NCBI GenBank assembly: GCA_037387345.1
Contig: JARRLD010000022.1
Coordinates: forward strand, 1 to 59,847
Reading direction: 5' to 3'
Source: Gemmatimonadota bacterium
GTDB lineage: Bacteria > Gemmatimonadota > Gemmatimonadetes > Longimicrobiales > Gaopeijiaceae
DNA length: 59,847 bases
In this document: positions 1-59,847 of the stretch, in pieces
Position numbering within the stretch: the first letter of the stretch is position 1
Layout: every line of letters starts with the position of its first letter
Translations under genes and position numbers: made by a program
The notes under the pieces: model-generated
Databases searched by the model: none
Told to the model about the DNA's origin: nothing
What the model saw: only the letters and a program-made list of their open reading frames with translations

Positions 1-267
1 GGGGACGTTCAGGTTGGTCCCCTCGGTCACGGCGCGGCCGCACACGCCGGTACCGACGGGGATCTTCGAGTGCTCCGTGGGCGTCCCGACATAGTTGTGC
101 AGCCAGAGCTCGTCATCGTCGACGTTCAGCAAGTAGACCCCCACCCAGCTGAATCGGTCATCGGAGGACGAGATGGTTCGCACCGCATAGCGCAGGAGCG
201 CGTCGGAGAGATGTCCCTCGTCGCGCATCGTCTGCAGATCCAACACGAGCTTCCCAGGGTCTAGCAT
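1..267 (-). CDS. GAF-domain protein, free methionine-(R)-sulfoxide reductase-like; first 89 codons only, gene runs off the left edge
   Basis: Not in ORF track because there is no stop inside the window. Minus-strand translation from ATG (cat at 265-267): MLDPGKLVLDLQTMRDEGHLSDALLRYAVRTISSSDDRFSWVGVYLLNVDDDELWLHNYVGTPTEHSKIPVGTGVCGRAVTEGTNLNVP. The WVGVYLL...G.GVCGRA pattern is typical of small GAF/fRMsr proteins. Confidence 0.6.
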   Translation of the reverse strand, partial: MLDPGKLVLDLQTMRDEGHLSDALLRYAVRTISSSDDRFSWVGVYLLNVDDDELWLHNYVGTPTEHSKIPVGTGVCGRAVTEGTNLNVP

Positions 268-441
268 GCTTGAGCATTCCATCCGAACGGGTTCACCTGC
301 CCCGGCGCGACCCCGTGCAGGCGTACGTTCTCCGATTCCGGACGCCTCTCCGCGTGAGAGGTCCCACCGCGGCCCGGACGTGGAGCCAATAACCCTAGAC
401 AACGCCCCGTGAAGCGTCAATCTCCCCAGCCAGGGATCCCG

Positions 442-1509
442 TCAGCGAGGAGTGAAGTCCGTCTCCGCCCCGAGCTGCCGGATGAACGCGGCCAGGAGGC
501 CGGCCGTGTTCCGGAGGTCCTCGAGGCTCACCACCTCGTTGGGCGAATGCATGTACCGGTTCGGCACGGAGACCAGGCCCGTCGGCACGCCGGCGCGCGT
601 CAGGAAGATGCCGTCGGCGTCGGTCCGCGTGGCCCTGGGCGAAGCCTGGATGGTATGCGGGATCCCTTCCGCCGCAGCCACGTCCGCCAGCTTCTCGAAG
701 ACCTGGCTGTGCGACGCCGACCCCCGACTCAGGACCGGACCACCCCCCAGGTGGTGCTCTCCGAGCTCCTTCTTCTCGATGTTCGGCACGTCGGTGCTGA
801 ACGTGACGTCCACCACCAGGGCGACGTCAGGTCTGAGGGAATAGGCACTCGTGCGGGCCCCACCGCCGGAATGGCCGATCTCCTCCTGCACCGTCGCCAC
901 CGCCGTGACGGCGGCCCCGGGCGGATCCTCGGCGAGAAGCCGTAGCGCCTCCAGGACCACATAGGCTCCGATCCGGTTGTCGATGGCCCGACTGGCGATC
1001 CGGTCTCCGGCAAGCCACACCACACCCTGGGCAAGGACCATGGGATCTCCGACCCGTACCCCCAGGGCTGCCACTTCCTCACGGCTGCCGGCGCCCACGT
1101 CGACCCAGAGGTCCCTGGTCTTCGACGCCTTGGCCTTCTCCTCGTCGGTCATGAGGTGGATCGCCTTCTTGCCGAGCACCCCCGGAACGTCACCGTCACG
1201 GCCGAGCAAGGTAACCCGCTGTCCCACCAGCACCTGCGGATCCCAGCCGCCGATCTCGTCGACGTACAGGAACCCCTCCTCATCGATATGCGTGACCTGG
1301 AGCCCGATCTCGTCGATATGGCCCGCCAGCATCACGGAGGGATTTCCGTCACCATGGACCGTCGCGTAGGAGTTGCCGCTCACGTCGACCCTGACGTCCT
1401 GGGCGAACCGCATCGCCTCTTCGCGCCATACGCGGGCTGGACGTACCTCGAACCCGGACGGGCCGGGGGCATCCAGGAGACGTTCGAGAAAGGAGATGTC
1501 GTTGGACAT
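442..1509 (-). CDS. M42 family metallopeptidase (glutamyl aminopeptidase / FrvX-like)
   Basis: 355-aa ORF with ATG start. LERLLDAPGPSGFE...AGHIDEIGLQVTHIDEEGFL...GGWDPQVLVGQRV...AIDNRIG...RYMHSPNEVVSLEDL is the M42 layout. Confidence 0.85.
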   Translation of the reverse strand: MSNDISFLERLLDAPGPSGFEVRPARVWREEAMRFAQDVRVDVSGNSYATVHGDGNPSVMLAGHIDEIGLQVTHIDEEGFLYVDEIGGWDPQVLVGQRVTLLGRDGDVPGVLGKKAIHLMTDEEKAKASKTRDLWVDVGAGSREEVAALGVRVGDPMVLAQGVVWLAGDRIASRAIDNRIGAYVVLEALRLLAEDPPGAAVTAVATVQEEIGHSGGGARTSAYSLRPDVALVVDVTFSTDVPNIEKKELGEHHLGGGPVLSRGSASHSQVFEKLADVAAAEGIPHTIQASPRATRTDADGIFLTRAGVPTGLVSVPNRYMHSPNEVVSLEDLRNTAGLLAAFIRQLGAETDFTPR

Positions 1510-1573
1510 GAAAGGACACGGTGGGAAGGGGGTGGATCGAGTCAGGGAAGACCGGTATTCGCGGCGACGGCGA

Positions 1574-2065
1574 TCACGCTTCGGGAGGGTCGACGGAGAT
1601 CTCCTTGTCCGGGTCGAGATCAGGGGAGGTCCGGCCGGCGGCCTCTGGGCCGCTCCAGAAGCCGGGTTCCCCGACCAACACCCGCACGGTCCCGTCGCGA
1701 ATCCGTCGCTCCAGCAAACGGCGCACGCGTCGCTGGATCCAGCGACGGGAAAGGGGAAGAAGAAGAGCGAATCCCGCCAGATCCGTGAGGATACCCGGGG
1801 TCAGCAGGAAAGCGCCACCGACCAGGACCGCGATCCCGTCCTGAAGAGCCTGCCCTGGTAGCCTTCCTGACGCCAGCTCCCTCTGGAACGCCCAGAACAC
1901 GCGGAAGCCCTCTGCTCGGGCAAGCGCCGCGCCTGTCAGGCCGGTGAAGATCACGAGGGCCAACGTGGGCAGAAGGCCGACGATCTGCCCCAGCTCCACG
2001 AGCAACACCAGCTCCAGAACGGGAATGATGACGAAGAGCAGGGCGAGACGGGCCAGAATGGACAT
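1574..2065 (-). CDS. fxsA: FxsA family membrane protein
   Basis: Internal ATG at 2065 gives MSILARLALLFVIIPVLELVLLVELGQIVGLLPTLALVIFTGLTGAALARAEG...LLTPGILTDLAGFALLLP, the FxsA signature. The 35 upstream codons in the track ORF are Arg/Pro-rich and look non-coding. Confidence 0.8.
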   Translation of the reverse strand: MSILARLALLFVIIPVLELVLLVELGQIVGLLPTLALVIFTGLTGAALARAEGFRVFWAFQRELASGRLPGQALQDGIAVLVGGAFLLTPGILTDLAGFALLLPLSRRWIQRRVRRLLERRIRDGTVRVLVGEPGFWSGPEAAGRTSPDLDPDKEISVDPPEA

Positions 2066-2198
2066 GCGACCCTCTACCCACCGACCCAGGGCGGGATCCG
2101 CTTCGGGCGGTGCGGTCCGCACCCCGGACCCCCGTGACGCCCGGGGGGTAGCCTCGGACCCACACAGCATACGGCATCGCAGGGTGAGGACGTCTCGA

Positions 2199-3434
2199 AT
2201 GGAGCAGACCTACTTCCGACGGGGATTCGGGCTCAAGAAGGAGCTGCGGCCGCTCATCGACGCCGAGTACCAATCGGCGCTCGTGGAGCGCATCCGGTCC
2301 CGTGGCTTCACCGACAGCTTCGGGGATGTAACGGTGCGCCTGGCGCAGGAGTTCGGGTTCTGCTACGGAGTGGACCGGGCCGTGGACTACGCCTACGAGA
2401 CCGTCCACAAGTTCCCGCACAAGAAGATCTATCTGGTGGGCGAGATCATCCACAATCCTCATGTGAACCAGCGCATGACGGACATGGGCATCACCTTCAT
2501 CTACCCGGACTCCGACGGCCGTTTCGACTTCTCCCACGTCACGAGCGACGACGTGGTGATCATCCCCGCCTTCGGCGTGACCCTTGACGACTTCGACGCA
2601 TTGCGCGACACCGGCTGCATCCTGGTGGACACCACGTGCGGATCCGTGCTCCACGTGTGGAAGCGGGTGGAGAGCTATGCACGGGATGGGTTCACCTCGG
2701 TGATCCACGGTAAATACACACACGAGGAGTCCCGGGCCACGGCGTCGCAGGCACGAAAGCACCGGGGGGGCAAGTACATCGTCGTCAGGGACATGGCGGA
2801 GGCCGAGCTGATCTGCGACTACATCGCCGATCGGCCTGGAAGCATGACCCGCGAGGAGTTCCTCGTTCACTTCGAGGGGAAGTCCTCTCCCGGGTTCGAT
2901 CCCGACGTGGATCTGACGCGCGTGGGCGTGGCGAATCAGACCACCATGCTCGCCAGCGAGTCCATCGCCATCGGCATGAGGATCCATGAAGCGATGCTGG
3001 AGCTTCACGACCTGGACGATGTGGCAGACTACTACCGCTCTTTCGGCACCATCTGCTCGGCCACGCAGGAGCGGCAGGACGCCGTGGCGGAGATGATGAA
3101 GAATCCCCCCGACGTCATGATCGTCATCGGGGGATACAACTCCTCGAACACCAACCATCTCGCACACCTGTGCCGGCAATACACCCCCACCTACCACATC
3201 CAGGACGCGTCCTGCATCGCCGTGGAGACGGGAGCCATCCGCCACAAGCCTGAGCTCAGCCCGGACGCGGACGAGGCGCAAAGCGTCGCGTGGCTTCCCG
3301 AAGGTCCCTTCGAGCTCGGGATCACCGCCGGCGCCTCCACTCCGAACAACAAGATCGGTGAGGCGCTCCTGAGGGTGCTGAGGATCAGGGGGATCGACGT
3401 GGAACGGGAAGCCGAGCAGTCCCAACCCGCCTGA
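2199..3434 (+). CDS. ispH: 4-hydroxy-3-methylbut-2-enyl diphosphate reductase, long form
   Basis: ATG at 2199 (MEQTYFRRGFGLKKE...). The segments EFGFCYGVDRAV, IYLVGEIIHNPHV, VIIPAFG, VDTTCG, NQTTM, ICSATQERQ and GGYNSSNTNHL cover the three Cys ligands and conserved IspH blocks. The upstream part of the track ORF overlaps fxsA and is discarded. Confidence 0.9.
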   Translation: MEQTYFRRGFGLKKELRPLIDAEYQSALVERIRSRGFTDSFGDVTVRLAQEFGFCYGVDRAVDYAYETVHKFPHKKIYLVGEIIHNPHVNQRMTDMGITFIYPDSDGRFDFSHVTSDDVVIIPAFGVTLDDFDALRDTGCILVDTTCGSVLHVWKRVESYARDGFTSVIHGKYTHEESRATASQARKHRGGKYIVVRDMAEAELICDYIADRPGSMTREEFLVHFEGKSSPGFDPDVDLTRVGVANQTTMLASESIAIGMRIHEAMLELHDLDDVADYYRSFGTICSATQERQDAVAEMMKNPPDVMIVIGGYNSSNTNHLAHLCRQYTPTYHIQDASCIAVETGAIRHKPELSPDADEAQSVAWLPEGPFELGITAGASTPNNKIGEALLRVLRIRGIDVEREAEQSQPA

Positions 3435-3446
3435 GGGGGAGCTCCG

Positions 3447-3974
3447 CTACCCTCCAGCTGGAGTGTCCTGGATGGCACGGCCCAGCTTCTTGAGAAGGCT
3501 CCTGAGCATCTCCTGCTCCTCGGGCTCCAGGTGACCGCTGAGCTCCTCCACGTAGCTGCCGTGGCCGGGAAAGACGGAGGCGATGAGGGCCTTTCCATCA
3601 TGCGTAAGCTTCGCCTGGATGATCCGCCGATCCCTGGGTGAGCGCTCCCGGTACACCAGCCCCTGCTCTTCCAGACGATCCATCACGTACGTGATATTGC
3701 CCCCGGTCACGAGGAGCTTGTCCGCCAACTCTCCCAGCGACAGCGGACCCAGGTGATAGAGCGCCTCGATGATCCCGAACTGTGGCGGCGTGAGTCCGTA
3801 CTCCTGGATCTTGCAGGCGATGGCCTTGGCGTAGGTGGCGTAGCAGCGCGCGAGCGCGATCCACAGGCGAAGCGCACGCTCCTGGCTCCCGGACCAGTCT
3901 CTCGCAGCCGGGCGGTCGGGGTCCGCGGGAGCCCCGGAGGGGCCCACCTGTCCGGGTGAAGGCCGTTCCGCCAT
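3447..3974 (-). CDS. MarR family transcriptional regulator
   Basis: LTPPQFGIIEALYHLGPLSLGELADKLLVTGGNITYVMDRLEEQGLVYRERSPRDRRIIQAKLT is a MarR winged helix. Its ATG shares one base with the lpdA stop (TGATG on the coding strand). Confidence 0.85.
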   Translation of the reverse strand: MAERPSPGQVGPSGAPADPDRPAARDWSGSQERALRLWIALARCYATYAKAIACKIQEYGLTPPQFGIIEALYHLGPLSLGELADKLLVTGGNITYVMDRLEEQGLVYRERSPRDRRIIQAKLTHDGKALIASVFPGHGSYVEELSGHLEPEEQEMLRSLLKKLGRAIQDTPAGG

Positions 3975-5380
3975 CAGACGTGGATGGCCCGGCCCAGGGC
4001 CGCGAGGGCACCCTCCGCCACGCCCTCGGACAACGTCGGATGGGGATGCATCGCCTTCTCCAGCTCCTCCACCGTGGATTCGAGGTGCCGGCCCACCACA
4101 AATTCCGCGATGAGCTCGGTGGCGTGGGGCCCGACGATGTGGGCTCCGAGGATCTCCGAGTACTGCTTGTCACGGATGACCTTGATGAAGCCCTCGGTAT
4201 GCCCAGCAGCCACGGCTCGCCCGATCCCCACCCATGGGAACTTGCCGACCTCGATGTCGAACCCTTGCTCCTTCGCCTGCTCCTCCGTAAGTCCCACCGA
4301 CGCCACCTCCGGATGGCAGTAGGTGCAGTTCGGCACGTTTCCGTAGTCCACGGTCCCGTGGCCCTGGCCGGCGATATGCTCTACACAGACGATGCCCTCG
4401 TGGCTGGCCTTGTGCGCCAGTAGCTGGCGGCCGGCCACGTCTCCGATGGCGTAGACGCCGGGGGCGCTGGTGCGCATCCGGTCGTCCACCGGGATGAATC
4501 CACGGGGATCCGGGGTGATGTCCACCGTTTCGAGACCGATGTCCTCGGAGTTGGGCACGCGACCGACCGCCGAGAGGACGTAATCGACCTTCATCTCGTG
4601 GGCCTCGTCCTTGACGTCCTTGAAGGTGACGCTGACGCCGTCGTCCAGGACCTCCGCCGTCTCCAGGCGAGCCGACACGTGGATGGCGATGCCCCGCTTC
4701 TTGAAGCTCCGCGTCATGAGCCTGGAGACCTCGGCGTCCTCCAGCGGAAGGATCCGGTCGAGAGCCTCGACGAGGGTGACCTCGGTCCCGAAGGCGTTGT
4801 AGATGTCGGCGAACTCCATGCCGATGGCTCCTGCACCGACGATGAACAGCGAACCGGGCGCCGTCTCCTGCATGAGGGCGCCGGTGGACGACCAGATCCG
4901 TTGTTCGTCGATCTGGAGGAACGGGAGGTCACGCGACCTCGAGCCCGTCGCGATGATGACGTGGGAGGCTTCCACCACCGTCCGCGATCCGTCGGCCTCC
5001 TCCACCTCCACCTTTCCCTGGCCCTTCAGGCGTCCGTACCCCTCGAGAGGGGTGACCTTGTTCTTCTTGAACAGGTGGGCGACCCCCCGGCTCAGCTGGT
5101 CCGCCACGGCGCGGCTGCGCTTCTGGGCGGGCCCGAGGTCGAAGGAGAGGTCGGAGGCCGCGATCCCGTGCCGCGCCCCCTCCTTCATCTCGTTGGCGAG
5201 AAACGCGCTGGTGAGGAGCGCCTTGGTGGGAATGCACCCGATGTTGAGGCACACGCCGCCGAGCGCGTCCGTCTCGACGCATGCCACGCTCAGGCCCAAT
5301 TGGGCCGCCCGGATTGCAGCCACGTACCCGCCGGGGCCGCTGCCGATGATCACCAGATCGAAGCGATCGCCGCTCGCCAC
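3974..5380 (-). CDS. lpdA: dihydrolipoyl dehydrogenase (E3)
   Basis: The segments DLVIIGSGPGGYVAA, GGVCLNIGCIPTK (redox disulfide) and HPHPTLSE, with full-length similarity to Lpd. GTG start preceded by GAGG. Confidence 0.95.
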   Translation of the reverse strand: MASGDRFDLVIIGSGPGGYVAAIRAAQLGLSVACVETDALGGVCLNIGCIPTKALLTSAFLANEMKEGARHGIAASDLSFDLGPAQKRSRAVADQLSRGVAHLFKKNKVTPLEGYGRLKGQGKVEVEEADGSRTVVEASHVIIATGSRSRDLPFLQIDEQRIWSSTGALMQETAPGSLFIVGAGAIGMEFADIYNAFGTEVTLVEALDRILPLEDAEVSRLMTRSFKKRGIAIHVSARLETAEVLDDGVSVTFKDVKDEAHEMKVDYVLSAVGRVPNSEDIGLETVDITPDPRGFIPVDDRMRTSAPGVYAIGDVAGRQLLAHKASHEGIVCVEHIAGQGHGTVDYGNVPNCTYCHPEVASVGLTEEQAKEQGFDIEVGKFPWVGIGRAVAAGHTEGFIKVIRDKQYSEILGAHIVGPHATELIAEFVVGRHLESTVEELEKAMHPHPTLSEGVAEGALAALGRAIHV

Positions 5381-5646
5381 TCTGACCTCGCTGGAAAGGA
5401 GAGACGGAGCTCTCCGGAGAATCCGTATAATGTTGAAGAATCATGAAGGTAGAGTCCCGTCCGGAGGGGGTAAAGCCCGACTCCACCTCATCCTCGTCCG
5501 CCCCTCGGGGGAGAAGGCCGACTGCCTGGCCCAAAGAGACACGCGGCGGAGGTCGCAGGGACGCTCGGCTTTGCCCGTCTCGCCCTTCCTCCCCTAGAAT
5601 GCCAGGCGCGCAGCGCCAGGAGCTACCCCCCGCCGGGAGGTCGAAC

Positions 5647-6190
5647 ATGTGGGAGCTGGGAGTCGTCGCGGTCGTCGCGATCGTAGGCATCGCCATGTAC
5701 AACTCGCTGGTGCGGCTTCGAGAGCGCGCCGACGGAGCCTGGGCCGACGTGGACGTTCAGCTGAAACGACGCTACGACCTCATCCCGAATCTCGTGGAAA
5801 CGGTCAAGGGGTACGCCAGCCACGAGAAGGATACCCTCGAAGCGGGTCATCCAGGCCCGGAACTCGGCCATGGCGGCCCAGGGCCCCGCGGCGAAGGGCG
5901 AGGCCGAGAATGTGCTCACCGGCGCACTTCGGTCCTTGTTCGCGCTGTCGGAGGCATATCCCCAGCTCCAGGCAGCCGAGGGTTTTCGAGACCTCCAGGC
6001 GAGCCTGAGCCAGCTGGAGCACCAGGTGGCAGAGGCCAGACGCTACTACAACGCCGTCGTGCGGGATTTCAACACGAAGACGCAGACCTTTCCCAGCGTC
6101 GTGATCGCCCGGGCCTTCGGATTCGGCCAGCGGGAGTTCTTCGAGGTGGCCGAGGATGAGCGGGCCGCGCCAGAAGTCAGCTTCGAGTAG
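5647..6190 (+). pseudogene. lemA: LemA family protein, reading frame broken by one extra G (or a sequencing error)
   Basis: The N-terminal half ([66 protein letters not shown]) is in the frame of 5647. The C-terminal half ([47 protein letters not shown]...[27 protein letters not shown]) is in the frame of 5870. The switch is at gaa gcg G gtc atc, in the GGG run at 5844-5846. Confidence 0.75.
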
Positions 6191-6239
6191 CGAAGCTCGG
6201 CCCGCCTCACCTCGTCACGTACTCGGAGGAGCGATTCCC

Positions 6240-7943
6240 GTGCCCAACGCCGTCCGATCGCGTTTCGTCATCTTGGCGGCGGCCCTCGCCGTGGCGGCCG
6301 GCTGCCTTCCCGCCGCTGTCGCGGCCCAACGAAGCCTCGAGATCCTGAGCTTCGACGTCACCCTCGGCGTGGAGCCGTCGGGTTGGCTGGACGTCCGCGA
6401 GGAGATCCAGGTCCGGTTCACCGGGTCCTGGAACGGCATCTTCCGCTTGATTCCCGTGGAATACCGGACACCCCAGGGCTTTTCGTACCGGTTGTTCATG
6501 GACGACGTCGCCGTCACCGGCCCTGGCGGGCAGCCCTACGAGTTCGAATCCTCGCGAGAGCGACACTACAAGAAGCTCCGCATCCGGGTTCCGGGAGCGG
6601 ATGACGCGACCCGGACGGTGTTCATCCGCTACCGCGTCCCCAACGCGCTGAAGTTCTGGGACGAGTATGACGAGCTGTACTGGAACGTCACCGGCGACGA
6701 GTGGGAGATACCCATCCGCTCCGCCTCCGCCATGGTCGTGCTCCCCGCTGGTGCGACCAACACCCGAACCGCCTCCTGGACCGGCGGCTACGGCTCCACG
6801 CAGAACGCAGCGTCGGTGGAGCCAACCGGGGGAGGATTCTTCTTCGAGACGCAAAGGCCCCTGAGCTACCGGGAGGGCCTCACCATCGCCGTTGCCTGGG
6901 ATCCCGGCGTCGTCCGCCGCCCGGGCCTGCTCGCCCGTTCGATCCTCTTTCTCAGGGCCAATTGGCTCCTTTTCTTCCCCTTCGTGAGCCTGGCCGTCAT
7001 GTGGCGCCTGTGGGCACGGCGCGGTCGGGACCCCGCCCGGCTCTCCGTATCACCCCAGTACGAGCCTCCCGACGGGCTGACTCCGGCCGAGGCGGGGACG
7101 CTCCTGGACAACCGTCCGGACATGCGTGACGTCACGGCCGGTCTGGTCGACCTGGCGGTGCGAGGCTACGTGCGCATCGAAGAGACCATGGCGGAAGGCT
7201 TCCTGGCCAGGATCACGGGTGGGACGGACTACCTCCTCGTCCCGGCGCGGCCCCGGGCGACGTGGAGTGAGCTCCAGGACCACGAGCGCGAGATCCTCTT
7301 CGGGGTCTTCGGCCGATCGGGCGAGGATCTGCCTCCCCCTGTGCCGCTGTCCAGCCTGGAACGGGAGTTCTACACGCACCAGGCCTGGATGGGGACGGCG
7401 GCCACCGTCCTCGCCCTGGGGGTAGCGGGGGGACTCGCCCTGGCCGGCTGGCTCGAGCTCTCGCGCCTCACGGCGATCCTGGCCGGTGTCGGTACCGCGC
7501 TGCCCGTGTTCGGCTTCGGCATGTTCATGCCGGCCCGTACCGTGAAGGGCGCCCGGACGCAGGAGCTGGTCATGGGATTCGAGGAGTTTCTCGAGCGGGT
7601 GGAGTCGGACCGGTACCGGCGCATGGTGACGTCGCCGGAGATGTTCGAACGTTTCCTTCCCTACGCCATGGCGTTCGGCGTGGAGCGGCGCTGGGCCGCC
7701 GCCTTCGACGGCATCTATCAGGAACCCCCGACGTGGTACGTGGGCAGTTGGGACGGGGACGGGGGGTTCCGTCCGAGCCGGTTCGCCGACTCCATGGGTC
7801 GGATGTCGTCCACTGCCGCCTCCACGCTCGCGTCCCAACCACGCAGCAGCGGTGGGTCGGGCTTCAGCAGCGGCGGAGGGTTCTCTGGAGGGGGAGGCTT
7901 CAGCGGCGGCGGCTCCGGGGGTGGCGGAGGAGGCGGTTGGTAG
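6240..7943 (+). CDS. DUF2207 domain membrane protein (usual LemA partner)
   Basis: Signal/TM (RSRFVILAAALAVAAGCLPAAVAAQ), a large extracytoplasmic domain, TM helices, and a Gly-rich tail [30 protein letters not shown] typical of DUF2207. I prefer GTG 6240 (GGAGGA lies 9 nt upstream) over the track ATG 6156, which overlaps lemA. Confidence 0.8.
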   Translation: MPNAVRSRFVILAAALAVAAGCLPAAVAAQRSLEILSFDVTLGVEPSGWLDVREEIQVRFTGSWNGIFRLIPVEYRTPQGFSYRLFMDDVAVTGPGGQPYEFESSRERHYKKLRIRVPGADDATRTVFIRYRVPNALKFWDEYDELYWNVTGDEWEIPIRSASAMVVLPAGATNTRTASWTGGYGSTQNAASVEPTGGGFFFETQRPLSYREGLTIAVAWDPGVVRRPGLLARSILFLRANWLLFFPFVSLAVMWRLWARRGRDPARLSVSPQYEPPDGLTPAEAGTLLDNRPDMRDVTAGLVDLAVRGYVRIEETMAEGFLARITGGTDYLLVPARPRATWSELQDHEREILFGVFGRSGEDLPPPVPLSSLEREFYTHQAWMGTAATVLALGVAGGLALAGWLELSRLTAILAGVGTALPVFGFGMFMPARTVKGARTQELVMGFEEFLERVESDRYRRMVTSPEMFERFLPYAMAFGVERRWAAAFDGIYQEPPTWYVGSWDGDGGFRPSRFADSMGRMSSTAASTLASQPRSSGGSGFSSGGGFSGGGGFSGGGSGGGGGGGW

Positions 7944-8098
7944 ATCGCCCGCGGGAGTCACGACTCCGGAGATCACTCGCTGCCGATTCGACCTGCGCGG
8001 AATGGCTGAACCTCCGGCGGCCGGCATGATGTAGGGTTCGGTGGGGCTCGGTGCCGCCGGCGCCCGGACGCCAATCCAGGGAAGGGGCGGGAAGCACG

Positions 8099-10120
8099 AT
8101 GACAGAGCTGACTCGCGATCTGCGGTACGCCGCCCGCATGCTGGTGAAGGACCCGATGTTCACCGCCGCCGCGGTAGTCACCCTGGCGCTGGGAATCGGG
8201 CTCAACGCGGCGACCTTCTCCGTGGTCCACGGCCTTCTGCTCCGGCCCCTCTCGGGCACGGAGCATCCCGAGGAGCTGGTGCAGATCTACCGGAAATGGC
8301 CGGGCATGGACTACGGGTCCAACTCCATTCCCCACTACCAGGACGTACGCGACCGGTCCGCCGACGTCTTCGAGACCGTGGCGGCGTGGTACTTCACGCC
8401 GATCTCCCTGTCCGCCGACGGACGCAGCGAGCGGACCATGGGAATGCTGGTCAGCGCAAATTTCTTCCAGACATACGGTGCGACGCCGGTCCTGGGCCGC
8501 CCGTTCTTCCCAGGAGAGGAGGATACGGCTCCGGGCGCGCATCCGGTCGCCGTCCTGGGACACGGCTTCTGGCAGACGCGCTTCGGAGGCGACCCGTCGG
8601 TGCTGGGAGCTACCCTGATCCTCAACGGGCATCCCTTCGAGGTCGTGGGTGTCGCCCCCGAGGAATTCCGGGGGCCGGTGAGCTTCGCCAACGTGCCCGT
8701 CTATGTCCCGTTGATGATGCAGCGGGAGATCGACCCCGGAAGGGATCTCATCGAAGACCGGACCAGCACCATGCTGAACGTGGTGGGAAGGCTCCGCGAC
8801 GGTGAGACGCTGGATCGAGCCCAGGAGATCATGGACGTCATGCTCGTCCGGCTCCAGGAAGAGCTCCCGGACTCGTACGGCAATCAACGGGGGACCACCC
8901 TGGTCCTTCAGAACGAGGCCGGAATCCATCCCACCTTCCGCAGCGCCCAGCTCGGGATGAGCTCGGTCATCATGGTGGTGGTGGTGCTCCTCCTCCTCAT
9001 CGCGTGCCTCAACGTGGCGAACCTGTTCCTGGCGCGGGCGCGGGATCGGAGGGGGGAGCTGGGCATCCGCCTCGCCCTCGGCGCCGGGCGCCGACGGATC
9101 GTGCAGCAGCTACTCACCGAAAGCCTGGTGTTCAGCACCATCGCCGGCATCGCGGGATTGGGTCTCGCGGGACTCGTGACCCGTTTCCTGGGCAAGTTCC
9201 GTCTGCCGCTGGACGGGCCCTGGAGCTTCGCGGTGAACTTGAACGACACGGTGCTCGTCTTCACCCTCGTCGTCTCCGTCGCCGCCGGGCTCTTGTTCGG
9301 GATGGTTCCCGCGCTGCAGGTGGCACGCTCCGGTGCCGCTGCCGCCGTGAACTGCGAGTCGGCCCAACGGGGCGGCTTCCGGCCGGGCCGGGCCCTCGTC
9401 GTCCTTCAGATGGCCCTTTCCCTCCTCCTCCTCATCAGCTCCGGGCTCTTTCTTCGCAGCCTGAAGGGAGCTATGGAGATCGACCCCGGCTTCGATGCCC
9501 CGGAGAACCTCGTCATGGCCTCGGTCGACCCCGGCCTCCAGGGATATGACAACGCCAGGGCAAGGGCGTTCTTCGACCGTCTCGTGGAAGATGTGGAAGC
9601 GCTGCCCGAGGTAACCCGCGTGGGGTTGTCGAGCTCCCTGCCCCTGGGGTTCGCCAACAGCGACGGAAGCGTGACCATTCCGGGGTACGAGTTCGTCGAT
9701 GGCGAGCGCCGTAGCCTCCAGTACGCGCTCGTCACCGAAGGCTATCTCCAGACCATGGGCGTGACGTTGCTGGACGGACGAACGTTGGCCCGGACGGACG
9801 ACGAGGCCGGGGCGCCAGTGATCATCGTCAACCAGCGCTTCGCCGACCGCTTCTGGCCCGGGGAGTCCGCGGTCGGCAAGACCGTACGTACGGCGGGAAG
9901 GGAGCGCACCGTGATCGGCGTCGTGGCCACGGGAAAGTACCGGAGCCTTGGTGAAGAGCCCACCGAGTTCATGTACCTGCCTCAGCGGGAGCTGTTCACC
10001 ACGGGTATGACGTTGGTGGCCCGGACCCCGTCCGACCCCCAGGCGGTGCTCGGAGCCATCCGGGCGGTCGTCCGCGAAGCCGCCACGGTCGACCCCATGA
10101 GGGCCCTGAAGACGGACTGA
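8099..10120 (+). CDS. ADOP-type (MacB/FtsX-like) ABC transporter permease, apparently lacking the second FtsX transmembrane module
   Basis: The N-terminus MTELTRDLRYAARMLVKDPMFTAAAVVTLALGIGLNAATFSVVHGLL is characteristic of the acidobacterial duplicated orphan permease family. It is followed by a first periplasmic domain, FtsX module 1 (...CLNVANLFLARARDRRGELGIRLALGAGRRRI...), TM5 and a second periplasmic domain. The protein then ends ...AIRAVVREAATVDPMRALKTD. Confidence 0.8.
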   Translation: MTELTRDLRYAARMLVKDPMFTAAAVVTLALGIGLNAATFSVVHGLLLRPLSGTEHPEELVQIYRKWPGMDYGSNSIPHYQDVRDRSADVFETVAAWYFTPISLSADGRSERTMGMLVSANFFQTYGATPVLGRPFFPGEEDTAPGAHPVAVLGHGFWQTRFGGDPSVLGATLILNGHPFEVVGVAPEEFRGPVSFANVPVYVPLMMQREIDPGRDLIEDRTSTMLNVVGRLRDGETLDRAQEIMDVMLVRLQEELPDSYGNQRGTTLVLQNEAGIHPTFRSAQLGMSSVIMVVVVLLLLIACLNVANLFLARARDRRGELGIRLALGAGRRRIVQQLLTESLVFSTIAGIAGLGLAGLVTRFLGKFRLPLDGPWSFAVNLNDTVLVFTLVVSVAAGLLFGMVPALQVARSGAAAAVNCESAQRGGFRPGRALVVLQMALSLLLLISSGLFLRSLKGAMEIDPGFDAPENLVMASVDPGLQGYDNARARAFFDRLVEDVEALPEVTRVGLSSSLPLGFANSDGSVTIPGYEFVDGERRSLQYALVTEGYLQTMGVTLLDGRTLARTDDEAGAPVIIVNQRFADRFWPGESAVGKTVRTAGRERTVIGVVATGKYRSLGEEPTEFMYLPQRELFTTGMTLVARTPSDPQAVLGAIRAVVREAATVDPMRALKTD

Positions 10121-10156
10121 GCCCGGGCCGACGCCGGCCTCACGCGTCGCGACGGC

Positions 10157-10798
10157 TCAGAGGTCGGCAAGGGCCCGCTCATACGCCTGCTCCACATCCT
10201 CGATCCGGCTCACCGAGAATCCGAGGTCCCGGAGGAGGCCGTCCTCCAGCCCGTAGATCAGGCCGTGGACCGTGAGATCCCGACCTGCACGCCACGCCTC
10301 CCGCACGGAAGGCGTGTAGCATGCGGACACGGCCTGCTGCAGAACATTGAGCTCGCACAGCTTGTGGAAACGCTCGTCGTGGGAGTCGAGGTCGTCCAGC
10401 TCCTCCCGGTGCAGACGAACCACCTCACGGATCCGGGCGAGCCACGCGTCGATGATTCCCAGCGGCTCGTCTCCCATGGCGGCATGAACGCCCCCACACC
10501 CGTAGTGCCCGCACACGATGATGTGTCTCACCTGCAGTACGCTCACGGCAAACTGGAGCACTGAGAGGCAGTTGATGTCCGACGGCTCCACGACGTTGGC
10601 CACATTGCGATGGACGAAGAGCTCCCCGGCGCTCACGCCCACGATGTCCTCGGCGGGGACCCTGCTGTCCGAGCACCCGATCCACAGGTACATCGGGCTC
10701 TGGCCCTCGGTGAGGCGCACGAAGAAGTCCGGATCCGCGGCCAGCCGCTCGGAGGCCCAGGCACGGTTGTTCTCGAAGAGCTCGTGCAGGTCGCGCAT
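10157..10798 (-). CDS. can: beta-class carbonic anhydrase
   Basis: ATG at 10798 (MRDLHELFENNRAWA...). The segments WIGCSDSRVP and VCGHYGCGGV are the beta-CA zinc-ligand motifs. Confidence 0.9.
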   Translation of the reverse strand: MRDLHELFENNRAWASERLAADPDFFVRLTEGQSPMYLWIGCSDSRVPAEDIVGVSAGELFVHRNVANVVEPSDINCLSVLQFAVSVLQVRHIIVCGHYGCGGVHAAMGDEPLGIIDAWLARIREVVRLHREELDDLDSHDERFHKLCELNVLQQAVSACYTPSVREAWRAGRDLTVHGLIYGLEDGLLRDLGFSVSRIEDVEQAYERALADL

Positions 10799-10832
10799 GG
10801 GTCGGCGTGCTCTGACTAGACCGGTTCCACCC

Positions 10833-12089
10833 TCAGACGAGGATGGCCGCCGGCTCCTCGAGCATGGCCGTGAGCGTGGCCAGGAACCTGGAGCCCTGCG
10901 CACCGTCGATCACCCGGTGATCGCAACTCATGGTAACGCGCATGCGCGGTCGCACGACCACCTCCCCGTCCAGGACCACCGGCGTGTCCTCGACTCCTCC
11001 CACGGCCAGGATGCCCGCTTCCGGCGGGTTGATGATGGCCGTGAACTCGTGGATCCCGAACATGCCGAGGTTGGAGACCGAGAACGTGGCGCCCGTGTAC
11101 TCCTCGGGCGTGAGCTTCCTCTCCCTCGCCCGTGCCGCCAGCTCTCGCACTTCCCGGGCGATGAGGGCGATCCCCTTGGCTTGGGCATCCCTGATCACCG
11201 GTGTGATGAGCCCGTCCTCCACCGCCACCGCAACGCCGAGGTGGACGCGGTTGAACCGCCGGATGTGACCCCCGTGCCACTGGGCGTTGCAGTCCGGATG
11301 CTTCCTGAGAGCGCCCGCCACGGCCTTGAGGAGGATATCGTTGATGGAGACCTTCTGACCTTCCTTCTCGAGGATGGCGTTGATGCTCTTCCGTGACTCC
11401 AGCACGCGGCCCATGTCCACGTCAACGGTGAGGAAGAAGTGGGGAACGGGTCCGATGGACTCCACGAGGCGCCTGGCGATGGTCTTGCGCATCTGCGAGA
11501 CCGGCACGTCCTCGTAGTCCGCCTCGTCCGGGGTCCACGCCACCGCGGGCGCCGGGGCCGCGACCGGCGACGCCTTCGCCGCCTCCACATCCCGCTTTAC
11601 GATCCGCCCTCCGGGCCCCGAGCCGCTCACCGTCGTGAGATCCACACCCATGTCCTCGGCGAGGCGGCGGGCGAGAGGTGAGGCCTTGATTCGCTCCCCC
11701 GCTCCTGCGGGGGGAGCCTGCGCCGCGGCCGGCGGCGCGGCCACGGACGGTGTCTCCTCCGGTGCGGCTCCGTCATCCTCCCGGGGTCCTTCCCCCGAGG
11801 GGGCTGGCGTCTCCCCTGCCCGGGCGCCAACCACATCCGAGATATCCTCGTCCTCCCCGGCGATCACGGCAATGACATCGCCTACCGGAGCCGTCCCGCC
11901 CTCCCCGAGGAGGATCTTCCTCAGGGTCCCGTCACCGCGTGCCACCAGCTCCATCGTGGCCTTGTCGGTCTCGATCTCGGCGAGAACGTCTCCGCTGGAA
12001 ACGGCTTCGCCCTCGGCTCGATGCCACTTGACGAGCTGACCCTCCTCCATGGTCGGGGAGAGCGCTTCCATATGGACTTTCGTGATCAT
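10833..12089 (-). CDS. pdhC: pyruvate dehydrogenase complex dihydrolipoamide acetyltransferase (E2)
   Basis: Lipoyl domain (LSPTMEEGQLVKW...EIETDKATMEL), Ala/Pro linker, E3-binding domain (ASPLARRLAEDMGVDL) and catalytic domain ending DHRVIDGA. Confidence 0.9.
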   Translation of the reverse strand: MITKVHMEALSPTMEEGQLVKWHRAEGEAVSSGDVLAEIETDKATMELVARGDGTLRKILLGEGGTAPVGDVIAVIAGEDEDISDVVGARAGETPAPSGEGPREDDGAAPEETPSVAAPPAAAQAPPAGAGERIKASPLARRLAEDMGVDLTTVSGSGPGGRIVKRDVEAAKASPVAAPAPAVAWTPDEADYEDVPVSQMRKTIARRLVESIGPVPHFFLTVDVDMGRVLESRKSINAILEKEGQKVSINDILLKAVAGALRKHPDCNAQWHGGHIRRFNRVHLGVAVAVEDGLITPVIRDAQAKGIALIAREVRELAARARERKLTPEEYTGATFSVSNLGMFGIHEFTAIINPPEAGILAVGGVEDTPVVLDGEVVVRPRMRVTMSCDHRVIDGAQGSRFLATLTAMLEEPAAILV

Positions 12090-12150
12090 GCGCGCACGCC
12101 CTGATGGAGACGTCCGGGTTGAGTCCGCGCCAAGTGTCGGGGACTCGACA

Positions 12151-13131
12151 CTAGCGGTACAGGACCTTGTTTACGGCGGCCACGACTCGGTCCGCGCTCG
12201 GCTTCGCCAACATCTCCAGGTTCTTGGCGTAGGGCATGGGGATGTCCGCCTGGGTGACCCTGAGGACCGGCGCGTCGAGGTAGTCGAAGGCTTCCTCCTG
12301 GATGGTGGCGACGATTTGGGCCCCCACGCCCACGTACGACCACCCCTCCTCCAGGTAGACGGCCCGGTTGGTCTTCCTGACCGTGGCCAGGATAGCGTCC
12401 ACGTCCAGGGGACGGAGCGAGCGCAGGTCCAGCACATCGGCCTCGATCCCCTCCTTCTCGAGCTTGCCCGCCGCCTGCATCGCGACGTGCAGCATCTTTC
12501 CGTGGGTGATGATGGAGACGTCCGATCCCTCTCGCTTCAGCTCCGCCACACCCAGGGGGATCACGAAGTCGTCGTCGTCGGGAACCTCACCTTTGAAGTT
12601 GTACAGCAGCTCGCCTTCCAAGAACGCGACCGGATCGTTGTCCCGGATGGATGCCTTCAGCAGGCCTTTGGCATCGGCGGGCGTAGCGGGCGTGACGACC
12701 TTGCAGCCCGGAGAGTGCAGGTAATACGTCTCGCAGGAGACGGAGTGCTGCGCCGACAGCTGGAGGGCCGCCCCGGTGGGGCCTCGAAACACGACGGGAA
12801 TGGGGAACTGCCCGTCGGACATGTACATCATCTTGGAGGCACCGTTGATGACCTGGTCGATGGCCAGGAACGCGAAGTTGAACGTCATGAACTCCACGAT
12901 AGGCCTCAAGCCGGCCATGGCAGCTCCCACACACAGCCCCGCGAATCCCAGCTCGCTGATGGGAGAGTCCACCACCCGCCCGGCTCCGAACTCCTTCAGA
13001 AGTCCCTTCGACACCTTGTAGGCCCCATCGTACTCGGCCACCTCCTCACCCATGAGGAACACGTCGGGGTCCCTGGACATCTCCTCCCGGAGCGCCGTAT
13101 TGAGGGCTTCGCGGTAGGTCATCACCGCCAT
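12151..13131 (-). CDS. pdhB: pyruvate dehydrogenase E1 component beta subunit
   Basis: MAVMTYREALNTALREEMSRDPDVFLMGEEVAEYDGAYKVSKGLLKEFG...VVDSPISE; full-length E1-beta similarity. Confidence 0.92.
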   Translation of the reverse strand: MAVMTYREALNTALREEMSRDPDVFLMGEEVAEYDGAYKVSKGLLKEFGAGRVVDSPISELGFAGLCVGAAMAGLRPIVEFMTFNFAFLAIDQVINGASKMMYMSDGQFPIPVVFRGPTGAALQLSAQHSVSCETYYLHSPGCKVVTPATPADAKGLLKASIRDNDPVAFLEGELLYNFKGEVPDDDDFVIPLGVAELKREGSDVSIITHGKMLHVAMQAAGKLEKEGIEADVLDLRSLRPLDVDAILATVRKTNRAVYLEEGWSYVGVGAQIVATIQEEAFDYLDAPVLRVTQADIPMPYAKNLEMLAKPSADRVVAAVNKVLYR

Positions 13132-14201
13132 GGCGACTCCCCCCGGCCGTCGAAGTTCAGGCGTCCGTTCGGATTGATGTCAGCCCACACGTGGGCGTAC
13201 AGCGCCTCGGGCCCCGGCCGCGGAGAGTTGTCGGCGAACTCGACCGCTTCCTCCACCAGCTCACGCACCCCGGCATCCATCTCTTCCAGCGCCGTCTGGT
13301 CGAGGACCCCGACATCCATGAGCCGATTCCGGAGGATCACGATGGGGTCCTGGTGCTCCTTGCGCTCCTCCACCTCTTCCGTTGGACGGTAGGTGCCGGA
13401 CACCGGGTCCGACATGGAGTGTCCCCGGAACCGATAGGTCTCCAGGTCCACGAACCTGGGGCCGCCCCCGCCCCGTACCTCCGCCGCCAGATCGCGGAAG
13501 TGCGCGTATGTGGCGAGGACGTCCTGGCCGTCAACGGAGCTCGCGGGAATGCCGTAGGGCGACGCCTTCTCCACCATGTCCGTGAGGGAGACCCGGCGGA
13601 AGGCGGTTCCCATGCCGTACTGGTTGTTTTCGACAACGTAGATGGCCGGAAGCTCCCAGATGGCCGCCATGTTGAGCGCCTCGTGGAAGGCTCCCTGGTT
13701 CACCGCCGCATCGCCCATGAAGCAGACGACCACGCCGTCCTCCTCGCGGTACTTGATCTTCCATGCCATCCCGGTGGCCAGGGGCACCTGGCCCCCTACG
13801 ATGCCATGGCCTCCCATGAACCGGACGCTCCTGTCGAAGACGTGCATGGAGCCACCCTTTCCACCCGAGGCGCCGCCTGCTCTGCCATAGAGCTCCGCCA
13901 TCACCGGGCCCGGCGCCACGCCCTTGGCCAGGGCCTGGGTGTGCTCCCGGTAGGCGCTGATGACGTAGTCGTCGTCCCGAAGGGGCTTGATGGAGCCGGC
14001 GGCGGCTCCCTCCTGCCCGATGTGCAGGTGACAGAAGCCCCCGATCTTTCCGATGGCGTAGGCCTCCTCCGCCTTTTCCTCGAACCGGCGGAAGAGGAGC
14101 ATGTCCCGAAGCAGCTCGACGGCCGTTTCCGGGGTTATCCCGGTGTCGCTGAAGACGTCCTTCTTCCGGGTCTCCTTCTTCCTGGTCTTGGTCTGCGCCA
14201 T
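13122..14201 (-). CDS. pdhA: pyruvate dehydrogenase E1 component alpha subunit
   Basis: LLFRRFEEKAEEAY...GFCHLHIGQEG...YREH...GKGGSMH and the TPP-binding block. The track start at 14210 is TTG. ATG at 14201 (MAQTKTRKK...) is preferred. Confidence 0.9.
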   Translation of the reverse strand: MAQTKTRKKETRKKDVFSDTGITPETAVELLRDMLLFRRFEEKAEEAYAIGKIGGFCHLHIGQEGAAAGSIKPLRDDDYVISAYREHTQALAKGVAPGPVMAELYGRAGGASGGKGGSMHVFDRSVRFMGGHGIVGGQVPLATGMAWKIKYREEDGVVVCFMGDAAVNQGAFHEALNMAAIWELPAIYVVENNQYGMGTAFRRVSLTDMVEKASPYGIPASSVDGQDVLATYAHFRDLAAEVRGGGGPRFVDLETYRFRGHSMSDPVSGTYRPTEEVEERKEHQDPIVILRNRLMDVGVLDQTALEEMDAGVRELVEEAVEFADNSPRPGPEALYAHVWADINPNGRLNFDGRGESPWR

Positions 14202-14206
14202 GGACG

Positions 14207-15310
14207 TCAACGACCTCCACCCACAGGCCTGCCAGGACGCCCGAGCTCGAGCTCGACCAGATCGAGCCTGACCTCGGCCGGAGCAGGAATGTCCGCCTCA
14301 AGGACCGTGGTGATGGCCCCGGGGCCCCCGGCCTCCACCTCCCGGGCCTGTTCCCTGGCGTGATAGCTGGACCGCACCAGCGGCCCCGATTCCACGTGCC
14401 GGAAGCCCTGCTCCTCCTCTCCGATCCGCTTCCAGCTCGCGAACTCCTCGGGGGCCACCCACCGCGCCACTGGAATGTGCATGGGGGAGGGGCGCAGGTA
14501 CTGGCCCAGGGTCAGGATGTCCACCGCGGCTTCCCGGAGATCTGCCATGGCTTGGCGCACCTCGGGCGCCTCCTCGCCCATACCCAGGATGATCCCCGTC
14601 TTGGTCAGCATGTCCGGGTCCATCCGCTTCACTGCCCCGAGGAAGGAGATGGATCGCCAATACCGCCCGCCGGGGCGCACGTCGGGATGGAGTCGCTCGA
14701 CCGTCTCCAGGTTGTGCCCGAGGATCTCCGGCTTCGCCTCCACGACCACGCGGAGCGCGTCCTCGTCGCCCTTGAAGTCCGGGATCAGCACCTCCACCGA
14801 GCAGCCGGGCACGGTGTCGTGGATCCTGCGGATGGTGTCCGCATAGATGGACGCCCCGCCGTCCGCGAGCTCGTCCCGATTCACGCTGGTGATGACCGCG
14901 TGCTCCAGTCCCATTCGGGCCACGCTTTCAGCCACCCGCCGGGGCTCATCGGTGTCGAGCTCCGTCGGCATCCCGTGGGCGACGCCACAGTACTTGCAAG
15001 CCCGGGTGCAGACGTCGCCCAGGATCATGAACGTGGCCGTTCCCGCCTCCCAGCACTCGCCGATGTTCGGGCAGCCCGCCTCCTCGCACACGGTGTGGAG
15101 GGACTCGGCCCGCATCAAGCGCTTGAGGTGGAGGTAGTTCCGTCCTCCCGGGGAGCGGACCTTCAGCCACGCCGGTTTCCGGGCGCGGATATCGACGGTA
15201 TCCAGGCCCTGGTGCGCCGGGATCCTCGACGTGCCCTTGGGCTTCACCACACCGGTATCCTTGCCGGTGGGCGCGTAGCCACGCGTTGCCTGGGTTGCGA
15301 TGCCGCTCAT
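14207..15310 (-). CDS. lipA: lipoyl synthase, with an Ala/Pro/Gly-rich C-terminal extension of about 45 aa
   Basis: HTVCEEAGCPNIGECW and CTRACKYC radical-SAM/auxiliary cluster motifs, then ...RSSYHA followed by an unusual tail. Sits directly upstream of pdhA in the same orientation. Confidence 0.92.
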   Translation of the reverse strand: MSGIATQATRGYAPTGKDTGVVKPKGTSRIPAHQGLDTVDIRARKPAWLKVRSPGGRNYLHLKRLMRAESLHTVCEEAGCPNIGECWEAGTATFMILGDVCTRACKYCGVAHGMPTELDTDEPRRVAESVARMGLEHAVITSVNRDELADGGASIYADTIRRIHDTVPGCSVEVLIPDFKGDEDALRVVVEAKPEILGHNLETVERLHPDVRPGGRYWRSISFLGAVKRMDPDMLTKTGIILGMGEEAPEVRQAMADLREAAVDILTLGQYLRPSPMHIPVARWVAPEEFASWKRIGEEEQGFRHVESGPLVRSSYHAREQAREVEAGGPGAITTVLEADIPAPAEVRLDLVELELGRPGRPVGGGR

Positions 15311-15450
15311 CGCCTTATCCTCCGGTCAGGTGCGCCGGACGGAAGCGCCCGGCCGACCCTCCGGGGTCGGCCCGCGGCCCGCGTCTTCGGCCCCGACAAC
15401 CATTCAAGTTGGAAAAGGCTCCCGCCGCAGTTCCGTGGGGGAGCCTGAAA

Positions 15451-16590
15451 TCATAGTCCCAACCCGAAGCCACGTACAAGGTACGCGACCCCGAAGCCCA
15501 GGTAGTTCCCCGCGGCATACCCGAGCAATCCCACGATGATCCCAGGCAGCACCAGACCGGGCCACTCCCGGGCCACGGCCACGGCCAGGGCGCTCGAAGG
15601 CCCGCCAACCGACGCCTGGGAGGCTACCGAAAGCGTCGCGGGGTCCAACCGGAAGAGACGCCCACCACCGAAGACCACCAGGCCATGAACGGCCACCAGG
15701 ACCAGCGTATAGAGGAACACCACCAGCCCCACGGAAACGATCTCCGCCACGCGGGACCAGATGCCGATGACGACGAAGAAGAGGTGCAGGACCATGGTGC
15801 CCAGCTGCAGCGCCCCCGGGGGCTGCCGAAAGGTCTTCGTATGGCCCAGGAGCAGCGCGTAGGTCGTGAGCCAGAGGATGGCGGGCACCTGGGGCACCAG
15901 CTGTGCCGTGAGCTCGGCCGCCGCCAGCAGGGCGAAGGCCGCCGCGACCAGAAACGAGAGGTTCAACGCCGAGACCCCGGCCGGCTCGAAGAACGGATGG
16001 GGGTGCGCGCCGGACCCGTCATGAACCACCACCGACTCGGGGATCGGTGGAAAGAAGCGGACCAGCCCCAGGGGAAGCAGGAGTGTGGCGGCCATCCAGA
16101 TCCCCGTGGTCATGGCGTCCGCCGCCGTGGCGCCAGCCCACAGGCTGTCCGGCAGGCCCACGCCCCGACCCACCGAGACGAAGTTCACCGACCCACCCGA
16201 GTAGGTGCCGGTGAACACCCCCGCCAACCGCCAGGTGTTGGCTCCGATCTGTCCCGAAAAGGCCAGGGCTCCCACCAGGGCCCCCAGGGCCGTGCCCAGC
16301 AACGCCAGGCCGAACGCCCCCACCATCCTCGGCCCGGCCCGCTGGAGATCGCCCAGGTTGACCGAAAGCAGGAGCCAGGCGATGGCCAACGACGTGACGG
16401 GGCCTGCGATGGCGTCGTATACCGGCGAGGTCGCCGGGACGATCCCGAGGTTCGACAGGAGCGCGCCGAAGACGAGGGTGAGGAGCGACGCTCCCACCTT
16501 GGAGAGGGCGGGCACCCGGTGGTCGAGCCAGAACGCGAGCGCCGCCGCAGCGGCGATCAGCGCGGTCAGGGGAAGCGCGGAATCGATCAC
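15451..16590 (-). CDS. DUF819 family polytopic membrane protein
   Basis: 379 aa with about 10-12 hydrophobic helices (LLTLVFGALLSNLGIVP...). The GTG start overlaps the upstream stop (GTGA). Confidence 0.7.
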   Translation of the reverse strand: MIDSALPLTALIAAAAALAFWLDHRVPALSKVGASLLTLVFGALLSNLGIVPATSPVYDAIAGPVTSLAIAWLLLSVNLGDLQRAGPRMVGAFGLALLGTALGALVGALAFSGQIGANTWRLAGVFTGTYSGGSVNFVSVGRGVGLPDSLWAGATAADAMTTGIWMAATLLLPLGLVRFFPPIPESVVVHDGSGAHPHPFFEPAGVSALNLSFLVAAAFALLAAAELTAQLVPQVPAILWLTTYALLLGHTKTFRQPPGALQLGTMVLHLFFVVIGIWSRVAEIVSVGLVVFLYTLVLVAVHGLVVFGGGRLFRLDPATLSVASQASVGGPSSALAVAVAREWPGLVLPGIIVGLLGYAAGNYLGFGVAYLVRGFGLGL

Positions 16591-17360
16591 CGGCCAGCCT
16601 CACGCTCGTCCGGGAGACTGCCCTTCAAGAGCGCCTTTCGTCGGCCGTAGCGTTGGACGATATGATCACGCGCTTCCTCGGGGTCGTCCGTGAGGAGCAT
16701 GAGATCCAGATCCTCCTCGGCGATCTTGCCCTCGGGGGCCATGCGGTCCCTGATCCACCCCAGGAGTCCATCCCAGTAGTCGAGGCCCATCAGCACCACC
16801 GGGAAGTGACGCACCTTGCCGGTCTGGATGAGCGTGAGGGACTCGAAGAGCTCGTCCATGGTGCCGAAGCCCCCCGGGAAGATGACGAAGGCCTGCGCGT
16901 ACTTTACGAACATGGTCTTCCGGACGAAGAAGTACCGGAAGTCGATGGCGAGATCGACGAACTCGTTGCCCGCCTGCTCGAAGGGCAGCTCGATGTTGCA
17001 CCCGACGGAGAGCGCACCGGCCTCGCGGGCTCCCTTGTTGGCTGCCTCCATGATGCCGGGACCACCCCCGGTGATGATGCTGAACCCCGCCTCGCCGATC
17101 AGCCGCGCCGTGTGGACACACGCTCCGTACCGGGGATCGTCGGGGGTCGTGCGGGCGGATCCGAAGATGGAGACCGCCGGCCCCACCTTCCCCATCTCCT
17201 CGAACCCCTCGACGAACTCACCCATGATCCGGAAGATTCGCCAGGCATCCTGGCCGATGACCTGGAGCTCCTCCACGCTCTCGAGGAGTCGCTCGTCCTC
17301 GGTCTCGCGTCGGCGCGGGAACGGCTCGGCCCAGCGGGCTCCCGAATCATGCTCGATCAT
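16587..17360 (-). CDS. LOG family / TIGR00730 Rossmann-fold nucleotide-binding protein
   Basis: VSIFGSAR...ITGGGPGIMEAANKGA...FPGGFGTMDELFE (the PGGxGTxxE motif). Confidence 0.88.
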   Translation of the reverse strand: MIEHDSGARWAEPFPRRRETEDERLLESVEELQVIGQDAWRIFRIMGEFVEGFEEMGKVGPAVSIFGSARTTPDDPRYGACVHTARLIGEAGFSIITGGGPGIMEAANKGAREAGALSVGCNIELPFEQAGNEFVDLAIDFRYFFVRKTMFVKYAQAFVIFPGGFGTMDELFESLTLIQTGKVRHFPVVLMGLDYWDGLLGWIRDRMAPEGKIAEEDLDLMLLTDDPEEARDHIVQRYGRRKALLKGSLPDEREAGR

Positions 17361-17367
17361 CTTCCGA

Positions 17368-18318
17368 CTACTCCTTTCCTGCCAGAGGTCCCGTCGTCAG
17401 CCAGCGTCCGGTGCGCCAAAGCGCGTCCTCGTGCCGATGGGGCGGGGTCCATCCCAGCTCCCCCCTGATGCGCACCGAGGAATAGGGATTCTCTCCCAGC
17501 GACAGCGCCGCCACCCGCTCCAGGGGGACCCGTCCGGGGCGGAGTGGCGACATACCTATACGCCGGAGGACGTAGGCTCCGCCACGGATCAGGGTCGAGG
17601 GGATCGGCAGGACGACAGGCGAGGCGCCCATGCCGGCGGCGATGCCCTGGACCATCATGCGCTGCGTGAGGGGGCATCGCACCACCGCGTCGGCCACATT
17701 CCCCGCGTATACCGTGGGGATCGTGTTTCGGCCGGGGCCCAGCGTGAACGCCACTCCGCGGCGCGCCATACGCCCGATCCGCATCGACAGCAGGCGGTCG
17801 TGCTCGCCGTACAGCCCTGCGGGTCGGAGCACCGTGACCGGGAGTCCCGTGCGGTTCTCCACGTCTCGCACGGCCCGTTCCGCTTCCCGCTTCGATCGTC
17901 CGTAGCTATCGCGTCGGTTGAGCGGAGCGTCGGGGGCCGGATCCTCCGAGACGGGTCCGCAGGGGATTCCGTAGACCGCGACCGAGGATACGTGGACCGC
18001 GTGCCCGACTCCCGCGAGCGCGGCGGCCTCCATCACCGCCTTCGCTCCCTCGACGTTGACGGACCACACGGTCTCCCGGCGTCCGCCACTGTAGACCAGA
18101 GCGGCGGCGTGAACCACGTGGGAGCACCCCGACATGGCCTCCGCCAGGATGTCCACAGGGTCGAGCACGTCGCCGGCCACCACCCGACAGCCGTCTGCGA
18201 GCGCGCTCACGTCCGACGTCGGACGGCACAGCGCGACGACCTCATGACCGTCGGAGACGAGTCTCCGGGCCGTGTGAGAACCGAGAAGTCCGGTGCCCCC
18301 GGTAAGGAATACGCGCAT
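17368..18318 (-). CDS. NAD-dependent epimerase/dehydratase family protein
   Basis: MRVFLTGGTGLLGSH (GxxGxxG) ...SSVAVYG...YGRSKREAE (the YxxxK motif). Confidence 0.8.
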   Translation of the reverse strand: MRVFLTGGTGLLGSHTARRLVSDGHEVVALCRPTSDVSALADGCRVVAGDVLDPVDILAEAMSGCSHVVHAAALVYSGGRRETVWSVNVEGAKAVMEAAALAGVGHAVHVSSVAVYGIPCGPVSEDPAPDAPLNRRDSYGRSKREAERAVRDVENRTGLPVTVLRPAGLYGEHDRLLSMRIGRMARRGVAFTLGPGRNTIPTVYAGNVADAVVRCPLTQRMMVQGIAAGMGASPVVLPIPSTLIRGGAYVLRRIGMSPLRPGRVPLERVAALSLGENPYSSVRIRGELGWTPPHRHEDALWRTGRWLTTGPLAGKE

Positions 18319-18364
18319 GCCGGGGGCTACCGGCGGATCTCGACGGCCGCGGTCCGCGGCCCGG

Positions 18365-19201
18365 TCAGCGCCCTGCCAGGAACGCCCGTGCCGCGCTCTG
18401 CATCTGGGTCAGAGACGGCTGGTGCCCCTGGTACTCGGGCAGCGGCCTCGCCACCTGGGCGTCGAACACGTCCAGCAGGTGCTGGTAGTGCGCGGCGGCC
18501 TGTTCCTCGTCACCGAGACGAAGAGCCGCCTGGGCCGCCATCCCCAGGCCGAGCACGTGATCGGTCTCCACCTCCAGGATCCGATCGGCCGTGACCAGGG
18601 CTGCCGAGGGATCCACGAGAATCTGCAGCATGGCCAGGTGGAAGAGCCCATCGAGGTCGAGCGGCTCCAGCATCTCGTAGGCCTGGATCGCCATCGGCTG
18701 GAACCCGATGGCCCCTGCCGTGTCCCCTGCCTCCAGCGTGCTCATCACCCTGTTGAACAGCCGGTTCGCGGCTTCCTGGGGACTCATGGAGGAGAGGTCC
18801 ACGGGCGCCTGGCCTCCGGGGGGCACTGTGGCCCCGGTAGGCGCGCCCCCCGGGGTCGGTGGAGGTCCCGCTCGCACCATGGACCACCCGACCACCAGGA
18901 TGAGTCCGAACATGGCGACCCCGGCGATCCACCAGGGGGTGTTGGCGCCGCCGAACGCCGCGGACGCAGCCGCACGGTGGCCAACCCCGGCATCCGGCGC
19001 CCCCGCCTTGCGGCTCGCTTTGGCGCCGCACTGGTTGCAGAACCTGGCCCCGCCGGAGAGCTTGGCGCCGCACTGGTTGCAGAAGCGCCCACCCAGCTTC
19101 GCCCCGCAGCTCTGACAGAAGTTGCCGCCGGCCGGCTTGCCACATTCCGGACAGGGCATCTTCCGCCCCGCGGTACTCCCCCCCTTGCCCAGGCCGCTCA
19201 T
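18365..19201 (-). CDS. double zinc-ribbon, single-TM protein with a helical-repeat (TPR-like) C-terminal domain
   Basis: ATG at 19201 overlaps the M14 stop (ATGA). Four CxxC pairs (CPEC, CQSC, CNQC, CNQC), then TM WWIAGVAMFGLILVVGW, a Pro/Gly linker and a helical domain. The remaining 5-prime part of the 492-aa track ORF overlaps the M14 gene and is rejected. Confidence 0.65.
   Translation of the reverse strand: MSGLGKGGSTAGRKMPCPECGKPAGGNFCQSCGAKLGGRFCNQCGAKLSGGARFCNQCGAKASRKAGAPDAGVGHRAAASAAFGGANTPWWIAGVAMFGLILVVGWSMVRAGPPPTPGGAPTGATVPPGGQAPVDLSSMSPQEAANRLFNRVMSTLEAGDTAGAIGFQPMAIQAYEMLEPLDLDGLFHLAMLQILVDPSAALVTADRILEVETDHVLGLGMAAQAALRLGDEEQAAAHYQHLLDVFDAQVARPLPEYQGHQPSLTQMQSAARAFLAGR
19020..19084 (-). 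repeat. 42-nt-period intragenic repeat encoding the FCNQCGAK zinc-ribbon knuckles
   Basis: The identical 23-mer ttggcgccgcactggttgcagaa occurs at 19020-19042 and 19062-19084. Confidence 0.85.
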
Positions 19202-21492
19202 CGAGCCAGGGCGTTGAAGAGGAGCGGCCAGGTCGCCGTGGTCTGTGCCCGGTAGTTGGGTTGGAAGCCGAAGAGGACCACGGAACCCGTCCCGACATCC
19301 GCCTCCACCACGGCAGGCCTTCCGGCCACGTGCTGTCCACCGAGCACCCACCCGGACAACAGGGGATCGCCGTCTCCATAGCGAGCGGCTACCCGCAGGT
19401 CGGGTCCCACCTCGAACGCCATGCTGCTTCTCCAATACCAGGCGATGCTCTCCGGGTCGAGGCCCCGGGTGAGATCCGACTCCGGGTCCAGCTCCAGCCG
19501 CAGGATGGAGCCGGGAATATAGAACTCCGTGCTGGGAAGGTCGGCGGTGACGTTGGTGACATCGAGGGCGAAGACCTCCGCCACGAACTCGGCCGACTCT
19601 TCTACCGCCACCAGACGTCCCCCTCCCTCCACGAAGCGCCGCAGCGCGGCGACGCCCTCTTCCCCGATGCCCCCCGCGAACTCCGGAGGGACACGGTCCT
19701 CGGAATAGCCGTCGACGATGGATCGGCGGCTCTGGGACTGCAGGAGAAGGACGTCGTATTCGCCCAGGCCGCCCGACCGCACCTCGGCGCTGCCGATGGT
19801 GTCGTAGCGCAGCCCGTGCTGGTCGAAGACCCACCTCGTCCACCCCGCCTCCATGGACTCCTGCGGTGTCTTGAGCACGGCCACGCGGGGGGCGGAGGAT
19901 CCGGTCAGGTCCGGCGGCAGTCGGAAGTCGAAGTCAGGGATCCCCATGGGCTCCGACAACTGCGCCGTGACCTCCTCGTCGACCGCCACCGCCTCCACAT
20001 CCATGAGATACGGCAGGGTATGCGCCGTCACGTCGTAGGGACGCAGGGGCGGACCACCCGGGTACTCGCGGAGGTCCGGATAGTGCTGCACCTCGAGCAT
20101 GGTCTGGGCGAAGGAGGCGTAGGGCTGGCGCATGGGGATCACCCAGCTGCCCGCGGGAAACGAGATGCCGTCGGCCGAGAAGGCCTGCAGGGCCCGATGG
20201 ACCTCCACGTCGGCCATGGTGAGGATCCTCAGCACGTAGCTCACGCCGGTCTCGTTGTCCTGGCCCGCCGGAATCACCCAGGCGCCGGGCCAGGAGTCCC
20301 AACCCTCCACCGCCCGGCGGTTGATGCCGTAGAAGTTCTCGAGCCAGTATCGGCGGTTCTTCGCCGCGTTTCCCAACAGCGCCAGGGCGCCGGCCTCCAT
20401 GTAGTCCACGATATCGGGAAGACCCCACTCGCCCCCTTCCCAGGGGGCGGGGAAGTTCCACGAGCTCTGGCCCGAGTTGTATCCCCGGCGCGGGCCCTGC
20501 AGCTGCTGAGGCGCGACCTCCACCGGCGTGGCGATGCGGGCCGAGGCCGTCTCACTGAGAATCCGCGCGCCGCCGTGGTAGTGCTGATAGGCCCGAGCCG
20601 GCGTGAACGCGTCGTACTGGGCGCCCACCACCGCGCCCTTCTTGCCCTGGGCCGTGAGCTCGGCGGCCATGTACGTACCGAGCTGATTGACGGCCGTGGT
20701 GAGGGCGGGATCGATGTTCGGCTCCCAGGGGTCGATGTAGGGTGGGAAGAAGATGCGCGCCCCGTTGCCCCCCATCTGGTGGATGTCGTGTACGATCTGA
20801 GGGTGCCAAGCGTTGTGGGCGCCCATGACCGTGTGGACGGTCTCGGCCTGGGTGAACGCGTACCAATCCCGGTTGTTGTCGTGACCGACGTAGAACTGGT
20901 ACAGCCATGGAAGGGGTGCGCCCTCGTACTGCGTGCCCACCCACCGGTTGTACCACTCTACCACCCACTGGAGTCCATCCGGGTTCAGGGACGGAATCTG
21001 GAGGAAGATGACCTCTTCGAGGATCCGGCGTATCTCGTCATCGTCCGAAGAGGCCATGCGCCAGGCCAGCCGGGCAGCGGTCTGGCTCCCGCCCACCTCC
21101 GTCGCGTGAATGCCGTGGGTGATGAGCACCACGGTCCTTCCCTGGTCCAGGAGCCGCTCGAGCTCTGCCTCTCCGGAGATCGACCGGGGGTCGGCCAGCT
21201 TCATCTGGATCTCGTGCAGCTCCTCCAGGCGGGCGTGGTTCTCGGGACTGGTGATGGTGAGCATCACGAAAGGACGCCCCCTGGTGGTCGCACCCAGGGT
21301 GTCGACGTCGATGCGGGGGCTCGTCCGGGCCAGGGCTTCGTAGTACGAGGTCAGTTGCCCCCAGTCCGCGAGCTTCCGATCCTCGCCCATGTCGAATCCG
21401 AAGAACTGCCGCGGCGTGGGCACGCCCTGGGCCGCCGCCGACGCCGATGCCAGGAGCACGGCCGCGAAGGCCAGTCCGAAACGCCGAATCAT
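19198..21492 (-). CDS. M14 family zinc carboxypeptidase, large secreted form
   Basis: Signal peptide MIRRFGLAFAAVLLASASAAAQG, then RGRPFVMLTITSPEN...ITHGIHATEVGGSQ (the HxxE zinc motif region). 764 aa with a long C-terminal extension. Confidence 0.85.
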   Translation of the reverse strand: MIRRFGLAFAAVLLASASAAAQGVPTPRQFFGFDMGEDRKLADWGQLTSYYEALARTSPRIDVDTLGATTRGRPFVMLTITSPENHARLEELHEIQMKLADPRSISGEAELERLLDQGRTVVLITHGIHATEVGGSQTAARLAWRMASSDDDEIRRILEEVIFLQIPSLNPDGLQWVVEWYNRWVGTQYEGAPLPWLYQFYVGHDNNRDWYAFTQAETVHTVMGAHNAWHPQIVHDIHQMGGNGARIFFPPYIDPWEPNIDPALTTAVNQLGTYMAAELTAQGKKGAVVGAQYDAFTPARAYQHYHGGARILSETASARIATPVEVAPQQLQGPRRGYNSGQSSWNFPAPWEGGEWGLPDIVDYMEAGALALLGNAAKNRRYWLENFYGINRRAVEGWDSWPGAWVIPAGQDNETGVSYVLRILTMADVEVHRALQAFSADGISFPAGSWVIPMRQPYASFAQTMLEVQHYPDLREYPGGPPLRPYDVTAHTLPYLMDVEAVAVDEEVTAQLSEPMGIPDFDFRLPPDLTGSSAPRVAVLKTPQESMEAGWTRWVFDQHGLRYDTIGSAEVRSGGLGEYDVLLLQSQSRRSIVDGYSEDRVPPEFAGGIGEEGVAALRRFVEGGGRLVAVEESAEFVAEVFALDVTNVTADLPSTEFYIPGSILRLELDPESDLTRGLDPESIAWYWRSSMAFEVGPDLRVAARYGDGDPLLSGWVLGGQHVAGRPAVVEADVGTGSVVLFGFQPNYRAQTTATWPLLFNALAR

Positions 21493-21526
21493 CGGGTCTC
21501 CTCAACTCGTCGTGAATGATGTGAAG

Positions 21527-23749
21527 ATGGTATCCTCAGGTCCCCACCCCGGCAAACGGAGCCAAACCGTGCGCCTCGCACCGGTATGGATGTCGGCAAT
21601 CCTCGTTGTCTCGGCCGGGTACGCCAGCGCTCAGACGCGGGCGTCCTCCTCCGACACGTACAAGGACCCCGCTGTGCGCTCTCTGATCCTCCGCGCCCGG
21701 GAGGCCAGGGAGGCCGAGATCGAGGGGATGGAAAGCTACGAAGGTCAACTGAGGGAGCGGATCTACGTCGGCCTGACGGCCCTGCGCTTTCGCCGGGAGC
21801 GGTCGCTCTTCGAGCAGGAGCGCCTGGCGCGAATCCGGTGGAGCGCCGACGGGGAGCGCGCCATCCAGTGGATGGGTGCCAGGCGCGCCATTCCCGTGGT
21901 GGGCGCCGACACCCGGCGGGCAGAGGTCCGGGCCGAGGGCCGGGTGGGGGGTGCGGGCCAGGAGGTCCGGGCCGAGCTCCGGAACGAGCTGTCGAGGGAG
22001 CTTCTCGACGCGACGGACCTCCCGGCTTTCGCGTTCGATCCCGCCGGAGACCGGCTGACCTTCGGGGAAGACTGGGCGCTGCACCCGCTTTCGGACACCG
22101 CAGACGCGCACTATCGATTCGCCTCCGGAGACACGCTCCGCATCCGGCTGCCCCCTCCCGCCAACGACGTCGTCCTCCATGAAGTGCGGGTAGAGCCCCG
22201 CAGGGCCGACTTCCATCTGGTGGCTGGATCGCTCTGGTTCGACGCTCAGTCGGCGTCGCTGGTGCGCGCCAGCTACCGGCCGGCGCGTGCCTTCAACCTG
22301 GCGCTGGACGAGCCGCAGGACGCCGAGGACGTCCCCGGGATCCTTCAGCCCATCGAGGCGGAGATCCGGTACATCACCGTTGAATACAGTCTCCACGAGC
22401 TGCGCTTCTGGCTACCCCGCCGATTCGCCCTGGAAGGGGAGGCCCGCGTGGGGCGATGGATGCGTATCCCCCTCACCGTGGAGTGGAGCGTGCGCGACTA
22501 CCGGGTGAACGAGGCCGAGACCGAGCTGCCCGTCGCCGGCCCACTCCCGCCGGGGTGGTCGCGCCGGGAGCAGCGCCTGGAGGACGACGACGGGAAGGTG
22601 AGCTATCTGACGGTGATCGTCCCCGAGACCGAGCAGCTTCTGTCCTCGCCCGAGCTGTCCGAGGACTTCGGCGAGCGAGCGCCGGTAGCCTTCACGGACG
22701 AGGAGATCGACGAGCTGCGGGGCGAGCTGGAGGCCATGCTTCCCACCTATCAGCGCTTCCGCCCCGACTTCGCCTGGGGCCTCCAACGGGGCCTGCTCCG
22801 ATACAATCGGGTCGAAGGGCTGAGCGCTGGAGGCGCCCTCGACGTTCCGCTCTCGCCCTCCATGGCCCTGGGCCTCGAGGGCAGGATCGGAACCGGCGAC
22901 TGGGAGCCCAACATGGCATTGACCCTCCGGCGCGGGCCGGACGACCGCTACTGGACGGTCGGCGGGTACCACCGCCTCCGGAGCATGGGCGACTGGGGGG
23001 ACCCCTTCTCGCTCAAGAGCTCTCTGGACAATCTGCTCTTCGGGTCCGACGAGGGTGAGTACGTGCGGGTGACCGGGGTGGCCGTCGCGCGCCACTCGTT
23101 CGGCGCTCGGGTGCGCTGGTCGGCGGAGGCGTTCCACGAACGGCAGCGGGAAGTGTCCCTGGGGACGGATTTCCATCTGGTCACCTTCCTGGGATCGGAC
23201 TCGGTCCGCAGCGTCCTTCCGGCCGAGGCGGCAGATCTCTCGGGCGCGCGAGGCAGCCTGAACTGGTTCTCCGGCGTCGACCCCAACGGGCTGATCGTCA
23301 CCGGCCAGGTGCTCGGCGAGGCGGCGACGGGCGACGCGGAATTCCAACGGCTGGCCGTCTCGCTGTCCGCGAGCCATCCCCTGCCCTTTGGCCTCGCCGG
23401 GGCCATGGAGCTGGGAGGCGGGACCGTGTGGGGGGAAGCGCCGGTCCAGTCGATGTTCTTCCTCGGTGGAGGGCCCACCCTCAGGGGATTCCCGAGCCAC
23501 GACGTATACGGGCCGACCTTCTGGCGAGGGAGGGCGGAGGTCGCCAGCGGCTTCGCGGGCGCACGGGTCGGTCTGTTCTCCGACCTGGGGTGGGCGGGCG
23601 AGCGAGAGGACCTCACCTTCAACGATCCTTATGCCTCCGTCGGCGTGGGCGCTTCACTTCTGGACGGACTCTTACGGTTCGATGTGGCCCGGGCGATTCG
23701 CCGACAGCCTCGCTGGAAGGTCCACCTGTATCTGGACGGGCTTTTCTGA
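21527..23749 (+). CDS. Omp85/surface-antigen (D15)-superfamily outer-membrane beta-barrel protein
   Basis: The C-terminus ...YASVGVGASLLDGLLRFDVARAIRRQPRWKVHLYLDGLF ends in a terminal aromatic with alternating beta-strand patterns. The signal peptide is ...VWMSAILVVSAGYASAQ. The start is uncertain (ATG 21527 or GTG 21569). The track start 21389 overlaps the divergent M14 gene. Confidence 0.6.
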   Translation: MVSSGPHPGKRSQTVRLAPVWMSAILVVSAGYASAQTRASSSDTYKDPAVRSLILRAREAREAEIEGMESYEGQLRERIYVGLTALRFRRERSLFEQERLARIRWSADGERAIQWMGARRAIPVVGADTRRAEVRAEGRVGGAGQEVRAELRNELSRELLDATDLPAFAFDPAGDRLTFGEDWALHPLSDTADAHYRFASGDTLRIRLPPPANDVVLHEVRVEPRRADFHLVAGSLWFDAQSASLVRASYRPARAFNLALDEPQDAEDVPGILQPIEAEIRYITVEYSLHELRFWLPRRFALEGEARVGRWMRIPLTVEWSVRDYRVNEAETELPVAGPLPPGWSRREQRLEDDDGKVSYLTVIVPETEQLLSSPELSEDFGERAPVAFTDEEIDELRGELEAMLPTYQRFRPDFAWGLQRGLLRYNRVEGLSAGGALDVPLSPSMALGLEGRIGTGDWEPNMALTLRRGPDDRYWTVGGYHRLRSMGDWGDPFSLKSSLDNLLFGSDEGEYVRVTGVAVARHSFGARVRWSAEAFHERQREVSLGTDFHLVTFLGSDSVRSVLPAEAADLSGARGSLNWFSGVDPNGLIVTGQVLGEAATGDAEFQRLAVSLSASHPLPFGLAGAMELGGGTVWGEAPVQSMFFLGGGPTLRGFPSHDVYGPTFWRGRAEVASGFAGARVGLFSDLGWAGEREDLTFNDPYASVGVGASLLDGLLRFDVARAIRRQPRWKVHLYLDGLF

Positions 23750-23797
23750 GGAACGAGGGTCGCGCCCAGGAGGCCGCGACGACCCGGCGCCGTGGGC

Positions 23798-24559
23798 TCA
23801 GAGCCCCGTGGGGTGATCGATGAAGCTCCACTCCAGGTCGAAACGCTCCGCGATGTGCACCGTGAGGGCCTGGACGCCGAAGACCTCGGTCGCGTAGTGG
23901 CCGCCGAAGAGCAGGTGGATCCCCATTTCCATGGCGTCGAAGTGCGTATGGTGGGATCCTTCTCCCGTTACGAGGGCGTCGAGGCCGGCCTCCACGGCCT
24001 CCCCGACGAACGAGGCCCCGCCTCCCGTGACCACTCCGACCCGCTCGACCCGGTCCGGGCCACCCGGAATCAGGTGCACGGGCGCCCCGTCAACCGCCTC
24101 CGCCACGCTCCGGCGCAGATCCTCGGCAGACGCCCCCTCACCGAAGGTGCCCCACCATCCGATCTCCACATCCTGGTAGGCCGCGAAGCGCCCTTGCACG
24201 TCCAGGCCGAGCGCGCGAGCCAGCAAGGCGCTGTTGCCCACTTCCGCGTGGCTGTCCAGGGGCAGATGGACGCTGTACAGCCCGATCCCGTGCTCCAACA
24301 GAGGCCCCACCCGGCGCAGCAGGCGCCCCGTCAGCGGCTGCAGCCCCTCCCAGAAGAGCCCGTGGTGCACGACCATGAGGTCGGCCCCCCGGGAGGCAGC
24401 TTCAAGGATGCTCGCTTCCGAGGCGTCGACAGCCGCGACCACCTTCCGTACCTCGGGACCTCCTTCGACCTGGAGCCCGTTCAGCGCGTTGGGGAAATCG
24501 GGAAAATCCCGGACGCCCAGATACGCGTCCAGATATTGGAGGAGAGATTCTAATTGCAT
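23798..24559 (-). CDS. Nif3-like dinuclear metal centre protein (GTP cyclohydrolase 1 type 2 homologue)
   Basis: MQLESLLQYLDAYLGVRDFPDFPNALNGLQVEG...VVHHGLFW...VHLPLD...GSHHTHFDA...GHYATE. Confidence 0.88.
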   Translation of the reverse strand: MQLESLLQYLDAYLGVRDFPDFPNALNGLQVEGGPEVRKVVAAVDASEASILEAASRGADLMVVHHGLFWEGLQPLTGRLLRRVGPLLEHGIGLYSVHLPLDSHAEVGNSALLARALGLDVQGRFAAYQDVEIGWWGTFGEGASAEDLRRSVAEAVDGAPVHLIPGGPDRVERVGVVTGGGASFVGEAVEAGLDALVTGEGSHHTHFDAMEMGIHLLFGGHYATEVFGVQALTVHIAERFDLEWSFIDHPTGL

Positions 24560-24747
24560 TCCTCATTCCCTGCGGCGGATGGGGACGTGGAGAAGCTGTG
24601 GAAAACTCGTCCCGGTCGGCGGTTCGATCTTGTCCCAGGCGTGCTATGAACAACGCAAAATACAGTGCAGCAACTACTTGCGCGTGGTGGCAAGGGTCTG
24701 CGAGTCCTCCGCGCTGGGTATCCCGGGACTGAGGAAAACTCCTCCGT

Positions 24748-25179
24748 CTAGGAGGCCACGGACCCTGGAGAACCCGACTCCCGGACGGCTGCGGGGCCCT
24801 GGAACACGGGCTTCTCCTTGGTGGCCGACTGACCCATGGTGACGCTCCCGTTGAGCACGGCGCCTTCATCGAGCTGCATCCTTCGGGCCTTGACCTCCCC
24901 CTCGATGGTGGCGGAAGCCTGGACCTCCAGTCGCGACTCGGCCGTGAGGGAGCCGATGATCCGACCGGACACCACGGCGTCCTGGGTGAAGATGTCGCCC
25001 TGGACGGTTCCCTCCTTGCCAATCACCACGGCCTTGCCCGCCCGGACCGATCCCTGGATGGTGCCCTCGATCCGGACGGTGCCGTCTGTCTCGCAGTCGC
25101 CGACGACCTTCATGCCGGGTCCAACGATGGAGATCACCGCCTCCGGCGCCGTCCCTCCGTCCCCTCGATCCCTTGCCAT
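24748..25179 (-). CDS. bactofilin (polymer-forming cytoskeletal protein, DUF583)
   Basis: ATG at 25179. IVGPGMKVVGDCETDGTVRIEGTIQGSVRAGKAVVIGKEGTVQGDIFTQDAVVSGRIIGSLTAESRLEVQASATIEGEVKARRMQLDEGAVLNGSV is the right-handed beta-helix repeat pattern. The rest of the 356-aa track ORF is rejected. Confidence 0.85.
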   Translation of the reverse strand: MARDRGDGGTAPEAVISIVGPGMKVVGDCETDGTVRIEGTIQGSVRAGKAVVIGKEGTVQGDIFTQDAVVSGRIIGSLTAESRLEVQASATIEGEVKARRMQLDEGAVLNGSVTMGQSATKEKPVFQGPAAVRESGSPGSVAS

Positions 25180-25199
25180 TCTTCCTGCCTTTCCCCCGG

Positions 25200-25976
25200 T
25201 CAGGGCTGTTGGATCATGGTCAGTGGATCCACGGCCTCCCCATTCAACAGGATCTCGAAGTGCAGATGGGGGGCCGTGGACTGCCCTGTCGACCCTGACA
25301 GGGCGATGACCTCGTTCCGGCGGACGACATGGCCCAGCGTCACGAGGTGGCTCGACGCGTGTGCGTAGAGTGTGGTGTACCCGTCTCCGTGATCGATGAC
25401 CACGTACCGTCCGTACACGTCGTCCTCGCCCACGTCGACGACGGTCCCGGCACCGGCCGCACGGACATAGGAGTCGGTCGGGATCGCGATGTCCAGGCCG
25501 GGATGGTCCCCCTCCTCCTGGTCGCTGTCGAGGAGGCCCTGGGTCACGAAGCCTCGCTCGGTCAGCGGCCAGCTGGTGGGGAGAGAGCTCGCTGCGGCAT
25601 TGCGGTCCGCGGCCCTGGAGGGACTCCCGGACAGCGGTGGAATCCAGACGTCCGAGGGCGCTCCCGCGGTGCCGAACAAACCCCGAAGATGGCCGTATTG
25701 TGATTCGAGCATCTCGAGTTGTCGCTGGAGGCTGACGACCTGATCCCGCTCCGCCCGGAGCTCCCGGACCTGCGCTTCCAGCGTCGACGTCCTGGAGGCC
25801 CGGGCGGCCAGGTACCACCAGCTGCCCGCCACCAGCGTGAACGCGGCCGCCAGGACCACCGCCAGGCCACCCAGGATCCTGAGCATCCTGTACGAGACCT
25901 GGTAGGTGTGGGTTCGTTCGCCGCCGTCGGGCACCACCATGATGGTGACGCGACGCTGTTCAGACCCGGCTGTCAC
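25200..25976 (-). CDS. M23/LytM family peptidoglycan metalloendopeptidase with N-terminal TM and coiled coil
   Basis: HPGLDIA...VIDHGDGYTTLYAH...STAPHLHFE (M23 zinc ligands). The N-terminal part is LGGLAVVLAAAFTLVAGSWWYL plus LEAQVRELRAERDQVVSLQRQLEMLE. The GTG start overlaps the parB stop (GTGA). Confidence 0.88.
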   Translation of the reverse strand: MTAGSEQRRVTIMVVPDGGERTHTYQVSYRMLRILGGLAVVLAAAFTLVAGSWWYLAARASRTSTLEAQVRELRAERDQVVSLQRQLEMLESQYGHLRGLFGTAGAPSDVWIPPLSGSPSRAADRNAAASSLPTSWPLTERGFVTQGLLDSDQEEGDHPGLDIAIPTDSYVRAAGAGTVVDVGEDDVYGRYVVIDHGDGYTTLYAHASSHLVTLGHVVRRNEVIALSGSTGQSTAPHLHFEILLNGEAVDPLTMIQQP

Positions 25977-26866
25977 CCGATCACCTCTCCGACTTCGTGG
26001 CCCGTCATGAGCTCGAAGATCCGCTCGAAGTCCTCGGCACCGTGGTAGGTGATCTCGATGGAGCCCTTTCCCGTCCGGTCCTCTTTGATGCGCACCCTGG
26101 TGGCGAACAGATCTTGAAGCGCTTCTTCCAGGGCGAGGCTCACGGGGTCCCGGGGCTTCCGGACCCTGGTCCGGCGCTTGCCGTCTGCCGAGACCTGCGT
26201 CTCACCGACCCGCCGCTCCACCTCGCGGACCGACCATCCCTCCCGGGCCGCGTTGCGGGCAAGCTGCCCGGCCCGGATCTCGTCCTCCACCGACAGAAGC
26301 GCCCGGGCATGACCCATGGAGAGGGAGCCCGCCTCCAGGAGCGCCCGCACGGACGGCGGAAGCTTGAGAAGGCGCAGGGTGTTGGCCACGGCCGGCCGGC
26401 TCTTGCCGACGGCCCGGGCTACCTCGCCCTGATTCATGGAAAACCGATCCATGAGCGCCTGGTATCCCTCCGCCTCCTCCAGGGGGTTCAGCGCGGAGCG
26501 TTGCAGGTTCTCCACCAGGGCCAGGACGAGCAGCGTTTCGTCCGACGCGTCCCGGACGAGGGCGGGAACATCGGCCCATCCGAGCCTGGAAACCGCCCGA
26601 AACCTGCGCTCTCCCGCCACGATCTCGAAGCGATCGGGCGCCGCGGGTGCCGGTCGCACGACCAGAGGCTGAAGAAGGCCGTTCTCCTGGATCGAGGCCG
26701 AGAGCTCCTCGAGCTCCGAGTCGGTGAACGTGCGTCGCGGTTGGAGCGGGTTGGGAACGATGTTCGCGACCGGAACGCGCCGGATCTCCGACGCATCCAC
26801 CTCCGGCTCCATGTACTCGCCCAGGAGCGCGCCCAGGCCCTTGCCCAGCCGATCGCGGCCGCCCAT
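25973..26866 (-). CDS. parB: chromosome partitioning protein ParB/Spo0J
   Basis: LGKGLGALL...NPLQPRR...IVAGERRFRA...LVENLQR...HTH...ITYHG. ATG at 26866 overlaps the parA stop (TGATG). The track start at 26869 is TTG. Confidence 0.93.
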   Translation of the reverse strand: MGGRDRLGKGLGALLGEYMEPEVDASEIRRVPVANIVPNPLQPRRTFTDSELEELSASIQENGLLQPLVVRPAPAAPDRFEIVAGERRFRAVSRLGWADVPALVRDASDETLLVLALVENLQRSALNPLEEAEGYQALMDRFSMNQGEVARAVGKSRPAVANTLRLLKLPPSVRALLEAGSLSMGHARALLSVEDEIRAGQLARNAAREGWSVREVERRVGETQVSADGKRRTRVRKPRDPVSLALEEALQDLFATRVRIKEDRTGKGSIEITYHGAEDFERIFELMTGHEVGEVIG

Positions 26867-27663
26867 CAAACGGAGACCCCCACGGCCGTCCTGCCGGCGG
26901 GGCGTCTCCCGAGCACCTCCCGCGCCAGGGCGAGGTAGGCCTGCGCACCGTGGGAGCCCACATCGTAGATCACGATGGGTTGTCCGAAGCTGGGCGCTTC
27001 CGCGAGGCGGACGTTCCGAGGGATCGCCGTCCGGTAGACCTTGGACCCGAAGTACTCCCGGGCCTCGGCGGCCACCTGCTTCGACAGGTTCAGCCGTCGA
27101 TCGTACATCGTCAACAGAACGCCTTCGATATCCAGTCCCGGATTCAGCCCCTTCTGCACGAGCCGGATGGTGTTCAGGAGCTGGCTCAGACCCTCCAGGG
27201 CGTAGAACTCACACTGGATGGGAATCAGGACCGAGTCCGCGGCCGTCAGCGTGTTGAGCGTGAGGAGGCCCAGGGAGGGGGGGCAATCCACGAGAATGTA
27301 GTCATACCGTTCCCGGAAGCCCTCGAGCGCCCGGCGCAGGATGGTCTCCCTGCGAGGGACTTCCACCAGCTCGATCTCGGCGCCTACCAGGTCCCTTGTG
27401 GAGGGCACCAGATCCAGGTGTTCGAAGTGGAGTCTCGGCGCCACGACGTCGGACAGGGGACGACTGCGCACGAGAACGTCGTAGATGGTCGCCCGCCCCG
27501 ATCGGCTCTCCAAGCCCATTCCGCTCGTGGCATTGCCCTGGGGATCGATGTCCAGCACCAGCGTGCGCATCTCCGCAACCGCCAGGGCCGCACCAAGATT
27601 GATCGCGGTCGTGGTCTTGCCCACCCCACCTTTCTGGTTGGCGATGGCGATAACGCGAGACAT
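26866..27663 (-). CDS. parA: chromosome partitioning ATPase ParA/Soj
   Basis: ATG at 27663: MSRVIAIANQKGGVGKTTTAINLGAALA (deviant Walker A) ...ILVDCPPSLGLLTLNTL...IPRNVRLAEAPSFGQPI. The upstream 199 codons of the track ORF are antisense to the lipoprotein gene and are rejected. Confidence 0.93.
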   Translation of the reverse strand: MSRVIAIANQKGGVGKTTTAINLGAALAVAEMRTLVLDIDPQGNATSGMGLESRSGRATIYDVLVRSRPLSDVVAPRLHFEHLDLVPSTRDLVGAEIELVEVPRRETILRRALEGFRERYDYILVDCPPSLGLLTLNTLTAADSVLIPIQCEFYALEGLSQLLNTIRLVQKGLNPGLDIEGVLLTMYDRRLNLSKQVAAEAREYFGSKVYRTAIPRNVRLAEAPSFGQPIVIYDVGSHGAQAYLALAREVLGRRPAGRTAVGVSV

Positions 27664-27835
27664 TCGGCTCCGGCCAGCCTTCTTCTTCTGATGAGACCAC
27701 ACGATGGGAGCGCAAAACATACCCCGGCCCCATGACCTGGTAAATAGACGATCCTTGACGAGGGCGGGGCCTGCGGGGAAGTTCTCCCCTCGGGGGTGCG
27801 ATTCCAGGGACGACGGTAGGAGAAACGGGGGAGAT

Positions 27836-28315
27836 ATGAGCAGCTGGCATCGGATCAGGGCGGCGTGGGGAAGCGCGATCCTGGTCGCAACCGCGCTCCT
27901 GTGGGGAGGGTGTGGAGGCGGGGACGACCCCATAGACGTCGAGCCCGACCCCGCCATTGCGCCCTTCGTGGGCAACTGGACGGCCCTGGCCATGGTGGTG
28001 ACGTCGGTCGCCAACCCCGACGTCTCGCCGGACCTCATCGAGGAGGGAGCCACGTTCTCCCTCAACGTCCAGGCCTCGGGACAGTACACGGCCAACCTCA
28101 TCTTCCTCCAGCAGGTGTCCACCGAGATCGGGTTCATCTCCGTGTCGGGCTCCACGGTCACCCTCAAGCGGGAGTTCCCGTCACCATCCACCTCGACCGC
28201 TACGTACGAGTTCCAGGGGAGCCTGCTCACTCTGGACGGCCCGACGGAGTTCGACTTCAACCTCGACGGGGAGCCCGAGGCGGCGGAGGGCCATATCGAG
28301 CTTCAGCGCAGCTAG
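27836..28315 (+). CDS. small secreted lipoprotein of unknown function, divergent from parA
   Basis: ATG at 27836 preceded by GGGGGAG. MSSWHRIRAAWGSAILVATALLWGGCGGG is a lipobox-like signal, followed by about 130 aa of beta-rich sequence. No family recognised. Confidence 0.55.
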   Translation: MSSWHRIRAAWGSAILVATALLWGGCGGGDDPIDVEPDPAIAPFVGNWTALAMVVTSVANPDVSPDLIEEGATFSLNVQASGQYTANLIFLQQVSTEIGFISVSGSTVTLKREFPSPSTSTATYEFQGSLLTLDGPTEFDFNLDGEPEAAEGHIELQRS

Positions 28316-28364
28316 GAGGCTGATCGGATCCATTCCCTCCGCGGTGCCGCGTTCTCCCCGAACC

Positions 28365-28380
28365 TGTTCCACGTGGAACA
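28365..28380. promoter_or_regulatory. parS: parS centromere site 1
   Basis: tgttccacgtggaaca is a perfect 16-bp palindrome. It differs at one position from the canonical TGTTNCACGTGAAACA consensus. Confidence 0.75.
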
Positions 28381-28402
28381 GTTGCCCACGCCAGGGCCTC
28401 CA

Positions 28403-28418
28403 TGTTTCACGTGGAACA
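28403..28418. promoter_or_regulatory. parS: parS centromere site 2
   Basis: tgtttcacgtggaaca, 38 bp downstream of site 1 (start to start), one mismatch from the canonical parS consensus. Confidence 0.75.
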
Positions 28419-28480
28419 CCTCCCGTTGCGCAGCCGCGTGCGGTCCACGCCCCTCTTCCCTGCTCGGCGCCTTCCGGAGC

Positions 28481-30412
28481 TTAGGCGCTCCCGGAGTCCC
28501 CCGAATCCCGCGATGGGGCTTCCGGCACCGAGGCCTCGATCCCCCCACCAGGTGCTCGCCATCGGCGGGCCTCGAGCACGAGGTTCTGCAGGTCCGCTGG
28601 CGAGACCCCCGGAATCCTGCCGGCCTGGGCCAGCGTCTGCGGCCGGATCCTGGCCAGCTTCTCACGAGCCTCATGGGAGATTGTCGCGAACTCCGCGTAT
28701 GGTAACGTATTATCCAGAAAGAAGTTAGCATATTGACGCAGCTTGTCCGCTCGCACCCGTTCCCGTTCCACGTAGCCCTCGTACTTCAGCTCCACCTCGA
28801 CGGTGGCCAAAGCGTCGTCCGTCGCCATGTCCTGTGCCCCACCCGCCGCCAAGAGCGCGCGCGCGCCGACCCGCGGCCGTCGCAGGAGGTCCACGGCTCG
28901 CGTGGGCTCGCCGACGGACTCCGACCCGGCGGAGTCCAGCAGCTCCTCCACCTCAGCCGGCGCAAGGGTGGTAGTACGAAACCACGCGAGCACTCGATCC
29001 TCTTGCGTGACCCGTCGGTCCAGCTCCTCACGCTGCGGCTCCGTGAGGAAGCCGCGCTCCCTTGCCAGAGGTCCCAGCCGCCTGTGGGCGTTGTCCTGTC
29101 GGAGAAGGAGCCTGAACTCCGCTCGCGACGTAAACAGTCGATAGGGCTCGTCGACGCCGCGGGTCACGAGGTCGTCGATGAGGACCCCGATGTACGCCTG
29201 GTCCCGCTCCAGAATGAAGGACTCCTCGCCCCGGGCGTGGAGCGCCGCGTTCATCCCCGCCACGACCCCCTGCCCTGCGGCCTCCTCGTAGCCCGTGGTC
29301 CCGTTGACCTGACCCGCCAGGAATAGCCCCGGGGCATTCCTCAGCTCCAGAGTGTGCCGAAGCTGATGGGGAGGGAAATAGTCGTATTCGATGGCGTACC
29401 CCGCCTTCGTCATCCTCACGTCTCCCAGACCCGGAAGGGTACGCAGAAACGCCAGCTGCACATCCGCCGGCATGGAGGTGGACAGGCCGTTCACGTACAG
29501 CTCTGTGGTATCGAGTCCCTCGGGCTCGAGGAAGACCTGGTGGCGGGGGGCGTCCGGAAAGCGGACGATCTTGTCCTCGATGGACGGACAGTACCGGGGG
29601 CCGCGGCCCGAGATGGCCCCTCCGTAGAGCGCGCTGCGCTCGAGGTTGTCCCGGATGACTTCCTTCAGTCCCTCGCCGGTCCAGGTGACCCAGCACGGCC
29701 TCTGCTCTGGAATGTCCTCCATCTCGTAGCAGGAGAACCTGAAATCCCTCGCATCCCCGTCCTGGCGCTCCAGCGACGAATAGTCCACGGACCGGCCGTC
29801 GATGCGTGGGGGGGTCCCGGTCTTGAACCGAGCCACTTCCAGGCCCAGCCGCTCTAGCCCTTCGGCCAGCTCCACCGAGGGGGCCTCACCGGCCCTGCCC
29901 GCCCCCACGCCCGCTTCTCCACCCACGTGGATCGTTCCCCGCAGGAACGTGCCGGCCGTCACGACCACCGCTCCGGCCTCCACCACGACGCCTCCCCTTG
30001 TCCGTATGCCCCGTACCCGCCCTGCACCCACCAGGAGTTCCGACACCATATCCTGGTACAGGTCAAGCAGGTCCAGCTCGTCCAGAATCCGCCGGACGCC
30101 CCGGGGGTATCGCGCTCGGTCACACTGGGCCCTCGGTCCCCACACGGCTGGCCCTTTGGAGCGGTTCAACATGCGGAACTGGATCCTCGAAGCATCGGTG
30201 GCCCGCCCCATCACGCCCCCGAGCGCGTCGACTTCACGGGCGACGATCCCCTTGGCGATCCCTCCGATTGCCGGATTACAGCTCATCTGGCCGATGCGCT
30301 CCAGGTCGGGCGTCACGAGGAGCGTGCGCACTCCGCCGCGGGCCGCCGCAGCGGCCGCCTCGGCTCCGGCGTGGCCTCCCCCGACCACCACCACATCGTA
30401 GGCCATCTTCAT
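28481..30412 (-). CDS. mnmG: tRNA uridine-5-carboxymethylaminomethyl(34) synthesis enzyme MnmG (GidA)
   Basis: YDVVVVGGGHAGAEAA...MSCNPAIGG...GPRYCPSIEDK...AGQVNGTTGYEEAA; full-length MnmG. Confidence 0.95.
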   Translation of the reverse strand: MKMAYDVVVVGGGHAGAEAAAAAARGGVRTLLVTPDLERIGQMSCNPAIGGIAKGIVAREVDALGGVMGRATDASRIQFRMLNRSKGPAVWGPRAQCDRARYPRGVRRILDELDLLDLYQDMVSELLVGAGRVRGIRTRGGVVVEAGAVVVTAGTFLRGTIHVGGEAGVGAGRAGEAPSVELAEGLERLGLEVARFKTGTPPRIDGRSVDYSSLERQDGDARDFRFSCYEMEDIPEQRPCWVTWTGEGLKEVIRDNLERSALYGGAISGRGPRYCPSIEDKIVRFPDAPRHQVFLEPEGLDTTELYVNGLSTSMPADVQLAFLRTLPGLGDVRMTKAGYAIEYDYFPPHQLRHTLELRNAPGLFLAGQVNGTTGYEEAAGQGVVAGMNAALHARGEESFILERDQAYIGVLIDDLVTRGVDEPYRLFTSRAEFRLLLRQDNAHRRLGPLARERGFLTEPQREELDRRVTQEDRVLAWFRTTTLAPAEVEELLDSAGSESVGEPTRAVDLLRRPRVGARALLAAGGAQDMATDDALATVEVELKYEGYVERERVRADKLRQYANFFLDNTLPYAEFATISHEAREKLARIRPQTLAQAGRIPGVSPADLQNLVLEARRWRAPGGGIEASVPEAPSRDSGDSGSA

Positions 30413-30457
30413 GAGCGTCGTATTCCCAGGAGGTGTCAGCAGGTTATCCCGCTCTGG

Positions 30458-30766
30458 TTACTCGCGAGCCCCCCACGTTTCCATGAGGAAACGGTCCGCG
30501 GGTGTGCGGGGATCCGGATCCAGCCGGAGCACCTCGTGGACCCGGGCGGCTGGTGGGCCTTCCTTCAGGGCTCGCTCGAAGGCATCCAGGCTTTGGGCGG
30601 GCCCCCGAGCATGCACCTCCACCGATCCGTCCGGGAGGTTTCGCACGTGCCCCCCCAGCCCCAGGGCCCGCCCGGTGCGCTGGGTCCACCACCGGAACCC
30701 TACGCCCTGGACACGGCCGGAGACCCGGTACCCTCGGATCAGGTGATCGTTCGAGTCCCTGCTCAT
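30458..30766 (-). CDS. acyP: acylphosphatase
   Basis: ATG at 30766. VSGRVQGVGFRWWTQRTGRALGLGGHVRNLPDGSVEVHARG carries the acylphosphatase signature V.G.VQGVGFR. Confidence 0.85.
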   Translation of the reverse strand: MSRDSNDHLIRGYRVSGRVQGVGFRWWTQRTGRALGLGGHVRNLPDGSVEVHARGPAQSLDAFERALKEGPPAARVHEVLRLDPDPRTPADRFLMETWGARE

Positions 30767-30767
30767 C

Positions 30768-32147
30768 TCACTTGCCGAAACAAAACTCCCCGAACACGAC
30801 GTCCAGGATCTCATCCACGGTGACCACACCCAGGAGGTCCTCCATGGCAGATTCTGCGGTCCGGAGGTGTGTCGCGGCCAACTCGGGAGGAACGTCGTCC
30901 GAAAGCGCCACGGCAAACGCCTCCACGGCCTCGCTGGCATCCCGAAGCGCCCGCGCCTGCCGTCGGCGGGTCAGGACAGGCACCGATCCGTCCCCTTCCG
31001 CCAGTCCACGGAACACCAGCTCGGGGAGCAGGGCCCGGAGGCGCTCCAGCCCCTCACCCGTCACCACCGAGGTGTCCACCTCCCCCATCCACGCCTCTTC
31101 CCTGTCCGATGCGGCATGCCCAGACCCCCCGACGGTGTCGACCTTCGTGGTCACCTTCACCACGGGAACTTCTCCCACGTCGTTCATGAACGCTCCCTCG
31201 GCCGCACCCGGAATCCGACCGGCCTCCACACAGAGCAGGACGAGGTCGGCCTCCTTCAGATAGCTGCGCGCGACCTCCACACCGAGCTTCTCCACGCGGT
31301 CCCGGGCTTCTCTCAGGCCTGCCGTGTCCACCAGACGGAACGGGTATCCCCCGAGCTCCACCACCGCCTCCAGGGCATCGCGCGTGGTCCCCGGCTCCTC
31401 CGTGACGATTGCCCGCTCCCTGCCGAGGAGCGCGTTGAAGAGCGACGACTTCCCTGCGTTGGGAAGCCCCGCGAGAACCGTCACGGCTCCTTCACGGAGA
31501 AGCTCACCTTCGGGGGCGGTGGCAAGTATCCTCCTCATCGCCTCCAGGACCGAGGCCGCTTCCACTCCGATCCGCTCCAGGGACACGGGAGCGTCGTCTT
31601 CCTCCGGGAAGTCGATATGGTGCGTCAGGAGCGCCTCGAGGTGCACGACTCGGCTGCGCAGCTCGCCCACGCGCGCCGACAATCCCCTCTCCAGCTGCTG
31701 GAAGGCAGCCCGGTGGAAGGCCCGGCTCCGAGCCTCCACCAGATCGTTCACCGCCTCCGCCTGCACCAGGTCCACCTTCCCTCGCAGATACGCCCGACGT
31801 GTGAACTCACCGGGCTCGGCGGCCCGGGCGCCTGCCGCGAGGCATGCGTCGAGGATCAGCTCCGGCACCAGCCAGCCCCCGTGGCAGGAGATCTCCACCA
31901 TGTCCTCTCCGGTGAAGCTCGCTGGAGCGTCGTACCGGACCACAACCGCGCGATCCAGAGGATCCCGCGTTGCGGGATCCCGCAACGCCACGAGGGAGCT
32001 CCTGCGTGCCTCCGGGAAACGCCAGGCCTCCGGCGCCAGGGCCCTGAGCACGTCGTGGGCTTCCGGTCCCGAAAGTCGCACCACCGCCAGCGCCCCACGG
32101 CCACGCGCCGTGGCCACCGCGGCTATGGTATCAACCTCTAGGGTCAT
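30768..32147 (-). CDS. mnmE: tRNA modification GTPase MnmE (TrmE)
   Basis: ATG at 32147: MTLEVDTIAAVATARGRGALAVVRLSG..., G domain GLPNAGKSSLFNALLGRERAIVT...DTAGLR, and C-terminal FCFGK (the C-x-G-K motif). Confidence 0.93.
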   Translation of the reverse strand: MTLEVDTIAAVATARGRGALAVVRLSGPEAHDVLRALAPEAWRFPEARRSSLVALRDPATRDPLDRAVVVRYDAPASFTGEDMVEISCHGGWLVPELILDACLAAGARAAEPGEFTRRAYLRGKVDLVQAEAVNDLVEARSRAFHRAAFQQLERGLSARVGELRSRVVHLEALLTHHIDFPEEDDAPVSLERIGVEAASVLEAMRRILATAPEGELLREGAVTVLAGLPNAGKSSLFNALLGRERAIVTEEPGTTRDALEAVVELGGYPFRLVDTAGLREARDRVEKLGVEVARSYLKEADLVLLCVEAGRIPGAAEGAFMNDVGEVPVVKVTTKVDTVGGSGHAASDREEAWMGEVDTSVVTGEGLERLRALLPELVFRGLAEGDGSVPVLTRRRQARALRDASEAVEAFAVALSDDVPPELAATHLRTAESAMEDLLGVVTVDEILDVVFGEFCFGK

Positions 32148-32166
32148 GCGAGGAGTCCCGCTTCCG

Positions 32167-33867
32167 TCAACCCTTCTTGGACGCGACCGGCGGACCCTTT
32201 GCCCGCACCTTCTTCCGCTCGTTGGCGATCCAGACCTGCTGCGGGATCGTGGCGATGTTGGCAACGGCGTAGTAGAGGTTCAGCCCGCTGGCCAACCGGA
32301 AGAAGATGAACACCATCATCACGGGCATGATGTACATCATCATCTTCATCTGCGGGTTCGGTTGGTCCAGCGACCGCATGCTCACCCATTGCATCAGGAA
32401 CATGGAGATGCCGAGGAAGACCGGGAGCACAAAGAGGGGATCCGGGGCCGAGAGGTCAGGCAGCCACAGGAACGGCACCCCCCTCAGCTCGATGGTGTTC
32501 TGGAAGACGAAGAACAGGGCGATCAGCACCGGCCAGGGCAGGAGCATGGGCAGACACCCCGCGAGGGGATTGAAGCCGTGTTCCTTGTGAAGCTTCATCA
32601 TCTCCTTCTGTAGCTTCTCGGGGTTCTCCTTGTACTTGGTCTGGATCTCCTGGAGCAGAGGCTGCACCGCCATGTTCTTCAGCTGGGCGCGCATCGCCTT
32701 CTGGTTCAAAGGCCAGAGCACCACCCTCATCAGCACCCCGAACAGCACCAGCACCCAGCCGTAGCCGAGATTCAACCGATCGTGGAGGAACGACAGGACG
32801 GCGATGATCACGCCCACGATCGGCCGGACGATGGGGCGGAAGAACCGCCAACCATAGGGGTTGACCTCCTCCAGATCCTCGCCCAGAGAAGACAGGCGCG
32901 CGTAGTCCTGTGGCCCCACGAACAGGCGGTACCCGAAGCTCCCGTCCGTGGCCACGGTCTGCGCGGCAGCGACGCGGACCCGCCCTGGCAGCGGGCTCTC
33001 CGACACGATGAGACCGCCGAGATAGTTGGCCTCCCCCAGGCTCTCCTCGCTCTCGCCGGCCAACAGCGCCAGCACGAAGAACTTGCTGCGGAATGCCGCC
33101 CACAGGAGTGGACCCTCGCGGACCCCCGGCTGTGCCTTGCTCAGCGGCCAGGAGCGGATCCCATCCTGGACGTGGTTACCCACGTAGGCCATGGACCGGG
33201 CTTCTCCCGCCGAGTCGGCCTCCGCGAACGCCAGGCCGGAGCCGAGGTTCGTCACCAGAAGGGGGCGGTCGAGACCGCCTACCCGCCCGGTCACCTTCGC
33301 CTGGTAGAGATCCGGCTGGAACTCGTAGGTCAGCTCGACCCGGAAGGACGTCGTGGGATGCTGATAGACGAAGCGAAGCTCCTGGGCCTCGCCTCCCTCG
33401 GTGAGACGGACTCCATCGGCGGGCGCTACCTCGAAGGGGAGACCCTCCAGATCGACGGTATCCTGACCGATGACGAGCTTCTGGCCCAGGTACCCCACCG
33501 CACCGTCCGGAATCAGATCGACGACACCGCCCTGGTTCAGCGCCTGGAACCGGAGCATCTGCGCCGAGACGAGTCGCGCCCCGAGGTTCGTGAACTCGTA
33601 GCGGTACAGCGGTCCCTCCGCCGCGACCCGCCGTTCCGGCACTTCGGGCACGGCCGCCGCCTCCGCCTCCGCTTCCCGCGTTTGAACGCCCGGAGGGAGC
33701 AGGGGCTCATCGGTCCGCCCCTCCTCCTCCACCGGGGCGGCGACCGCGCCACTGTCCGGGAGCAGCAGCTCATCCGGCGGCGGAGTGGGCGGAAACAGGA
33801 TGTTCGTGCCCACGAGAACAACCAGCATCAGGCCGATGGCCAGAACGAAACGCGCTTCGGTCTTCAT
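32167..33867 (-). CDS. yidC: membrane protein insertase YidC
   Basis: An N-terminal TM, a large periplasmic domain, then the conserved core ...[83 protein letters not shown]... Confidence 0.93.
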
Positions 33868-34172
33868 GAATCCCTCGACGCGAGGTGGGCGGTTACCCTA
33901 CCCGCGGAAGTCTCGATCCCCTGGTCCCCGCCGGAAGCCGCGCCCTTCGATTCCCGCGGGATCGGCACCGGATCGAATCCGTACCCGCCCCAGGGGTGGC
34001 AGCGGAGGATCCGCCTCGTCGCAAGCCATCCGCCCTTCCACGCGCCGTGGCGCTCGATGGCTTGGAGGGCATACCTGGAGCACGTGGGCGTATACCGGCA
34101 GGACGGCGGTGTCCATGGGGAGATCGCCAGCTGATAGAAGCGAATCAGGCCGATCAGGATACGTCGGGGCAA
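33864..34172 (-). CDS. yidD: membrane protein insertion efficiency factor YidD
   Basis: [68 protein letters not shown] start. Overlaps the rnpA end by 19 nt and the yidC start by 4 nt. Confidence 0.85.
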
Positions 34173-34504
34173 AGCTCCTCCGTGGCGTTCCTGAGCGCGT
34201 CGCTCAGGTCCTCGAAGCCGGCCTCGTACGCCTCCCTTCGTGCTCGGACCAGGAGATCGACCGACGCCCCACGCTCGTGCAGGGCCGGCAGCACGTGCCT
34301 TCGCGCGACTTCCCGGAGCCTGCGCTTGAGGAGATTCCGCTCCACGATCCTCCGTCCATGCTTGGGCACGATCAGTCCCAGCCGGGAAAAGCCCGCGGGG
34401 GAAGGTGCGAAGAAGACCTCCACGAGGATCGTCCTCTTCCGCTTCCCCCGCTCCAGGAGCGCTCGGATGTCCTTCCTGCTCCGGATGCGAAAGAGCCGGG
34501 GCAA
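34154..34504 (-). CDS. rnpA: ribonuclease P protein component
   Basis: (L/M)[67 protein letters not shown] is the RnpA pattern, located just downstream of rpmH. There is no in-frame ATG; TTG at 34504 is proposed. The track ORF extension to 34879 runs through rpmH and is rejected. Confidence 0.72.
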
Positions 34505-34533
34505 CCCTTCGCGGCGCTCCGGGTGACGCGGGT

Positions 34534-34683
34534 CTACTTGCCGCCCACCTTCACTACGAGCCGCGCGCGACCTTTCTTCCGTCGACGCGACAGCGTGGCG
34601 CGGCCGCCCCGCGTCTTCATCCTGGCGCGGAACCCGTGCTTGTTGACCCGCTTGCGGTTGCGGGGCCTGTACGTCGGCTTCAT
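34534..34683 (-). CDS. rpmH: 50S ribosomal protein L34
   Basis: Below the ORF-track size cut-off. Hand translation of the minus strand gives [49 protein letters not shown] (49 aa), the L34 consensus, in the canonical position between dnaA and rnpA. Confidence 0.95.
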
Positions 34684-34732
34684 CTGGGCAAGCCCGATCC
34701 ATGGGAGTCATTCGCTTCGAAACGAGCTTGAA

Positions 34733-34762
34733 AAGATAGTCCGTTCGCGGGGAAAGCGTCAA
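34733..34762 (-). promoter_or_regulatory. putative sigma-70-type promoter of rpmH-rnpA-yidD-yidC
   Basis: On the minus strand: TTGACG (34762-34757), 18-nt spacer, TATCTT (34738-34733), about 50 nt upstream of the rpmH ATG. Confidence 0.35.
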
Positions 34763-34780
34763 CGCCCCTCCGTTCCACCA

Positions 34781-34849
34781 TGTGGAAAAACCGCCAAATG
34801 CCTGGGTGTGCCAGCCTCGATTGACTTTTCCACACCCCCTTCCTAGCTT
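34781..34849 (+). promoter_or_regulatory. DnaA boxes plus putative dnaA promoter
   Basis: tgtggaaaa (34781-34789) and ttttccaca (34826-34834) each match the TTATCCACA/TGTGGATAA box at 8 of 9 positions and lie in opposite orientation. TTGACT (34821-34826), 17 nt, TAGCTT (34844-34849) overlaps the second box, which is consistent with autoregulation. Confidence 0.45.
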
Positions 34850-34988
34850 CGGCGCCCCCACCTCTACCGGTGGGTACATTCACGTCCCCTCCGCCCTTGC
34901 TCGCCGTCAGGATGCCGGTTCAGAACGAGCCCCGTTCCGTCCATCCCTCCCGCCCTCCGCTGGCCCCTTCGACGCCTCCCGGGGACCC

Positions 34989-36383
34989 GTGGAACTGACT
35001 GCGCACGAGCTGTGGACGAAGATCTGCGAAGCGGCGCGCCCGTCCGTCCCCGAGCAGGGCTACCGCACGTGGCTCTCCGGAATCCAGGCCGTGGGTCTCT
35101 CCGACAAGGAGCTGCTCCTGGAGGCACCGAGCCCCTTCCACGTGGAGTGGGTCGAGGACAAGTTCGGAACCCTCCTCGCGGCAACGGCCGAGCGGATTCT
35201 GGGGCGGCCACTCTCCCTGTCCCTGTCGTGCTCCTCGACGCCAATCTCCCTCCAGGTACCGATGCTGGATCTGGGTCCCGCGCAGGGGGGCGTCACCCTC
35301 CCGTCGGTTGCACCACCCCTCTCCGAGGCCGTGACGCAGGCCCGCCTCAACGAGCGATATACCTTCGAACGGTTCGTCGTAGGCACCAACAACCAGCTCG
35401 CCGTGGCCGCGTCCCGGGCTGTCGCCGAGAAGCCCGCCAGGATGTACAACCCGCTCTTTCTCTATGGCGGCGTCGGGCTCGGCAAGACCCACCTGATGCA
35501 CGCGATCGGGCACCACCTCCTCCAGGTGGATCCCCGCCGGCACGTGGCCTACGCGTCTTCGGAGCAATTCACCAACGAGCTGGTGGGGTCGATCCAGGCG
35601 GGAACCATGTCCGCCTTCCGGCACCGGTATCGCGAGATGGACCTCCTCCTGGTGGACGACATCCACTTCCTGGAGGGAAAGGAACGCACGCAGGAGGAGT
35701 TCTTCCATACCTTCAACGCGCTGTACGACGCCCAACGACAGATCATCCTCACCAGCGATCGGCCCCCGAAGGATCTCCCTGGGCTGGAGGCTCGCCTGGT
35801 GTCGAGATTCGAGTGGGGTCTGGTGGTGGACATCAGGGCACCCGACTACGAGACGCGCATGGCCATCCTCCGGAAGAAGGCCGAGGACGACGGTCTCCTT
35901 CTGGACGACGAAGTCATCGAGTTCATCGCCCACTCCTGTACCTCCTCGGTGCGGGAGCTGGAGGGGGCGGTCATCAAGCTTCTGGCGTATTCCTCCCTGA
36001 CTCATCAGGAGATCACGCTGCATCTGGCACGGACGGCCCTCTCCGGAGTCCTCGGCAGATCCACGCCTCAAGACCGACCCATCTGGTCTCCCGAGCGCAT
36101 TCAGGCCATGGTCGCGAGCCGGTGGCGCGTGAAACCCGAAGCCCTGGCGTCCAAGCGACGCACCAGGGACGTCACGGTGCCTCGTCAGGTGGCCATGTAT
36201 CTCATCAAGGAGACTCTCGGGACGTCCCTGGTTCGGATCGGAGAGATCTTCGGGGGCCGAGATCATTCGACCGTGATCCACTCCATCAAGAAGGTGGAGC
36301 AGCAAATGGCCGTCGATCCCGAGTTCCGCAGACGCGTGGCGGACGCCCGCGAAGAGGTGCGTGGCCCCAGGGCTGGGGAGTGA
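34989..36383 (+). CDS. dnaA: chromosomal replication initiator protein DnaA
   Basis: Domain I (ELWTKICEAARPSVPEQGYRTWL), AAA+ domain (NPLFLYGGVGLGKTHLMHAIG...LLVDDIHFL...ILTSDRPP) and domain IV (VPRQVAMYLIKETLGTSLVRIGEIFGGRDHSTVIHSIKKV). I prefer GTG 34989. The track ATG 34782 would put the DnaA boxes and promoter inside the CDS. Confidence 0.9.
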   Translation: MELTAHELWTKICEAARPSVPEQGYRTWLSGIQAVGLSDKELLLEAPSPFHVEWVEDKFGTLLAATAERILGRPLSLSLSCSSTPISLQVPMLDLGPAQGGVTLPSVAPPLSEAVTQARLNERYTFERFVVGTNNQLAVAASRAVAEKPARMYNPLFLYGGVGLGKTHLMHAIGHHLLQVDPRRHVAYASSEQFTNELVGSIQAGTMSAFRHRYREMDLLLVDDIHFLEGKERTQEEFFHTFNALYDAQRQIILTSDRPPKDLPGLEARLVSRFEWGLVVDIRAPDYETRMAILRKKAEDDGLLLDDEVIEFIAHSCTSSVRELEGAVIKLLAYSSLTHQEITLHLARTALSGVLGRSTPQDRPIWSPERIQAMVASRWRVKPEALASKRRTRDVTVPRQVAMYLIKETLGTSLVRIGEIFGGRDHSTVIHSIKKVEQQMAVDPEFRRRVADAREEVRGPRAGE

Positions 36384-36666
36384 GTGTGGAAAGGTCCGGG
36401 AGAAGTCTGCTCGTTGTCCACCGGAGTCGCGCAGGACACGCGTCCCCGTGGAACACCGCTACCGCTTTCAACGGAGCTTCCAGAGCGGTCCGCAAGCCGA
36501 AAGAACCGTGTCGGGTCGCGGTTCTCAGGCCCTCGCCGACCCGGTTCTCCACACTTCCACACGCTCTACTACTACTATGTTCTTCTTTCTGTTAGAGAGA
36601 TAGGTTCATTCACCCGTTGAAAAAGACTCCCGTCAGGAAGCAACCGTATCAGGAGCAGGCAGGTCC
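36384..36666. other. oriC: candidate oriC core: DnaA boxes, trinucleotide (DnaA-trio-like) tract and AT-rich unwinding element
   Basis: Boxes are tgtggaaag (36385-36393, 7/9), ttgtccacc (36414-36422, 7/9), ttctccaca (36545-36553, 8/9) and acttccaca (36553-36561, 6/9). They are followed by tactactactat (36567-36578) and the most AT-rich stretch of the window, tgttcttctttctgttagagagataggttcattcac (to about 36613). Confidence 0.6.
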
Positions 36667-37779
36667 ATGAACTTCACGATCACCAGGCAGAACCTCCACA
36701 GCGGGCTGGCGGCGGTGTCGGCCAGCATCCCGTCGAAGACGACCCTGCCGGTGCTTTCCAACATCCTCTTCGAGGTCCGCGAGAATTCCGTCTGGATGAG
36801 CGGCACGGATCTCGATGTGGCCGTCCGCGTTCGGGTGCCCGCGGACGTGAAGGAAGAGGGTAGTCTCACGGCGCCGGGCAAGAAGCTCCAGGAGATCACG
36901 CGGGAGCTTCCGGATGAGCCGGTGGACGTGTCGACGCGAGGCGACCAGATCGAGCTCAGATGTGGGCGTAGCAACTTCAAGTTCAACGGGCTTCCCGCCG
37001 AGGAGTTTCCCTCACTCCCGTCCATCGACTTCGAGCAGGGCTGGAGAGTCAAGGGGAAGGATCTGCACGGGCTGATTCATCACACCGCCTTTGCCGTGTC
37101 TACGGAGGAGAGCCGACCCATCCTGAACGGCGTGTTGTGGGAGCTACGAGACGGGTCCATGACGATGGTGGCCACCAACGGGCACCGTCTCGCTCGGATG
37201 GGGATTCCGGCGGATTCCGCCAGCGTGCCTTCCGCAGACTTCATCGTGCCGCCGGCGGCCCTGCAGCACGTGCAGAGGCTGTTCAAAGGGGAGGAGGAGC
37301 TCAGCGTGGCACGCGAAGGAAACCATCTCGGGTTCAGCGCGGAGGCCACCGAGGTCTTCACACGGCTCATCGATGGGAGCTATCCCAACTACGACCAGGT
37401 CATTCCCAAGGACAATGACCGCATTGCGGCGGTGCACAAGAAGGCTCTGGAGTCTGCCGTGCGCCGCATGGCTGTGGTGGCCTCGGACCAGACGCACCGC
37501 ATTCGCCTCAAGTTCGAGAGCGGCCGCGTCCACCTGAACGTGCTCACCCCGGACCTGGGGGAAGGACATGACGAGCTGGAGGTGGGATACGAAGGAGAGG
37601 AGATGGAGATTGGCTTCAACGCCAATTACCTTCTTGAGGTCCTGCGGTACATGCCCACGGACGAGGTGAGGGTCACCTTCAAGGCTCCGGAGCGCGCCGC
37701 GACCATCGAGCCGATTCCCGAGGGGGATGAAGCGATGGATTATCTCTGCTTGGTGATGCCTTTGAGGCTGCTCGACTAG
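36667..37779 (+). CDS. dnaN: DNA polymerase III beta sliding clamp
   Basis: MNFTITRQNLHSGLAAVSASIPSKTTLPVLSNILFE...ILNGVLWE...ATNGHRLA...DGSYPNYDQVIP...MPLRL. Confidence 0.95.
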   Translation: MNFTITRQNLHSGLAAVSASIPSKTTLPVLSNILFEVRENSVWMSGTDLDVAVRVRVPADVKEEGSLTAPGKKLQEITRELPDEPVDVSTRGDQIELRCGRSNFKFNGLPAEEFPSLPSIDFEQGWRVKGKDLHGLIHHTAFAVSTEESRPILNGVLWELRDGSMTMVATNGHRLARMGIPADSASVPSADFIVPPAALQHVQRLFKGEEELSVAREGNHLGFSAEATEVFTRLIDGSYPNYDQVIPKDNDRIAAVHKKALESAVRRMAVVASDQTHRIRLKFESGRVHLNVLTPDLGEGHDELEVGYEGEEMEIGFNANYLLEVLRYMPTDEVRVTFKAPERAATIEPIPEGDEAMDYLCLVMPLRLLD

Positions 37780-37985
37780 AGGTCTCCTTCACGGAGCGGA
37801 GGGGGGTTTTTTGGGGCGGTAGGTCCAACGAGGCCGACCGCCCCGTGGTCGTTCGGATGGCCCGTGGCGGGCCCTCGGGTCGCCTTACGACGATGACCGC
37901 ACGAACGCAGGGGGGCGCGGTGGGTAAGAATTGCCGATGCCGAGTCCCAACATCCGTGGAGGAGCGTCGTCCGCCTCGGTCACTC

Positions 37986-38893
37986 ATGCGTTTACCTCAG
38001 CGAAACCTTCCGACCGCCGGTAGCCTGTGCCGGCGGCGCCTGTTGAGGAGCTACCTTGCGCTCCTGCTCGCCACCGGATCGCTGTCGGCCTGTGGCGACA
38101 ATGGCACCGCCCCGCCAGGCACATTGCGCTTCGGCCAGCTCGGCCAGATCCGTGCCGAGCTCATGGTGCCCCTTCGGGGTGCTTCCACCCTTGCAGCCGG
38201 CCAGCTCCGTCAGGTCCTCACCTGGGAGTCGGGGGGCTCCTGGACCCTGGAGGAGTCCATCTCGTATCGGGGGCTCCTGGGCGACGACGAGCTCCGGCAC
38301 AATCCGGGGAATGCGGCGCTGTTTGCCGCCGACTACGCTTCCCTGATCACCCAGTTGAACGAGGTCCAGGGACTGGAGCTCTTCATCGACGAGCTGCCCC
38401 GGGATACAGACCCGCAGTGTGGACAGACCGGCACGCGTCTCTCCTTCTCCATCCGGGACGATATTCGCGACGAGGAGTACACCTGGATCCGATGCGTCTC
38501 CGGGTCGTTGGGGAACCTTACACCGGTGGGCGCCGGTCCCGACCCGTCCGCTTCCCGGGTTGCCCTGGCCACGATGCTGGCCCGGGACCGTACCCTGGGC
38601 GAAGACTTCGTCTCGGCCTATGCCGGCAGCGTGCCGGTCGGTACCCTCGACCGGGGCGAAGATACGCCTACGCGTCTCAGCGCGCCGGTGGCCTTCCTGG
38701 ACGAGAGGAGGTTCGGCGGGTCCTCCAGGTATATGAAGGGACCCTCACGGAGATCTTCGAGCGGGTCCCTGGCGACTTCTGTTCCCCGGCTGCGCAGAGC
38801 CACGTGCCATTCCACATCATCGTCGCACCCCGGACGCCCGCTCCCATCCGCTTTGCGGATATACGGGTCGAGCGTGTACCCTGCGGGGTATGA
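37986..38893 (+). pseudogene. lipoprotein of unknown function, with a -1 reading-frame break near 38705 (or a sequencing error)
   Basis: ATG 37986: MRLPQRNLPTAGSLCRRRLLRSYLALLLATGSLSACGDNG (lipobox LSAC). Protein-like sequence runs in the frame of 37986 up to ...SAPVAFLDE. That frame then becomes Arg/Ser-rich junk overlapping the kinase gene. The -1 frame reads EEVRRVLQVYEGTLTEIFERVPGDFCSPAAQSHVPFHIIVAPRTPAPIRFADIRVERVPCGV* with higher GC3 and stops 3 nt before the kinase ATG. Confidence 0.5.
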
Positions 38894-38896
38894 CGG

Positions 38897-40345
38897 ATGT
38901 CCATCCGCGCGCTGTTCACTACCGCCATCGTGGCCTTTGCCATCATGGTGTCTGCTTCCGGGGGCTATCTGGCGTGGCGCGAAGCCAGGAGGGCGGTGGA
39001 GGCCGAGTTGGATCAGCGAGCGTCCTGGGTGGCCGGAGCCGCTGCAGAGACGGGACTCCAGGCGACGATCCTGGAGAGTCTTCAGCCGGGTTTCGAGGAC
39101 CTGCGAGCCTGGACCAGCAACCACGCGCGCCTCGAGCGTCTGCTCAACTACGTGTCCGAGGCCTACGTGGTGGCCCAGGACAACACGGTGCTCGTAAGCT
39201 CCTTTCCGGCTGACTCCTTCCCCATCGGCACACCACTGCGGTTCCTTGAGCCCTTCGACCAGGAGTTGGATTCCGCACGCGCCTGGGGGAGCGCGACGAC
39301 GCGGTCCTTCACCGGCACGGACAACCGACAGTACAAGTGGGGCTTCGCCAAGCTCGAGCAGTCCCCGTTGGTTCTCGCCGTGCTCATGCCAGCCGACTAT
39401 CTGTCCCCGCTGGACACGCTCCGTGAGAACCTGCTCATCGGCTCCCTGGTTGCGGCAGTCCTGGCGACGCTCCTCGCCGCGCTGCTCGCCGCGGGCATCA
39501 TCCGTCCTCTCGAACGACTCAGCCGGGTGGCCCTGCGAATCCAACGGGGGCACATGGACGAACCGGTAGCCATCGAGCGAGGAGTGGAGCTCGGGCGTCT
39601 CTCCCGCGCCATGGAGCGAATGCGGCAGGGCGTACAGGAACGGGACGAGCAGCTGCGGCTGATGTTGGCGCAGGTGGCCCACGAGATCCGCAATCCCCTC
39701 GGAGGATTGGAGCTGTTCGCATCGGCCGCCGCGGATGCCCACGACGGAGACGAGCGGGTTCGGTTGATGGCCAGGATTCGGGAGGAGATCATCGCCCTCA
39801 ACCGTATCATCGACGACTTCCTCACCTTCGCCCGTCCCCTGGCACCTGCCCGGGAGCTCGGCGATCTGAGGGTGCCTCTCAGCGAGGCAGCGGAGCTGGT
39901 GCGTGCCCAGATGAAGCAGGGCGGAGGGGAGCTTCGGCTCGTGCTGCCGGAGGAGCCGCTGCTCGCGTCGGTGGATCCCCAGCACGCGAAGCGCGCCGTG
40001 CTCAACCTCCTGCGCAACGCGGCGCAGGTCGCGAAGAACGTGGAGCTGACCTCCTTCGTCCGGGGTGGCGAGATCGTGGTGGCGGTGGCGGACGACGGTC
40101 CGGGAGTCCCCGCCGGTCTCCGGGATCGAATCTTCGATCCGTTCGTGACCGACAAGGAGCAGGGTGCCGGCCTGGGCCTGGCCATCGTCCGCAAGATCGC
40201 CGAAGCTCACCACGGACGTGTGGAGCTCGTCCGACGGAAGGAAACAAATGGTGGGAGGGGATCGGAGTTCCGCATATATTTCCGGAGTCTGGAAGATCCT
40301 CCACCCGCGTCCAGGCTTCCGGCGGTTGCCGAGGCAGCCAGATAG
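38897..40345 (+). CDS. sensor histidine kinase (2 TM, periplasmic domain, HAMP, HisKA, HATPase_c)
   Basis: TM1 ALFTTAIVAFAIMVSASGGYLAW, TM2 LLIGSLVAAVLATLLAALLAAGII, HAMP RPLERLSRVALRIQRGH, H-box LAQVAHEIRNPLGG, and G-boxes DDGPGVP...GAGLGLAIV. Confidence 0.88.
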   Translation: MSIRALFTTAIVAFAIMVSASGGYLAWREARRAVEAELDQRASWVAGAAAETGLQATILESLQPGFEDLRAWTSNHARLERLLNYVSEAYVVAQDNTVLVSSFPADSFPIGTPLRFLEPFDQELDSARAWGSATTRSFTGTDNRQYKWGFAKLEQSPLVLAVLMPADYLSPLDTLRENLLIGSLVAAVLATLLAALLAAGIIRPLERLSRVALRIQRGHMDEPVAIERGVELGRLSRAMERMRQGVQERDEQLRLMLAQVAHEIRNPLGGLELFASAAADAHDGDERVRLMARIREEIIALNRIIDDFLTFARPLAPARELGDLRVPLSEAAELVRAQMKQGGGELRLVLPEEPLLASVDPQHAKRAVLNLLRNAAQVAKNVELTSFVRGGEIVVAVADDGPGVPAGLRDRIFDPFVTDKEQGAGLGLAIVRKIAEAHHGRVELVRRKETNGGRGSEFRIYFRSLEDPPPASRLPAVAEAAR

Positions 40346-40354
40346 CGCGCGCCC

Positions 40355-41764
40355 ATGGCCGAGATCCTGATCATCGAAGACCACGCCGCCATGCGGGAGG
40401 GGCTGGAGCTGCTCCTGAGGCGCAGAGGTCACCGTACGCGGGTCGCTGACAGCGGCAAGCGGGGCCTGGAGTTGCTGGCCGAGGAGGTGGCTGATCTGGT
40501 GATCACGGATCTCAAGATGGCCCGCATGGACGGAATCGAGGTCCTCCGGCGCGTGAAACGGCACACACCCGACACCGAAGTCATGGTCATCACGGCCCAC
40601 GGCACCATCGAGAAGGTCGTGGAAGCCATGAAGCTGGGTGCGGCAGACTACATCACGAAGCCGTTCTCCTCGGAAGAGTTCGCGGTCAAGGTCGATCGCC
40701 TGGTGGCGGAGCACTATGAGCGAGCCCGTCTCCGTCGGGAGAACGTGGCCCTCAAGGTGGAGAACACCTACCTGAGGGAGGAGACCCAGGCCCGGTACGG
40801 TGAGATCGTGGGGGAGTCTCCGCCCATGACCCAGGTGTTCCGTTGGGTCGACCGGATCGCACGAAGTGACTCGACGGTCATGATCTACGGTGAATCCGGG
40901 ACGGGGAAGGAGCTGGTGGCGAGGGCCATTCATGCCGGATCACCGCGCTGTGACGGACCCTTTGTGCGTGTGAACTGCGGTGCGCTTACCGAGAGTCTTC
41001 TGGACTCGGAGCTCTTCGGCCACGAGAAGGGTGCGTTCACCGGCGCGGAGCGACGGCGTCGGGGGCGCTTCGAGCTCGCGGACGGAGGTACGTTGTTCCT
41101 CGACGAGATCGCCACGGTTCCCCATACGACACAGGTGCGCCTGCTGCGTGTCCTTCAGGAGCGGGAGCTCGAGAGGGTCGGCGGTGAGGAGACCCTTCCG
41201 GTGGACGTGCGCATCATTGCCGCCACGAATGCTACGGCCGACCGGCTTCTGTCAGACGGCACGTTCAGGGAGGACCTCTTCTATCGCCTCCACGTTGTGC
41301 CGATCACGCTGCCTCCGCTTCGCGACAGGAAGGAAGACATCCCCCTGCTGGTCAACCACTTCATCGACAAGCTGCACGCGAGGACGGCATCTCCCGCGCT
41401 CACGGCTACGCCCGGGACCTTGAAGCGACTGGCAGCGTACGGCTGGCCCGGCAATGTCCGGGAGCTCGAAAACGTGATCGAGCGTGCCCTCGTCATGGCG
41501 GATGGAGAAGAGCTGACAGAGGACTACCTCCCGCCCCTCGGCGGAGCGGTCCCCTCGCACAGCGCCTTCGGCGACGGAGTCCCGCGCAGAGATCTTCCCG
41601 AGGGAGGATTGGACCTCAATCAGGCGGTGGAAGGGATCGAGGAGCGGCTTCTGCGACAGGCGCTGGAGCAGGCTAGCGGCGTCAAGGCCGAAGCCGCTCG
41701 GCTTCTCGGCCTGAAGCCGAGCGCGCTCTATTACAAGCTCGAGAAGTACGGAATCGAGGCATGA
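40355..41764 (+). CDS. sigma-54-dependent response regulator (NtrC family: REC, AAA+, Fis-type HTH)
   Basis: REC (DLVITDLKMARMDG), Walker A GESGTGKELVARAIH, the sigma-54 contact loop GHEKGAFTGA, and the C-terminal HTH AARLLGLKPSALYYKLEKYGI. Confidence 0.92.
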   Translation: MAEILIIEDHAAMREGLELLLRRRGHRTRVADSGKRGLELLAEEVADLVITDLKMARMDGIEVLRRVKRHTPDTEVMVITAHGTIEKVVEAMKLGAADYITKPFSSEEFAVKVDRLVAEHYERARLRRENVALKVENTYLREETQARYGEIVGESPPMTQVFRWVDRIARSDSTVMIYGESGTGKELVARAIHAGSPRCDGPFVRVNCGALTESLLDSELFGHEKGAFTGAERRRRGRFELADGGTLFLDEIATVPHTTQVRLLRVLQERELERVGGEETLPVDVRIIAATNATADRLLSDGTFREDLFYRLHVVPITLPPLRDRKEDIPLLVNHFIDKLHARTASPALTATPGTLKRLAAYGWPGNVRELENVIERALVMADGEELTEDYLPPLGGAVPSHSAFGDGVPRRDLPEGGLDLNQAVEGIEERLLRQALEQASGVKAEAARLLGLKPSALYYKLEKYGIEA

Positions 41765-42687
41765 AGCTTTCCTGCCGGGTATGGAGCGGATGGCTGCGAT
41801 CGCGGCGCCCCCTCCTCGTGGTGCTGGCGTCGCTCGCGCCTGTGGGAGCCCGTGGTCAGTCGCTGGAGGAGCAGGTCATCCAGCGACGCCTCGAGTTCCA
41901 GCAAGCGGAGCTGGAATATGAAGCAGCCCGCGCGGCACTCAGCGTCGTGGATCGCCAGTTCTCCGCGGCGCTCAACACGGTTCGGGAGGCCCACCGCACC
42001 GGCGACGACCAGGCCCTGGAGTCAGCCTACGCCCAGGCCCAGGCCCGCTCGGGGCCACTCGCGGCTCAGGAGCGCAGGGTCGACGAGGCCCGCCAAAGAC
42101 TCGCCGAGGCCCGACAGGCGTTCGTCGAGGTGCTCAACCTCAGCCTCCAGCAGCTCGCCGTCGCGATGTCGGAGGCGCCCACGGAGCTGCGACTGACGGA
42201 GATCGACGCCATCTATCGAGACCGTCGGGCGGAGCTGTCCCGGCTCGAGGACGGGGGTGAGGAGCATGCCTTCCGCATCGACGTCGCCATCCTCCCCGAC
42301 ATCAACTTCGATCCGAGGGACGGCCCCGAGGAGCTCGAGACCAAGGCACAGCTGGTGGAGGCGTACGCCGCGCTCGTGGATACGGTCATCTCCGACATCG
42401 ACCGGCGCGTGGAGCTGCTCAACGAACAGGCCCGCAGCGACCGGCAGCGGGAGGATCTGCTGCGGGCTGTCGGTCGCTTCGACGATACGAACCTGCCTGT
42501 CGGTGTCACCACGGGTCCGCCTGGGAGCGATGCGGCCGCGGACAGCACCGGGGTGGGCAATCGCCCCCTGACCCTCGAGGAGCGGATCGAGGAGCTCATG
42601 TCGTACAGGGCGCAGCTGGTGGGCTACCGGGACCAGGTGCTCATCAAGGCGAGAACGTTCCGGTCTCGGTTGAGGTCGATCGTATGA
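41761..42687 (+). CDS. secreted coiled-coil protein of unknown function
   Basis: ATGA overlap with the regulator stop. A signal-like N-terminus (RRPLLVVLASLAPVGARGQS) is followed by long heptad-like Ala/Glu/Arg/Gln-rich helices. No family recognised. Confidence 0.6.
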   Translation: MKLSCRVWSGWLRSRRPLLVVLASLAPVGARGQSLEEQVIQRRLEFQQAELEYEAARAALSVVDRQFSAALNTVREAHRTGDDQALESAYAQAQARSGPLAAQERRVDEARQRLAEARQAFVEVLNLSLQQLAVAMSEAPTELRLTEIDAIYRDRRAELSRLEDGGEEHAFRIDVAILPDINFDPRDGPEELETKAQLVEAYAALVDTVISDIDRRVELLNEQARSDRQREDLLRAVGRFDDTNLPVGVTTGPPGSDAAADSTGVGNRPLTLEERIEELMSYRAQLVGYRDQVLIKARTFRSRLRSIV

Positions 42688-43820
42688 GGCGGCGGATCAG
42701 CTACGCACGCGCTCTGGTTTTCACGTCGGCGATGTTGGCCGTGAGCGGATCAGCTGCGCCGGCCGAAAGCCAGGTGCGGTTCCGTGACCTGGTGGTCACT
42801 CTTGGGGGGTCCGCGGAATCCTACTCGGGCAACTTTTCCGCGGTGACGCTGCCGATCGTGGACAGCACCGAAGACGCTACGGCGGCGGTGGGGGAGGTCG
42901 CCGTCAGCGGCTCGCTGATTCTGCTCGGCTCGCGGACGCGGAGCTTCGACGTCTCCTTCGACGGAGGGATGCGCCAGGCCGCGGCCTTCGGGTTCGAGGA
43001 GCTCGACTACGCTCCGAGAGAATGGGTGGGCTCGGTGTCGCCGCGGTTCATCCAGGGGCTGGGAAGCTGGGGGTCCCTGCGCGTGCGGGGGCTTTACCGA
43101 GGGAGATCCGTCCAGGACAGGCCGCCCATGCCCCTGTTCCTACAGCCGGGCTATTCGATGCTGCAGGGTGTCGTCGGCCTGATTACCCGGTCGTTCGACG
43201 GCCTGAGCTTCGACGCACGCGTGGATGTCGAGGAAACGGATTACGGGGCCCTGGCGCTCGTTCCGCAGCTGGACCTCCTGGATCGAAGGTCGTCCGGAGT
43301 CGAGGTGGGGCTGCGGTGGGGGGCGACATCGACGATCCGGGTCCACGGGGGTCTGCGCTGGACGGAGTACAGCAATCAGGGAAGCTTCGATCCGGACGAT
43401 CCCTTCCGGCGGGACCGCACCGCGCGGGTGGGCATGGAGTGGACACATTCCGGGCACGTCTTTGCGCAGGTGGGGCTCGACGGGGCAATGAATCGGTCGA
43501 ATTCCGACAGACCCGAGTACGATGCAGTCAGCTTCCGGGCGCTCGTCACCACGCCCCTGCCTGCGGGCTTCTCGCTGAATGCCTATGCGGTGCTCACGGA
43601 CAAGGGCTATCTGCACGAGACGGATTTCGCCCGGCTGGTTCCCGGAGAGGAGGCCGATAACGCGTCCATCGCGTACCTGCAGGTCGGGCGGTCGCTCGCA
43701 TCCAACCTGGACGGCGCCGTGCGGCTGGGATGGACGCGCGCGGAGACCGACTTCGGGCAAGCGTACTATGAGCGCTTCGGTCTCTCGGTGCACGCCAACT
43801 ATCGGCCGCTGACGCGCTGA
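42684..43820 (+). CDS. putative outer-membrane beta-barrel protein of unknown function
   Basis: ATGA overlap with the previous gene. Signal peptide ARALVFTSAMLAVSGSAAPAESQ, then repeated alternating hydrophobic/polar strands with aromatic girdle residues (e.g. VRLGWTRAETDFGQAYYERFGLSVHANY). No family recognised. Confidence 0.55.
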   Translation: MRRRISYARALVFTSAMLAVSGSAAPAESQVRFRDLVVTLGGSAESYSGNFSAVTLPIVDSTEDATAAVGEVAVSGSLILLGSRTRSFDVSFDGGMRQAAAFGFEELDYAPREWVGSVSPRFIQGLGSWGSLRVRGLYRGRSVQDRPPMPLFLQPGYSMLQGVVGLITRSFDGLSFDARVDVEETDYGALALVPQLDLLDRRSSGVEVGLRWGATSTIRVHGGLRWTEYSNQGSFDPDDPFRRDRTARVGMEWTHSGHVFAQVGLDGAMNRSNSDRPEYDAVSFRALVTTPLPAGFSLNAYAVLTDKGYLHETDFARLVPGEEADNASIAYLQVGRSLASNLDGAVRLGWTRAETDFGQAYYERFGLSVHANYRPLTR

Positions 43821-43830
43821 GGGCCGGGGG

Positions 43831-44577
43831 TCAGCCGCTCCCGGCGGGCCCTGCCCAGAAGGCCCACGCGATCCAGGGCCCGTCGTGGGACAGGGACACG
43901 TCGGCCGGGGCCTCCGAGCCGTCCAAGAGGACCATCGGCGGCTTCCGTTCGCCGAGCCCGGGATGTCTCACGATCTCGAGGCGCGCATCGTCCACGTCCA
44001 TCGCATGGGCCATTGCAGACCGGGCATCGATGCGGACCGCGACGGACACGGATGAGCTTGCCGCCTCGGCCTCCCGCGGGGACAGCAGATCCCGCAGCCT
44101 GTCTGCAGTCTCCTGTCCGTAGTGAGCGATCTCCGCCAGGCGACGCCTTCCTGCCACGATCTCATAGAGGAGGTCGATCCGACCCCCCAATATCGCCACG
44201 GCGTGGAGCACCCCGAACTCGTGCCTCACCTCGACCGGGGTCTCCACATTCTCACAGGAGACGACGCCTCTTCGGACGGTTGACTCGTCTCCCAACCGTG
44301 CCATGCCGCGGCAGGTCCAGGCCACGCGGAACGCCGCGTGGCCGAATACGGGAGGGCGCTTCCGCATCTTGGCCACGACCTTGTAGGCAGCCTCCTTCGC
44401 CGCCCACAGGCACCAGAGCTCGAGGTCGGGATCCGTTCTCGCGCTGAGCGCCGGACGCTCCGACGCGTCGAGGATCCGCGAGACGAACCGTTCGTCCCCG
44501 GCCTTGCCACGTACCCGGGGATTCGAGAGATCCACCACGTCGTTGCCCACAAGCACCGGCGGCGCCATCGTCGACAT
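43831..44577 (-). CDS. 4-prime-phosphopantetheinyl transferase family protein (Sfp-type)
   Basis: VGNDVVDLS...FVSRILDASE...WAAKEAAYK...VSLSHDGPWIAWAF. Start uncertain (ATG 44577 or 44568; track 44631). Confidence 0.72.
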   Translation of the reverse strand: MSTMAPPVLVGNDVVDLSNPRVRGKAGDERFVSRILDASERPALSARTDPDLELWCLWAAKEAAYKVVAKMRKRPPVFGHAAFRVAWTCRGMARLGDESTVRRGVVSCENVETPVEVRHEFGVLHAVAILGGRIDLLYEIVAGRRRLAEIAHYGQETADRLRDLLSPREAEAASSSVSVAVRIDARSAMAHAMDVDDARLEIVRHPGLGERKPPMVLLDGSEAPADVSLSHDGPWIAWAFWAGPAGSG

Positions 44578-44593
44578 CCTCCAGGTCGCTATG

Positions 44594-45922
44594 TCATGAT
44601 CCCCGGTACACGACTCGCCATATCCGACCACGGGAGGAATCGGATATGAACAGGGATCCGTCGGGGCCGGTGGATAGCCCTACGGGTCGCGCTACAGACG
44701 CGTTGTCACCCTCGCGGCGGAATCCGTCCGCGAAGGTCTCCCAGGTCGTGTCCGGTCCGTTCGCCGAGGCCGGAACGAAGACGACGCGGTAGCCGTCCTG
44801 GGGTCTTGGGGCCCGGTTCCAGGAACCGTGAAAGGCGATGAACGCGCCCCCGCGATAGGCAGCGGGGAACTGGGTGCCCGAGTAGAACTCCAGGTCATTC
44901 GGTGCCCAGTGAGCGGGGAAGCCGATGATGGGCATGTCCTTGTCGGCGCAGCGACCGACCTGGGCGCCGTCCCCGCCGTATTCCGGGGCCAGGACCTTGG
45001 CGCCGGTCTCGGGATCGTGGTAGCAGTACGGCCATCCGAAGTCGGATCCCTCAACAATCCGGACGAATTCCTCGGAAGGCTTTTCGGCGTTCTGATCCAC
45101 CGTGAAGAGGTCCGGGAACATGCCGTGCAGCTGGTCGCGTCCGTGCATGACACCGTATAGCACGTTGGTTCCCGGGTGGACCTGAAGCGCCACCACGTTT
45201 CTCAGGCCCGTCGCGAAGCGCGTGCCGTCGGCCTGGGTCTGACCCGTGCGGTCGGCGTCAAACCTCCAGATTCCCGCCCGATCTTCGAGTTGACGGCAGG
45301 GGTCCTGTCCGGGCGACCCCGCCGTGCGGCTCTCCACCATGCAGGCGTTCGACGGCGCCCCGATGTTCACGTACAGGCTTCCGTCCGACCCCAGGGCGAT
45401 GCTCTTGGCTGTGTGGTTCCGCGTGTCGGGCAGGCCGGAGACGATGGTGTCCGGCGGGCCGGAAGGCACCATGGCGCCTTCGTCGAGGGGATACCGCAAG
45501 ACCGCGTCGTCGGGAGCGTGATAGACGAACCCCTCGGCGATGAGCACGTCGTTCCCCCCGTTCTCGCCCCAGGTCTGCGAGCGGTCGGCAACCCCGTCGC
45601 CGTCGGTGTCCCGCAGCACGGTGACGCCCCCGGTCTGGATCGGGGCGTCGCGAGACGTCCTCCGGTTCCGTCGGGCGACGAAGACGTCACCGTTGGCGGC
45701 GATCTCCACGTGCCGCGTACCGGGGAGGCTGTCTACGAACAGGATGGCGCAGAATCCGTCGGGGAGCGTAATGCCTCCGTTGTCCGCAGCACACTGGCTG
45801 GCAAGCGCCGACGGTGTTTCCTCGCTGGGGGCCGCGGAGGATTCGTCCGGGCCCGATGAGCATGCCGCCGCGGCGCACGCGGCCAGGGCGGTCAGGAATC
45901 CGGGAACTGGGCGGATGGTCAT
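44594..45922 (-). CDS. PQQ-dependent sugar (glucose/sorbosone) dehydrogenase family lipoprotein
   Basis: ATG 45922 with GGAG upstream. Lipobox LTALAAC, then beta-propeller blocks ...GLRNVVAL..HPGTNVLYGVMHGRD...DFGWPYCY.... Confidence 0.82.
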   Translation of the reverse strand: MTIRPVPGFLTALAACAAAACSSGPDESSAAPSEETPSALASQCAADNGGITLPDGFCAILFVDSLPGTRHVEIAANGDVFVARRNRRTSRDAPIQTGGVTVLRDTDGDGVADRSQTWGENGGNDVLIAEGFVYHAPDDAVLRYPLDEGAMVPSGPPDTIVSGLPDTRNHTAKSIALGSDGSLYVNIGAPSNACMVESRTAGSPGQDPCRQLEDRAGIWRFDADRTGQTQADGTRFATGLRNVVALQVHPGTNVLYGVMHGRDQLHGMFPDLFTVDQNAEKPSEEFVRIVEGSDFGWPYCYHDPETGAKVLAPEYGGDGAQVGRCADKDMPIIGFPAHWAPNDLEFYSGTQFPAAYRGGAFIAFHGSWNRAPRPQDGYRVVFVPASANGPDTTWETFADGFRREGDNASVARPVGLSTGPDGSLFISDSSRGRIWRVVYRGS

Positions 45923-45985
45923 GGGGATCACTCCGATGGAATCGCTTGGGAGGAGTCGGACCATGGCAGATTCAGAAGTGGTCCG

Positions 45986-46441
45986 TCAGGGGTCAAGGGT
46001 GGCGACGTCGCCGGTTCCACCGAACCCCAGGGCGGCCTGGACCTCGGCGGGCACCCGCATGGGCCGACCGGACGGATCGACCCACACGGCGGTGACGAGC
46101 GCCCGGGCGATACCGACCTCCGGCTCGTCTGCCCGAGCGATATCCTGTTCGATCAGCAGGGTGGACCGTTTCCGGGAACGGGCCCAGGTGCGGATGCGCA
46201 GACGGTCGCCCAGCCGGGCCTGATGCAGATAGTCGATCTCGAGGCGAACCACGTACACCCCCCAGCCGCGGCGGATCATCTCCTCGTACGGGAACCCGCC
46301 CTGCCTCAACGCATCGTAGCGGGCGTACTCCAGATAGTTGAGGAAGATGGAGTGGTTGACGTGGTCGAAGGCGTCCAGCTCGTAGCTGCGGACCTCGACG
46401 GTGGTTTCGCTGACACGGACGTCGACGACAGGCTCCGGCAT
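45986..46441 (-). CDS. acyl-CoA thioesterase, YbgC/4HBT hotdog family
   Basis: ATG 46441: MPEPVVDVRVSETTVEVRSYELDAFDHVNHSIFLNYLEYARYDALRQ. The track start is TTG at 46477. Confidence 0.85.
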   Translation of the reverse strand: MPEPVVDVRVSETTVEVRSYELDAFDHVNHSIFLNYLEYARYDALRQGGFPYEEMIRRGWGVYVVRLEIDYLHQARLGDRLRIRTWARSRKRSTLLIEQDIARADEPEVGIARALVTAVWVDPSGRPMRVPAEVQAALGFGGTGDVATLDP

Positions 46442-46514
46442 GGAGTGAATAGACGGCGCCCTGCGCCTGGTGAGCAAGGCCGACGCCGCCGGAGCGCCGA
46501 CCGTATTCCGGGGC

Positions 46515-49500
46515 TCAGGGCTCGAGGTCCGGCCGATCCTCCATCAGGCCCTGGTCCCGGACCAGGTCGCCCAGCTGGATTCGTGAGCTCACATCCAGCT
46601 TCCGGAAGATGCTCGAGAGGTGGGTGCTCACCGTTCGAGGGGAGATTCCCATCTCCTTGCCGACGGCCTTGTTCGACAGACGGTGCGCCACGAGGCGGGC
46701 GACCTTGAGCTCCTTGGGCGTGAGGCCGAGCATCCCCTTCCCCCGGGGCGGAGGCCGTACGTCGAGCTCCCTCAGCTGCTTGCGGGTCTTCTCCAGCTCG
46801 ATCTCCGCGCCGAGCTTGGCGAAAACGTCGTGGATGTGGAGGAGCTCGGCCACGGCCTCCTCTTTCCTGTCGATGTCACGGAGGCGAGCGGCCAGCTGGC
46901 GACGGATGCGCACGGCGTAGGGGATCATGGGGATCTCCTCCAGCTTCTCCGCGGCCTGCATCATGCCCTGCGCGCCGCCTTCCGGATCCCCCCGCTTCCA
47001 CCGGACCAGCGCGTCGCAGGCGTCGGCCCAGGCCATGCCCAGCTTGTGATCCATCTTCTCGGCGTAGTCCCTGAGGCGGCGCCCCGCCGCTTCCGCCTCG
47101 TCGATCCGCTCGGCCCACAGCCAGGCCTCGGCGAGGATGGGGAGGAGCCGGTGCACCACGAGGAGATGGTACTCGGTGCCCTCGGCGATCTCGAGGGCCT
47201 GTCGGGCGGCGTCCGCTGCCTCCTCGTACTTGCCGACGGCCACCAGGTAGTGGGCCAGAGCGGTGAGAGCCGGGATGGTCCGGTAGACGGGACCCGGGCC
47301 CTCGGCATCGTCCTTCCTGGCGATCTCACACGCCTCGTCCACCAGGAGCTTCGCCCGGTCGAACTCGGCCCGTCCCAGGTAGAACTGGGAGGTAGCGGCC
47401 AGGAGCAGGGGCAGCAGGCTCTTCTGGTTGAGGTTGCGGGCCAGGGCGACGCTCTGCTCGCCCAGGGCGATGCCCTCGTCCCAATTGCCGGCGGCGTACG
47501 CGTGCTCGATGGACATCGTGGCGGTCCAGAGCCTCAGCACGGGGGAGCGGAGGCGATCCGCGAGAATCATGAGCTCGTCGAGCCCGTCTGCCATGCGCTG
47601 CGCGTCACCCCTCATCCCCCAGAGGACGGCCAGACCCCACCGGGCCCAGAACTCGGTCCGCAGGTCGGTGGCCTGTTGCGACAGCTCGATGGCCTTGGAG
47701 GCGTGCTCCTCGGCCGTGGCGGGAGGGCCGGTCCACACGTGGAGCAACGCCAGGGACCGCCGGACCCGCCCCAACAGCCTGGCATCGCCCAGCATCTCGG
47801 CCTCGGGCAGCGTACCGGTGACCTCCTCCAGGGCCTCCTTCGCCCGCCCCATCTCCTGGAGGCAGTGGAAGCGTGCGAGGCGAAGCCGGACCCGGGTGGC
47901 CCGGTCCCCCGCTTCCTCGGCGGACTCGAGGCCACGGTCCAGGATCTGGAAGGCCTCGTCCCGGCGTCCACACCAGAAGGAGGTCAGGCCGTGCATCCGA
48001 CACAGGCTGGCGTGGGCGCCCGTGCCGGGCTCGGCGCTCGCCACCGCCTGCTCCGAGAGCTTCCTGGCGGTCTCGTATTCTCCGAGACGCAGGTAGCACC
48101 GTGCCAGGTCGGCAGTGAGGGCTCTCCGTATCCCTTCGTAGCCATCCCCGGGGGATCCGGTGACGCGCTCGAGAGCAGCCTGCAGGTACCCGACGGCCTC
48201 CCGGTCGGCGTGACGTTCCAGGGCCGCGCGACCCGCCGCGGTCAGATACGTCACGGCTTTCACGGAGAGGCGGGCCGCGTCGGTCCGGGCGAAGTGGTAC
48301 GCCAGCTGGTCGGCATGCTGGACGGCCGCCTCGCCCCAGTACGCCTCCATGGCCTCGGCCACGGCTCCATGGAGCAGCCGGCTGCGCTGTAGCCCCAGCT
48401 CCCGGTAGAGCACCTCCCGCATCACCGGATACCGGTAGTCGTACAGCACCCTGCCCCCCTCCACCTGCTCCACGAGGACGCCGTTCGCCACGAGCTCCTC
48501 CAGGGCAGCGAGAAGCTCCGGCTCCTCGAGGCCGCTGATGGATACCAGAAGCGGATAGGCCGCCCTCGAGCCCATCACCGTAACCAGTTCGGCCACGGCC
48601 TGAACGTCACTGCTGAATCGTGCCACCCGCGTGACCACGGCGTCACGGACGGAGCCGGGCAAGGCGAAGTCGCGGGCGTCCCAGCCCACCCAGGTGCCCT
48701 TGTGGCTGGACAGGGCACCGGTCGCGACCAGGGATTTGAGGGTCTCGCCGACGAAGAACGGGTTGCCGCGGGTCCACCCGAACAGCATGGCCGAGAACTC
48801 GCGAACCATGTCCGATGCCACGGTAAAGACCCGACACACCAGCTCGGTCACCTGTTCCCGGGTCAGCGCATCGAGGCTGATGGCGTGGACGACCCCGAGG
48901 GAGATGAGCGATCGCTCGGCCCTCACCAGTCGGGGGCTTCGATCCCGCTCGACGACGTCGTAGGTGCACAGGAGGAGCACCGGGTGCTCGGTGAGCTGCC
49001 GGGCCAGGAAATGGATGAGCTCGAGCGACGACGCGTCGGCCCAATGGAGGTCATCGAGGCAGACCAGGAGGGGTGAGCGGGAGGCGTAGCTCTTCAGGAA
49101 CTCGGCGAAGGTCCAGTAGAGGCGCGTCCGGAACTCCTCGGGATTGGCTCCCTCCGGGTCCTGGGCCGGATCGCGGTGGGGCCCCAGAGCAGGGAAGAGG
49201 TACTCCAGGTCGCGTTCCCCTCCACGGCTGAGGACCGCCAGCGTGTCGGCGTCCATCGCGTCCAACAGCGGCTGGAACGCGTCGGAGAACAGGGCGTAGG
49301 GGACGCCCTGCTCCATCGGATAGGCCCGGCCCCGGGCCACGGTCCAGCCCCGGCGTTCGGCGCGGGCGGCCAGCTCCCTGGCCAGGCGCGTCTTGCCCGA
49401 GCCCCGCTCGCCCGAGATCAGGGCAAGGGACACGGGATGCCCGGGGTGGAGCAGCCCCTCCAGCTCCGCCAGCTCCGCCGTCCTGCCGACGAGAGGATAG

Positions 49501-49559
49501 GGGCCTTGGAGAGGGTCCACCGGACCAGAGGCTGCAGGCTTGCGTGTGGCCGACATCAT
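46515..49559 (-). CDS. large LuxR-family regulator: AAA/STAND ATPase, TPR-like repeats, C-terminal LuxR HTH
   Basis: ATG 49559. LVGRTAELAELEGLL...LISGERGSGKTRLA (P-loop) ...LVCLDDLHWAD (Walker B), about 500 aa of helical repeats, then LTPKELKVARLVAHRLSNKAVGKEMGISPRTVSTHLSSIFRKLDV. Confidence 0.85.
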   Translation of the reverse strand: MMSATRKPAASGPVDPLQGPYPLVGRTAELAELEGLLHPGHPVSLALISGERGSGKTRLARELAARAERRGWTVARGRAYPMEQGVPYALFSDAFQPLLDAMDADTLAVLSRGGERDLEYLFPALGPHRDPAQDPEGANPEEFRTRLYWTFAEFLKSYASRSPLLVCLDDLHWADASSLELIHFLARQLTEHPVLLLCTYDVVERDRSPRLVRAERSLISLGVVHAISLDALTREQVTELVCRVFTVASDMVREFSAMLFGWTRGNPFFVGETLKSLVATGALSSHKGTWVGWDARDFALPGSVRDAVVTRVARFSSDVQAVAELVTVMGSRAAYPLLVSISGLEEPELLAALEELVANGVLVEQVEGGRVLYDYRYPVMREVLYRELGLQRSRLLHGAVAEAMEAYWGEAAVQHADQLAYHFARTDAARLSVKAVTYLTAAGRAALERHADREAVGYLQAALERVTGSPGDGYEGIRRALTADLARCYLRLGEYETARKLSEQAVASAEPGTGAHASLCRMHGLTSFWCGRRDEAFQILDRGLESAEEAGDRATRVRLRLARFHCLQEMGRAKEALEEVTGTLPEAEMLGDARLLGRVRRSLALLHVWTGPPATAEEHASKAIELSQQATDLRTEFWARWGLAVLWGMRGDAQRMADGLDELMILADRLRSPVLRLWTATMSIEHAYAAGNWDEGIALGEQSVALARNLNQKSLLPLLLAATSQFYLGRAEFDRAKLLVDEACEIARKDDAEGPGPVYRTIPALTALAHYLVAVGKYEEAADAARQALEIAEGTEYHLLVVHRLLPILAEAWLWAERIDEAEAAGRRLRDYAEKMDHKLGMAWADACDALVRWKRGDPEGGAQGMMQAAEKLEEIPMIPYAVRIRRQLAARLRDIDRKEEAVAELLHIHDVFAKLGAEIELEKTRKQLRELDVRPPPRGKGMLGLTPKELKVARLVAHRLSNKAVGKEMGISPRTVSTHLSSIFRKLDVSSRIQLGDLVRDQGLMEDRPDLEP

Positions 49560-49904
49560 CACCGTCCGGGTGATGGGAGTGCTCCGGTGAGATCCCCAAG
49601 CTATGGTTCCAATGGACCTTACGACAGGATGTACGGAAGCGGCATCCCGCCTGGAGCCCTCCTTCGGGGAGCGGCGCGGCACCCTTGGGAGGTCCATGTC
49701 CCGGGAGGGGGCGTCGGGGCCGATACTCATCAAGCGTCTCCTGAGATGGCGATCGGAGGTATCGACATCCAAGATCTGCCGACCTCGACGGCCGGGCCCT
49801 ACGGCAGAGTACGTACCCGACCCCCGGCAGTGACGTAGACTGGCGGGCCAGGCCAGGCGACCGCGCGGAGAGATCGAGGTCCTACGTGGTGGTCCGACTG
49901 ATAG

Positions 49905-50621
49905 TTAGACGGCCTCCGCCACGTTGCCGAACCGCCGCTGTCGCCCGTGGAAGGTCCGAACCGCCATGGCCAGGTCGGCCGGGGTGAAGTCCGGCCACAT
50001 CCTGGGCGTGAAGAAGAGCTCCGCGTAGGCGCACTCCCACAGCAGGAAGTCGCTGAGGCGCTGCTCGCCACCGGTACGGACCAACAGGTCGACGTCGATG
50101 GCCGGTCCCCCGCCATGGACCACCGTGCCCAGGGCGTCGGCGAGCTTTTCCCGGCCGGCTCCGGTCGTGTTGCACAGGCGTGCGGCCGCGGTCAGCGCTT
50201 CCCGGGCGGAGTAGTCCACGGCGAGCCGCAGAAGGAGTCGGCGGCCCCCGGCGGTGGCCGCCTCCGAGCGCTCGATGGTCTGGAGCAGCGTTGGGGCGAG
50301 GCGATCCCTGCGCCCCAGGATCTGGAGTCGGACGTCCTTCTCCGCCAGGGCGCCGGTCTCGGACCGCAGGTACCGGCGGAAGAGGCTCATGAGGCTGTCG
50401 ACCTCTCTTCGTGGCCGACGCCAGTTGTCCGACGAGAACGCGTAGAGGGTCAGGACGCCTATGCCCAGGTCGGGCGCGGCTTCCACGACGGGTCGCACGG
50501 CCCGAGCACCGGCCCGGTGGCCCCACTCCCGGGGCCGCCCTCGTGCCATGGCCCAGCGGCCGTTGCCGTCCATGATGAGGCCCGCGTGTAGGCCAGGCGG
50601 ATGTGGTGGAGCACTTTGCAT
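49905..50621 (-). CDS. uppS: isoprenyl transferase (undecaprenyl diphosphate synthase)
   Basis: [13 protein letters not shown]...[14 protein letters not shown]...[30 protein letters not shown] 50621 preceded by GGAGGTG. Confidence 0.93.
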
Positions 50622-50657
50622 CACAGAGTCACCTCCGAAAAAAATAGAGCTGCCATT

Positions 50658-51059
50658 CTAATCCTTGTCTCCCTCCCGCGTCGTCCTGATGATCGCCTCC
50701 ATGTGCTCGAGATACGCGGCCAGGGCCCGGCGCCCCGTGTCGGTAAGCGCGTACTCCGTCTTCGGCGTTCGCCCTTCGAAGGACTTCTCGCAGAGGACGT
50801 AGCCGGCATCCTCGAGCTTGCGGGCGTGGGCGCTGAGGTTGCCGTCGGTGGTTCCCAGGAGATCCCGAAGCTCGGTGAACGGGAGGGTGCCATTCACCGC
50901 CAGGGCGCTGACGATTCCGAGGCGCACGCGCTCGTGGATGAGTCGATCCAGGTCGAGAGGCCCCTGGTCGAGGCCGTGCCCAGGTACCGACCCCAGGGTC
51001 GGTCGACTCCCGGACCGGGGTCCGCCAGGTCGGGGCGCGGGCTCCCGCTCAGCCCCCAT
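50658..51059 (-). CDS. winged-helix transcriptional regulator (ArsR/MarR-like, HTH_34-type)
   Basis: ATG 51059. LIHERVRLGIVSALAVNGTLPFTELRDLLGTTDGNLSAHARKLEDAGYVLCEKSFEGRTPKTEYALTDTGRRAL. Overlaps the upstream membrane-protein gene by 11 nt. Confidence 0.75.
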   Translation of the reverse strand: MGAEREPAPRPGGPRSGSRPTLGSVPGHGLDQGPLDLDRLIHERVRLGIVSALAVNGTLPFTELRDLLGTTDGNLSAHARKLEDAGYVLCEKSFEGRTPKTEYALTDTGRRALAAYLEHMEAIIRTTREGDKD

Positions 51060-51666
51060 ATCTCCTCCAGATGACGCCACCGAACGCCAGGTGCAGGCCG
51101 CCGAAGCCGAGGGCCATGAGCCCGTCACCCCAGGAGGCCGGCGCGAACAGGGCCACGGCGCCCAGGGTCATGAAGAGCGATCCCATCAGGGGGACCACGC
51201 GAACCGAAAACGCGCCTCCGGTGACGACGCCGGTCCCGTACATCAGCAGCCAGGTTCCGGGCAGCAGCTCGGTCAGGCCCTCCCGGAGGAAGGCGAGGGT
51301 GAGGAGTCCGCCGACCAGCAACGGCGGGCTCACGTTCCAGGCGAATTTCGTTCCCGCACCTGCGAGGAGCGTGGTTCCTGCGGCCCGTGCCTTGGAGCTC
51401 ATGGCCCAGAGGGCTACGGCCAGCGCCAGCGCCGCCGCACCCATCCAGACGGCCACCCAGCCGGACGGCGACGAGGGAACCTGGGCGCCCGCCGCGGCGA
51501 GCAGGGCCACGAGACCCATGACGATGCCCCCTCGACCGGATACGGCGGTGAAGGAGCCCGACCGCTCCATGGTCTCCCTGATGAAGCGGATGTCGTCCAG
51601 CGCCCGGTCGTGGAGAGCGAGCGGTGGCTGCGCCTTCCTGGGGGCCCTTGGCATGGACATGGACAT
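51049..51666 (-). CDS. hypothetical polytopic membrane protein, partner of the winged-helix regulator
   Basis: 205 aa with 5-6 hydrophobic helices (GIVMGLVALLAAAGA, WVAVWMGAAALALAVALWAM, PPLLVGGLLTLAFL...). ATG start. Confidence 0.6.
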   Translation of the reverse strand: MSMSMPRAPRKAQPPLALHDRALDDIRFIRETMERSGSFTAVSGRGGIVMGLVALLAAAGAQVPSSPSGWVAVWMGAAALALAVALWAMSSKARAAGTTLLAGAGTKFAWNVSPPLLVGGLLTLAFLREGLTELLPGTWLLMYGTGVVTGGAFSVRVVPLMGSLFMTLGAVALFAPASWGDGLMALGFGGLHLAFGGVIWRRYGG

Positions 51667-51756
51667 GCTCCCAGTCTGCCACGGTTATGCCGCGACGTCA
51701 AGTACTCTGTATACCAAAGTCCGTGCGACCTGAAGGAGTGGGGGCGTTGAGACGCC

Positions 51757-52755
51757 TCAGGCGGTGGGGGGTGGCGTGACGACGCGCAGGGCCTGCGGGA
51801 GGATTTGTGCCACGACGGTCGGGTCCTGCGCGTTCCGTATGTCACCGTCCATCTCGAACCGGGGCGGCCGGTCGAAGTCCAGGCGGAAGCGGGTGTCGGA
51901 CAACACCTCCACCCGGGGGTCCAGGACATGGCGTCCCCGCTGGGCCAGGTTGAACAGCCTAAGGCGGCCCAGTGGGGTCGCGTCACCGATACGACAGGCA
52001 TGGAGACAACCGTCGTCCATGCGGGCCTCGGGCGCGATGGGGAACCCCCCGCCGAAATATCGTCCGTTGGACACGGTGAGCATGAGGTGGGTCTCATCCC
52101 TCCTCGTCCCTTCGGATGTCTCGAGGCCGAAGCGGACCCCGGGGAACCGAAAGAGCTGCTGCAGAGCGGTCACCTTGTAGAGCAGCTCACCCCTCAAGAA
52201 GCGAGCGCGCGCCGCAGCATCGATCACGGCGATGTCGAAGCCGAACCCGATGAGGTTGATGAAGTGCCGTGCCTCGGACAGCTCGGGTCGGTGCTCGGAG
52301 GCGCTGGGCGTCTCCAGCCGGCCGACGTCGATGGCCCGGGTGTGCCCGGTCCGCAGGACGCGAACCGCCTCCCCTGGGTCGGACGGATCGAAGCCGAGGT
52401 TTCGCCCGAAGTCGTTCCCGGTGCCGTTGGGAAGGACGCCGAACACCACGTCCTCGCGGCCCGACGCCACCACGCGGTCGGCCACGTTGCTCCAGGTCCC
52501 GTCCCCGCCGACCGCCACCAGCAGCTCGTACCCGCCCGCCAGGGCCCGATCGGCAAGATCCCGCTCCTCACCCGCGAACGTGGTGATCCCGAAGCCGAAG
52601 CCCGGCAGCTCGTCGGCCAGCAGCGCCTGGTAGCTGGCCAAACGCCTGGCACCTCGGCCCCGCCCCGCGGCGGGGTTGAAGATGACGAACGTCTTTCGCG
52701 CCGCCTTCAGATGGACTCCAGGGGCTCGAACGTCTGCAGGCCCGCCTGATACCAC
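51757..52755 (-). CDS. diacylglycerol kinase catalytic-domain lipid kinase (YegS/BmrU family)
   Basis: FVIFNPAAGRGRG...LVAVGGDGTWSNVADR...LPNGTGNDFGRNLG...DGD. The only in-frame start is GTG 52755, which overlaps the upstream gene by 49 nt. Confidence 0.85.
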   Translation of the reverse strand: MVSGGPADVRAPGVHLKAARKTFVIFNPAAGRGRGARRLASYQALLADELPGFGFGITTFAGEERDLADRALAGGYELLVAVGGDGTWSNVADRVVASGREDVVFGVLPNGTGNDFGRNLGFDPSDPGEAVRVLRTGHTRAIDVGRLETPSASEHRPELSEARHFINLIGFGFDIAVIDAAARARFLRGELLYKVTALQQLFRFPGVRFGLETSEGTRRDETHLMLTVSNGRYFGGGFPIAPEARMDDGCLHACRIGDATPLGRLRLFNLAQRGRHVLDPRVEVLSDTRFRLDFDRPPRFEMDGDIRNAQDPTVVAQILPQALRVVTPPPTA

Positions 52756-53369
52756 TGCTCACGGAACGGATAGGTGGCGATGTCGTCGATGGTGAGACCC
52801 TCGGTCATGGCGTGCCGGTAGAGCGTGAGGGAGCCGTTCTCCTCCTCATGCTCCGAATGGGGGCCCTCCATGTAGATGTTCGCCTTGAACCGGGCATCCC
52901 CGTCCACGGTGAAGGCGCTGTACATGTTCTTGGACGGGCGGTACTCGTGCTGGGTGACCATGAGGTCCAGGATGGGGCCGTCCTCGTCGCGGACCCTCAC
53001 GTCCATGGTGTCCCCGTCCTCATCGAAGTCCATGGTCACGTCCTTCATGAGGTGGGGGAGGTGCCAGCGGTCGATGGCGTGGAGGCGTGCGGCCTCGGTG
53101 GATGTCGCCACCATGAATGGGTAGAACGCGGCTTTGGGGAGCGGCCTGTCCGGCTCCACCATCGGGGGAACGATGATGGCCATCACAAGCTCGTCATAGG
53201 CCCCAACCGTGCTTTCCGTGAACTGGAATGCCATGACGGAGAGAATGCTCCTCGTGTGCTGCATCTCCATGGGCTGGAGATGGCGGGGCAGCAGCCCGCG
53301 GGCATCGGCCGTAGGCATCTCGAAGAAGGCGCCGACGCAGTTCTGGAAGCCGTAGTAGGTGTACTCCAT
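52707..53369 (-). CDS. acetoacetate decarboxylase (ADC)-like family protein (tentative)
   Basis: 220 aa with good coding character. The layout Y...F....ADARGLLPRHLQPME...SVMAFQF...GAYDELVMAIIVPP...AIDRWHLPHLMKDV resembles ADC-like beta-cone proteins. The assignment comes from pattern memory only. Confidence 0.4.
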   Translation of the reverse strand: MEYTYYGFQNCVGAFFEMPTADARGLLPRHLQPMEMQHTRSILSVMAFQFTESTVGAYDELVMAIIVPPMVEPDRPLPKAAFYPFMVATSTEAARLHAIDRWHLPHLMKDVTMDFDEDGDTMDVRVRDEDGPILDLMVTQHEYRPSKNMYSAFTVDGDARFKANIYMEGPHSEHEEENGSLTLYRHAMTEGLTIDDIATYPFREQWYQAGLQTFEPLESI

Positions 53370-53378
53370 GTCCTCTCG

Positions 53379-54290
53379 ATGTCCTCTCTGGTTCTCTTCC
53401 GCAAGATCCGGCGGGGCGCGGGACCGCTTGATGCACCTCCGCTGATCCGATTACCCTACGCCGTCATTCCGAGCACCGGCCCGCCGGTGTCTCGACTCGT
53501 TCCTGAAACAGGCGCCCCCTTGTCGACGCTCCGAGGCTATCTGGCCCTCTTCCTTGTGCTCTCCGGCCTGCTGCTGTGCGACCCGGTCCAGCGGTTCGTC
53601 GTCGCACCGGCGGTCCGCCTCTTTCCCTCCCGCCGCGGGAGGATCCTCACCCGATGGCAGCAGGCCCTGGCGAGATTCATCCTGCGATGCTTTGCCAGCG
53701 TGGGCGGTGCGCACATCCCGAAGCTGCCCCGCCTTCCGGCCGACCCTGGCACCCTCGTCATCATGAACCACCAGTCGGTCCTCGACATCCCGCTGGTGGT
53801 CGCTTCGATGGACGGATCGTACCCTCTCATCGTTACGCGCCGGCGCTATTTTCGATGGATTCCGCTAATCTCGCACATGCTGCGGCTCTATCAATACCCG
53901 GAGGTGGACCCGACGGCAAACACCGCGAAGGCCAGGAAGATGTTGACGGATCTCAGCGTGGTGGCACGGGATGCCGCTCCACCGGTGGCCATCTTTCCCG
54001 AAGGCACGCGGACCCGGGACGGGGAGATCGGACGCTTCAAGACCCGGGGACTGAGGAAGATCCTCTCCCAACGCTCCTGGACGATCTGGGTCCTGGTGAC
54101 CGACGGGTTCTGGGAGCGGGCCAAGATGAAGCATTTCGTGGGCGGGATGGGTCGGATTGACGGCCGGATCGAGATGCTGGGGCCGTTCCGTTGGGAGGAG
54201 GCGGAGGCAGATCCGCGGGAGTTCATCGCCGGGATTCGGCAGCGGATGATCGAGGTGCTCGAGAAGATGCGGGCCGGTCTCCCGGCATGA
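53379..54290 (+). CDS. lysophospholipid (1-acyl-sn-glycerol-3-phosphate) acyltransferase, PlsC family
   Basis: Acyltransferase motif I (MNHQSVLD), motif III FPEGTRTRDGE, and an N-terminal TM (YLALFLVLSGLLL). The start is uncertain. ATG 53379 lies only 10 nt from the divergent gene; GTG 53487 is an alternative. Confidence 0.8.
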   Translation: MSSLVLFRKIRRGAGPLDAPPLIRLPYAVIPSTGPPVSRLVPETGAPLSTLRGYLALFLVLSGLLLCDPVQRFVVAPAVRLFPSRRGRILTRWQQALARFILRCFASVGGAHIPKLPRLPADPGTLVIMNHQSVLDIPLVVASMDGSYPLIVTRRRYFRWIPLISHMLRLYQYPEVDPTANTAKARKMLTDLSVVARDAAPPVAIFPEGTRTRDGEIGRFKTRGLRKILSQRSWTIWVLVTDGFWERAKMKHFVGGMGRIDGRIEMLGPFRWEEAEADPREFIAGIRQRMIEVLEKMRAGLPA

Positions 54291-55307
54291 GCGGGCCGCC
54301 GCGCCCGGTGCCCGGTACGGACCAAACGCCGGGCCTCGCCCTGGCCCGGGCGCTCACCGAGAGGGCCGGGCCTCGCCCTGGCCCGGGCGCTTACCGAGAG
54401 GCTGGTCGAAACCGCCCAGGGGTCGGTGGAGGCCGTGTTCCTGTACGGCTCGCATCTTCACGGAGCCAGGCCGGGCCGCCACAGCGCCCTGGACCTGGTC
54501 ATCGTGGTGGAGGACTACCGGAGGTTCTACGACGGGCTCTGCACCGCCGGGGAGATCCACCGCCCGGCGTGGCTTCTCGTCGCTCTCGCCCACGTCCTGC
54601 CTCCCAACGTCATCGCGTTCCAGACGGACGAGGCTGCCGGTGACGGAGCCTTGGCCAAGTGCCTCGTGGTGAGCCGGCGGCATCTGGAGCGGGCGCTGGC
54701 GGAGAAGCCTCCCGACCACTTCCTCTTGAGCCGGATGGTTCAGGAAGTGGGCCTGGTATGGGCGAAGGACGCGAACCGACGATCCTGGGTGATGGCGCGC
54801 ATCCAGCACGCCCGGGCCGGCGTGCTGGCCTGGGTGGGGCCCTTCCTTCCGGCCGTGTTCGACGCAGGCACCTTGGGCCGGACCATGATGGAGGTCTCCT
54901 ATCGGGCGGAGTTCCGCCCCGAGGCCGCCGACCGTTCGGAGGTCATCTTCGAGAGCCAGAAGAGACACTTCGAATCCCGATTCACGCCGATATTGAAGGA
55001 GGCGGCGTCCGCCGGAGTCCTCGAGCGCACGGACGGGGGGTACCGGTATACGGCGGGACGCAAGCCCAGGCGCGTCGCCTTCGGGCGCGGATACTTCGCT
55101 CGGTCGAAGGCCAGGGTCACCGCCCGGTGGCTCAAGCACGTGCTGACCTTCGACAAATGGCTTCCCTACATCGTTCGGAAGGTGGAACGGCGGACCGGGA
55201 CGACCATCGAGCTGACGCGCCTGGAGCGACGTTGGCCCGTCATCTTCCTCTGGCCCAGGGTGATCCGGGTGCTGCGCTACCGTCCGGACACGGAGGAGCC
55301 CTCTTGA
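54287..55307 (+). pseudogene. nucleotidyltransferase-fold protein, Tam41/Mmp37-like (putative CdsA-independent CDP-diacylglycerol synthase), 5-prime end disrupted by a 37-bp tandem duplication
   Basis: ATG 54287 overlaps the plsC-like stop (ATGA) and encodes MSGPPRPVPGTDQTPGLALARALTER. The second repeat copy then shifts the frame. The main ORF (track 54426-55307, GTG) reads VEAVFLYGSHLHGARPGRHSALDLVIVVED...ALAKCLVVSRRHLERALAEKPPDHFLLSRMVQEVGLVW.... Removing one repeat copy gives one continuous ORF. Confidence 0.5.
54328..54401 (+). repeat. perfect-register tandem duplication, 2 x 37 bp with one mismatch
   Basis: gccgggcctcgccctggcccgggcgctCaccgagagg occupies 54328-54364 and gccgggcctcgccctggcccgggcgctTaccgagagg occupies 54365-54401. 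37 is not a multiple of 3. The single C/T difference (54355 vs 54392) is synonymous (ctc vs ctt, Leu) in the respective coding frames. Confidence 0.95.
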
Positions 55308-56041
55308 GACGCGATCTCGCCGTGCTGGTGGTGGTGCTTGGCGTGGCCTTGTTGTCCATGCCCCTGTACGGGCTCGGCCGGGCAGGGCGGGGCAGCGATC
55401 CGCTGGATGTGGCGGATCGCGGTTCCTTCGTCCTCGGGGCGTTCGCGCGCAGGTGGTTCTACTGGTTCATCGGACCGGCGGAGCGGCTCGCTCTGGTTGC
55501 AGGGCTGGGCCCGCTGTTCTTCAATCTGCTGGGCGTGGCGTTCGGGGTGGTGGCCGCCGTCTGCTTCGGTCTGGGACGCGTAAGCCTGGGCGGCTGGATG
55601 GTGCTCCTGGGAGGAGTCGCCGACATCCTCGACGGACGGATCGCCCGTGCGCGGGGCCTGGCGGACCCCAGGGGCGCGTTCCTGGATTCCACCCTGGACC
55701 GCTTCGCCGAGTTTGCCGCCTTCATCGGGTTGGCGGTCCTGTTCGCGGACTCCCGGGTCGGCTTGATCCTGGTCGTGACGGCCCTGGGCGGCTCGCTTCT
55801 GGTGAGCTACGCCCGGGCTCGCGGAGAGAGCGTGGGCGTCGTCTGCAAGCTGGGCGTGATGCAGCGGGCGGAACGACTCCTGGCAGTGGGCTTCGGCGCC
55901 ATCCTGGATCCCACCCTGTCCGCATGGCTGGGCGGCCGGGCGCCGGGCACGCTGCTGGTACCGGTGCTGGGTGTCGTAGCGGTCGGCACCGTCGGCACGG
56001 CCGTATATCGCACCGTCTGGATCAGTCGTAAACTGTCGTAA
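55304..56041 (+). CDS. CDP-alcohol phosphatidyltransferase family protein
   Basis: DILDGRIARARGLADPRGAFLDSTLDRFAE matches D-x2-D-G-x2-A-R...G-x3-D-x3-D, with multiple TM helices. The proposed TTG 55304 overlaps the preceding stop (TTGA); ATG 55358 is an alternative. The upstream part of the track ORF (54659-) is rejected. Confidence 0.85.
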   Translation: MRRDLAVLVVVLGVALLSMPLYGLGRAGRGSDPLDVADRGSFVLGAFARRWFYWFIGPAERLALVAGLGPLFFNLLGVAFGVVAAVCFGLGRVSLGGWMVLLGGVADILDGRIARARGLADPRGAFLDSTLDRFAEFAAFIGLAVLFADSRVGLILVVTALGGSLLVSYARARGESVGVVCKLGVMQRAERLLAVGFGAILDPTLSAWLGGRAPGTLLVPVLGVVAVGTVGTAVYRTVWISRKLS

Positions 56042-56232
56042 GTCCCGGCCCGACTTTACGATCCGACGGTCCGCCGGAAGCTGGGCACCGTGCCGTGCAG
56101 GGCGGCCATGGAGCTCCGGTCGACCGGCCCTCACAGGGGGAGGATCCCCCGAATCCGGCCCATCCAGCCATCCCTCTCGGTCGCCCCCGGCGGCAGATTT
56201 TGCTCCGAGGACATCACGGGAGGCTTCGAGGA

Positions 56233-57558
56233 ATGATGGCTGTGAAACGAGGAGCGGTGGCTCACCAGGGACCCGACGGACGGAGGCGGCGCGTGCATGC
56301 GCGCCGGCGCGTCAGACGATGGATGGGGGTTACGCTTCTGTGGTCGTGCGCACCCGCGGCGGCGCAGGTTCCGTCCGGATCAGGGGTGTGCTCGTGGACC
56401 GTTGCGGGGCGGCAGCTCCTTTCCCTGGAGTCGGGCGACCTGGCCTACGTCGAGGCGCGGTCGTTGTCGGCCACCGAAAGGGGCATGCTCCTGCTGGGCT
56501 CGCCTTCCTACGTCTGGTCACGAGGCGCCCAGTCGGGTGTGGTCGTGCCCCGGGACTCCGTCGTCGGGGCCGTGATCGACTCGACAGGCTCCGCACGCGC
56601 CGTGCCGGCGCCTCTTCCCGGCGCCGAGATCCGTGGCCTCTCCGCTGTCGGAAACAAGGATGGCACCTGGTCAGTGGCGTTCACGGTGCTCCGGCCGGAG
56701 ACGCGGTTCCCGGAAGACGAGGTGGCTGGACAGCTCGGCTACGGTTCGTTCGACGGGCGCGAATGGACCGACCTCCAGACCGAGCCGATTCCTCGAGACG
56801 TGGCCCTCAACCCCATGAGGCCGTCCCCACTGGTGAGGGGCGAAGGAGGAGGGCTTCTCTGGTCCCTCCCCACCCGGGCTCGTGCGGCGAACGCAGGCGT
56901 CGCCATTCTGCGCCGGGTGGGAAGTCATTGGCGGTTGACGACGGACACCCCGTCACGCGTTTTCGGGCTGAGCGTTGCCCATATCCCGTCCTGGGGCGAG
57001 GTGGTCGCCATCGCCAGGGCGGACACGATCAGCTCGATGCCGAGGGGGACCCTTCGGCTCGAGTCCGTGGAGCTGGGCGGAGGCGTCGCCGAAGCGTTCC
57101 GCTTCGATCCCGGGCCGGGGAACCTCTGGGACCCCGTGTTCGACCGCGGCCAAGACCCCAGATGGATCGGCTGGCTGTCGGAGGCTGCGGACGAAGGGCT
57201 CGCACGACTCGAGGCTCGAGCGGCCCCCCTCTACCCGCGCGACGAGCGCCAGAAGGTCATGGTCCTCGACTCCAACTCCGCGGCGCTCCACCCCCTAGGC
57301 GTTCTGGACGGCGGGGCGTCCTATTGGATCAGCCATCACACCGGCGAGGAGAGCCAGATTGTCCTGGTGCGAACGGGCGACGTCGGCGTCGAACGCGAGC
57401 TCACCATGCCGAATCCGTTCGTCGGGCCCTTCGGAGCCGTGGCCCCGGGTCCCTCCAGGGTTCTCCTCGCCGGACCGCTGATGGGGCGTGACGAGCGATC
57501 CCCACCGGTAACGACCCTGATGATTCACCTGAAGCGAACGTGCCGGGAGGCATCCTAG
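56233..57558 (+). CDS. secreted hypothetical protein, possibly a BNR/Asp-box beta-propeller
   Basis: ATG 56233 (MMAVKRG...) after GGGAGG. Arg-rich signal RRRRVHARRRVRRWMGVTLLWSCAPAAAQ. Two Asp-box-like motifs are present (NKDGTWS, SFDGREWT). No firm family. Confidence 0.5.
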   Translation: MMAVKRGAVAHQGPDGRRRRVHARRRVRRWMGVTLLWSCAPAAAQVPSGSGVCSWTVAGRQLLSLESGDLAYVEARSLSATERGMLLLGSPSYVWSRGAQSGVVVPRDSVVGAVIDSTGSARAVPAPLPGAEIRGLSAVGNKDGTWSVAFTVLRPETRFPEDEVAGQLGYGSFDGREWTDLQTEPIPRDVALNPMRPSPLVRGEGGGLLWSLPTRARAANAGVAILRRVGSHWRLTTDTPSRVFGLSVAHIPSWGEVVAIARADTISSMPRGTLRLESVELGGGVAEAFRFDPGPGNLWDPVFDRGQDPRWIGWLSEAADEGLARLEARAAPLYPRDERQKVMVLDSNSAALHPLGVLDGGASYWISHHTGEESQIVLVRTGDVGVERELTMPNPFVGPFGAVAPGPSRVLLAGPLMGRDERSPPVTTLMIHLKRTCREAS

Positions 57559-57627
57559 CCCGTCGTCACGTCGGGGCCATCCAAAGCAGATCGCCCCTGT
57601 GTTTCCTACCCCCCCAGGAGGAGTGTC

Positions 57628-58371
57628 ATGTCCACGCAGAGACGCTTGGCTCTATTGATCGCGGTGTTTCTCTCTGGCCCGATGGCCTGCAGCGAAGAAC
57701 CCGTTGCTCCGAAGGCCGTGCTCGACGAACCGGGCGGGGTGACGGTGCCTGGCCACGACCTGGAGCTCACCCTGCCCCTTCCGGAACGAGCCGCGAACGC
57801 AGGACCCTCCGCCCGAGCCGATGAGCCTATGCCGGCGGATCTTCCCGAGGAGTACGACCTGGAGGCGGCCCTGATCAGCAAGGCCACCAGCAGTCCCTAC
57901 GTCGCCTACGGACGGGCCGGGAACCAGGCGAAGACCACCTTCACGGGCAACCGCATCAAGGTCGACGTCTACACCACGGTGACCTTCCTCGCCGAGCCCC
58001 TCGTCACGGAATTCCTGCAGACCACCCAGGACAGCTACTTCTGGCCCCAGACCGAAAAGCGGCACGACGCGTTCTCGCAGATCGCGATCGAAGGCTCCTG
58101 CGGACACACCGCCTCGGGTCGCGCCCAGCACGTCGTGTGGATCGACTACGGACCCTACGAGTGGGGGGAGACCGAGCGGCCGAGCAACGGGAAGCCCTAT
58201 TCGCAGCGGGACTGTGAGACCGACGACGCTCCTGTGGACGATCCGCGGACCGGGAGTGGAGGAGACGAGCCTCCTCCCGGGGAGATCTATACCTGCTGGT
58301 ACCGTTACACCTACGACATCTACACAGGCGAGGTCCTCGAATTCGAGCTCCTGTACTGCGAGACCACCTGA
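57628..58371 (+). CDS. hypothetical lipoprotein with four additional conserved-looking cysteines
   Basis: AGGAGGAG RBS. MSTQRRLALLIAVFLSGPMAC lipobox, acidic/Pro linker, then a globular part with Cys in EGSCGHT, QRDCETD, IYTCWYRY and LLYCETT. No family recognised. Confidence 0.55.
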   Translation: MSTQRRLALLIAVFLSGPMACSEEPVAPKAVLDEPGGVTVPGHDLELTLPLPERAANAGPSARADEPMPADLPEEYDLEAALISKATSSPYVAYGRAGNQAKTTFTGNRIKVDVYTTVTFLAEPLVTEFLQTTQDSYFWPQTEKRHDAFSQIAIEGSCGHTASGRAQHVVWIDYGPYEWGETERPSNGKPYSQRDCETDDAPVDDPRTGSGGDEPPPGEIYTCWYRYTYDIYTGEVLEFELLYCETT

Positions 58372-58404
58372 GACCCCATCACCAAACAACCGAGGTCGCA
58401 TATC

Positions 58405-58851
58405 ATGTCTCTGAACCAATGGCTCTCCCGTCACCTTTCGCTGGCGTTCCTCCTCCTCGGGGCGCTCTCCGCTCCGTCCGCCCTGTGGGCGCAGGCATCG
58501 GGCGGCATAATCATCTCGGTGCCGGATCGGTTTCCCGAGGTCAACGGCAGACCTGTTGCCCTGGTCCTCACCGAGGCCGACCGGTCGGTCATCGTGCTTC
58601 GCCGGGACAGATTGAATCCGCGGGCGCTGGAAGCCGCGCTCAGGATTGCGGCGAAGGCCGGCGTGGACGAAATCCCGGCCGGACAGGCAACGGTCGATGT
58701 CGTGACCGGGTTCGTGGTGAGGAGAGGGATCCGGGGCGAGCGAATGAAGGCCCTACGGCAGGTGATCGACGCACTCCGCGGCGCGCCGACTTCATCCCTG
58801 GGATCGATGGGGACAGGGAGGTGGGTACGCTGGTACCCCGAGGGGTCCTAG
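58405..58851 (+). CDS. hypothetical secreted protein
   Basis: MSLNQWLSRHLSLAFLLLGALSAPSALWAQA signal peptide. 148 aa, no family recognised. Co-directional with the two preceding genes. Confidence 0.5.
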   Translation: MSLNQWLSRHLSLAFLLLGALSAPSALWAQASGGIIISVPDRFPEVNGRPVALVLTEADRSVIVLRRDRLNPRALEAALRIAAKAGVDEIPAGQATVDVVTGFVVRRGIRGERMKALRQVIDALRGAPTSSLGSMGTGRWVRWYPEGS

Positions 58852-58912
58852 GAGGGTGATCGGAACGGGGAGTAGCCCGCGCCCCCTGGCGTTGCCGAGG
58901 GGCACGTCCGGA

Positions 58913-59332
58913 TCAGTCGCAGTGGAAATGGAAGCGATTCCCGTCGAGGTCTTCGACGGTGAATTGACGCATTCCCCAGGGTTTGTCCTCAGGAGGCTCG
59001 ACGACGTGCGCGCCGAGCCCTGACAGCTCGCGGTGGGTGCCGTCGAGACCAAACCCACCCACCGGCTGCGTCTCGACTCGCTGCGAGTAGCCACCGATCA
59101 TGGGCTGACCTTCGCGAATCGCTGACAGCACCGAGGGGAGAGCGAGGGACGCCGTATGGCTTTCCTTGCTCTCCCACACTTCTGTGACCCAAAGCACGTC
59201 CGGATCGTCCGGCTCGTATGCGACCACGTAACTGTGACATCCGGGCATGCCAGACACAGTGTTCAACAGGATGGCCGCAAGCGCGTCCCGTTGCCCAGGG
59301 ATGACGTCAATTCTCCCGATCAGTTCGTACAT
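58913..59332 (-). CDS. antibiotic-biosynthesis-monooxygenase (ABM) domain fused to a C-terminal fragment of a glyoxalase/bleomycin-resistance (VOC) domain
   Basis: Residues 1-95 (MYELIGRIDVIPGQRDALAAILLNTVSGMPGCHSYVVAYEPDDPDVLWVTEVWESKESHTASL...) are ABM-like. The last ~35 residues (GAHVVEPPEDKPWGMRQFTVEDLDGNRFHFH) match only the final beta-alpha-beta-beta-beta unit of VOC proteins. Confidence 0.6.
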   Translation of the reverse strand: MYELIGRIDVIPGQRDALAAILLNTVSGMPGCHSYVVAYEPDDPDVLWVTEVWESKESHTASLALPSVLSAIREGQPMIGGYSQRVETQPVGGFGLDGTHRELSGLGAHVVEPPEDKPWGMRQFTVEDLDGNRFHFHCD

Positions 59333-59847
59333 GTTTCCGCGGCCCTGGTCGGAGATTGGGAGCGAGGGTCGCTAACTCCTTCGGAGATGGCGCCGAACAC
59401 GAGGAATATGGGTCGGTTCGAGAGATGCGCAGTGCTGTATCCGCGGGGGAGGACTTGATCTCAACCCTGGCGCGCCTGCGGTGACGCAAGTCACCCCTCA
59501 TCTCTTTGGCTGACGATCGTCCAGGCCAAGTCTTGTAGGAAGGCCGCGTCGTCTCACCAGTAACCGTATCGGTGACGGTCGCGAGTGCGCTCTGTTCTTG
59601 AAGCACGACGATGTCCCACGCTCGATCTGACGAGCGATCAGTCTCGAACGCACCCGGAAGGTGCCCATCGGTCAGATGCCTACGGAGTGTGTAGCCCCCG
59701 TGCGTGTGGCTCGCCGTACTCACGTAGGGACCATCGAGCCCTGAGAGATCCCCTCCAAGAGGCCAGGAAGGTTGTTGAAGTAGATGTAGCTGTTCCCGAC
59801 GAAGAACACCTCCAGGGTATCCCTTGCCTCTTGCCCCGCAATCGGGG
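59333..59847 (-). pseudogene. SGNH/GDSL-like hydrolase remnant with several frame breaks; runs off the right edge
   Basis: One minus-strand frame gives ...DTLEVFFVGNSYIYFNNLPGLLEGISQGSMVPT* (stop at 59720-59722). A second frame continues LDGPYVSTASHTHGGYTLRRHLTDGHLPGAFETDRSSDRAWDIVVLQEQSALA and then degenerates. A third frame near 59340-59400 reads RPIFLVFGAISEGVSDPRS. Together these resemble the GNSY...GG.sL..H...WD.VVLQEQS...YLaA.V.y family layout. Confidence 0.4.

Follow-up and report, generated by a model that had tools for sequence, protein, structure and literature searches.

Background

In the QseE(GlrK)-QseG-QseF(GlrR) system of Enterobacteriaceae, an accessory envelope protein drives a sensor kinase that works with a sigma-54 regulator. 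An outer-membrane lipoprotein binds and activates the periplasmic domain of the kinase, and the sigma-54 targets of QseF (GlrR), glmY and rpoE, concern the envelope (PMC6075780, PMC12691602). Here we analyze a 59,847-nucleotide stretch of a Gemmatimonadota contig, hereafter the window, in which genes for a lipoprotein, a histidine kinase, a sigma-54-dependent regulator, an exported coiled-coil protein and a beta-barrel follow dnaN. Like QseEGF, this module is an operon that combines a periplasm-sensing kinase, an NtrC-type sigma-54 regulator and a dedicated lipoprotein. The likeness is however functional only. The module runs lipoprotein-kinase-regulator rather than kinase-lipoprotein-regulator, its lipoprotein has no family or PDB match and no detected sequence or fold similarity to QseG, and its regulator scores 336.3 bits with the GlrR model against a cut-off of 763. 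Furthermore, QseEGF has neither the coiled-coil protein nor the 16-strand barrel that the module has.

In the Rcs system, the lipoprotein RcsF, the OmpA/C/F barrels and IgaA relay the state of the outer membrane to an inner-membrane kinase. What the module would share with Rcs is the concept of a lipoprotein and a barrel reporting across the periplasm, an analogy without homology. In Rcs the barrels are general porins whose genes lie elsewhere, whereas the module barrel is encoded in the operon, and Rcs relies on a hybrid-kinase phosphorelay and a sigma-70-dependent regulator with no coiled-coil component. The ZraP-ZraS-ZraR system resembles the module in pairing an envelope kinase (HAMP-less or HAMP) and a sigma-54 activator with an exported all-helical accessory protein. 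However ZraP is a member of the CpxP/Spy family of about 140 aa, divergently transcribed from a sigma-54 promoter, whereas the coiled-coil protein described here has 308 aa and its gene is translationally coupled to that of the regulator; the ZraS and ZraR scores of the module proteins also fall under the curated cut-offs. Finally, PgaA and BcsC carry helical periplasmic domains N-terminal to their barrel, the same layout as in a fused paralogue of the module proteins. Their periplasmic part consists of TPR repeats while that of the module is a coiled coil, there is no sequence similarity, and no polysaccharide synthase genes are linked to the module.

Results

The ORF list of the window contains, downstream of dnaA (34782-36383, plus strand) and dnaN (36667-37779, plus strand), four ORFs co-directional with them that encode the kinase, the regulator, the coiled-coil protein and the barrel. 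Together with the lipoprotein gene, the five co-directional genes sit where the original prediction had placed them. The kinase gene (38897-40345) starts 3 nt past the lipoprotein stop codon, the TGA at 38891-38893. Both predicted ATGA overlaps, joining the regulator gene (40355-41764) to the coiled-coil gene (41761-42687) and the latter to the barrel gene (42684-43820), are present in the sequence. No Rfam family and no tRNA gene was found in the window.

The two signaling proteins are what their predicted names imply. The kinase consists of a first transmembrane segment, a periplasmic domain of about 145 aa, roughly residues 28-172, a second transmembrane segment, and HAMP (PF00672), HisKA (PF00512) and HATPase_c (PF02518) domains, all three above the Pfam cut-offs; the hydrophobic segments (1-27 and 173-196) were placed by visual inspection of the translated sequence, without a transmembrane predictor. 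Its H-box, VAHEIRNPL, is conserved and its core is nearest in the PDB to ZraS (9jfj, E 8.5e-25). The protein is a transmembrane kinase whose input domain lies in the periplasm and whose relay is a HAMP domain. The regulator has all the parts of a sigma-54 activator of the NtrC family, with Response_reg (PF00072, 2.8e-31), Sigma54_activat (PF00158, 9.4e-70), AAA_lid_14 (PF25601) and HTH_8 (PF02954) above cut-offs. D52, GESGTGKE and GAFTGA are readable in the translation, giving it the receiver Asp, the AAA+ domain with GAFTGA and the Fis-type HTH of a bacterial enhancer-binding protein. As with GlrR, it scores below the NCBIfam equivalog cut-offs for AtoC (469.7 against 714), NtrC (427.3 against 558.6) and ZraR (399.9 against 760).

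We examined 90 related loci, all from Gemmatimonadota and mostly labeled Longimicrobiales, of which 80 are loci of species-representative genomes. Complete genomes with the module include OZ252109.1, OY970395.1, OZ250165.1 and OZ245038.1. The order lipoprotein-kinase-regulator-coiled coil-barrel is kept in every sufficiently long locus, while barrel identity falls to 45 % among the loci compared. Because the order is identical throughout, the arrangement is, by this comparison, far beyond chance. The junctions are conserved as well: a 4-nt start/stop overlap joins the regulator and coiled-coil genes in 60 of 77 loci and the coiled-coil and barrel genes in 63 of 80 (with a 1-nt overlap in 13 more), and the remaining two junctions have median gaps of 8-10 nt. 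All five genes belong to a single, tightly coupled transcription unit, and this unit is conserved throughout the group. In many loci synteny extends further, to yidC-rnpA-dnaA-dnaN upstream and to PPTase, GSDH, thioesterase and LuxR genes downstream. These flanks are variable: pyrE may or may not be there, ABC transporters are inserted in places and GSDH or LuxR can be lost, while the five genes are never split or reordered.

The original prediction had described the module as inserted directly after dnaN, which holds for the lineage of the window. Elsewhere, in about 60 % of the related loci, pyrE lies on the minus strand between dnaN and the lipoprotein gene. Comparison of the loci thus indicates that the dnaN-adjacent position is a derived state, and the module is better described as part of a block that is syntenic across the order and has no pyrE in the lineage of the window. 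The spacer between dnaN and the lipoprotein gene was considered as a decayed 5′ end of pyrE, but the BLAST comparison was not significant and the two share just the two-box element described below. The conserved "MIH" N-terminus of many lipoprotein gene calls comes from reading the pyrE start (ATGATCCAT) in reverse complement and is not a protein feature.

The lipoprotein gene differs from what had been predicted. The interval 37986-38893, previously taken as a single gene, is 908 nt long, a length not divisible by 3; the frame of the start at 37986 runs on as an ORF to 39197 and the stop at 38893 belongs to another frame. Relative to two metagenome contigs that are 99.3-99.7 % identical to the window (L005 and L006), the window is without 124 nt at 38706/38707 (MAFFT, BLASTN), a loss of about 41 codons that shifts the frame. 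No flanking repeat longer than 1-2 nt is present at the junction. The 5′ part of the gene (37986-38706, plus strand) encodes the signal peptide, the lipobox LSAC and the N-terminal domain and reaches into the C-terminal domain, and the 3′ part (38707-38893, plus strand) encodes, in the changed frame, the conserved C-terminus (EVRRVLQV, PGDFCSP, VPCG). Since both reference contigs carry the extra 124 nt and encode an intact lipoprotein of 343 aa, the copy in the window is frameshifted and represents either a pseudogene or an assembly error. Left unnoticed, the deletion would lead automatic annotation to a spurious 403-aa ORF overlapping the kinase gene. With its lipoprotein gene frameshifted, the unit is probably incomplete in the window, where the system is either impaired or mis-assembled; the same disruption means that the lipoprotein may be dispensable, at least in the population from which the window comes.

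The three remaining proteins carry export signals, as predicted: the lipobox and the signal peptides of the coiled-coil protein and the barrel are visible in the window and conserved family-wide. For the lipoprotein we looked for a signal peptide ending in [LVI][ASTVI][GAS]C; LSAC fits this pattern and its Cys is invariant in 50 homologues (C36). The original prediction recognized no family for any of the three, and Pfam and NCBIfam were likewise empty. This applies to the window lipoprotein, its intact orthologues and all 50 family members; to the window coiled-coil protein, its orthologues and all 35 members; and to the window barrel, its intact orthologues and distant relatives. Sequence-profile searches of the PDB found nothing for the lipoprotein or the barrel and returned generic coiled coils for the coiled-coil protein. 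Thus no characterized family was matched and the gene order, maintained across about 80 species-level relatives, is conserved, the two points on which the original prediction was to stand or fall.

The AlphaFold model of the lipoprotein has two domains (pLDDT 88.6). For the N-terminal domain, a Magoh-like relationship (Foldseek against PDB, TMt 0.52, E 2e-3) was weak and a LolA/LolB/RseB relationship appeared as low-probability Foldseek matches; neither was accepted. PrcB_C (PF14343), a lead for the C-terminal domain, matches weakly, in 2 of 50 members with a best E of 0.081, and so gained no support; no PDB relative was found.

The coiled-coil protein (plus strand, 308 aa, signal peptide) belongs to a family of 300-330 aa with the motifs ARxSGD (HRTGD in the window), DPRDGP, RFDDxxxPV, DST and PLTLEE. 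Proteins of the CpxP/Spy/ZraP type, sought by a match to PF13801 or PF07813 and a size of about 140-170 aa, were not recovered: a single one of the 35 members matches PF13801, at a chance-level E of 0.044. PspA, which pairs with the sigma-54 activator PspF, was considered as well. A PspA/IM30-like protein was set aside, as the signal peptide is conserved and PspA_IM30 is absent among the listed Pfam results.

The barrel (plus strand, 378 aa) has a signal peptide, 16 strands and a conserved C-terminal NYRP motif, as expected of an outer-membrane beta-barrel. Structure searches, which the original prediction had proposed, confirmed a barrel with a confident 16-strand AlphaFold model (AF2, pLDDT 85.7) and yielded generic barrels when the model was compared to the PDB with Foldseek (364 barrel matches at E<=1e-3). 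None of the named barrel families (OprD/OccK, BcsC, PgaA, CymA) matches by HMM, and the best TM-score is 0.48. The conservation of the barrel is similar to that of dnaA, with its long loops the most conserved segments, a pattern that suggests a conserved partner or ligand more than it does a surface antigen.

A paralogous family of about 600 aa (A4) fuses the two domains. With hhalign, the N-terminal portion of A4 aligns to the coiled-coil profile (97.5 %, E 5.6e-12) and the C-terminal portion to the barrel profile (98.9 %, E 2.8e-17). This fusion makes the two module proteins a pair that probably functions as a single physical entity. The fused paralogue occurs with no kinase or activator nearby, so the pair can have a role of its own that does not depend on signaling.

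A terminator-like hairpin (37783-37815, plus strand; an 8-pair stem followed by GTTTTTTGGG) just 3′ of the dnaN stop separates dnaN from the module, and its sequence is conserved in loci L005, L009 and L011. Further downstream, about 55 nt upstream of the ATG, lies a two-box element, CGAACG-N15-GGGTAAGAAT (37902-37931, plus strand), that is not a sigma-54 element. Of 61 distinct loci, 34 have this element, and its position relative to the codon of the lipobox Cys is -180 to -283 nt (mostly -180 to -233); the background is 0.011 per 420 nt. The element is our candidate for the operon promoter. The original prediction had found no sigma-54 promoter nearby, and we also find no -24/-12 element in or around the operon. 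Matches to TGGCAC-N5-TTGCW with at most 2 mismatches number 10 in the window versus 16 in shuffled sequence, a scored GG-N10-GC scan of the 90 loci gave no site recurring at an orthologous position, and the upstream regions in about 60 orthologous loci contained no sigma-54 element, with scores below those of a coding-sequence control. The sigma-54-looking TGGGTAAGAATTGCC at 37921 has the wrong spacing.

Discussion

The invariant order, the conserved overlaps and the fusion of coiled coil and barrel in paralogues strongly support, at the level of genome comparison, that the five genes are one functional unit. In this respect the original prediction is upheld; its further proposal, a putative complex spanning outer membrane, periplasm and inner membrane, draws on predicted signals and AlphaFold models. 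The prediction also left two roles for the envelope proteins, as the sensed apparatus or as the regulated output of the kinase and activator. Two observations weaken the latter: translation of the envelope genes is coupled to that of the activator gene, and the operon has no conserved sigma-54 promoter in cis.

We favor, at slightly less than an even chance, an envelope two-component system with three dedicated envelope proteins, encoded in a lineage-specific, origin-proximal operon of Gemmatimonadota, in which these proteins are accessory sensors and the sigma-54 targets lie elsewhere. The 16-strand barrel would reside in the outer membrane and the coiled-coil protein would extend it into the periplasm, as predicted localization and topology suggest. 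Together with the lipoprotein they would act as accessory sensor or relay components that inform the periplasmic domain of the kinase of a condition in the outer membrane or the periplasm. The kinase would then phosphorylate the regulator at Asp52, and the phosphorylated regulator would activate sigma-54 promoters at other sites in the genome. Transcription of the operon itself would start from a non-sigma-54 promoter, possibly the two-box element.

Alternatively, the lipoprotein, coiled coil and barrel could form a structural or transport apparatus that the two-component system monitors or regulates, the envelope proteins not being sensors. Examples would be a channel for export or uptake that has a stalk in the periplasm, or a tether of the outer membrane. 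The fused paralogue that stands alone with no signaling genes, the barrel conservation at the level of a housekeeping gene and the conserved long loops, which could form a constriction or binding site, all favor such an apparatus. So do the best TM-scores of the barrel, which are to 14- and 16-strand channels (BcsC and CymA jointly at 0.48, and the 16-strand PgaA at TMq 0.40 and TMt 0.48), but values of up to 0.48 are generic for beta-barrels and not specific among them, and there is no sequence relationship to the channel families. In related loci the neighborhood of the module has no conserved gene for a synthase, a transporter or catabolism, and an apparatus would not explain why the envelope genes are strictly inherited with the regulator gene and translationally coupled to it. 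We consider it possible but unlikely.

It is improbable that the operon is a nutrient module, with a substrate-specific porin, a substrate-binding lipoprotein and an AtoSC/DctBD-like sigma-54 system inducing catabolic genes elsewhere. Among NCBIfam models, AtoS and AtoC do score best with the kinase and the regulator, but these scores lie far under the curated cut-offs (132 against 646 for AtoS, 470 against 714 for AtoC). Similarly, the top Foldseek E-values of the barrel are to OccK/OprD substrate-specific channels, and its conserved loops could be a specificity filter, but OccK channels have 18 strands rather than 16 and the TM-score is about 0.4. A dedicated periplasmic coiled-coil partner, let alone its fusion to the barrel, is not a porin feature, transporter and catabolic genes are not linked, and niche-specific uptake systems do not usually keep a fixed place beside the origin throughout a group. 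That the five genes are mere neighbors in a highly syntenic origin region, with no joint function, is very improbable: the surrounding region is likewise syntenic in many loci, but the flanks vary around five inseparable genes, the 4-nt overlaps are conserved and the fusion directly links two of the genes, so that the synteny and overlap comparisons already make this reading unlikely.

Returning to the accessory-sensor reading, a stronger version is that the operon encodes an undescribed trans-envelope machine, core and origin-linked in the group, in which a barrel with a coiled-coil stalk and a two-domain lipoprotein couple the state of the outer membrane to a HAMP kinase and sigma-54 activator. 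This version is tentative and, in our view, doubtful.

Conclusions

To our knowledge, accessory-dependent envelope two-component systems such as those of QseG, NlpE and RcsF are known almost only from Proteobacteria. Here five genes are co-inherited in a group of Gemmatimonadota that is largely uncultured and environmentally abundant. Three of them encode families with no known relatives, two of these families are joined by a natural fusion, and the barrel is conserved to a degree that is unusual in the outer membrane. Should the accessory-sensor reading be true, the operon would represent a new architecture carrying outer-membrane information to a sigma-54 regulon and would also define three protein families that are new and have confident structural models.

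Genomic setting and conservation of the module

The window covers a chromosomal origin region. Its cumulative GC skew reaches a minimum at 34-36 kb (34000-36000), between rnpA/rpmH and dnaA, with parA, gidA, yidC, yidD and rnpA on the minus strand upstream of dnaA (34782-36383, plus strand) and dnaN (36667-37779, plus strand). The skew minimum places the whole five-gene module on the leading strand, about 10 kb or less from the presumed replication origin. A terminator-like hairpin with a T-run (37783-37815) lies directly 3′ of dnaN. The module itself comprises co-directional genes for a lipoprotein (start 37986), a histidine kinase (38897-40345), an NtrC-type response regulator (40355-41764), a coiled-coil protein of 308 aa (41761-42687) and a barrel protein of 378 aa (42684-43820). 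Both ATGA overlaps of the original prediction, regulator/coiled coil and coiled coil/barrel, are present in the sequence, as is the 3-nt spacing ahead of the kinase gene. Elsewhere in the window, three long ORFs with coding-like GC3 (0.81-0.87) have no Pfam match: 21344-23749, 54291-55307 and 57559-58371, all on the plus strand; the 801-aa ORF among them has no NCBIfam match either.

Homologues of the barrel protein number more than 745, all unannotated and all from Gemmatimonadota, mostly labelled Longimicrobiales; those of the lipoprotein number more than 391. With one genome scanned per species, relatives turned up in 164 stretches; the 80 best loci were fetched. When the window's proteins were compared with 90 loci by tblastn, the genes for lipoprotein, kinase, activator, coiled-coil protein and barrel were found in the same order and orientation in every sufficiently long locus, with barrel identity as low as 45 %. 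The dnaA-dnaN pair precedes the module in all loci but one (L082). Between dnaN and the lipoprotein gene, about 60 % of loci have pyrE on the minus strand (orotate phosphoribosyltransferase; TIGR00336, score 130.7 bits, cut-off 106.8), as at 4612-5145 in locus L001 and 4636-5199 in locus L002. The window has no pyrE here, nor does tblastn find one elsewhere in the 60 kb; the match of the window's spacer to a decayed pyrE fragment was not significant by BLAST. Lipoprotein gene calls seem to share a conserved N-terminal 'MIH', but this is the other strand of the pyrE start, and the pyrE start codon overlaps the palindrome-like ATGATCCAT.

The downstream flank is variable: some loci have ABC-transporter insertions or lack the GSDH and LuxR genes. 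Despite these variable flanks, the five module genes are never separated in the 90 loci. The regulator and coiled-coil genes overlap by 4 nt in 60 of 77 loci; the coiled-coil and barrel genes do so in 63 of 80, with a 1-nt overlap in 13 more, and the remaining two junctions have median gaps of 8-10 nt. These junctions make the five genes a single, translationally coupled operon with no space for an internal promoter in front of the envelope genes. In the window, the convergent block at 43831-49772 (minus strand) encodes a Sfp-type 4′-phosphopantetheinyl transferase, a PQQ/GSDH-like beta-propeller, a YbgC/FadM thioesterase and a 1085-aa AAA_16-TPR-LuxR regulator; in many relatives this block keeps its synteny with the module, and in others it is broken up or partly absent.

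A deletion in the lipoprotein gene of the window

The lipoprotein gene had been placed at 37986-38893, which does not hold as one reading frame. The interval spans 908 nt, and its start and stop lie in different frames: the ATG frame is open to 39197 and the stop at 38893 belongs to another. Orthologues in relatives have 319-343 aa and share a segment of about 40 residues (…SWESFW…VDF…EMV…G…EAG…) that is missing from the window copy. An intact 343-aa lipoprotein is encoded by L005 and L006, metagenome contigs of separate sample origin that agree with the window at 99.3-99.7 % identity across 8-12 kb. Relative to them, exactly 124 nt are missing from the window at 38706/38707 (compare L005 5168-5290), and no flanking repeat longer than 1-2 nt is found at the junction. 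Invariant residues of the C-terminal domain are lost with these 124 nt, and the reading frame changes. A spurious ORF of 403 aa (37986-39197) results, which shares 300 nt with the kinase gene. The module copy in the window is thus damaged, either through a real variant or through an assembly fault.

Three envelope protein families and a natural fusion

As originally predicted, the three exported proteins belong to no recognisable family: Pfam and NCBIfam gave no match for intact orthologues, for any alignment member or for distant relatives. In the lipoprotein, the lipobox cysteine and four further cysteines are invariant. The two-domain model of the protein is confident (pLDDT 88.6), with no significant structural neighbour in the PDB (best, a Magoh-like match to the N-terminal domain, TMt 0.52, E 2e-3); a PDB profile search was empty. 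A PrcB_C likeness was unsupported (2 of 50 members, E 0.08 or worse). The coiled-coil protein has a conserved signal peptide ending in A-Q, followed by long helices with conserved motifs between them, namely ARxSGD (HRTGD in the window), DPRDGP, RFDDxRxPV, DST and PLTLEE; against the PDB it matches generic coiled coils only.

The AlphaFold2 model of the barrel, built from a 50-sequence alignment, has 16 strands and no plug (pLDDT 85.7). Foldseek against the PDB returned hundreds of barrels and none specific, the best being BcsC and CymA at a TM-score of 0.48. Across the group the barrel is about as conserved as dnaA, and its most conserved segments are the long loops opposite the termini (mean identity 0.92 for L3, 0.93 for L6 and 0.85 for L7). 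Surface-exposed loops usually show the opposite pattern, and this conservation suggests that the long loops may fold into the barrel lumen or be the binding site of a conserved partner. The family is small and confined, for a profile searched exhaustively against 1.84 billion cluster representatives gave no more than 103 hits. A second, shorter stand-alone barrel family without a Pfam match (P0314, P0319 and similar proteins, 347 aa) is distantly related to the module barrel (E 1e-8 to 1e-4).

The distant hits to the barrel also included proteins of about 600 aa, thirteen of which were aligned as a paralogous family, A4. In profile-profile comparison, the coiled-coil family aligns with A4 residues 17-224 (97.5 %, E 5.6e-12, 207 columns), the alignment beginning at the signal-peptide A-Q and placing RLFDETGMPP opposite RFDDxRxPV; the barrel family aligns with residues 374-616 (98.9 %, E 2.8e-17). 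The domain order is the gene order of the module. This natural fusion argues that the coiled-coil protein is a probable periplasmic partner of the barrel. In the three contexts examined (L091 10001-11860, L092 10001-11848 and L094 10001-11785), all from the same phylum, the fused gene is solitary, convergent each time with a Thioredoxin_8 gene and with no kinase or activator nearby, so the coiled-coil/barrel pair can also work without signalling genes. The convergent Thioredoxin_8 (TlpA-like) neighbour hints at a redox-linked role for the paralogue. The A4 linker carries an invariant GCPxxxCP motif.

The signalling pair and its promoters

Pfam identifies HAMP, HisKA and HATPase_c in the kinase and Response_reg, Sigma54_activat, AAA_lid_14 and HTH_8 in the regulator, bearing out the proposed HAMP histidine kinase and NtrC-type sigma-54 activator. 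With D52, the Walker A motif and the GAFTGA loop readable in its translation, the regulator is a complete sigma-54 activator. It scores far under the curated NCBIfam equivalog cut-offs for AtoC, NtrC, ZraR and GlrR, and is therefore an NtrC-family member that is none of these named orthologues.

The original prediction had found no sigma-54 promoter nearby, and indeed no -24/-12 element lies nearby in the window or is conserved in the related loci. Consensus matches in the window are fewer than in shuffled sequence, none recurs at an orthologous position in the 90 loci, and regions upstream of the lipoprotein gene score below a coding control. This absence in cis implies that the regulator has its targets elsewhere and that a different sigma factor transcribes the operon. 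Upstream of the lipoprotein gene, at 37902-37931, stands a two-box element, CGAACG-N15-GGGTA(A)GAAT. Of 61 distinct loci, 34 have it at an equal distance from the lipobox codon, the background frequency being 0.011 per 420 nt. Where pyrE is present, the element lies within its coding sequence, and coding constraint accounts for part of the conservation there. It is kept in six pyrE-less loci, in most of them with a diverged spacer, and this persistence makes it a reasonable candidate for the operon promoter, with a TAnAAT -10 box and a GAAC-containing upstream box.

Discussion

Well established are a conserved, translationally coupled operon with a coiled-coil/barrel pair, and a periplasm-sensing HAMP kinase with a complete sigma-54 activator and no sigma-54 promoter in cis. 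We tentatively favour a model in which the barrel, its coiled-coil partner and the lipoprotein act on the kinase as accessory sensors or relays. Produced in a constant ratio to the kinase, the three envelope proteins would modulate its periplasmic domain, and the phosphorylated regulator would then turn on sigma-54 promoters elsewhere. The main rival, which we consider rather unlikely, holds that the three proteins are a structural or transport device with which the two-component system is merely associated; the solitary fused paralogue favours it. A nutrient porin is improbable, and mere synteny, set beside five genes that stay together, is very improbable.

The nearest precedent for the accessory-sensor model is QseE-QseG-QseF: there the kinase is paired with a sigma-54 regulator of envelope genes and is bound and activated by an outer-membrane lipoprotein (PMC6075780, PMC12691602); sigma-54 regulons are generally linked to the cell exterior (PMC3162934). 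The module resembles QseEGF, Rcs, NlpE-Cpx and ZraPSR as an envelope two-component system assisted by accessory proteins. It belongs to none of them, since its scores fall below the equivalog cut-offs, its accessory proteins lack homology to theirs, its genes are ordered differently and those systems have no equivalent of two of its components. The module is built from three uncharacterised protein families; given its conservation, the natural fusion and the confident structural models, it is a well-defined target.

Follow-up and report, generated by a model that had tools for sequence, protein, structure and literature searches.

A Tam41-like nucleotidyltransferase in a conserved lipid gene cluster of Gemmatimonadota and its possible place in phospholipid synthesis

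We describe a gene cluster of Gemmatimonadota in which a Tam41/Mmp37-like nucleotidyltransferase (NTase) lies between a PlsC-type acyltransferase (AT) and a CDP-alcohol phosphatidyltransferase (PT). It was analyzed in a 59,847-nt stretch of contig JARRLD010000022.1, which we refer to as the window. From sequence comparisons and a structural model, we favor with moderate confidence the view of the cluster as a lipid head-group module, following a glycerophospholipid route through Tam41-type synthesis of CDP-diacylglycerol (CDP-DAG) and head-group transfer of the phosphatidylinositol-phosphate (PIP) synthase kind; it probably forms a self-contained phospholipid route. The window's own copy of the NTase gene carries a 37-bp tandem duplication that shifts its reading frame.

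Results

Layout and conservation of the cluster

The preliminary description had three plus-strand genes joined by overlapping stop and start codons, and the open reading frames (Table 1) bear this out: the NTase ATG (54287-54289) overlaps the AT stop codon (TGA, 54288-54290) and the TTG start of PT (55304-55306) overlaps the NTase stop codon (TGA, 55305-55307), each overlap being of 4 bases. Diverging from these three, again as first described, are an ADC-like gene, with which the divergent operon begins, and a YegS-type kinase gene.

Table 1. Genes and other features of the cluster and its surroundings, in window coordinates.
Feature	Position	Strand	Evidence
PlsC-type (LPLAT) acyltransferase (AT)	53379..54290	+	Pfam, NCBIfam, PDB match, motifs
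Tam41/Mmp37-like nucleotidyltransferase (NTase), frameshifted	54287..55307	+	Repaired ORF, AF2 model, Foldseek, profiles
37-bp tandem duplication inside the NTase gene	54328..54401	n/a	TRF
CDP-alcohol phosphatidyltransferase (PT), PIP-synthase / archaetidylinositol-phosphate-synthase type	55304..56041	+	Pfam, NCBIfam, PDB
ADC-like (acetoacetate-decarboxylase-like) protein	52707..53369	-	Pfam ADC, just below cut-off
YegS/Rv2252/BmrU-family lipid kinase, putative diacylglycerol kinase	51757..52755	-	Pfam, TIGR00147
Polytopic membrane protein, 205 aa	51049-51666	-	No Pfam family matched
HTH_34 regulator	50658-51128	-	Pfam HTH_34, E 2.6e-25
UppS	49905-50624	-	Prenyltransf found on uppS orthologue

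The AT-NTase-PT cluster is conserved phylum-wide in Gemmatimonadota. Among species loci with room for the gene concerned, AT lies directly upstream of NTase in 75/75 and PT next to it in 73/75, so the three-gene synteny holds in relatives. The ADC-like gene is present in 70/74 loci and the kinase gene in 63/70, and further neighbors, downstream on the minus strand, are also kept: the membrane protein (55/66), the HTH_34 regulator (53/63) and UppS (50/60). Some of these proteins are naturally fused, AT to NTase in P0132, P0146, P0148 and P0155, and NTase to PT in others, where PT takes the place of the basic tail of NTase.

In many bacterial genomes uppS is followed immediately by cdsA. The observation that this is not so in the window stands, and the CdsA signature motif was found in none of the window's six reading frames; that a Tam41-like gene rather than cdsA is present is true of the cluster.

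The nucleotidyltransferase resembles Tam41

After repair of the frameshift, NTase was modeled with AlphaFold (AF2, pLDDT 84.9). The top four Foldseek matches of the model were all Tam41, the best being that of a Firmicutes bacterium (7ecd; E 7.4e-8, TM 0.65, 276 aligned columns); S. pombe Tam41 (6ig4/6ig2) matched with E values of 2e-6 to 9e-6, and TM scores across the Tam41 matches were 0.53-0.65. The next family, ANT(4'), reached a TM of about 0.3, as did other NTases; ANT and HalB, lower in the list, gave about 0.25-0.36. Against the PDB, a profile of the wider family found SpTam41 (E 2e-11) and Firmicutes Tam41 (E 1.9e-7), pairing YGS, D57, K112 (KYxV), R137 (GRFQK) and SYxG(E/D)xR with the solved structures and thereby reproducing the motif blocks previously named for Tam41 (YGS, D, K-x-x-V-x-S, G/S-R-x-x-Q/K). 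These results support the earlier assignment of the middle ORF as Tam41/Mmp37-like.

The Pfam family PF09139 (Tam41_Mmp37) gave a divided answer. It was matched by 45/75 relatives (best E 8e-16), whereas the repaired window protein itself scored 13 bits against a gathering score of 24 and so falls below the cut-off. The close-family profile had no direct Tam41 match in the PDB; searched against 1.8 billion sequences, it reaches the PF09139-bearing P0181 at E 1.6e-45 and P0204 at E 1.3e-39. Judged by sequence, the window NTase is best placed as a divergent sister clade of Tam41, not as a Pfam-defined member.

NTase keeps only one acidic residue, the canonical second and third being missing, and Tam41 has likewise been described with a single retained NTase acidic residue (PMC11646218). 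Its tail (residues 246-327) has a net charge of +15 and the highest hydrophobic moments of the protein; the C-terminal region of Tam41 is a basic amphipathic membrane helix (PMC7018664). The last 80 residues also contain a conserved motif of their own, RSKxRxxxRWxKHxxTFxxWLxYxxRKxER, outside the Tam41 match. The Tam41 reading is supported, and NTase may be regarded as a putative CTP:lipid-phosphate cytidylyltransferase. The preliminary remark that bacterial members of this family are essentially uncharacterized is outdated: as summarized in PMC11646218 (citing Kimura 2022), the structure of Firmicutes Tam41 has been solved and the enzyme makes CDP-DAG in vitro, and the relative CpgC of Caulobacter has been characterized genetically, with its mechanism still to be established (PMC12275187).

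Neighboring lipid enzymes

AT matches Pfam PF01553 (Acyltransferase, E 7.9e-15) and NCBIfam AGP_acyltrn (47 bits), and its best PDB match is Thermotoga maritima PlsC (5kym, E 5.9e-7). It has an N-terminal membrane helix, with a start that is uncertain (ATG 53379 or GTG 53487). PT matches PF01066 (CDP-OH_P_transf, E 8.6e-10), NCBIfam archin_ph_syn (E 5.4e-34) and PIPSynth (E 7.5e-26), the latter two under their equivalog cut-offs, and its best PDB matches are PIP synthases (5d91/5d92, 6h53 and 6wm5, E ~1e-13). The motifs first read from these two genes are present: the HX4D motif NHQSVLD (53766-53786) and FPEGTR (53994-54011) in AT, and D1xxD2GxxAR..GxxxD3xxxD4 (DILDGRIAR...GAFLDSTLD, 55622-55699) in PT. 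The PT alignment also keeps the inositol-phosphate-binding residues of Mtb PgsA1 (R94, S132, R137, R152, R155 and R195). By sequence, then, PT most resembles PIP or archaetidylinositol-phosphate (AIP) synthases and is a predicted CDP-lipid consumer; it does not resemble cardiolipin synthases. No inositol-1-phosphate synthase was seen in the window.

On the minus strand, the ADC-like protein is the most conserved of the cluster (mean column identity 74%, with an invariant SEHEEE motif), and it matches Pfam ADC (E 1.5e-6) at 28.3 bits, just short of the 29.8-bit cut-off. The kinase matches DAGK_cat (E 1.8e-25) and YegS_C (E 8.3e-27), exceeds the TIGR00147 cut-off (125.3 versus 118.65 bits) and has its GGDG motif at 52498-52509.

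A private duplication in the NTase gene

The frameshift implied by the preliminary description is real. It is caused by a tandem repeat of period 37 with 2.0 copies (54328-54364 and 54365-54401; 97% match, one mismatch), and removal of either copy joins the ATG at 54287 to the frame at 54426-55307, restoring a product of 327 aa; relatives are about 325 aa long. The repaired protein is identical to the intact allele P0288 at 324/327 positions (99%), and two independent metagenome contigs carry that allele with the gene arrangement unchanged. L001, L075 and L005 have one copy of the repeat, and so do the near-identical contigs L087 and L088. As the duplication is found in the window contig only, either the Tam41-like gene is inactive in this strain or it has been assembled wrongly.

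The first of these explanations has to be taken seriously, although we lean against it: the gene could be a genuine pseudogene, or a slippage-prone repeat could have inactivated this allele, so that the pathway is off and the module dispensable, being redundant with CdsA. The length of the insertion, 37 bp, is not divisible by three, and codons 1-38 of the repaired ORF, which run from the ATG at 54287 through copy 1 and include a large part of helix 1, are cut off from the remainder. A single-base difference between the two copies means that one is no simple duplicate of the other. However, short-read assembly of two co-existing strains might also yield a 37-base repeat with one SNP, the downstream NTase frame is otherwise undamaged, and the match is unbroken in 79/79 species loci; the intact allele on two independent contigs argues in the same direction.

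Discussion

The homology of each protein, the Tam41-like fold, the catalytic motifs held in common, the constant gene order and the fusions are observations. In the glycerophospholipid route that we favor, whose substrates, reaction order and head group we infer, the module would be transcribed as two divergent operons, with translational coupling of the three plus-strand genes. The membrane-bound PlsC-type AT would convert lyso-phosphatidate to phosphatidate; the peripheral Tam41-type NTase, held at the membrane by its very basic amphipathic C-terminal tail, would then use CTP to convert phosphatidate to CDP-DAG; and the PIP-synthase-like PT would transfer the phosphatidyl group to an alcohol that is phosphorylated or anionic, inositol phosphate being our best guess. 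The YegS-type kinase could feed phosphatidate made from diacylglycerol back into the route; to the ADC-like protein, itself strongly conserved, we assign no step.

Several observations count against this route. Should PlsC already supply phosphatidate, the need for a kinase can be explained only as salvage; PT scores below the PIP and AIP synthase equivalog cut-offs, an inositol-1-phosphate synthase is not seen in the window, and the window NTase is frameshifted and falls short of the Pfam gathering score. In another lineage (L090) the cassette of ADC-like gene, kinase, NTase and PT stands beside a serine-palmitoyltransferase-like gene. More distant relatives of NTase occupy the cpgC position in sphingolipid loci, so somewhere in the family the substrate is a lipid phosphate other than phosphatidate.

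It is an unlikely but live alternative that the module itself acts on a non-glycerol lipid phosphate, the kinase phosphorylating ceramide or another lipid alcohol, NTase making a CDP-lipid such as CDP-ceramide, and PT adding the head group. This would mirror the proposal for CpgB and CpgC of Caulobacter crescentus, where cpgABC (ccna_01217-01219) are genes for the ceramide phosphoglycerate head group (PMC9393093, PMC11324152, PMC12275187): deletion of cpgC leads to accumulation of ceramide phosphate (PMC9393093), and CC_1161 has an InterPro CDP-DAG-synthase domain, with NDP-ceramide as proposed product (PMC11324152). Alphaproteobacterial members of the NTase family lie between a DAGK_cat kinase gene and spt-acp-cerR-like genes, and in another lineage (L090) an operon combines orthologues of the ADC-like protein (43% identity), the kinase (37%), NTase and PT (52%) with a serine-palmitoyltransferase (Spt)-like aminotransferase and a short-chain reductase. 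In Gemmatimonadota, however, the operon partner is a PlsC-type glycerolipid AT in 75/75 loci, sometimes fused, and no Spt homologue was found within 10 kb in any of 79 loci. Moreover, the best-scoring models for the kinase are those of diacylglycerol kinases of the YegS/Rv2252 type, and BLASTP matched it to neither of the kinases at the CpgB position in L086 and L089 with an E value under 1e-3.

A Kennedy-type route, in which NTase would activate a soluble phospho-alcohol (giving CDP-inositol, CDP-glycerol or CDP-glycerate) for transfer by PT onto diacylglycerol, appears quite improbable. CDP-alcohol transferases as a class do take either CDP-lipids or CDP-alcohols. The soluble-substrate cytidylyltransferases termed 'NTP transferases' have a fold different from that of Tam41. 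Pairs of an NTase and a CDP-alcohol transferase with such logic are known or proposed, namely in the alternative inositol-lipid cluster of Prevotella and Bacteroides vulgatus (PMC9246714) and for CpgD and CpgA (PMC12275187). The soluble-substrate enzymes there are nevertheless annotated in the 'NTP transferase' domain family, with phosphocholine cytidylyltransferase homology (PMC9246714), whereas the window NTase has Tam41 architecture including the basic membrane-binding tail. PT, for its part, clusters with enzymes whose donor is a CDP-lipid and whose acceptor is a phospho-alcohol, and it retains their acceptor-phosphate arginines. The Tam41-like nature of NTase points to lipid activation.

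That NTase is unrelated to lipid metabolism, an aminoglycoside NTase or MNT-type toxin/antitoxin NTase placed between two lipid genes by chance, is hardly credible and effectively refuted: weak Pfam matches (Polbeta, E 0.0075; Adenyl_transf in relatives) and the presence of ANT and HalB lower in the Foldseek list are set against their low TM scores relative to Tam41, the Tam41 profile matches, the two absent acidic residues, and the synteny and fusions that tie NTase to lipid enzymes.

Comparison with known systems

With Tam41 itself (6IG2/6IG4, 7ECD), NTase shares a two-domain architecture over 276 columns of 7ecd, the motifs YGS, single Asp, KYxV, GRFQK and SYxG(D/E)xR, a basic amphipathic C-terminal region, and the predicted character of a peripheral rather than integral membrane protein (PMC7018664). 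It differs in its low identity (~13-18%) and sub-threshold Pfam score, in its C-terminal motif, and in sharing an operon, and sometimes a polypeptide chain, with AT and a CDP-alcohol transferase; its activity is predicted. CdsA (CTP_transf_1) catalyzes the reaction proposed for NTase, and uppS is a conserved neighbor of the Tam41-like cluster; CdsA is, however, an integral membrane protein, without sequence or structural homology to Tam41 according to a review.

In the actinobacterial phosphatidylinositol route (CdsA, PgsA1, Rv2252), CDP-DAG comes from integral-membrane CdsA. PT is most like the solved PIP synthases and keeps their metal- and inositol-phosphate-binding residues, and the window kinase belongs to the YegS/Rv2252/BmrU family; PT is, however, under the PIPS equivalog cut-off, and the archaeal AIP synthase model gives it a slightly higher score. 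In the Prevotella and Bacteroides vulgatus cluster, which is likewise dedicated to a lipid head group, an NTase gene is also partnered by one for a CDP-alcohol phosphatidyltransferase, but its NTP transferase is of NCBI cl11394, with a phosphocholine-cytidylyltransferase motif and CDP-inositol as proposed product (PMC9246714).

The closest known system is Caulobacter CpgABC. It brings together the same three families: CpgA is a CDP-alcohol phosphatidyltransferase, CpgB is a lipid kinase of the DAGK_cat/LCB5 type, and CpgC carries a Tam41-type CDP-DAG-synthase domain. Distant members of the window NTase family fill the cpgC position in alphaproteobacterial loci; gene context and the literature suggest that CpgC is an orthologue of this family. 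The Cpg genes adjoin spt, acp and cerR, and their products work on ceramide, whereas the Gemmatimonadota cluster, with no Spt within 10 kb, has a PlsC-type AT and an ADC-like gene instead.

Organization and conservation of the lipid cluster

Five genes at 51.7-56.0 kb, in a window with a G+C content of about 67%, are arranged in two divergent groups. On the plus strand, genes for a PlsC-type acyltransferase, a nucleotidyltransferase-fold protein (here NTase) and a CDP-alcohol phosphatidyltransferase (here transferase) are joined by overlapping stop and start codons, while an ADC-like gene and a lipid kinase gene lie on the minus strand. The preliminary description had reported this gene arrangement, and every particular of it was confirmed. 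A scan for promoters and terminators across 49.7-56.4 kb found nothing above chance.

Features of the lipid cluster and its surroundings, with the number of loci sharing each cluster gene
Feature	Coordinates	Strand	Loci	Remarks
parB, parA, mnmG, mnmE, yidC	within 25973-37779	-		
dnaA	34782-36383	+		
dnaN	36667-37779	+		
4'-Phosphopantetheinyl transferase	43831-44631			
4HBT thioesterase	45986-46477			
uppS		-	50/60	minus-strand neighbour of the kinase, farther along
HTH_34 regulator		-	53/63	minus-strand neighbour of the kinase, farther along
205-aa membrane protein		-	55/66	minus-strand neighbour of the kinase, farther along
YegS/BmrU lipid kinase	51757-52755	-	63/70	above TIGR00147 cut-off
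ADC-like gene	52707-53369	-	70/74	Pfam ADC E 1.5e-6, slightly under cut-off
PlsC-type acyltransferase	53379-54290	+	75/75, directly 5' of NTase	TGA 54288-54290 overlaps the ATG at 54287 that opens the NTase frame
NTase	54287-55307	+		ATG 54287, second frame 54426-55307; TGA 55305-55307 overlaps TTG 55304
37-bp tandem repeat	54328-54401			two copies within the NTase gene
CDP-alcohol phosphatidyltransferase	55304-56041	+	73/75, directly 3' of NTase	opens at TTG 55304; PF01066
Transferase active-site motif	55622-55699	+		

Synteny was counted on contigs from one genome per bacterial and archaeal species, with a locus included only where the contig was long enough. All 79 loci recovered belong to Gemmatimonadota (Gemmatimonadales and Longimicrobiales), and the table shows the conservation of the three plus-strand genes on which the preliminary description had made its interpretation depend. 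Some of the genes have also merged: among the family representatives, P0132, P0146, P0148 and P0155 are acyltransferase-NTase fusions, and P0172 is an NTase-transferase fusion in which the membrane transferase takes the place of the basic tail of the NTase. This is Rosetta-stone evidence that acyltransferase, NTase and transferase act in sequence at the membrane.

Several other features of these loci deserve mention. Two family members (P0123, 1152 aa, and P0125, 756 aa) carry a fused C-terminal cytochrome P450 and another (P0252) an N-terminal endonuclease/exonuclease/phosphatase domain, which may represent other lipid-modifying combinations. The metagenome-assembled genomes Ww583 and HN14.bin.27 each contain two separate contigs with the three-gene unit (L047 and L054; L057 and L059), reflecting either paralogous copies or mixed strains in the bins. 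The first gene 3' of the transferase is kept in the closest relatives only, at 60% identity. Well-framed genes with GC3 above 0.79 and no Pfam match include two after a sigma-54 two-component pair (41761-43820) and three more downstream of the transferase (56095-58851).

In this contig the NTase gene is interrupted by a 37-bp unit present twice in tandem with a 97% match (Tandem Repeats Finder). Deleting either copy joins the ATG to the downstream frame and gives a protein of 327 aa, to which the residue numbers below refer; homologues are about 325 aa long, and their alignments extend over the repaired N-terminus. In the closest species-level relatives (77% identity) the repeat unit occurs once, as it does in two JGI metagenome contigs with the same overlapping gene arrangement and an intact 327-aa allele that matches the repaired reading frame at 324 of 327 residues. 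The duplication is thus confined to this contig, and either the strain carries an inactivating mutation or the assembly is at fault.

The NTase is a divergent relative of Tam41

Direct sequence searches place the NTase only weakly. Against the Pfam profile for Tam41_Mmp37 (PF09139) the repaired protein reaches 13.0 bits (E 0.066), short of the gathering cut-off of 24, with residues 26-236 aligned to profile positions 3-219 of 322, that is, two-thirds of both sequences; its match to Polbeta has an E-value of 0.0075. Among 46 close homologues, 14 match PF09139 at E <= 1, the best at 1e-4. A phmmer search of the PDB with the repaired protein returned no Tam41 and only a spurious repeat-protein match, and a profile of the close family did not reach Tam41 in the PDB either.

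Structure and more distant sequences gave a clearer answer. An AlphaFold2 model built from the 46 homologues (pLDDT 84.9, pTM 0.85) matches the fold of Tam41, in which an NTase domain and the winged-helix domain behind it jointly form the CTP pocket. When Foldseek compares the model with the PDB, the first four matches are all to Tam41, with TM-scores of 0.51-0.65 normalized to target length: 7ecd, a Firmicutes Tam41 with CTP-Mg (E 7.4e-8, TM 0.65 on the target over 276 aligned columns), and 6ig4/6ig2 from S. pombe (E 2e-6 to 9e-6). Aminoglycoside nucleotidyltransferases, the family that comes next, reach a TM-score of about 0.3, and no other family exceeds about 0.36 in full-length matches; on this pattern we rejected the reading as an antibiotic nucleotidyltransferase or a toxin.

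An exhaustive search with the close-family profile found 1023 relatives in 1.8 billion representatives, including proteins that do carry PF09139, P0181 (E 1.6e-45) and P0204 (E 1.3e-39), both matched over their full length. Matches to Tam41 in the PDB emerged only once distant representatives were added, in a wider profile built from 75 of the 1023 relatives, which finds both S. pombe Tam41 (6ig2, E 2e-11) and its Firmicutes counterpart (7ecd, E 1.9e-7) and so establishes profile-level homology to bona fide Tam41. Individually, 45 of these 75 relatives match PF09139 (E <= 0.01), the best at 8e-16.

The active-site comparison, made at the level of motif alignment rather than of individual CTP-contact residues, agrees with this. 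Residues G42 and S43 of the hG[GS] signature, D57, K112 and R137 are invariant in the 75 sequences and R198 is kept in at least 90%; together with Y193 and E196 they pair with the YGS, D, KYGV, GRFQK and SYLGDIR blocks of Tam41, E196, conserved in the close family, falling on the D of the SYxGDxR motif. The position two residues after D57 is never acidic, and of the three acidic residues canonical for NTases only a single one remains, just as in Tam41 (PMC11646218). The 82-residue tail (246-327) has a net charge of +15, with 22 K/R and 11 aromatic residues, and the protein's strongest hydrophobic moments occur at residues 258-290. It resembles the basic segment by which Tam41 is anchored to the membrane at its C-terminus (PMC7018664), suggesting that the NTase, too, binds the membrane, and it also bears a conserved family-specific motif that lies beyond the region matched to Tam41.

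Taken together, the structure, the exhaustive search, the wider profile, the motifs and the tail place the NTase within the Tam41 superfamily despite its Pfam score below the cut-off. We therefore file it as a divergent sister clade rather than a member of Tam41_Mmp37 as Pfam defines it, and the Tam41/Mmp37 match proposed in the preliminary description holds in this sense, on the strength of Foldseek, the profile search and the wider profile. From sequence and model, we infer that it is a putative CTP:phosphatidate cytidylyltransferase.

Partner enzymes

The acyltransferase has both expected blocks, NHQSVLD (HX4D) and FPEGTR, and matches PF01553 with 55.3 bits (cut-off 23, E 7.9e-15); its nearest solved structure is PlsC (5kym). 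The lipid kinase scores 125.3 bits against TIGR00147 (cut-off 118.65) and has GGDG at residues 83-86. The ADC-like protein is the most conserved of the cluster, with 74% column identity, an invariant SEHEEE motif and, in a comparison with one relative, 89% identity where the NTases share only 77%. At 28.3 bits against PF06314 it stays below the gathering threshold of 29.8, it has no match in NCBIfam or, by sequence, in the PDB, and its single-sequence AlphaFold2 model has a pLDDT of 41.6, too low for use; it is named ADC-like only.

The transferase has the complete motif D1xxD2GxxAR...GxxxD3xxxD4 (DILDGRIARARGLADPRGAFLDSTLD) and scores 39.6 bits against PF01066 (cut-off 22). In NCBIfam its best models are archin_ph_syn (117.7 bits against a cut-off of 180, E 5.4e-34), PIPSynth (91 against 170, E 7.5e-26) and PIPSynBT1523 (88 against 350), and since these equivalog cut-offs are not reached we file it as PIPS-like and not as a PIP synthase. 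The models for cardiolipin and PGP synthases score far worse (ClsA E 0.0017, against 5e-34 for AIPS), so that the transferase, whose class the preliminary description had linked to cardiolipin synthases, is better described as PIP-synthase-like. PIP-synthase-type enzymes transfer from a CDP-lipid donor to a phospho-alcohol acceptor, and this use of a CDP-lipid fits a liponucleotide synthase encoded upstream. Among solved structures the transferase comes closest to the PIP synthases of Renibacterium, M. tuberculosis and M. kansasii (E about 1e-13). An arginine follows D4, the sequence contains SYARAR, QRAER and YRTVW, and in the phmmer alignment to 6h53 all six residues by which M. tuberculosis PgsA1 binds the phosphate of its inositol phosphate substrate (R94, S132, R137, R152, R155 and R195; PMC6506517) are conserved. 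No inositol-1-phosphate synthase (MIPS) was found among the 43 window genes scanned with Pfam, and inositol phosphate would be the best guess at the head group.

CdsA and the origin region

The window covers the region of the replication origin, with parAB, mnmGE, yidC, dnaA and dnaN and a cumulative GC-skew minimum at 34-36 kb, which puts the lipid cluster about 15-20 kb from the origin. In most bacteria cdsA adjoins uppS; here the lipid cluster does. A regular-expression search of all six frames of the window found no CdsA signature (KDx5PGHGGx2DRxD), the Pfam results for the 43 window genes include no CTP_transf_1, and nothing relevant on CdsA or cytidylyltransferases in Gemmatimonadetes or Gemmatimonas was retrieved from the literature. 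The frameshift in the NTase gene, if real, would argue for redundancy of the Tam41-like enzyme with CdsA.

Upstream of uppS, the stretch 43831-49772 encodes a 4'-phosphopantetheinyl transferase, a GSDH/NHL-like beta-propeller protein, a 4HBT thioesterase and a 1085-aa AAA_16/TPR/GerE (LuxR-type) regulator. The regulator recurs in many loci, and the run from phosphopantetheinyl transferase through propeller and thioesterase to uppS recurs in a distant relative (L004).

Discussion

Tam41 is usually taught as the mitochondrial counterpart of CdsA, and its bacterial homologues, known since 2022, have come with little physiological context. Gemmatimonadota abound in soil but have been poorly cultured, and little is known of their lipid biochemistry. 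The clade described here is present in every Gemmatimonadota lineage sampled, labelled 'hypothetical' throughout and invisible to Pfam. Although divergent and unannotated across the phylum, it represents a variation on a known kind of enzyme and not a new category of system; the earlier statement that bacterial members of the family are essentially uncharacterised is outdated, as a bacterial Tam41 has been characterised (Kimura 2022, as cited in PMC11646218). The clade does come with its pathway partners, translationally coupled and sometimes fused to it, next to uppS and near the replication origin. The cluster thus offers a concrete, testable pathway for the phylum, and the fusions are evidence for substrate channelling between acyltransferase, liponucleotide synthase and head-group transferase.

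More distant relatives link the module to sphingolipids. On a metagenome contig (L090, 2248-9785), one operon encodes clear orthologues of four cluster proteins: the NTase and, at 43%, 37% and 52% identity, the ADC-like protein, the kinase and the transferase. In this operon a short-chain reductase and a serine-palmitoyltransferase-like aminotransferase precede the cassette in place of the PlsC-like gene and an AMP-binding ligase follows it, suggesting a sphingolipid-linked version of the module. In two alphaproteobacterial loci (L086:5995-7864 and L089:5047-6900), distant family members directly follow a DAGK_cat kinase and adjoin spt-acp-epimerase-ligase genes and LptF/G paralogues. The Caulobacter sphingolipid locus is arranged in this way, the family member standing where cpgC does. 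There, cpgA encodes a protein with a CDP-alcohol-transferase domain, cpgB a ceramide kinase, and cpgC is required for the conversion of ceramide phosphate to ceramide phosphoglycerate (PMC9393093). CpgC was at first said to lack a conserved domain; an InterPro CDP-DAG-synthase domain was later noted and an NDP-ceramide product proposed (PMC11324152), and its mechanism was still called unidentified in 2025 (PMC12275187). A search seeded with a protein from the cpgC position returned Alphaproteobacteria (Geminicoccaceae, Rhodospirillales), one with a UniRef name beginning 'Phosphatidate cytidylyltrans...'. No named Caulobacter entry was among the best 120 matches, so the membership of CpgC in the family rests on gene context and on the domain report (PMC11324152). 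With that basis, our data imply that CpgC is a Tam41-type cytidylyltransferase, and the cluster provides a comparative handle on it.

The occurrences in the Cpg system, in L090 and in Gemmatimonadota show that kinase, Tam41-like protein and CDP-alcohol transferase form a recurring cassette. Since the same cassette is found with either glycerolipid or sphingolipid backbone genes, the Tam41-like step is arguably one in which, whatever the backbone, a lipid phosphate is activated with a cytidylyl group. It is in Gemmatimonadota that the cassette has a glycerolipid acyltransferase as its partner, and Spt homologues were found neither in the window nor in the 79 loci (about 10 kb on each side). For these reasons phosphatidate is most likely the substrate of the NTase in Gemmatimonadota, although a ceramide-type substrate, as the sphingolipid-linked relatives would have it, may be used instead.

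A bolder reading, which we regard as rather improbable, is that Gemmatimonadota have lost CdsA and make their bulk CDP-diacylglycerol with the Tam41-type enzyme, the cassette being a portable head-group unit. Such a unit, made up of the ADC-like protein, the kinase, the Tam41-like enzyme and the transferase, would act on any lipid phosphate that its partners provide and activate it, to CDP-DAG where the partner is PlsC and to CDP-ceramide where it is Spt, as also in the Cpg system; we know of no demonstration of CDP-ceramide. If this were true, a whole bacterial phylum would build its phospholipids with a 'mitochondrial' type of enzyme, and an absence of CdsA would bear on the origin of the mitochondrial enzyme.

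The cluster differs from the Cpg system, which is linked to ceramide synthesis genes (spt, acp, cerR, bcerS), in having no Spt homologue over the range scanned. It shares with CpgABC the grouping of a kinase, a Tam41-domain protein and a CDP-alcohol transferase, here within 4.3 kb and reported in Caulobacter for ccna_01217-01219, and CpgABC is the closest known system to it.
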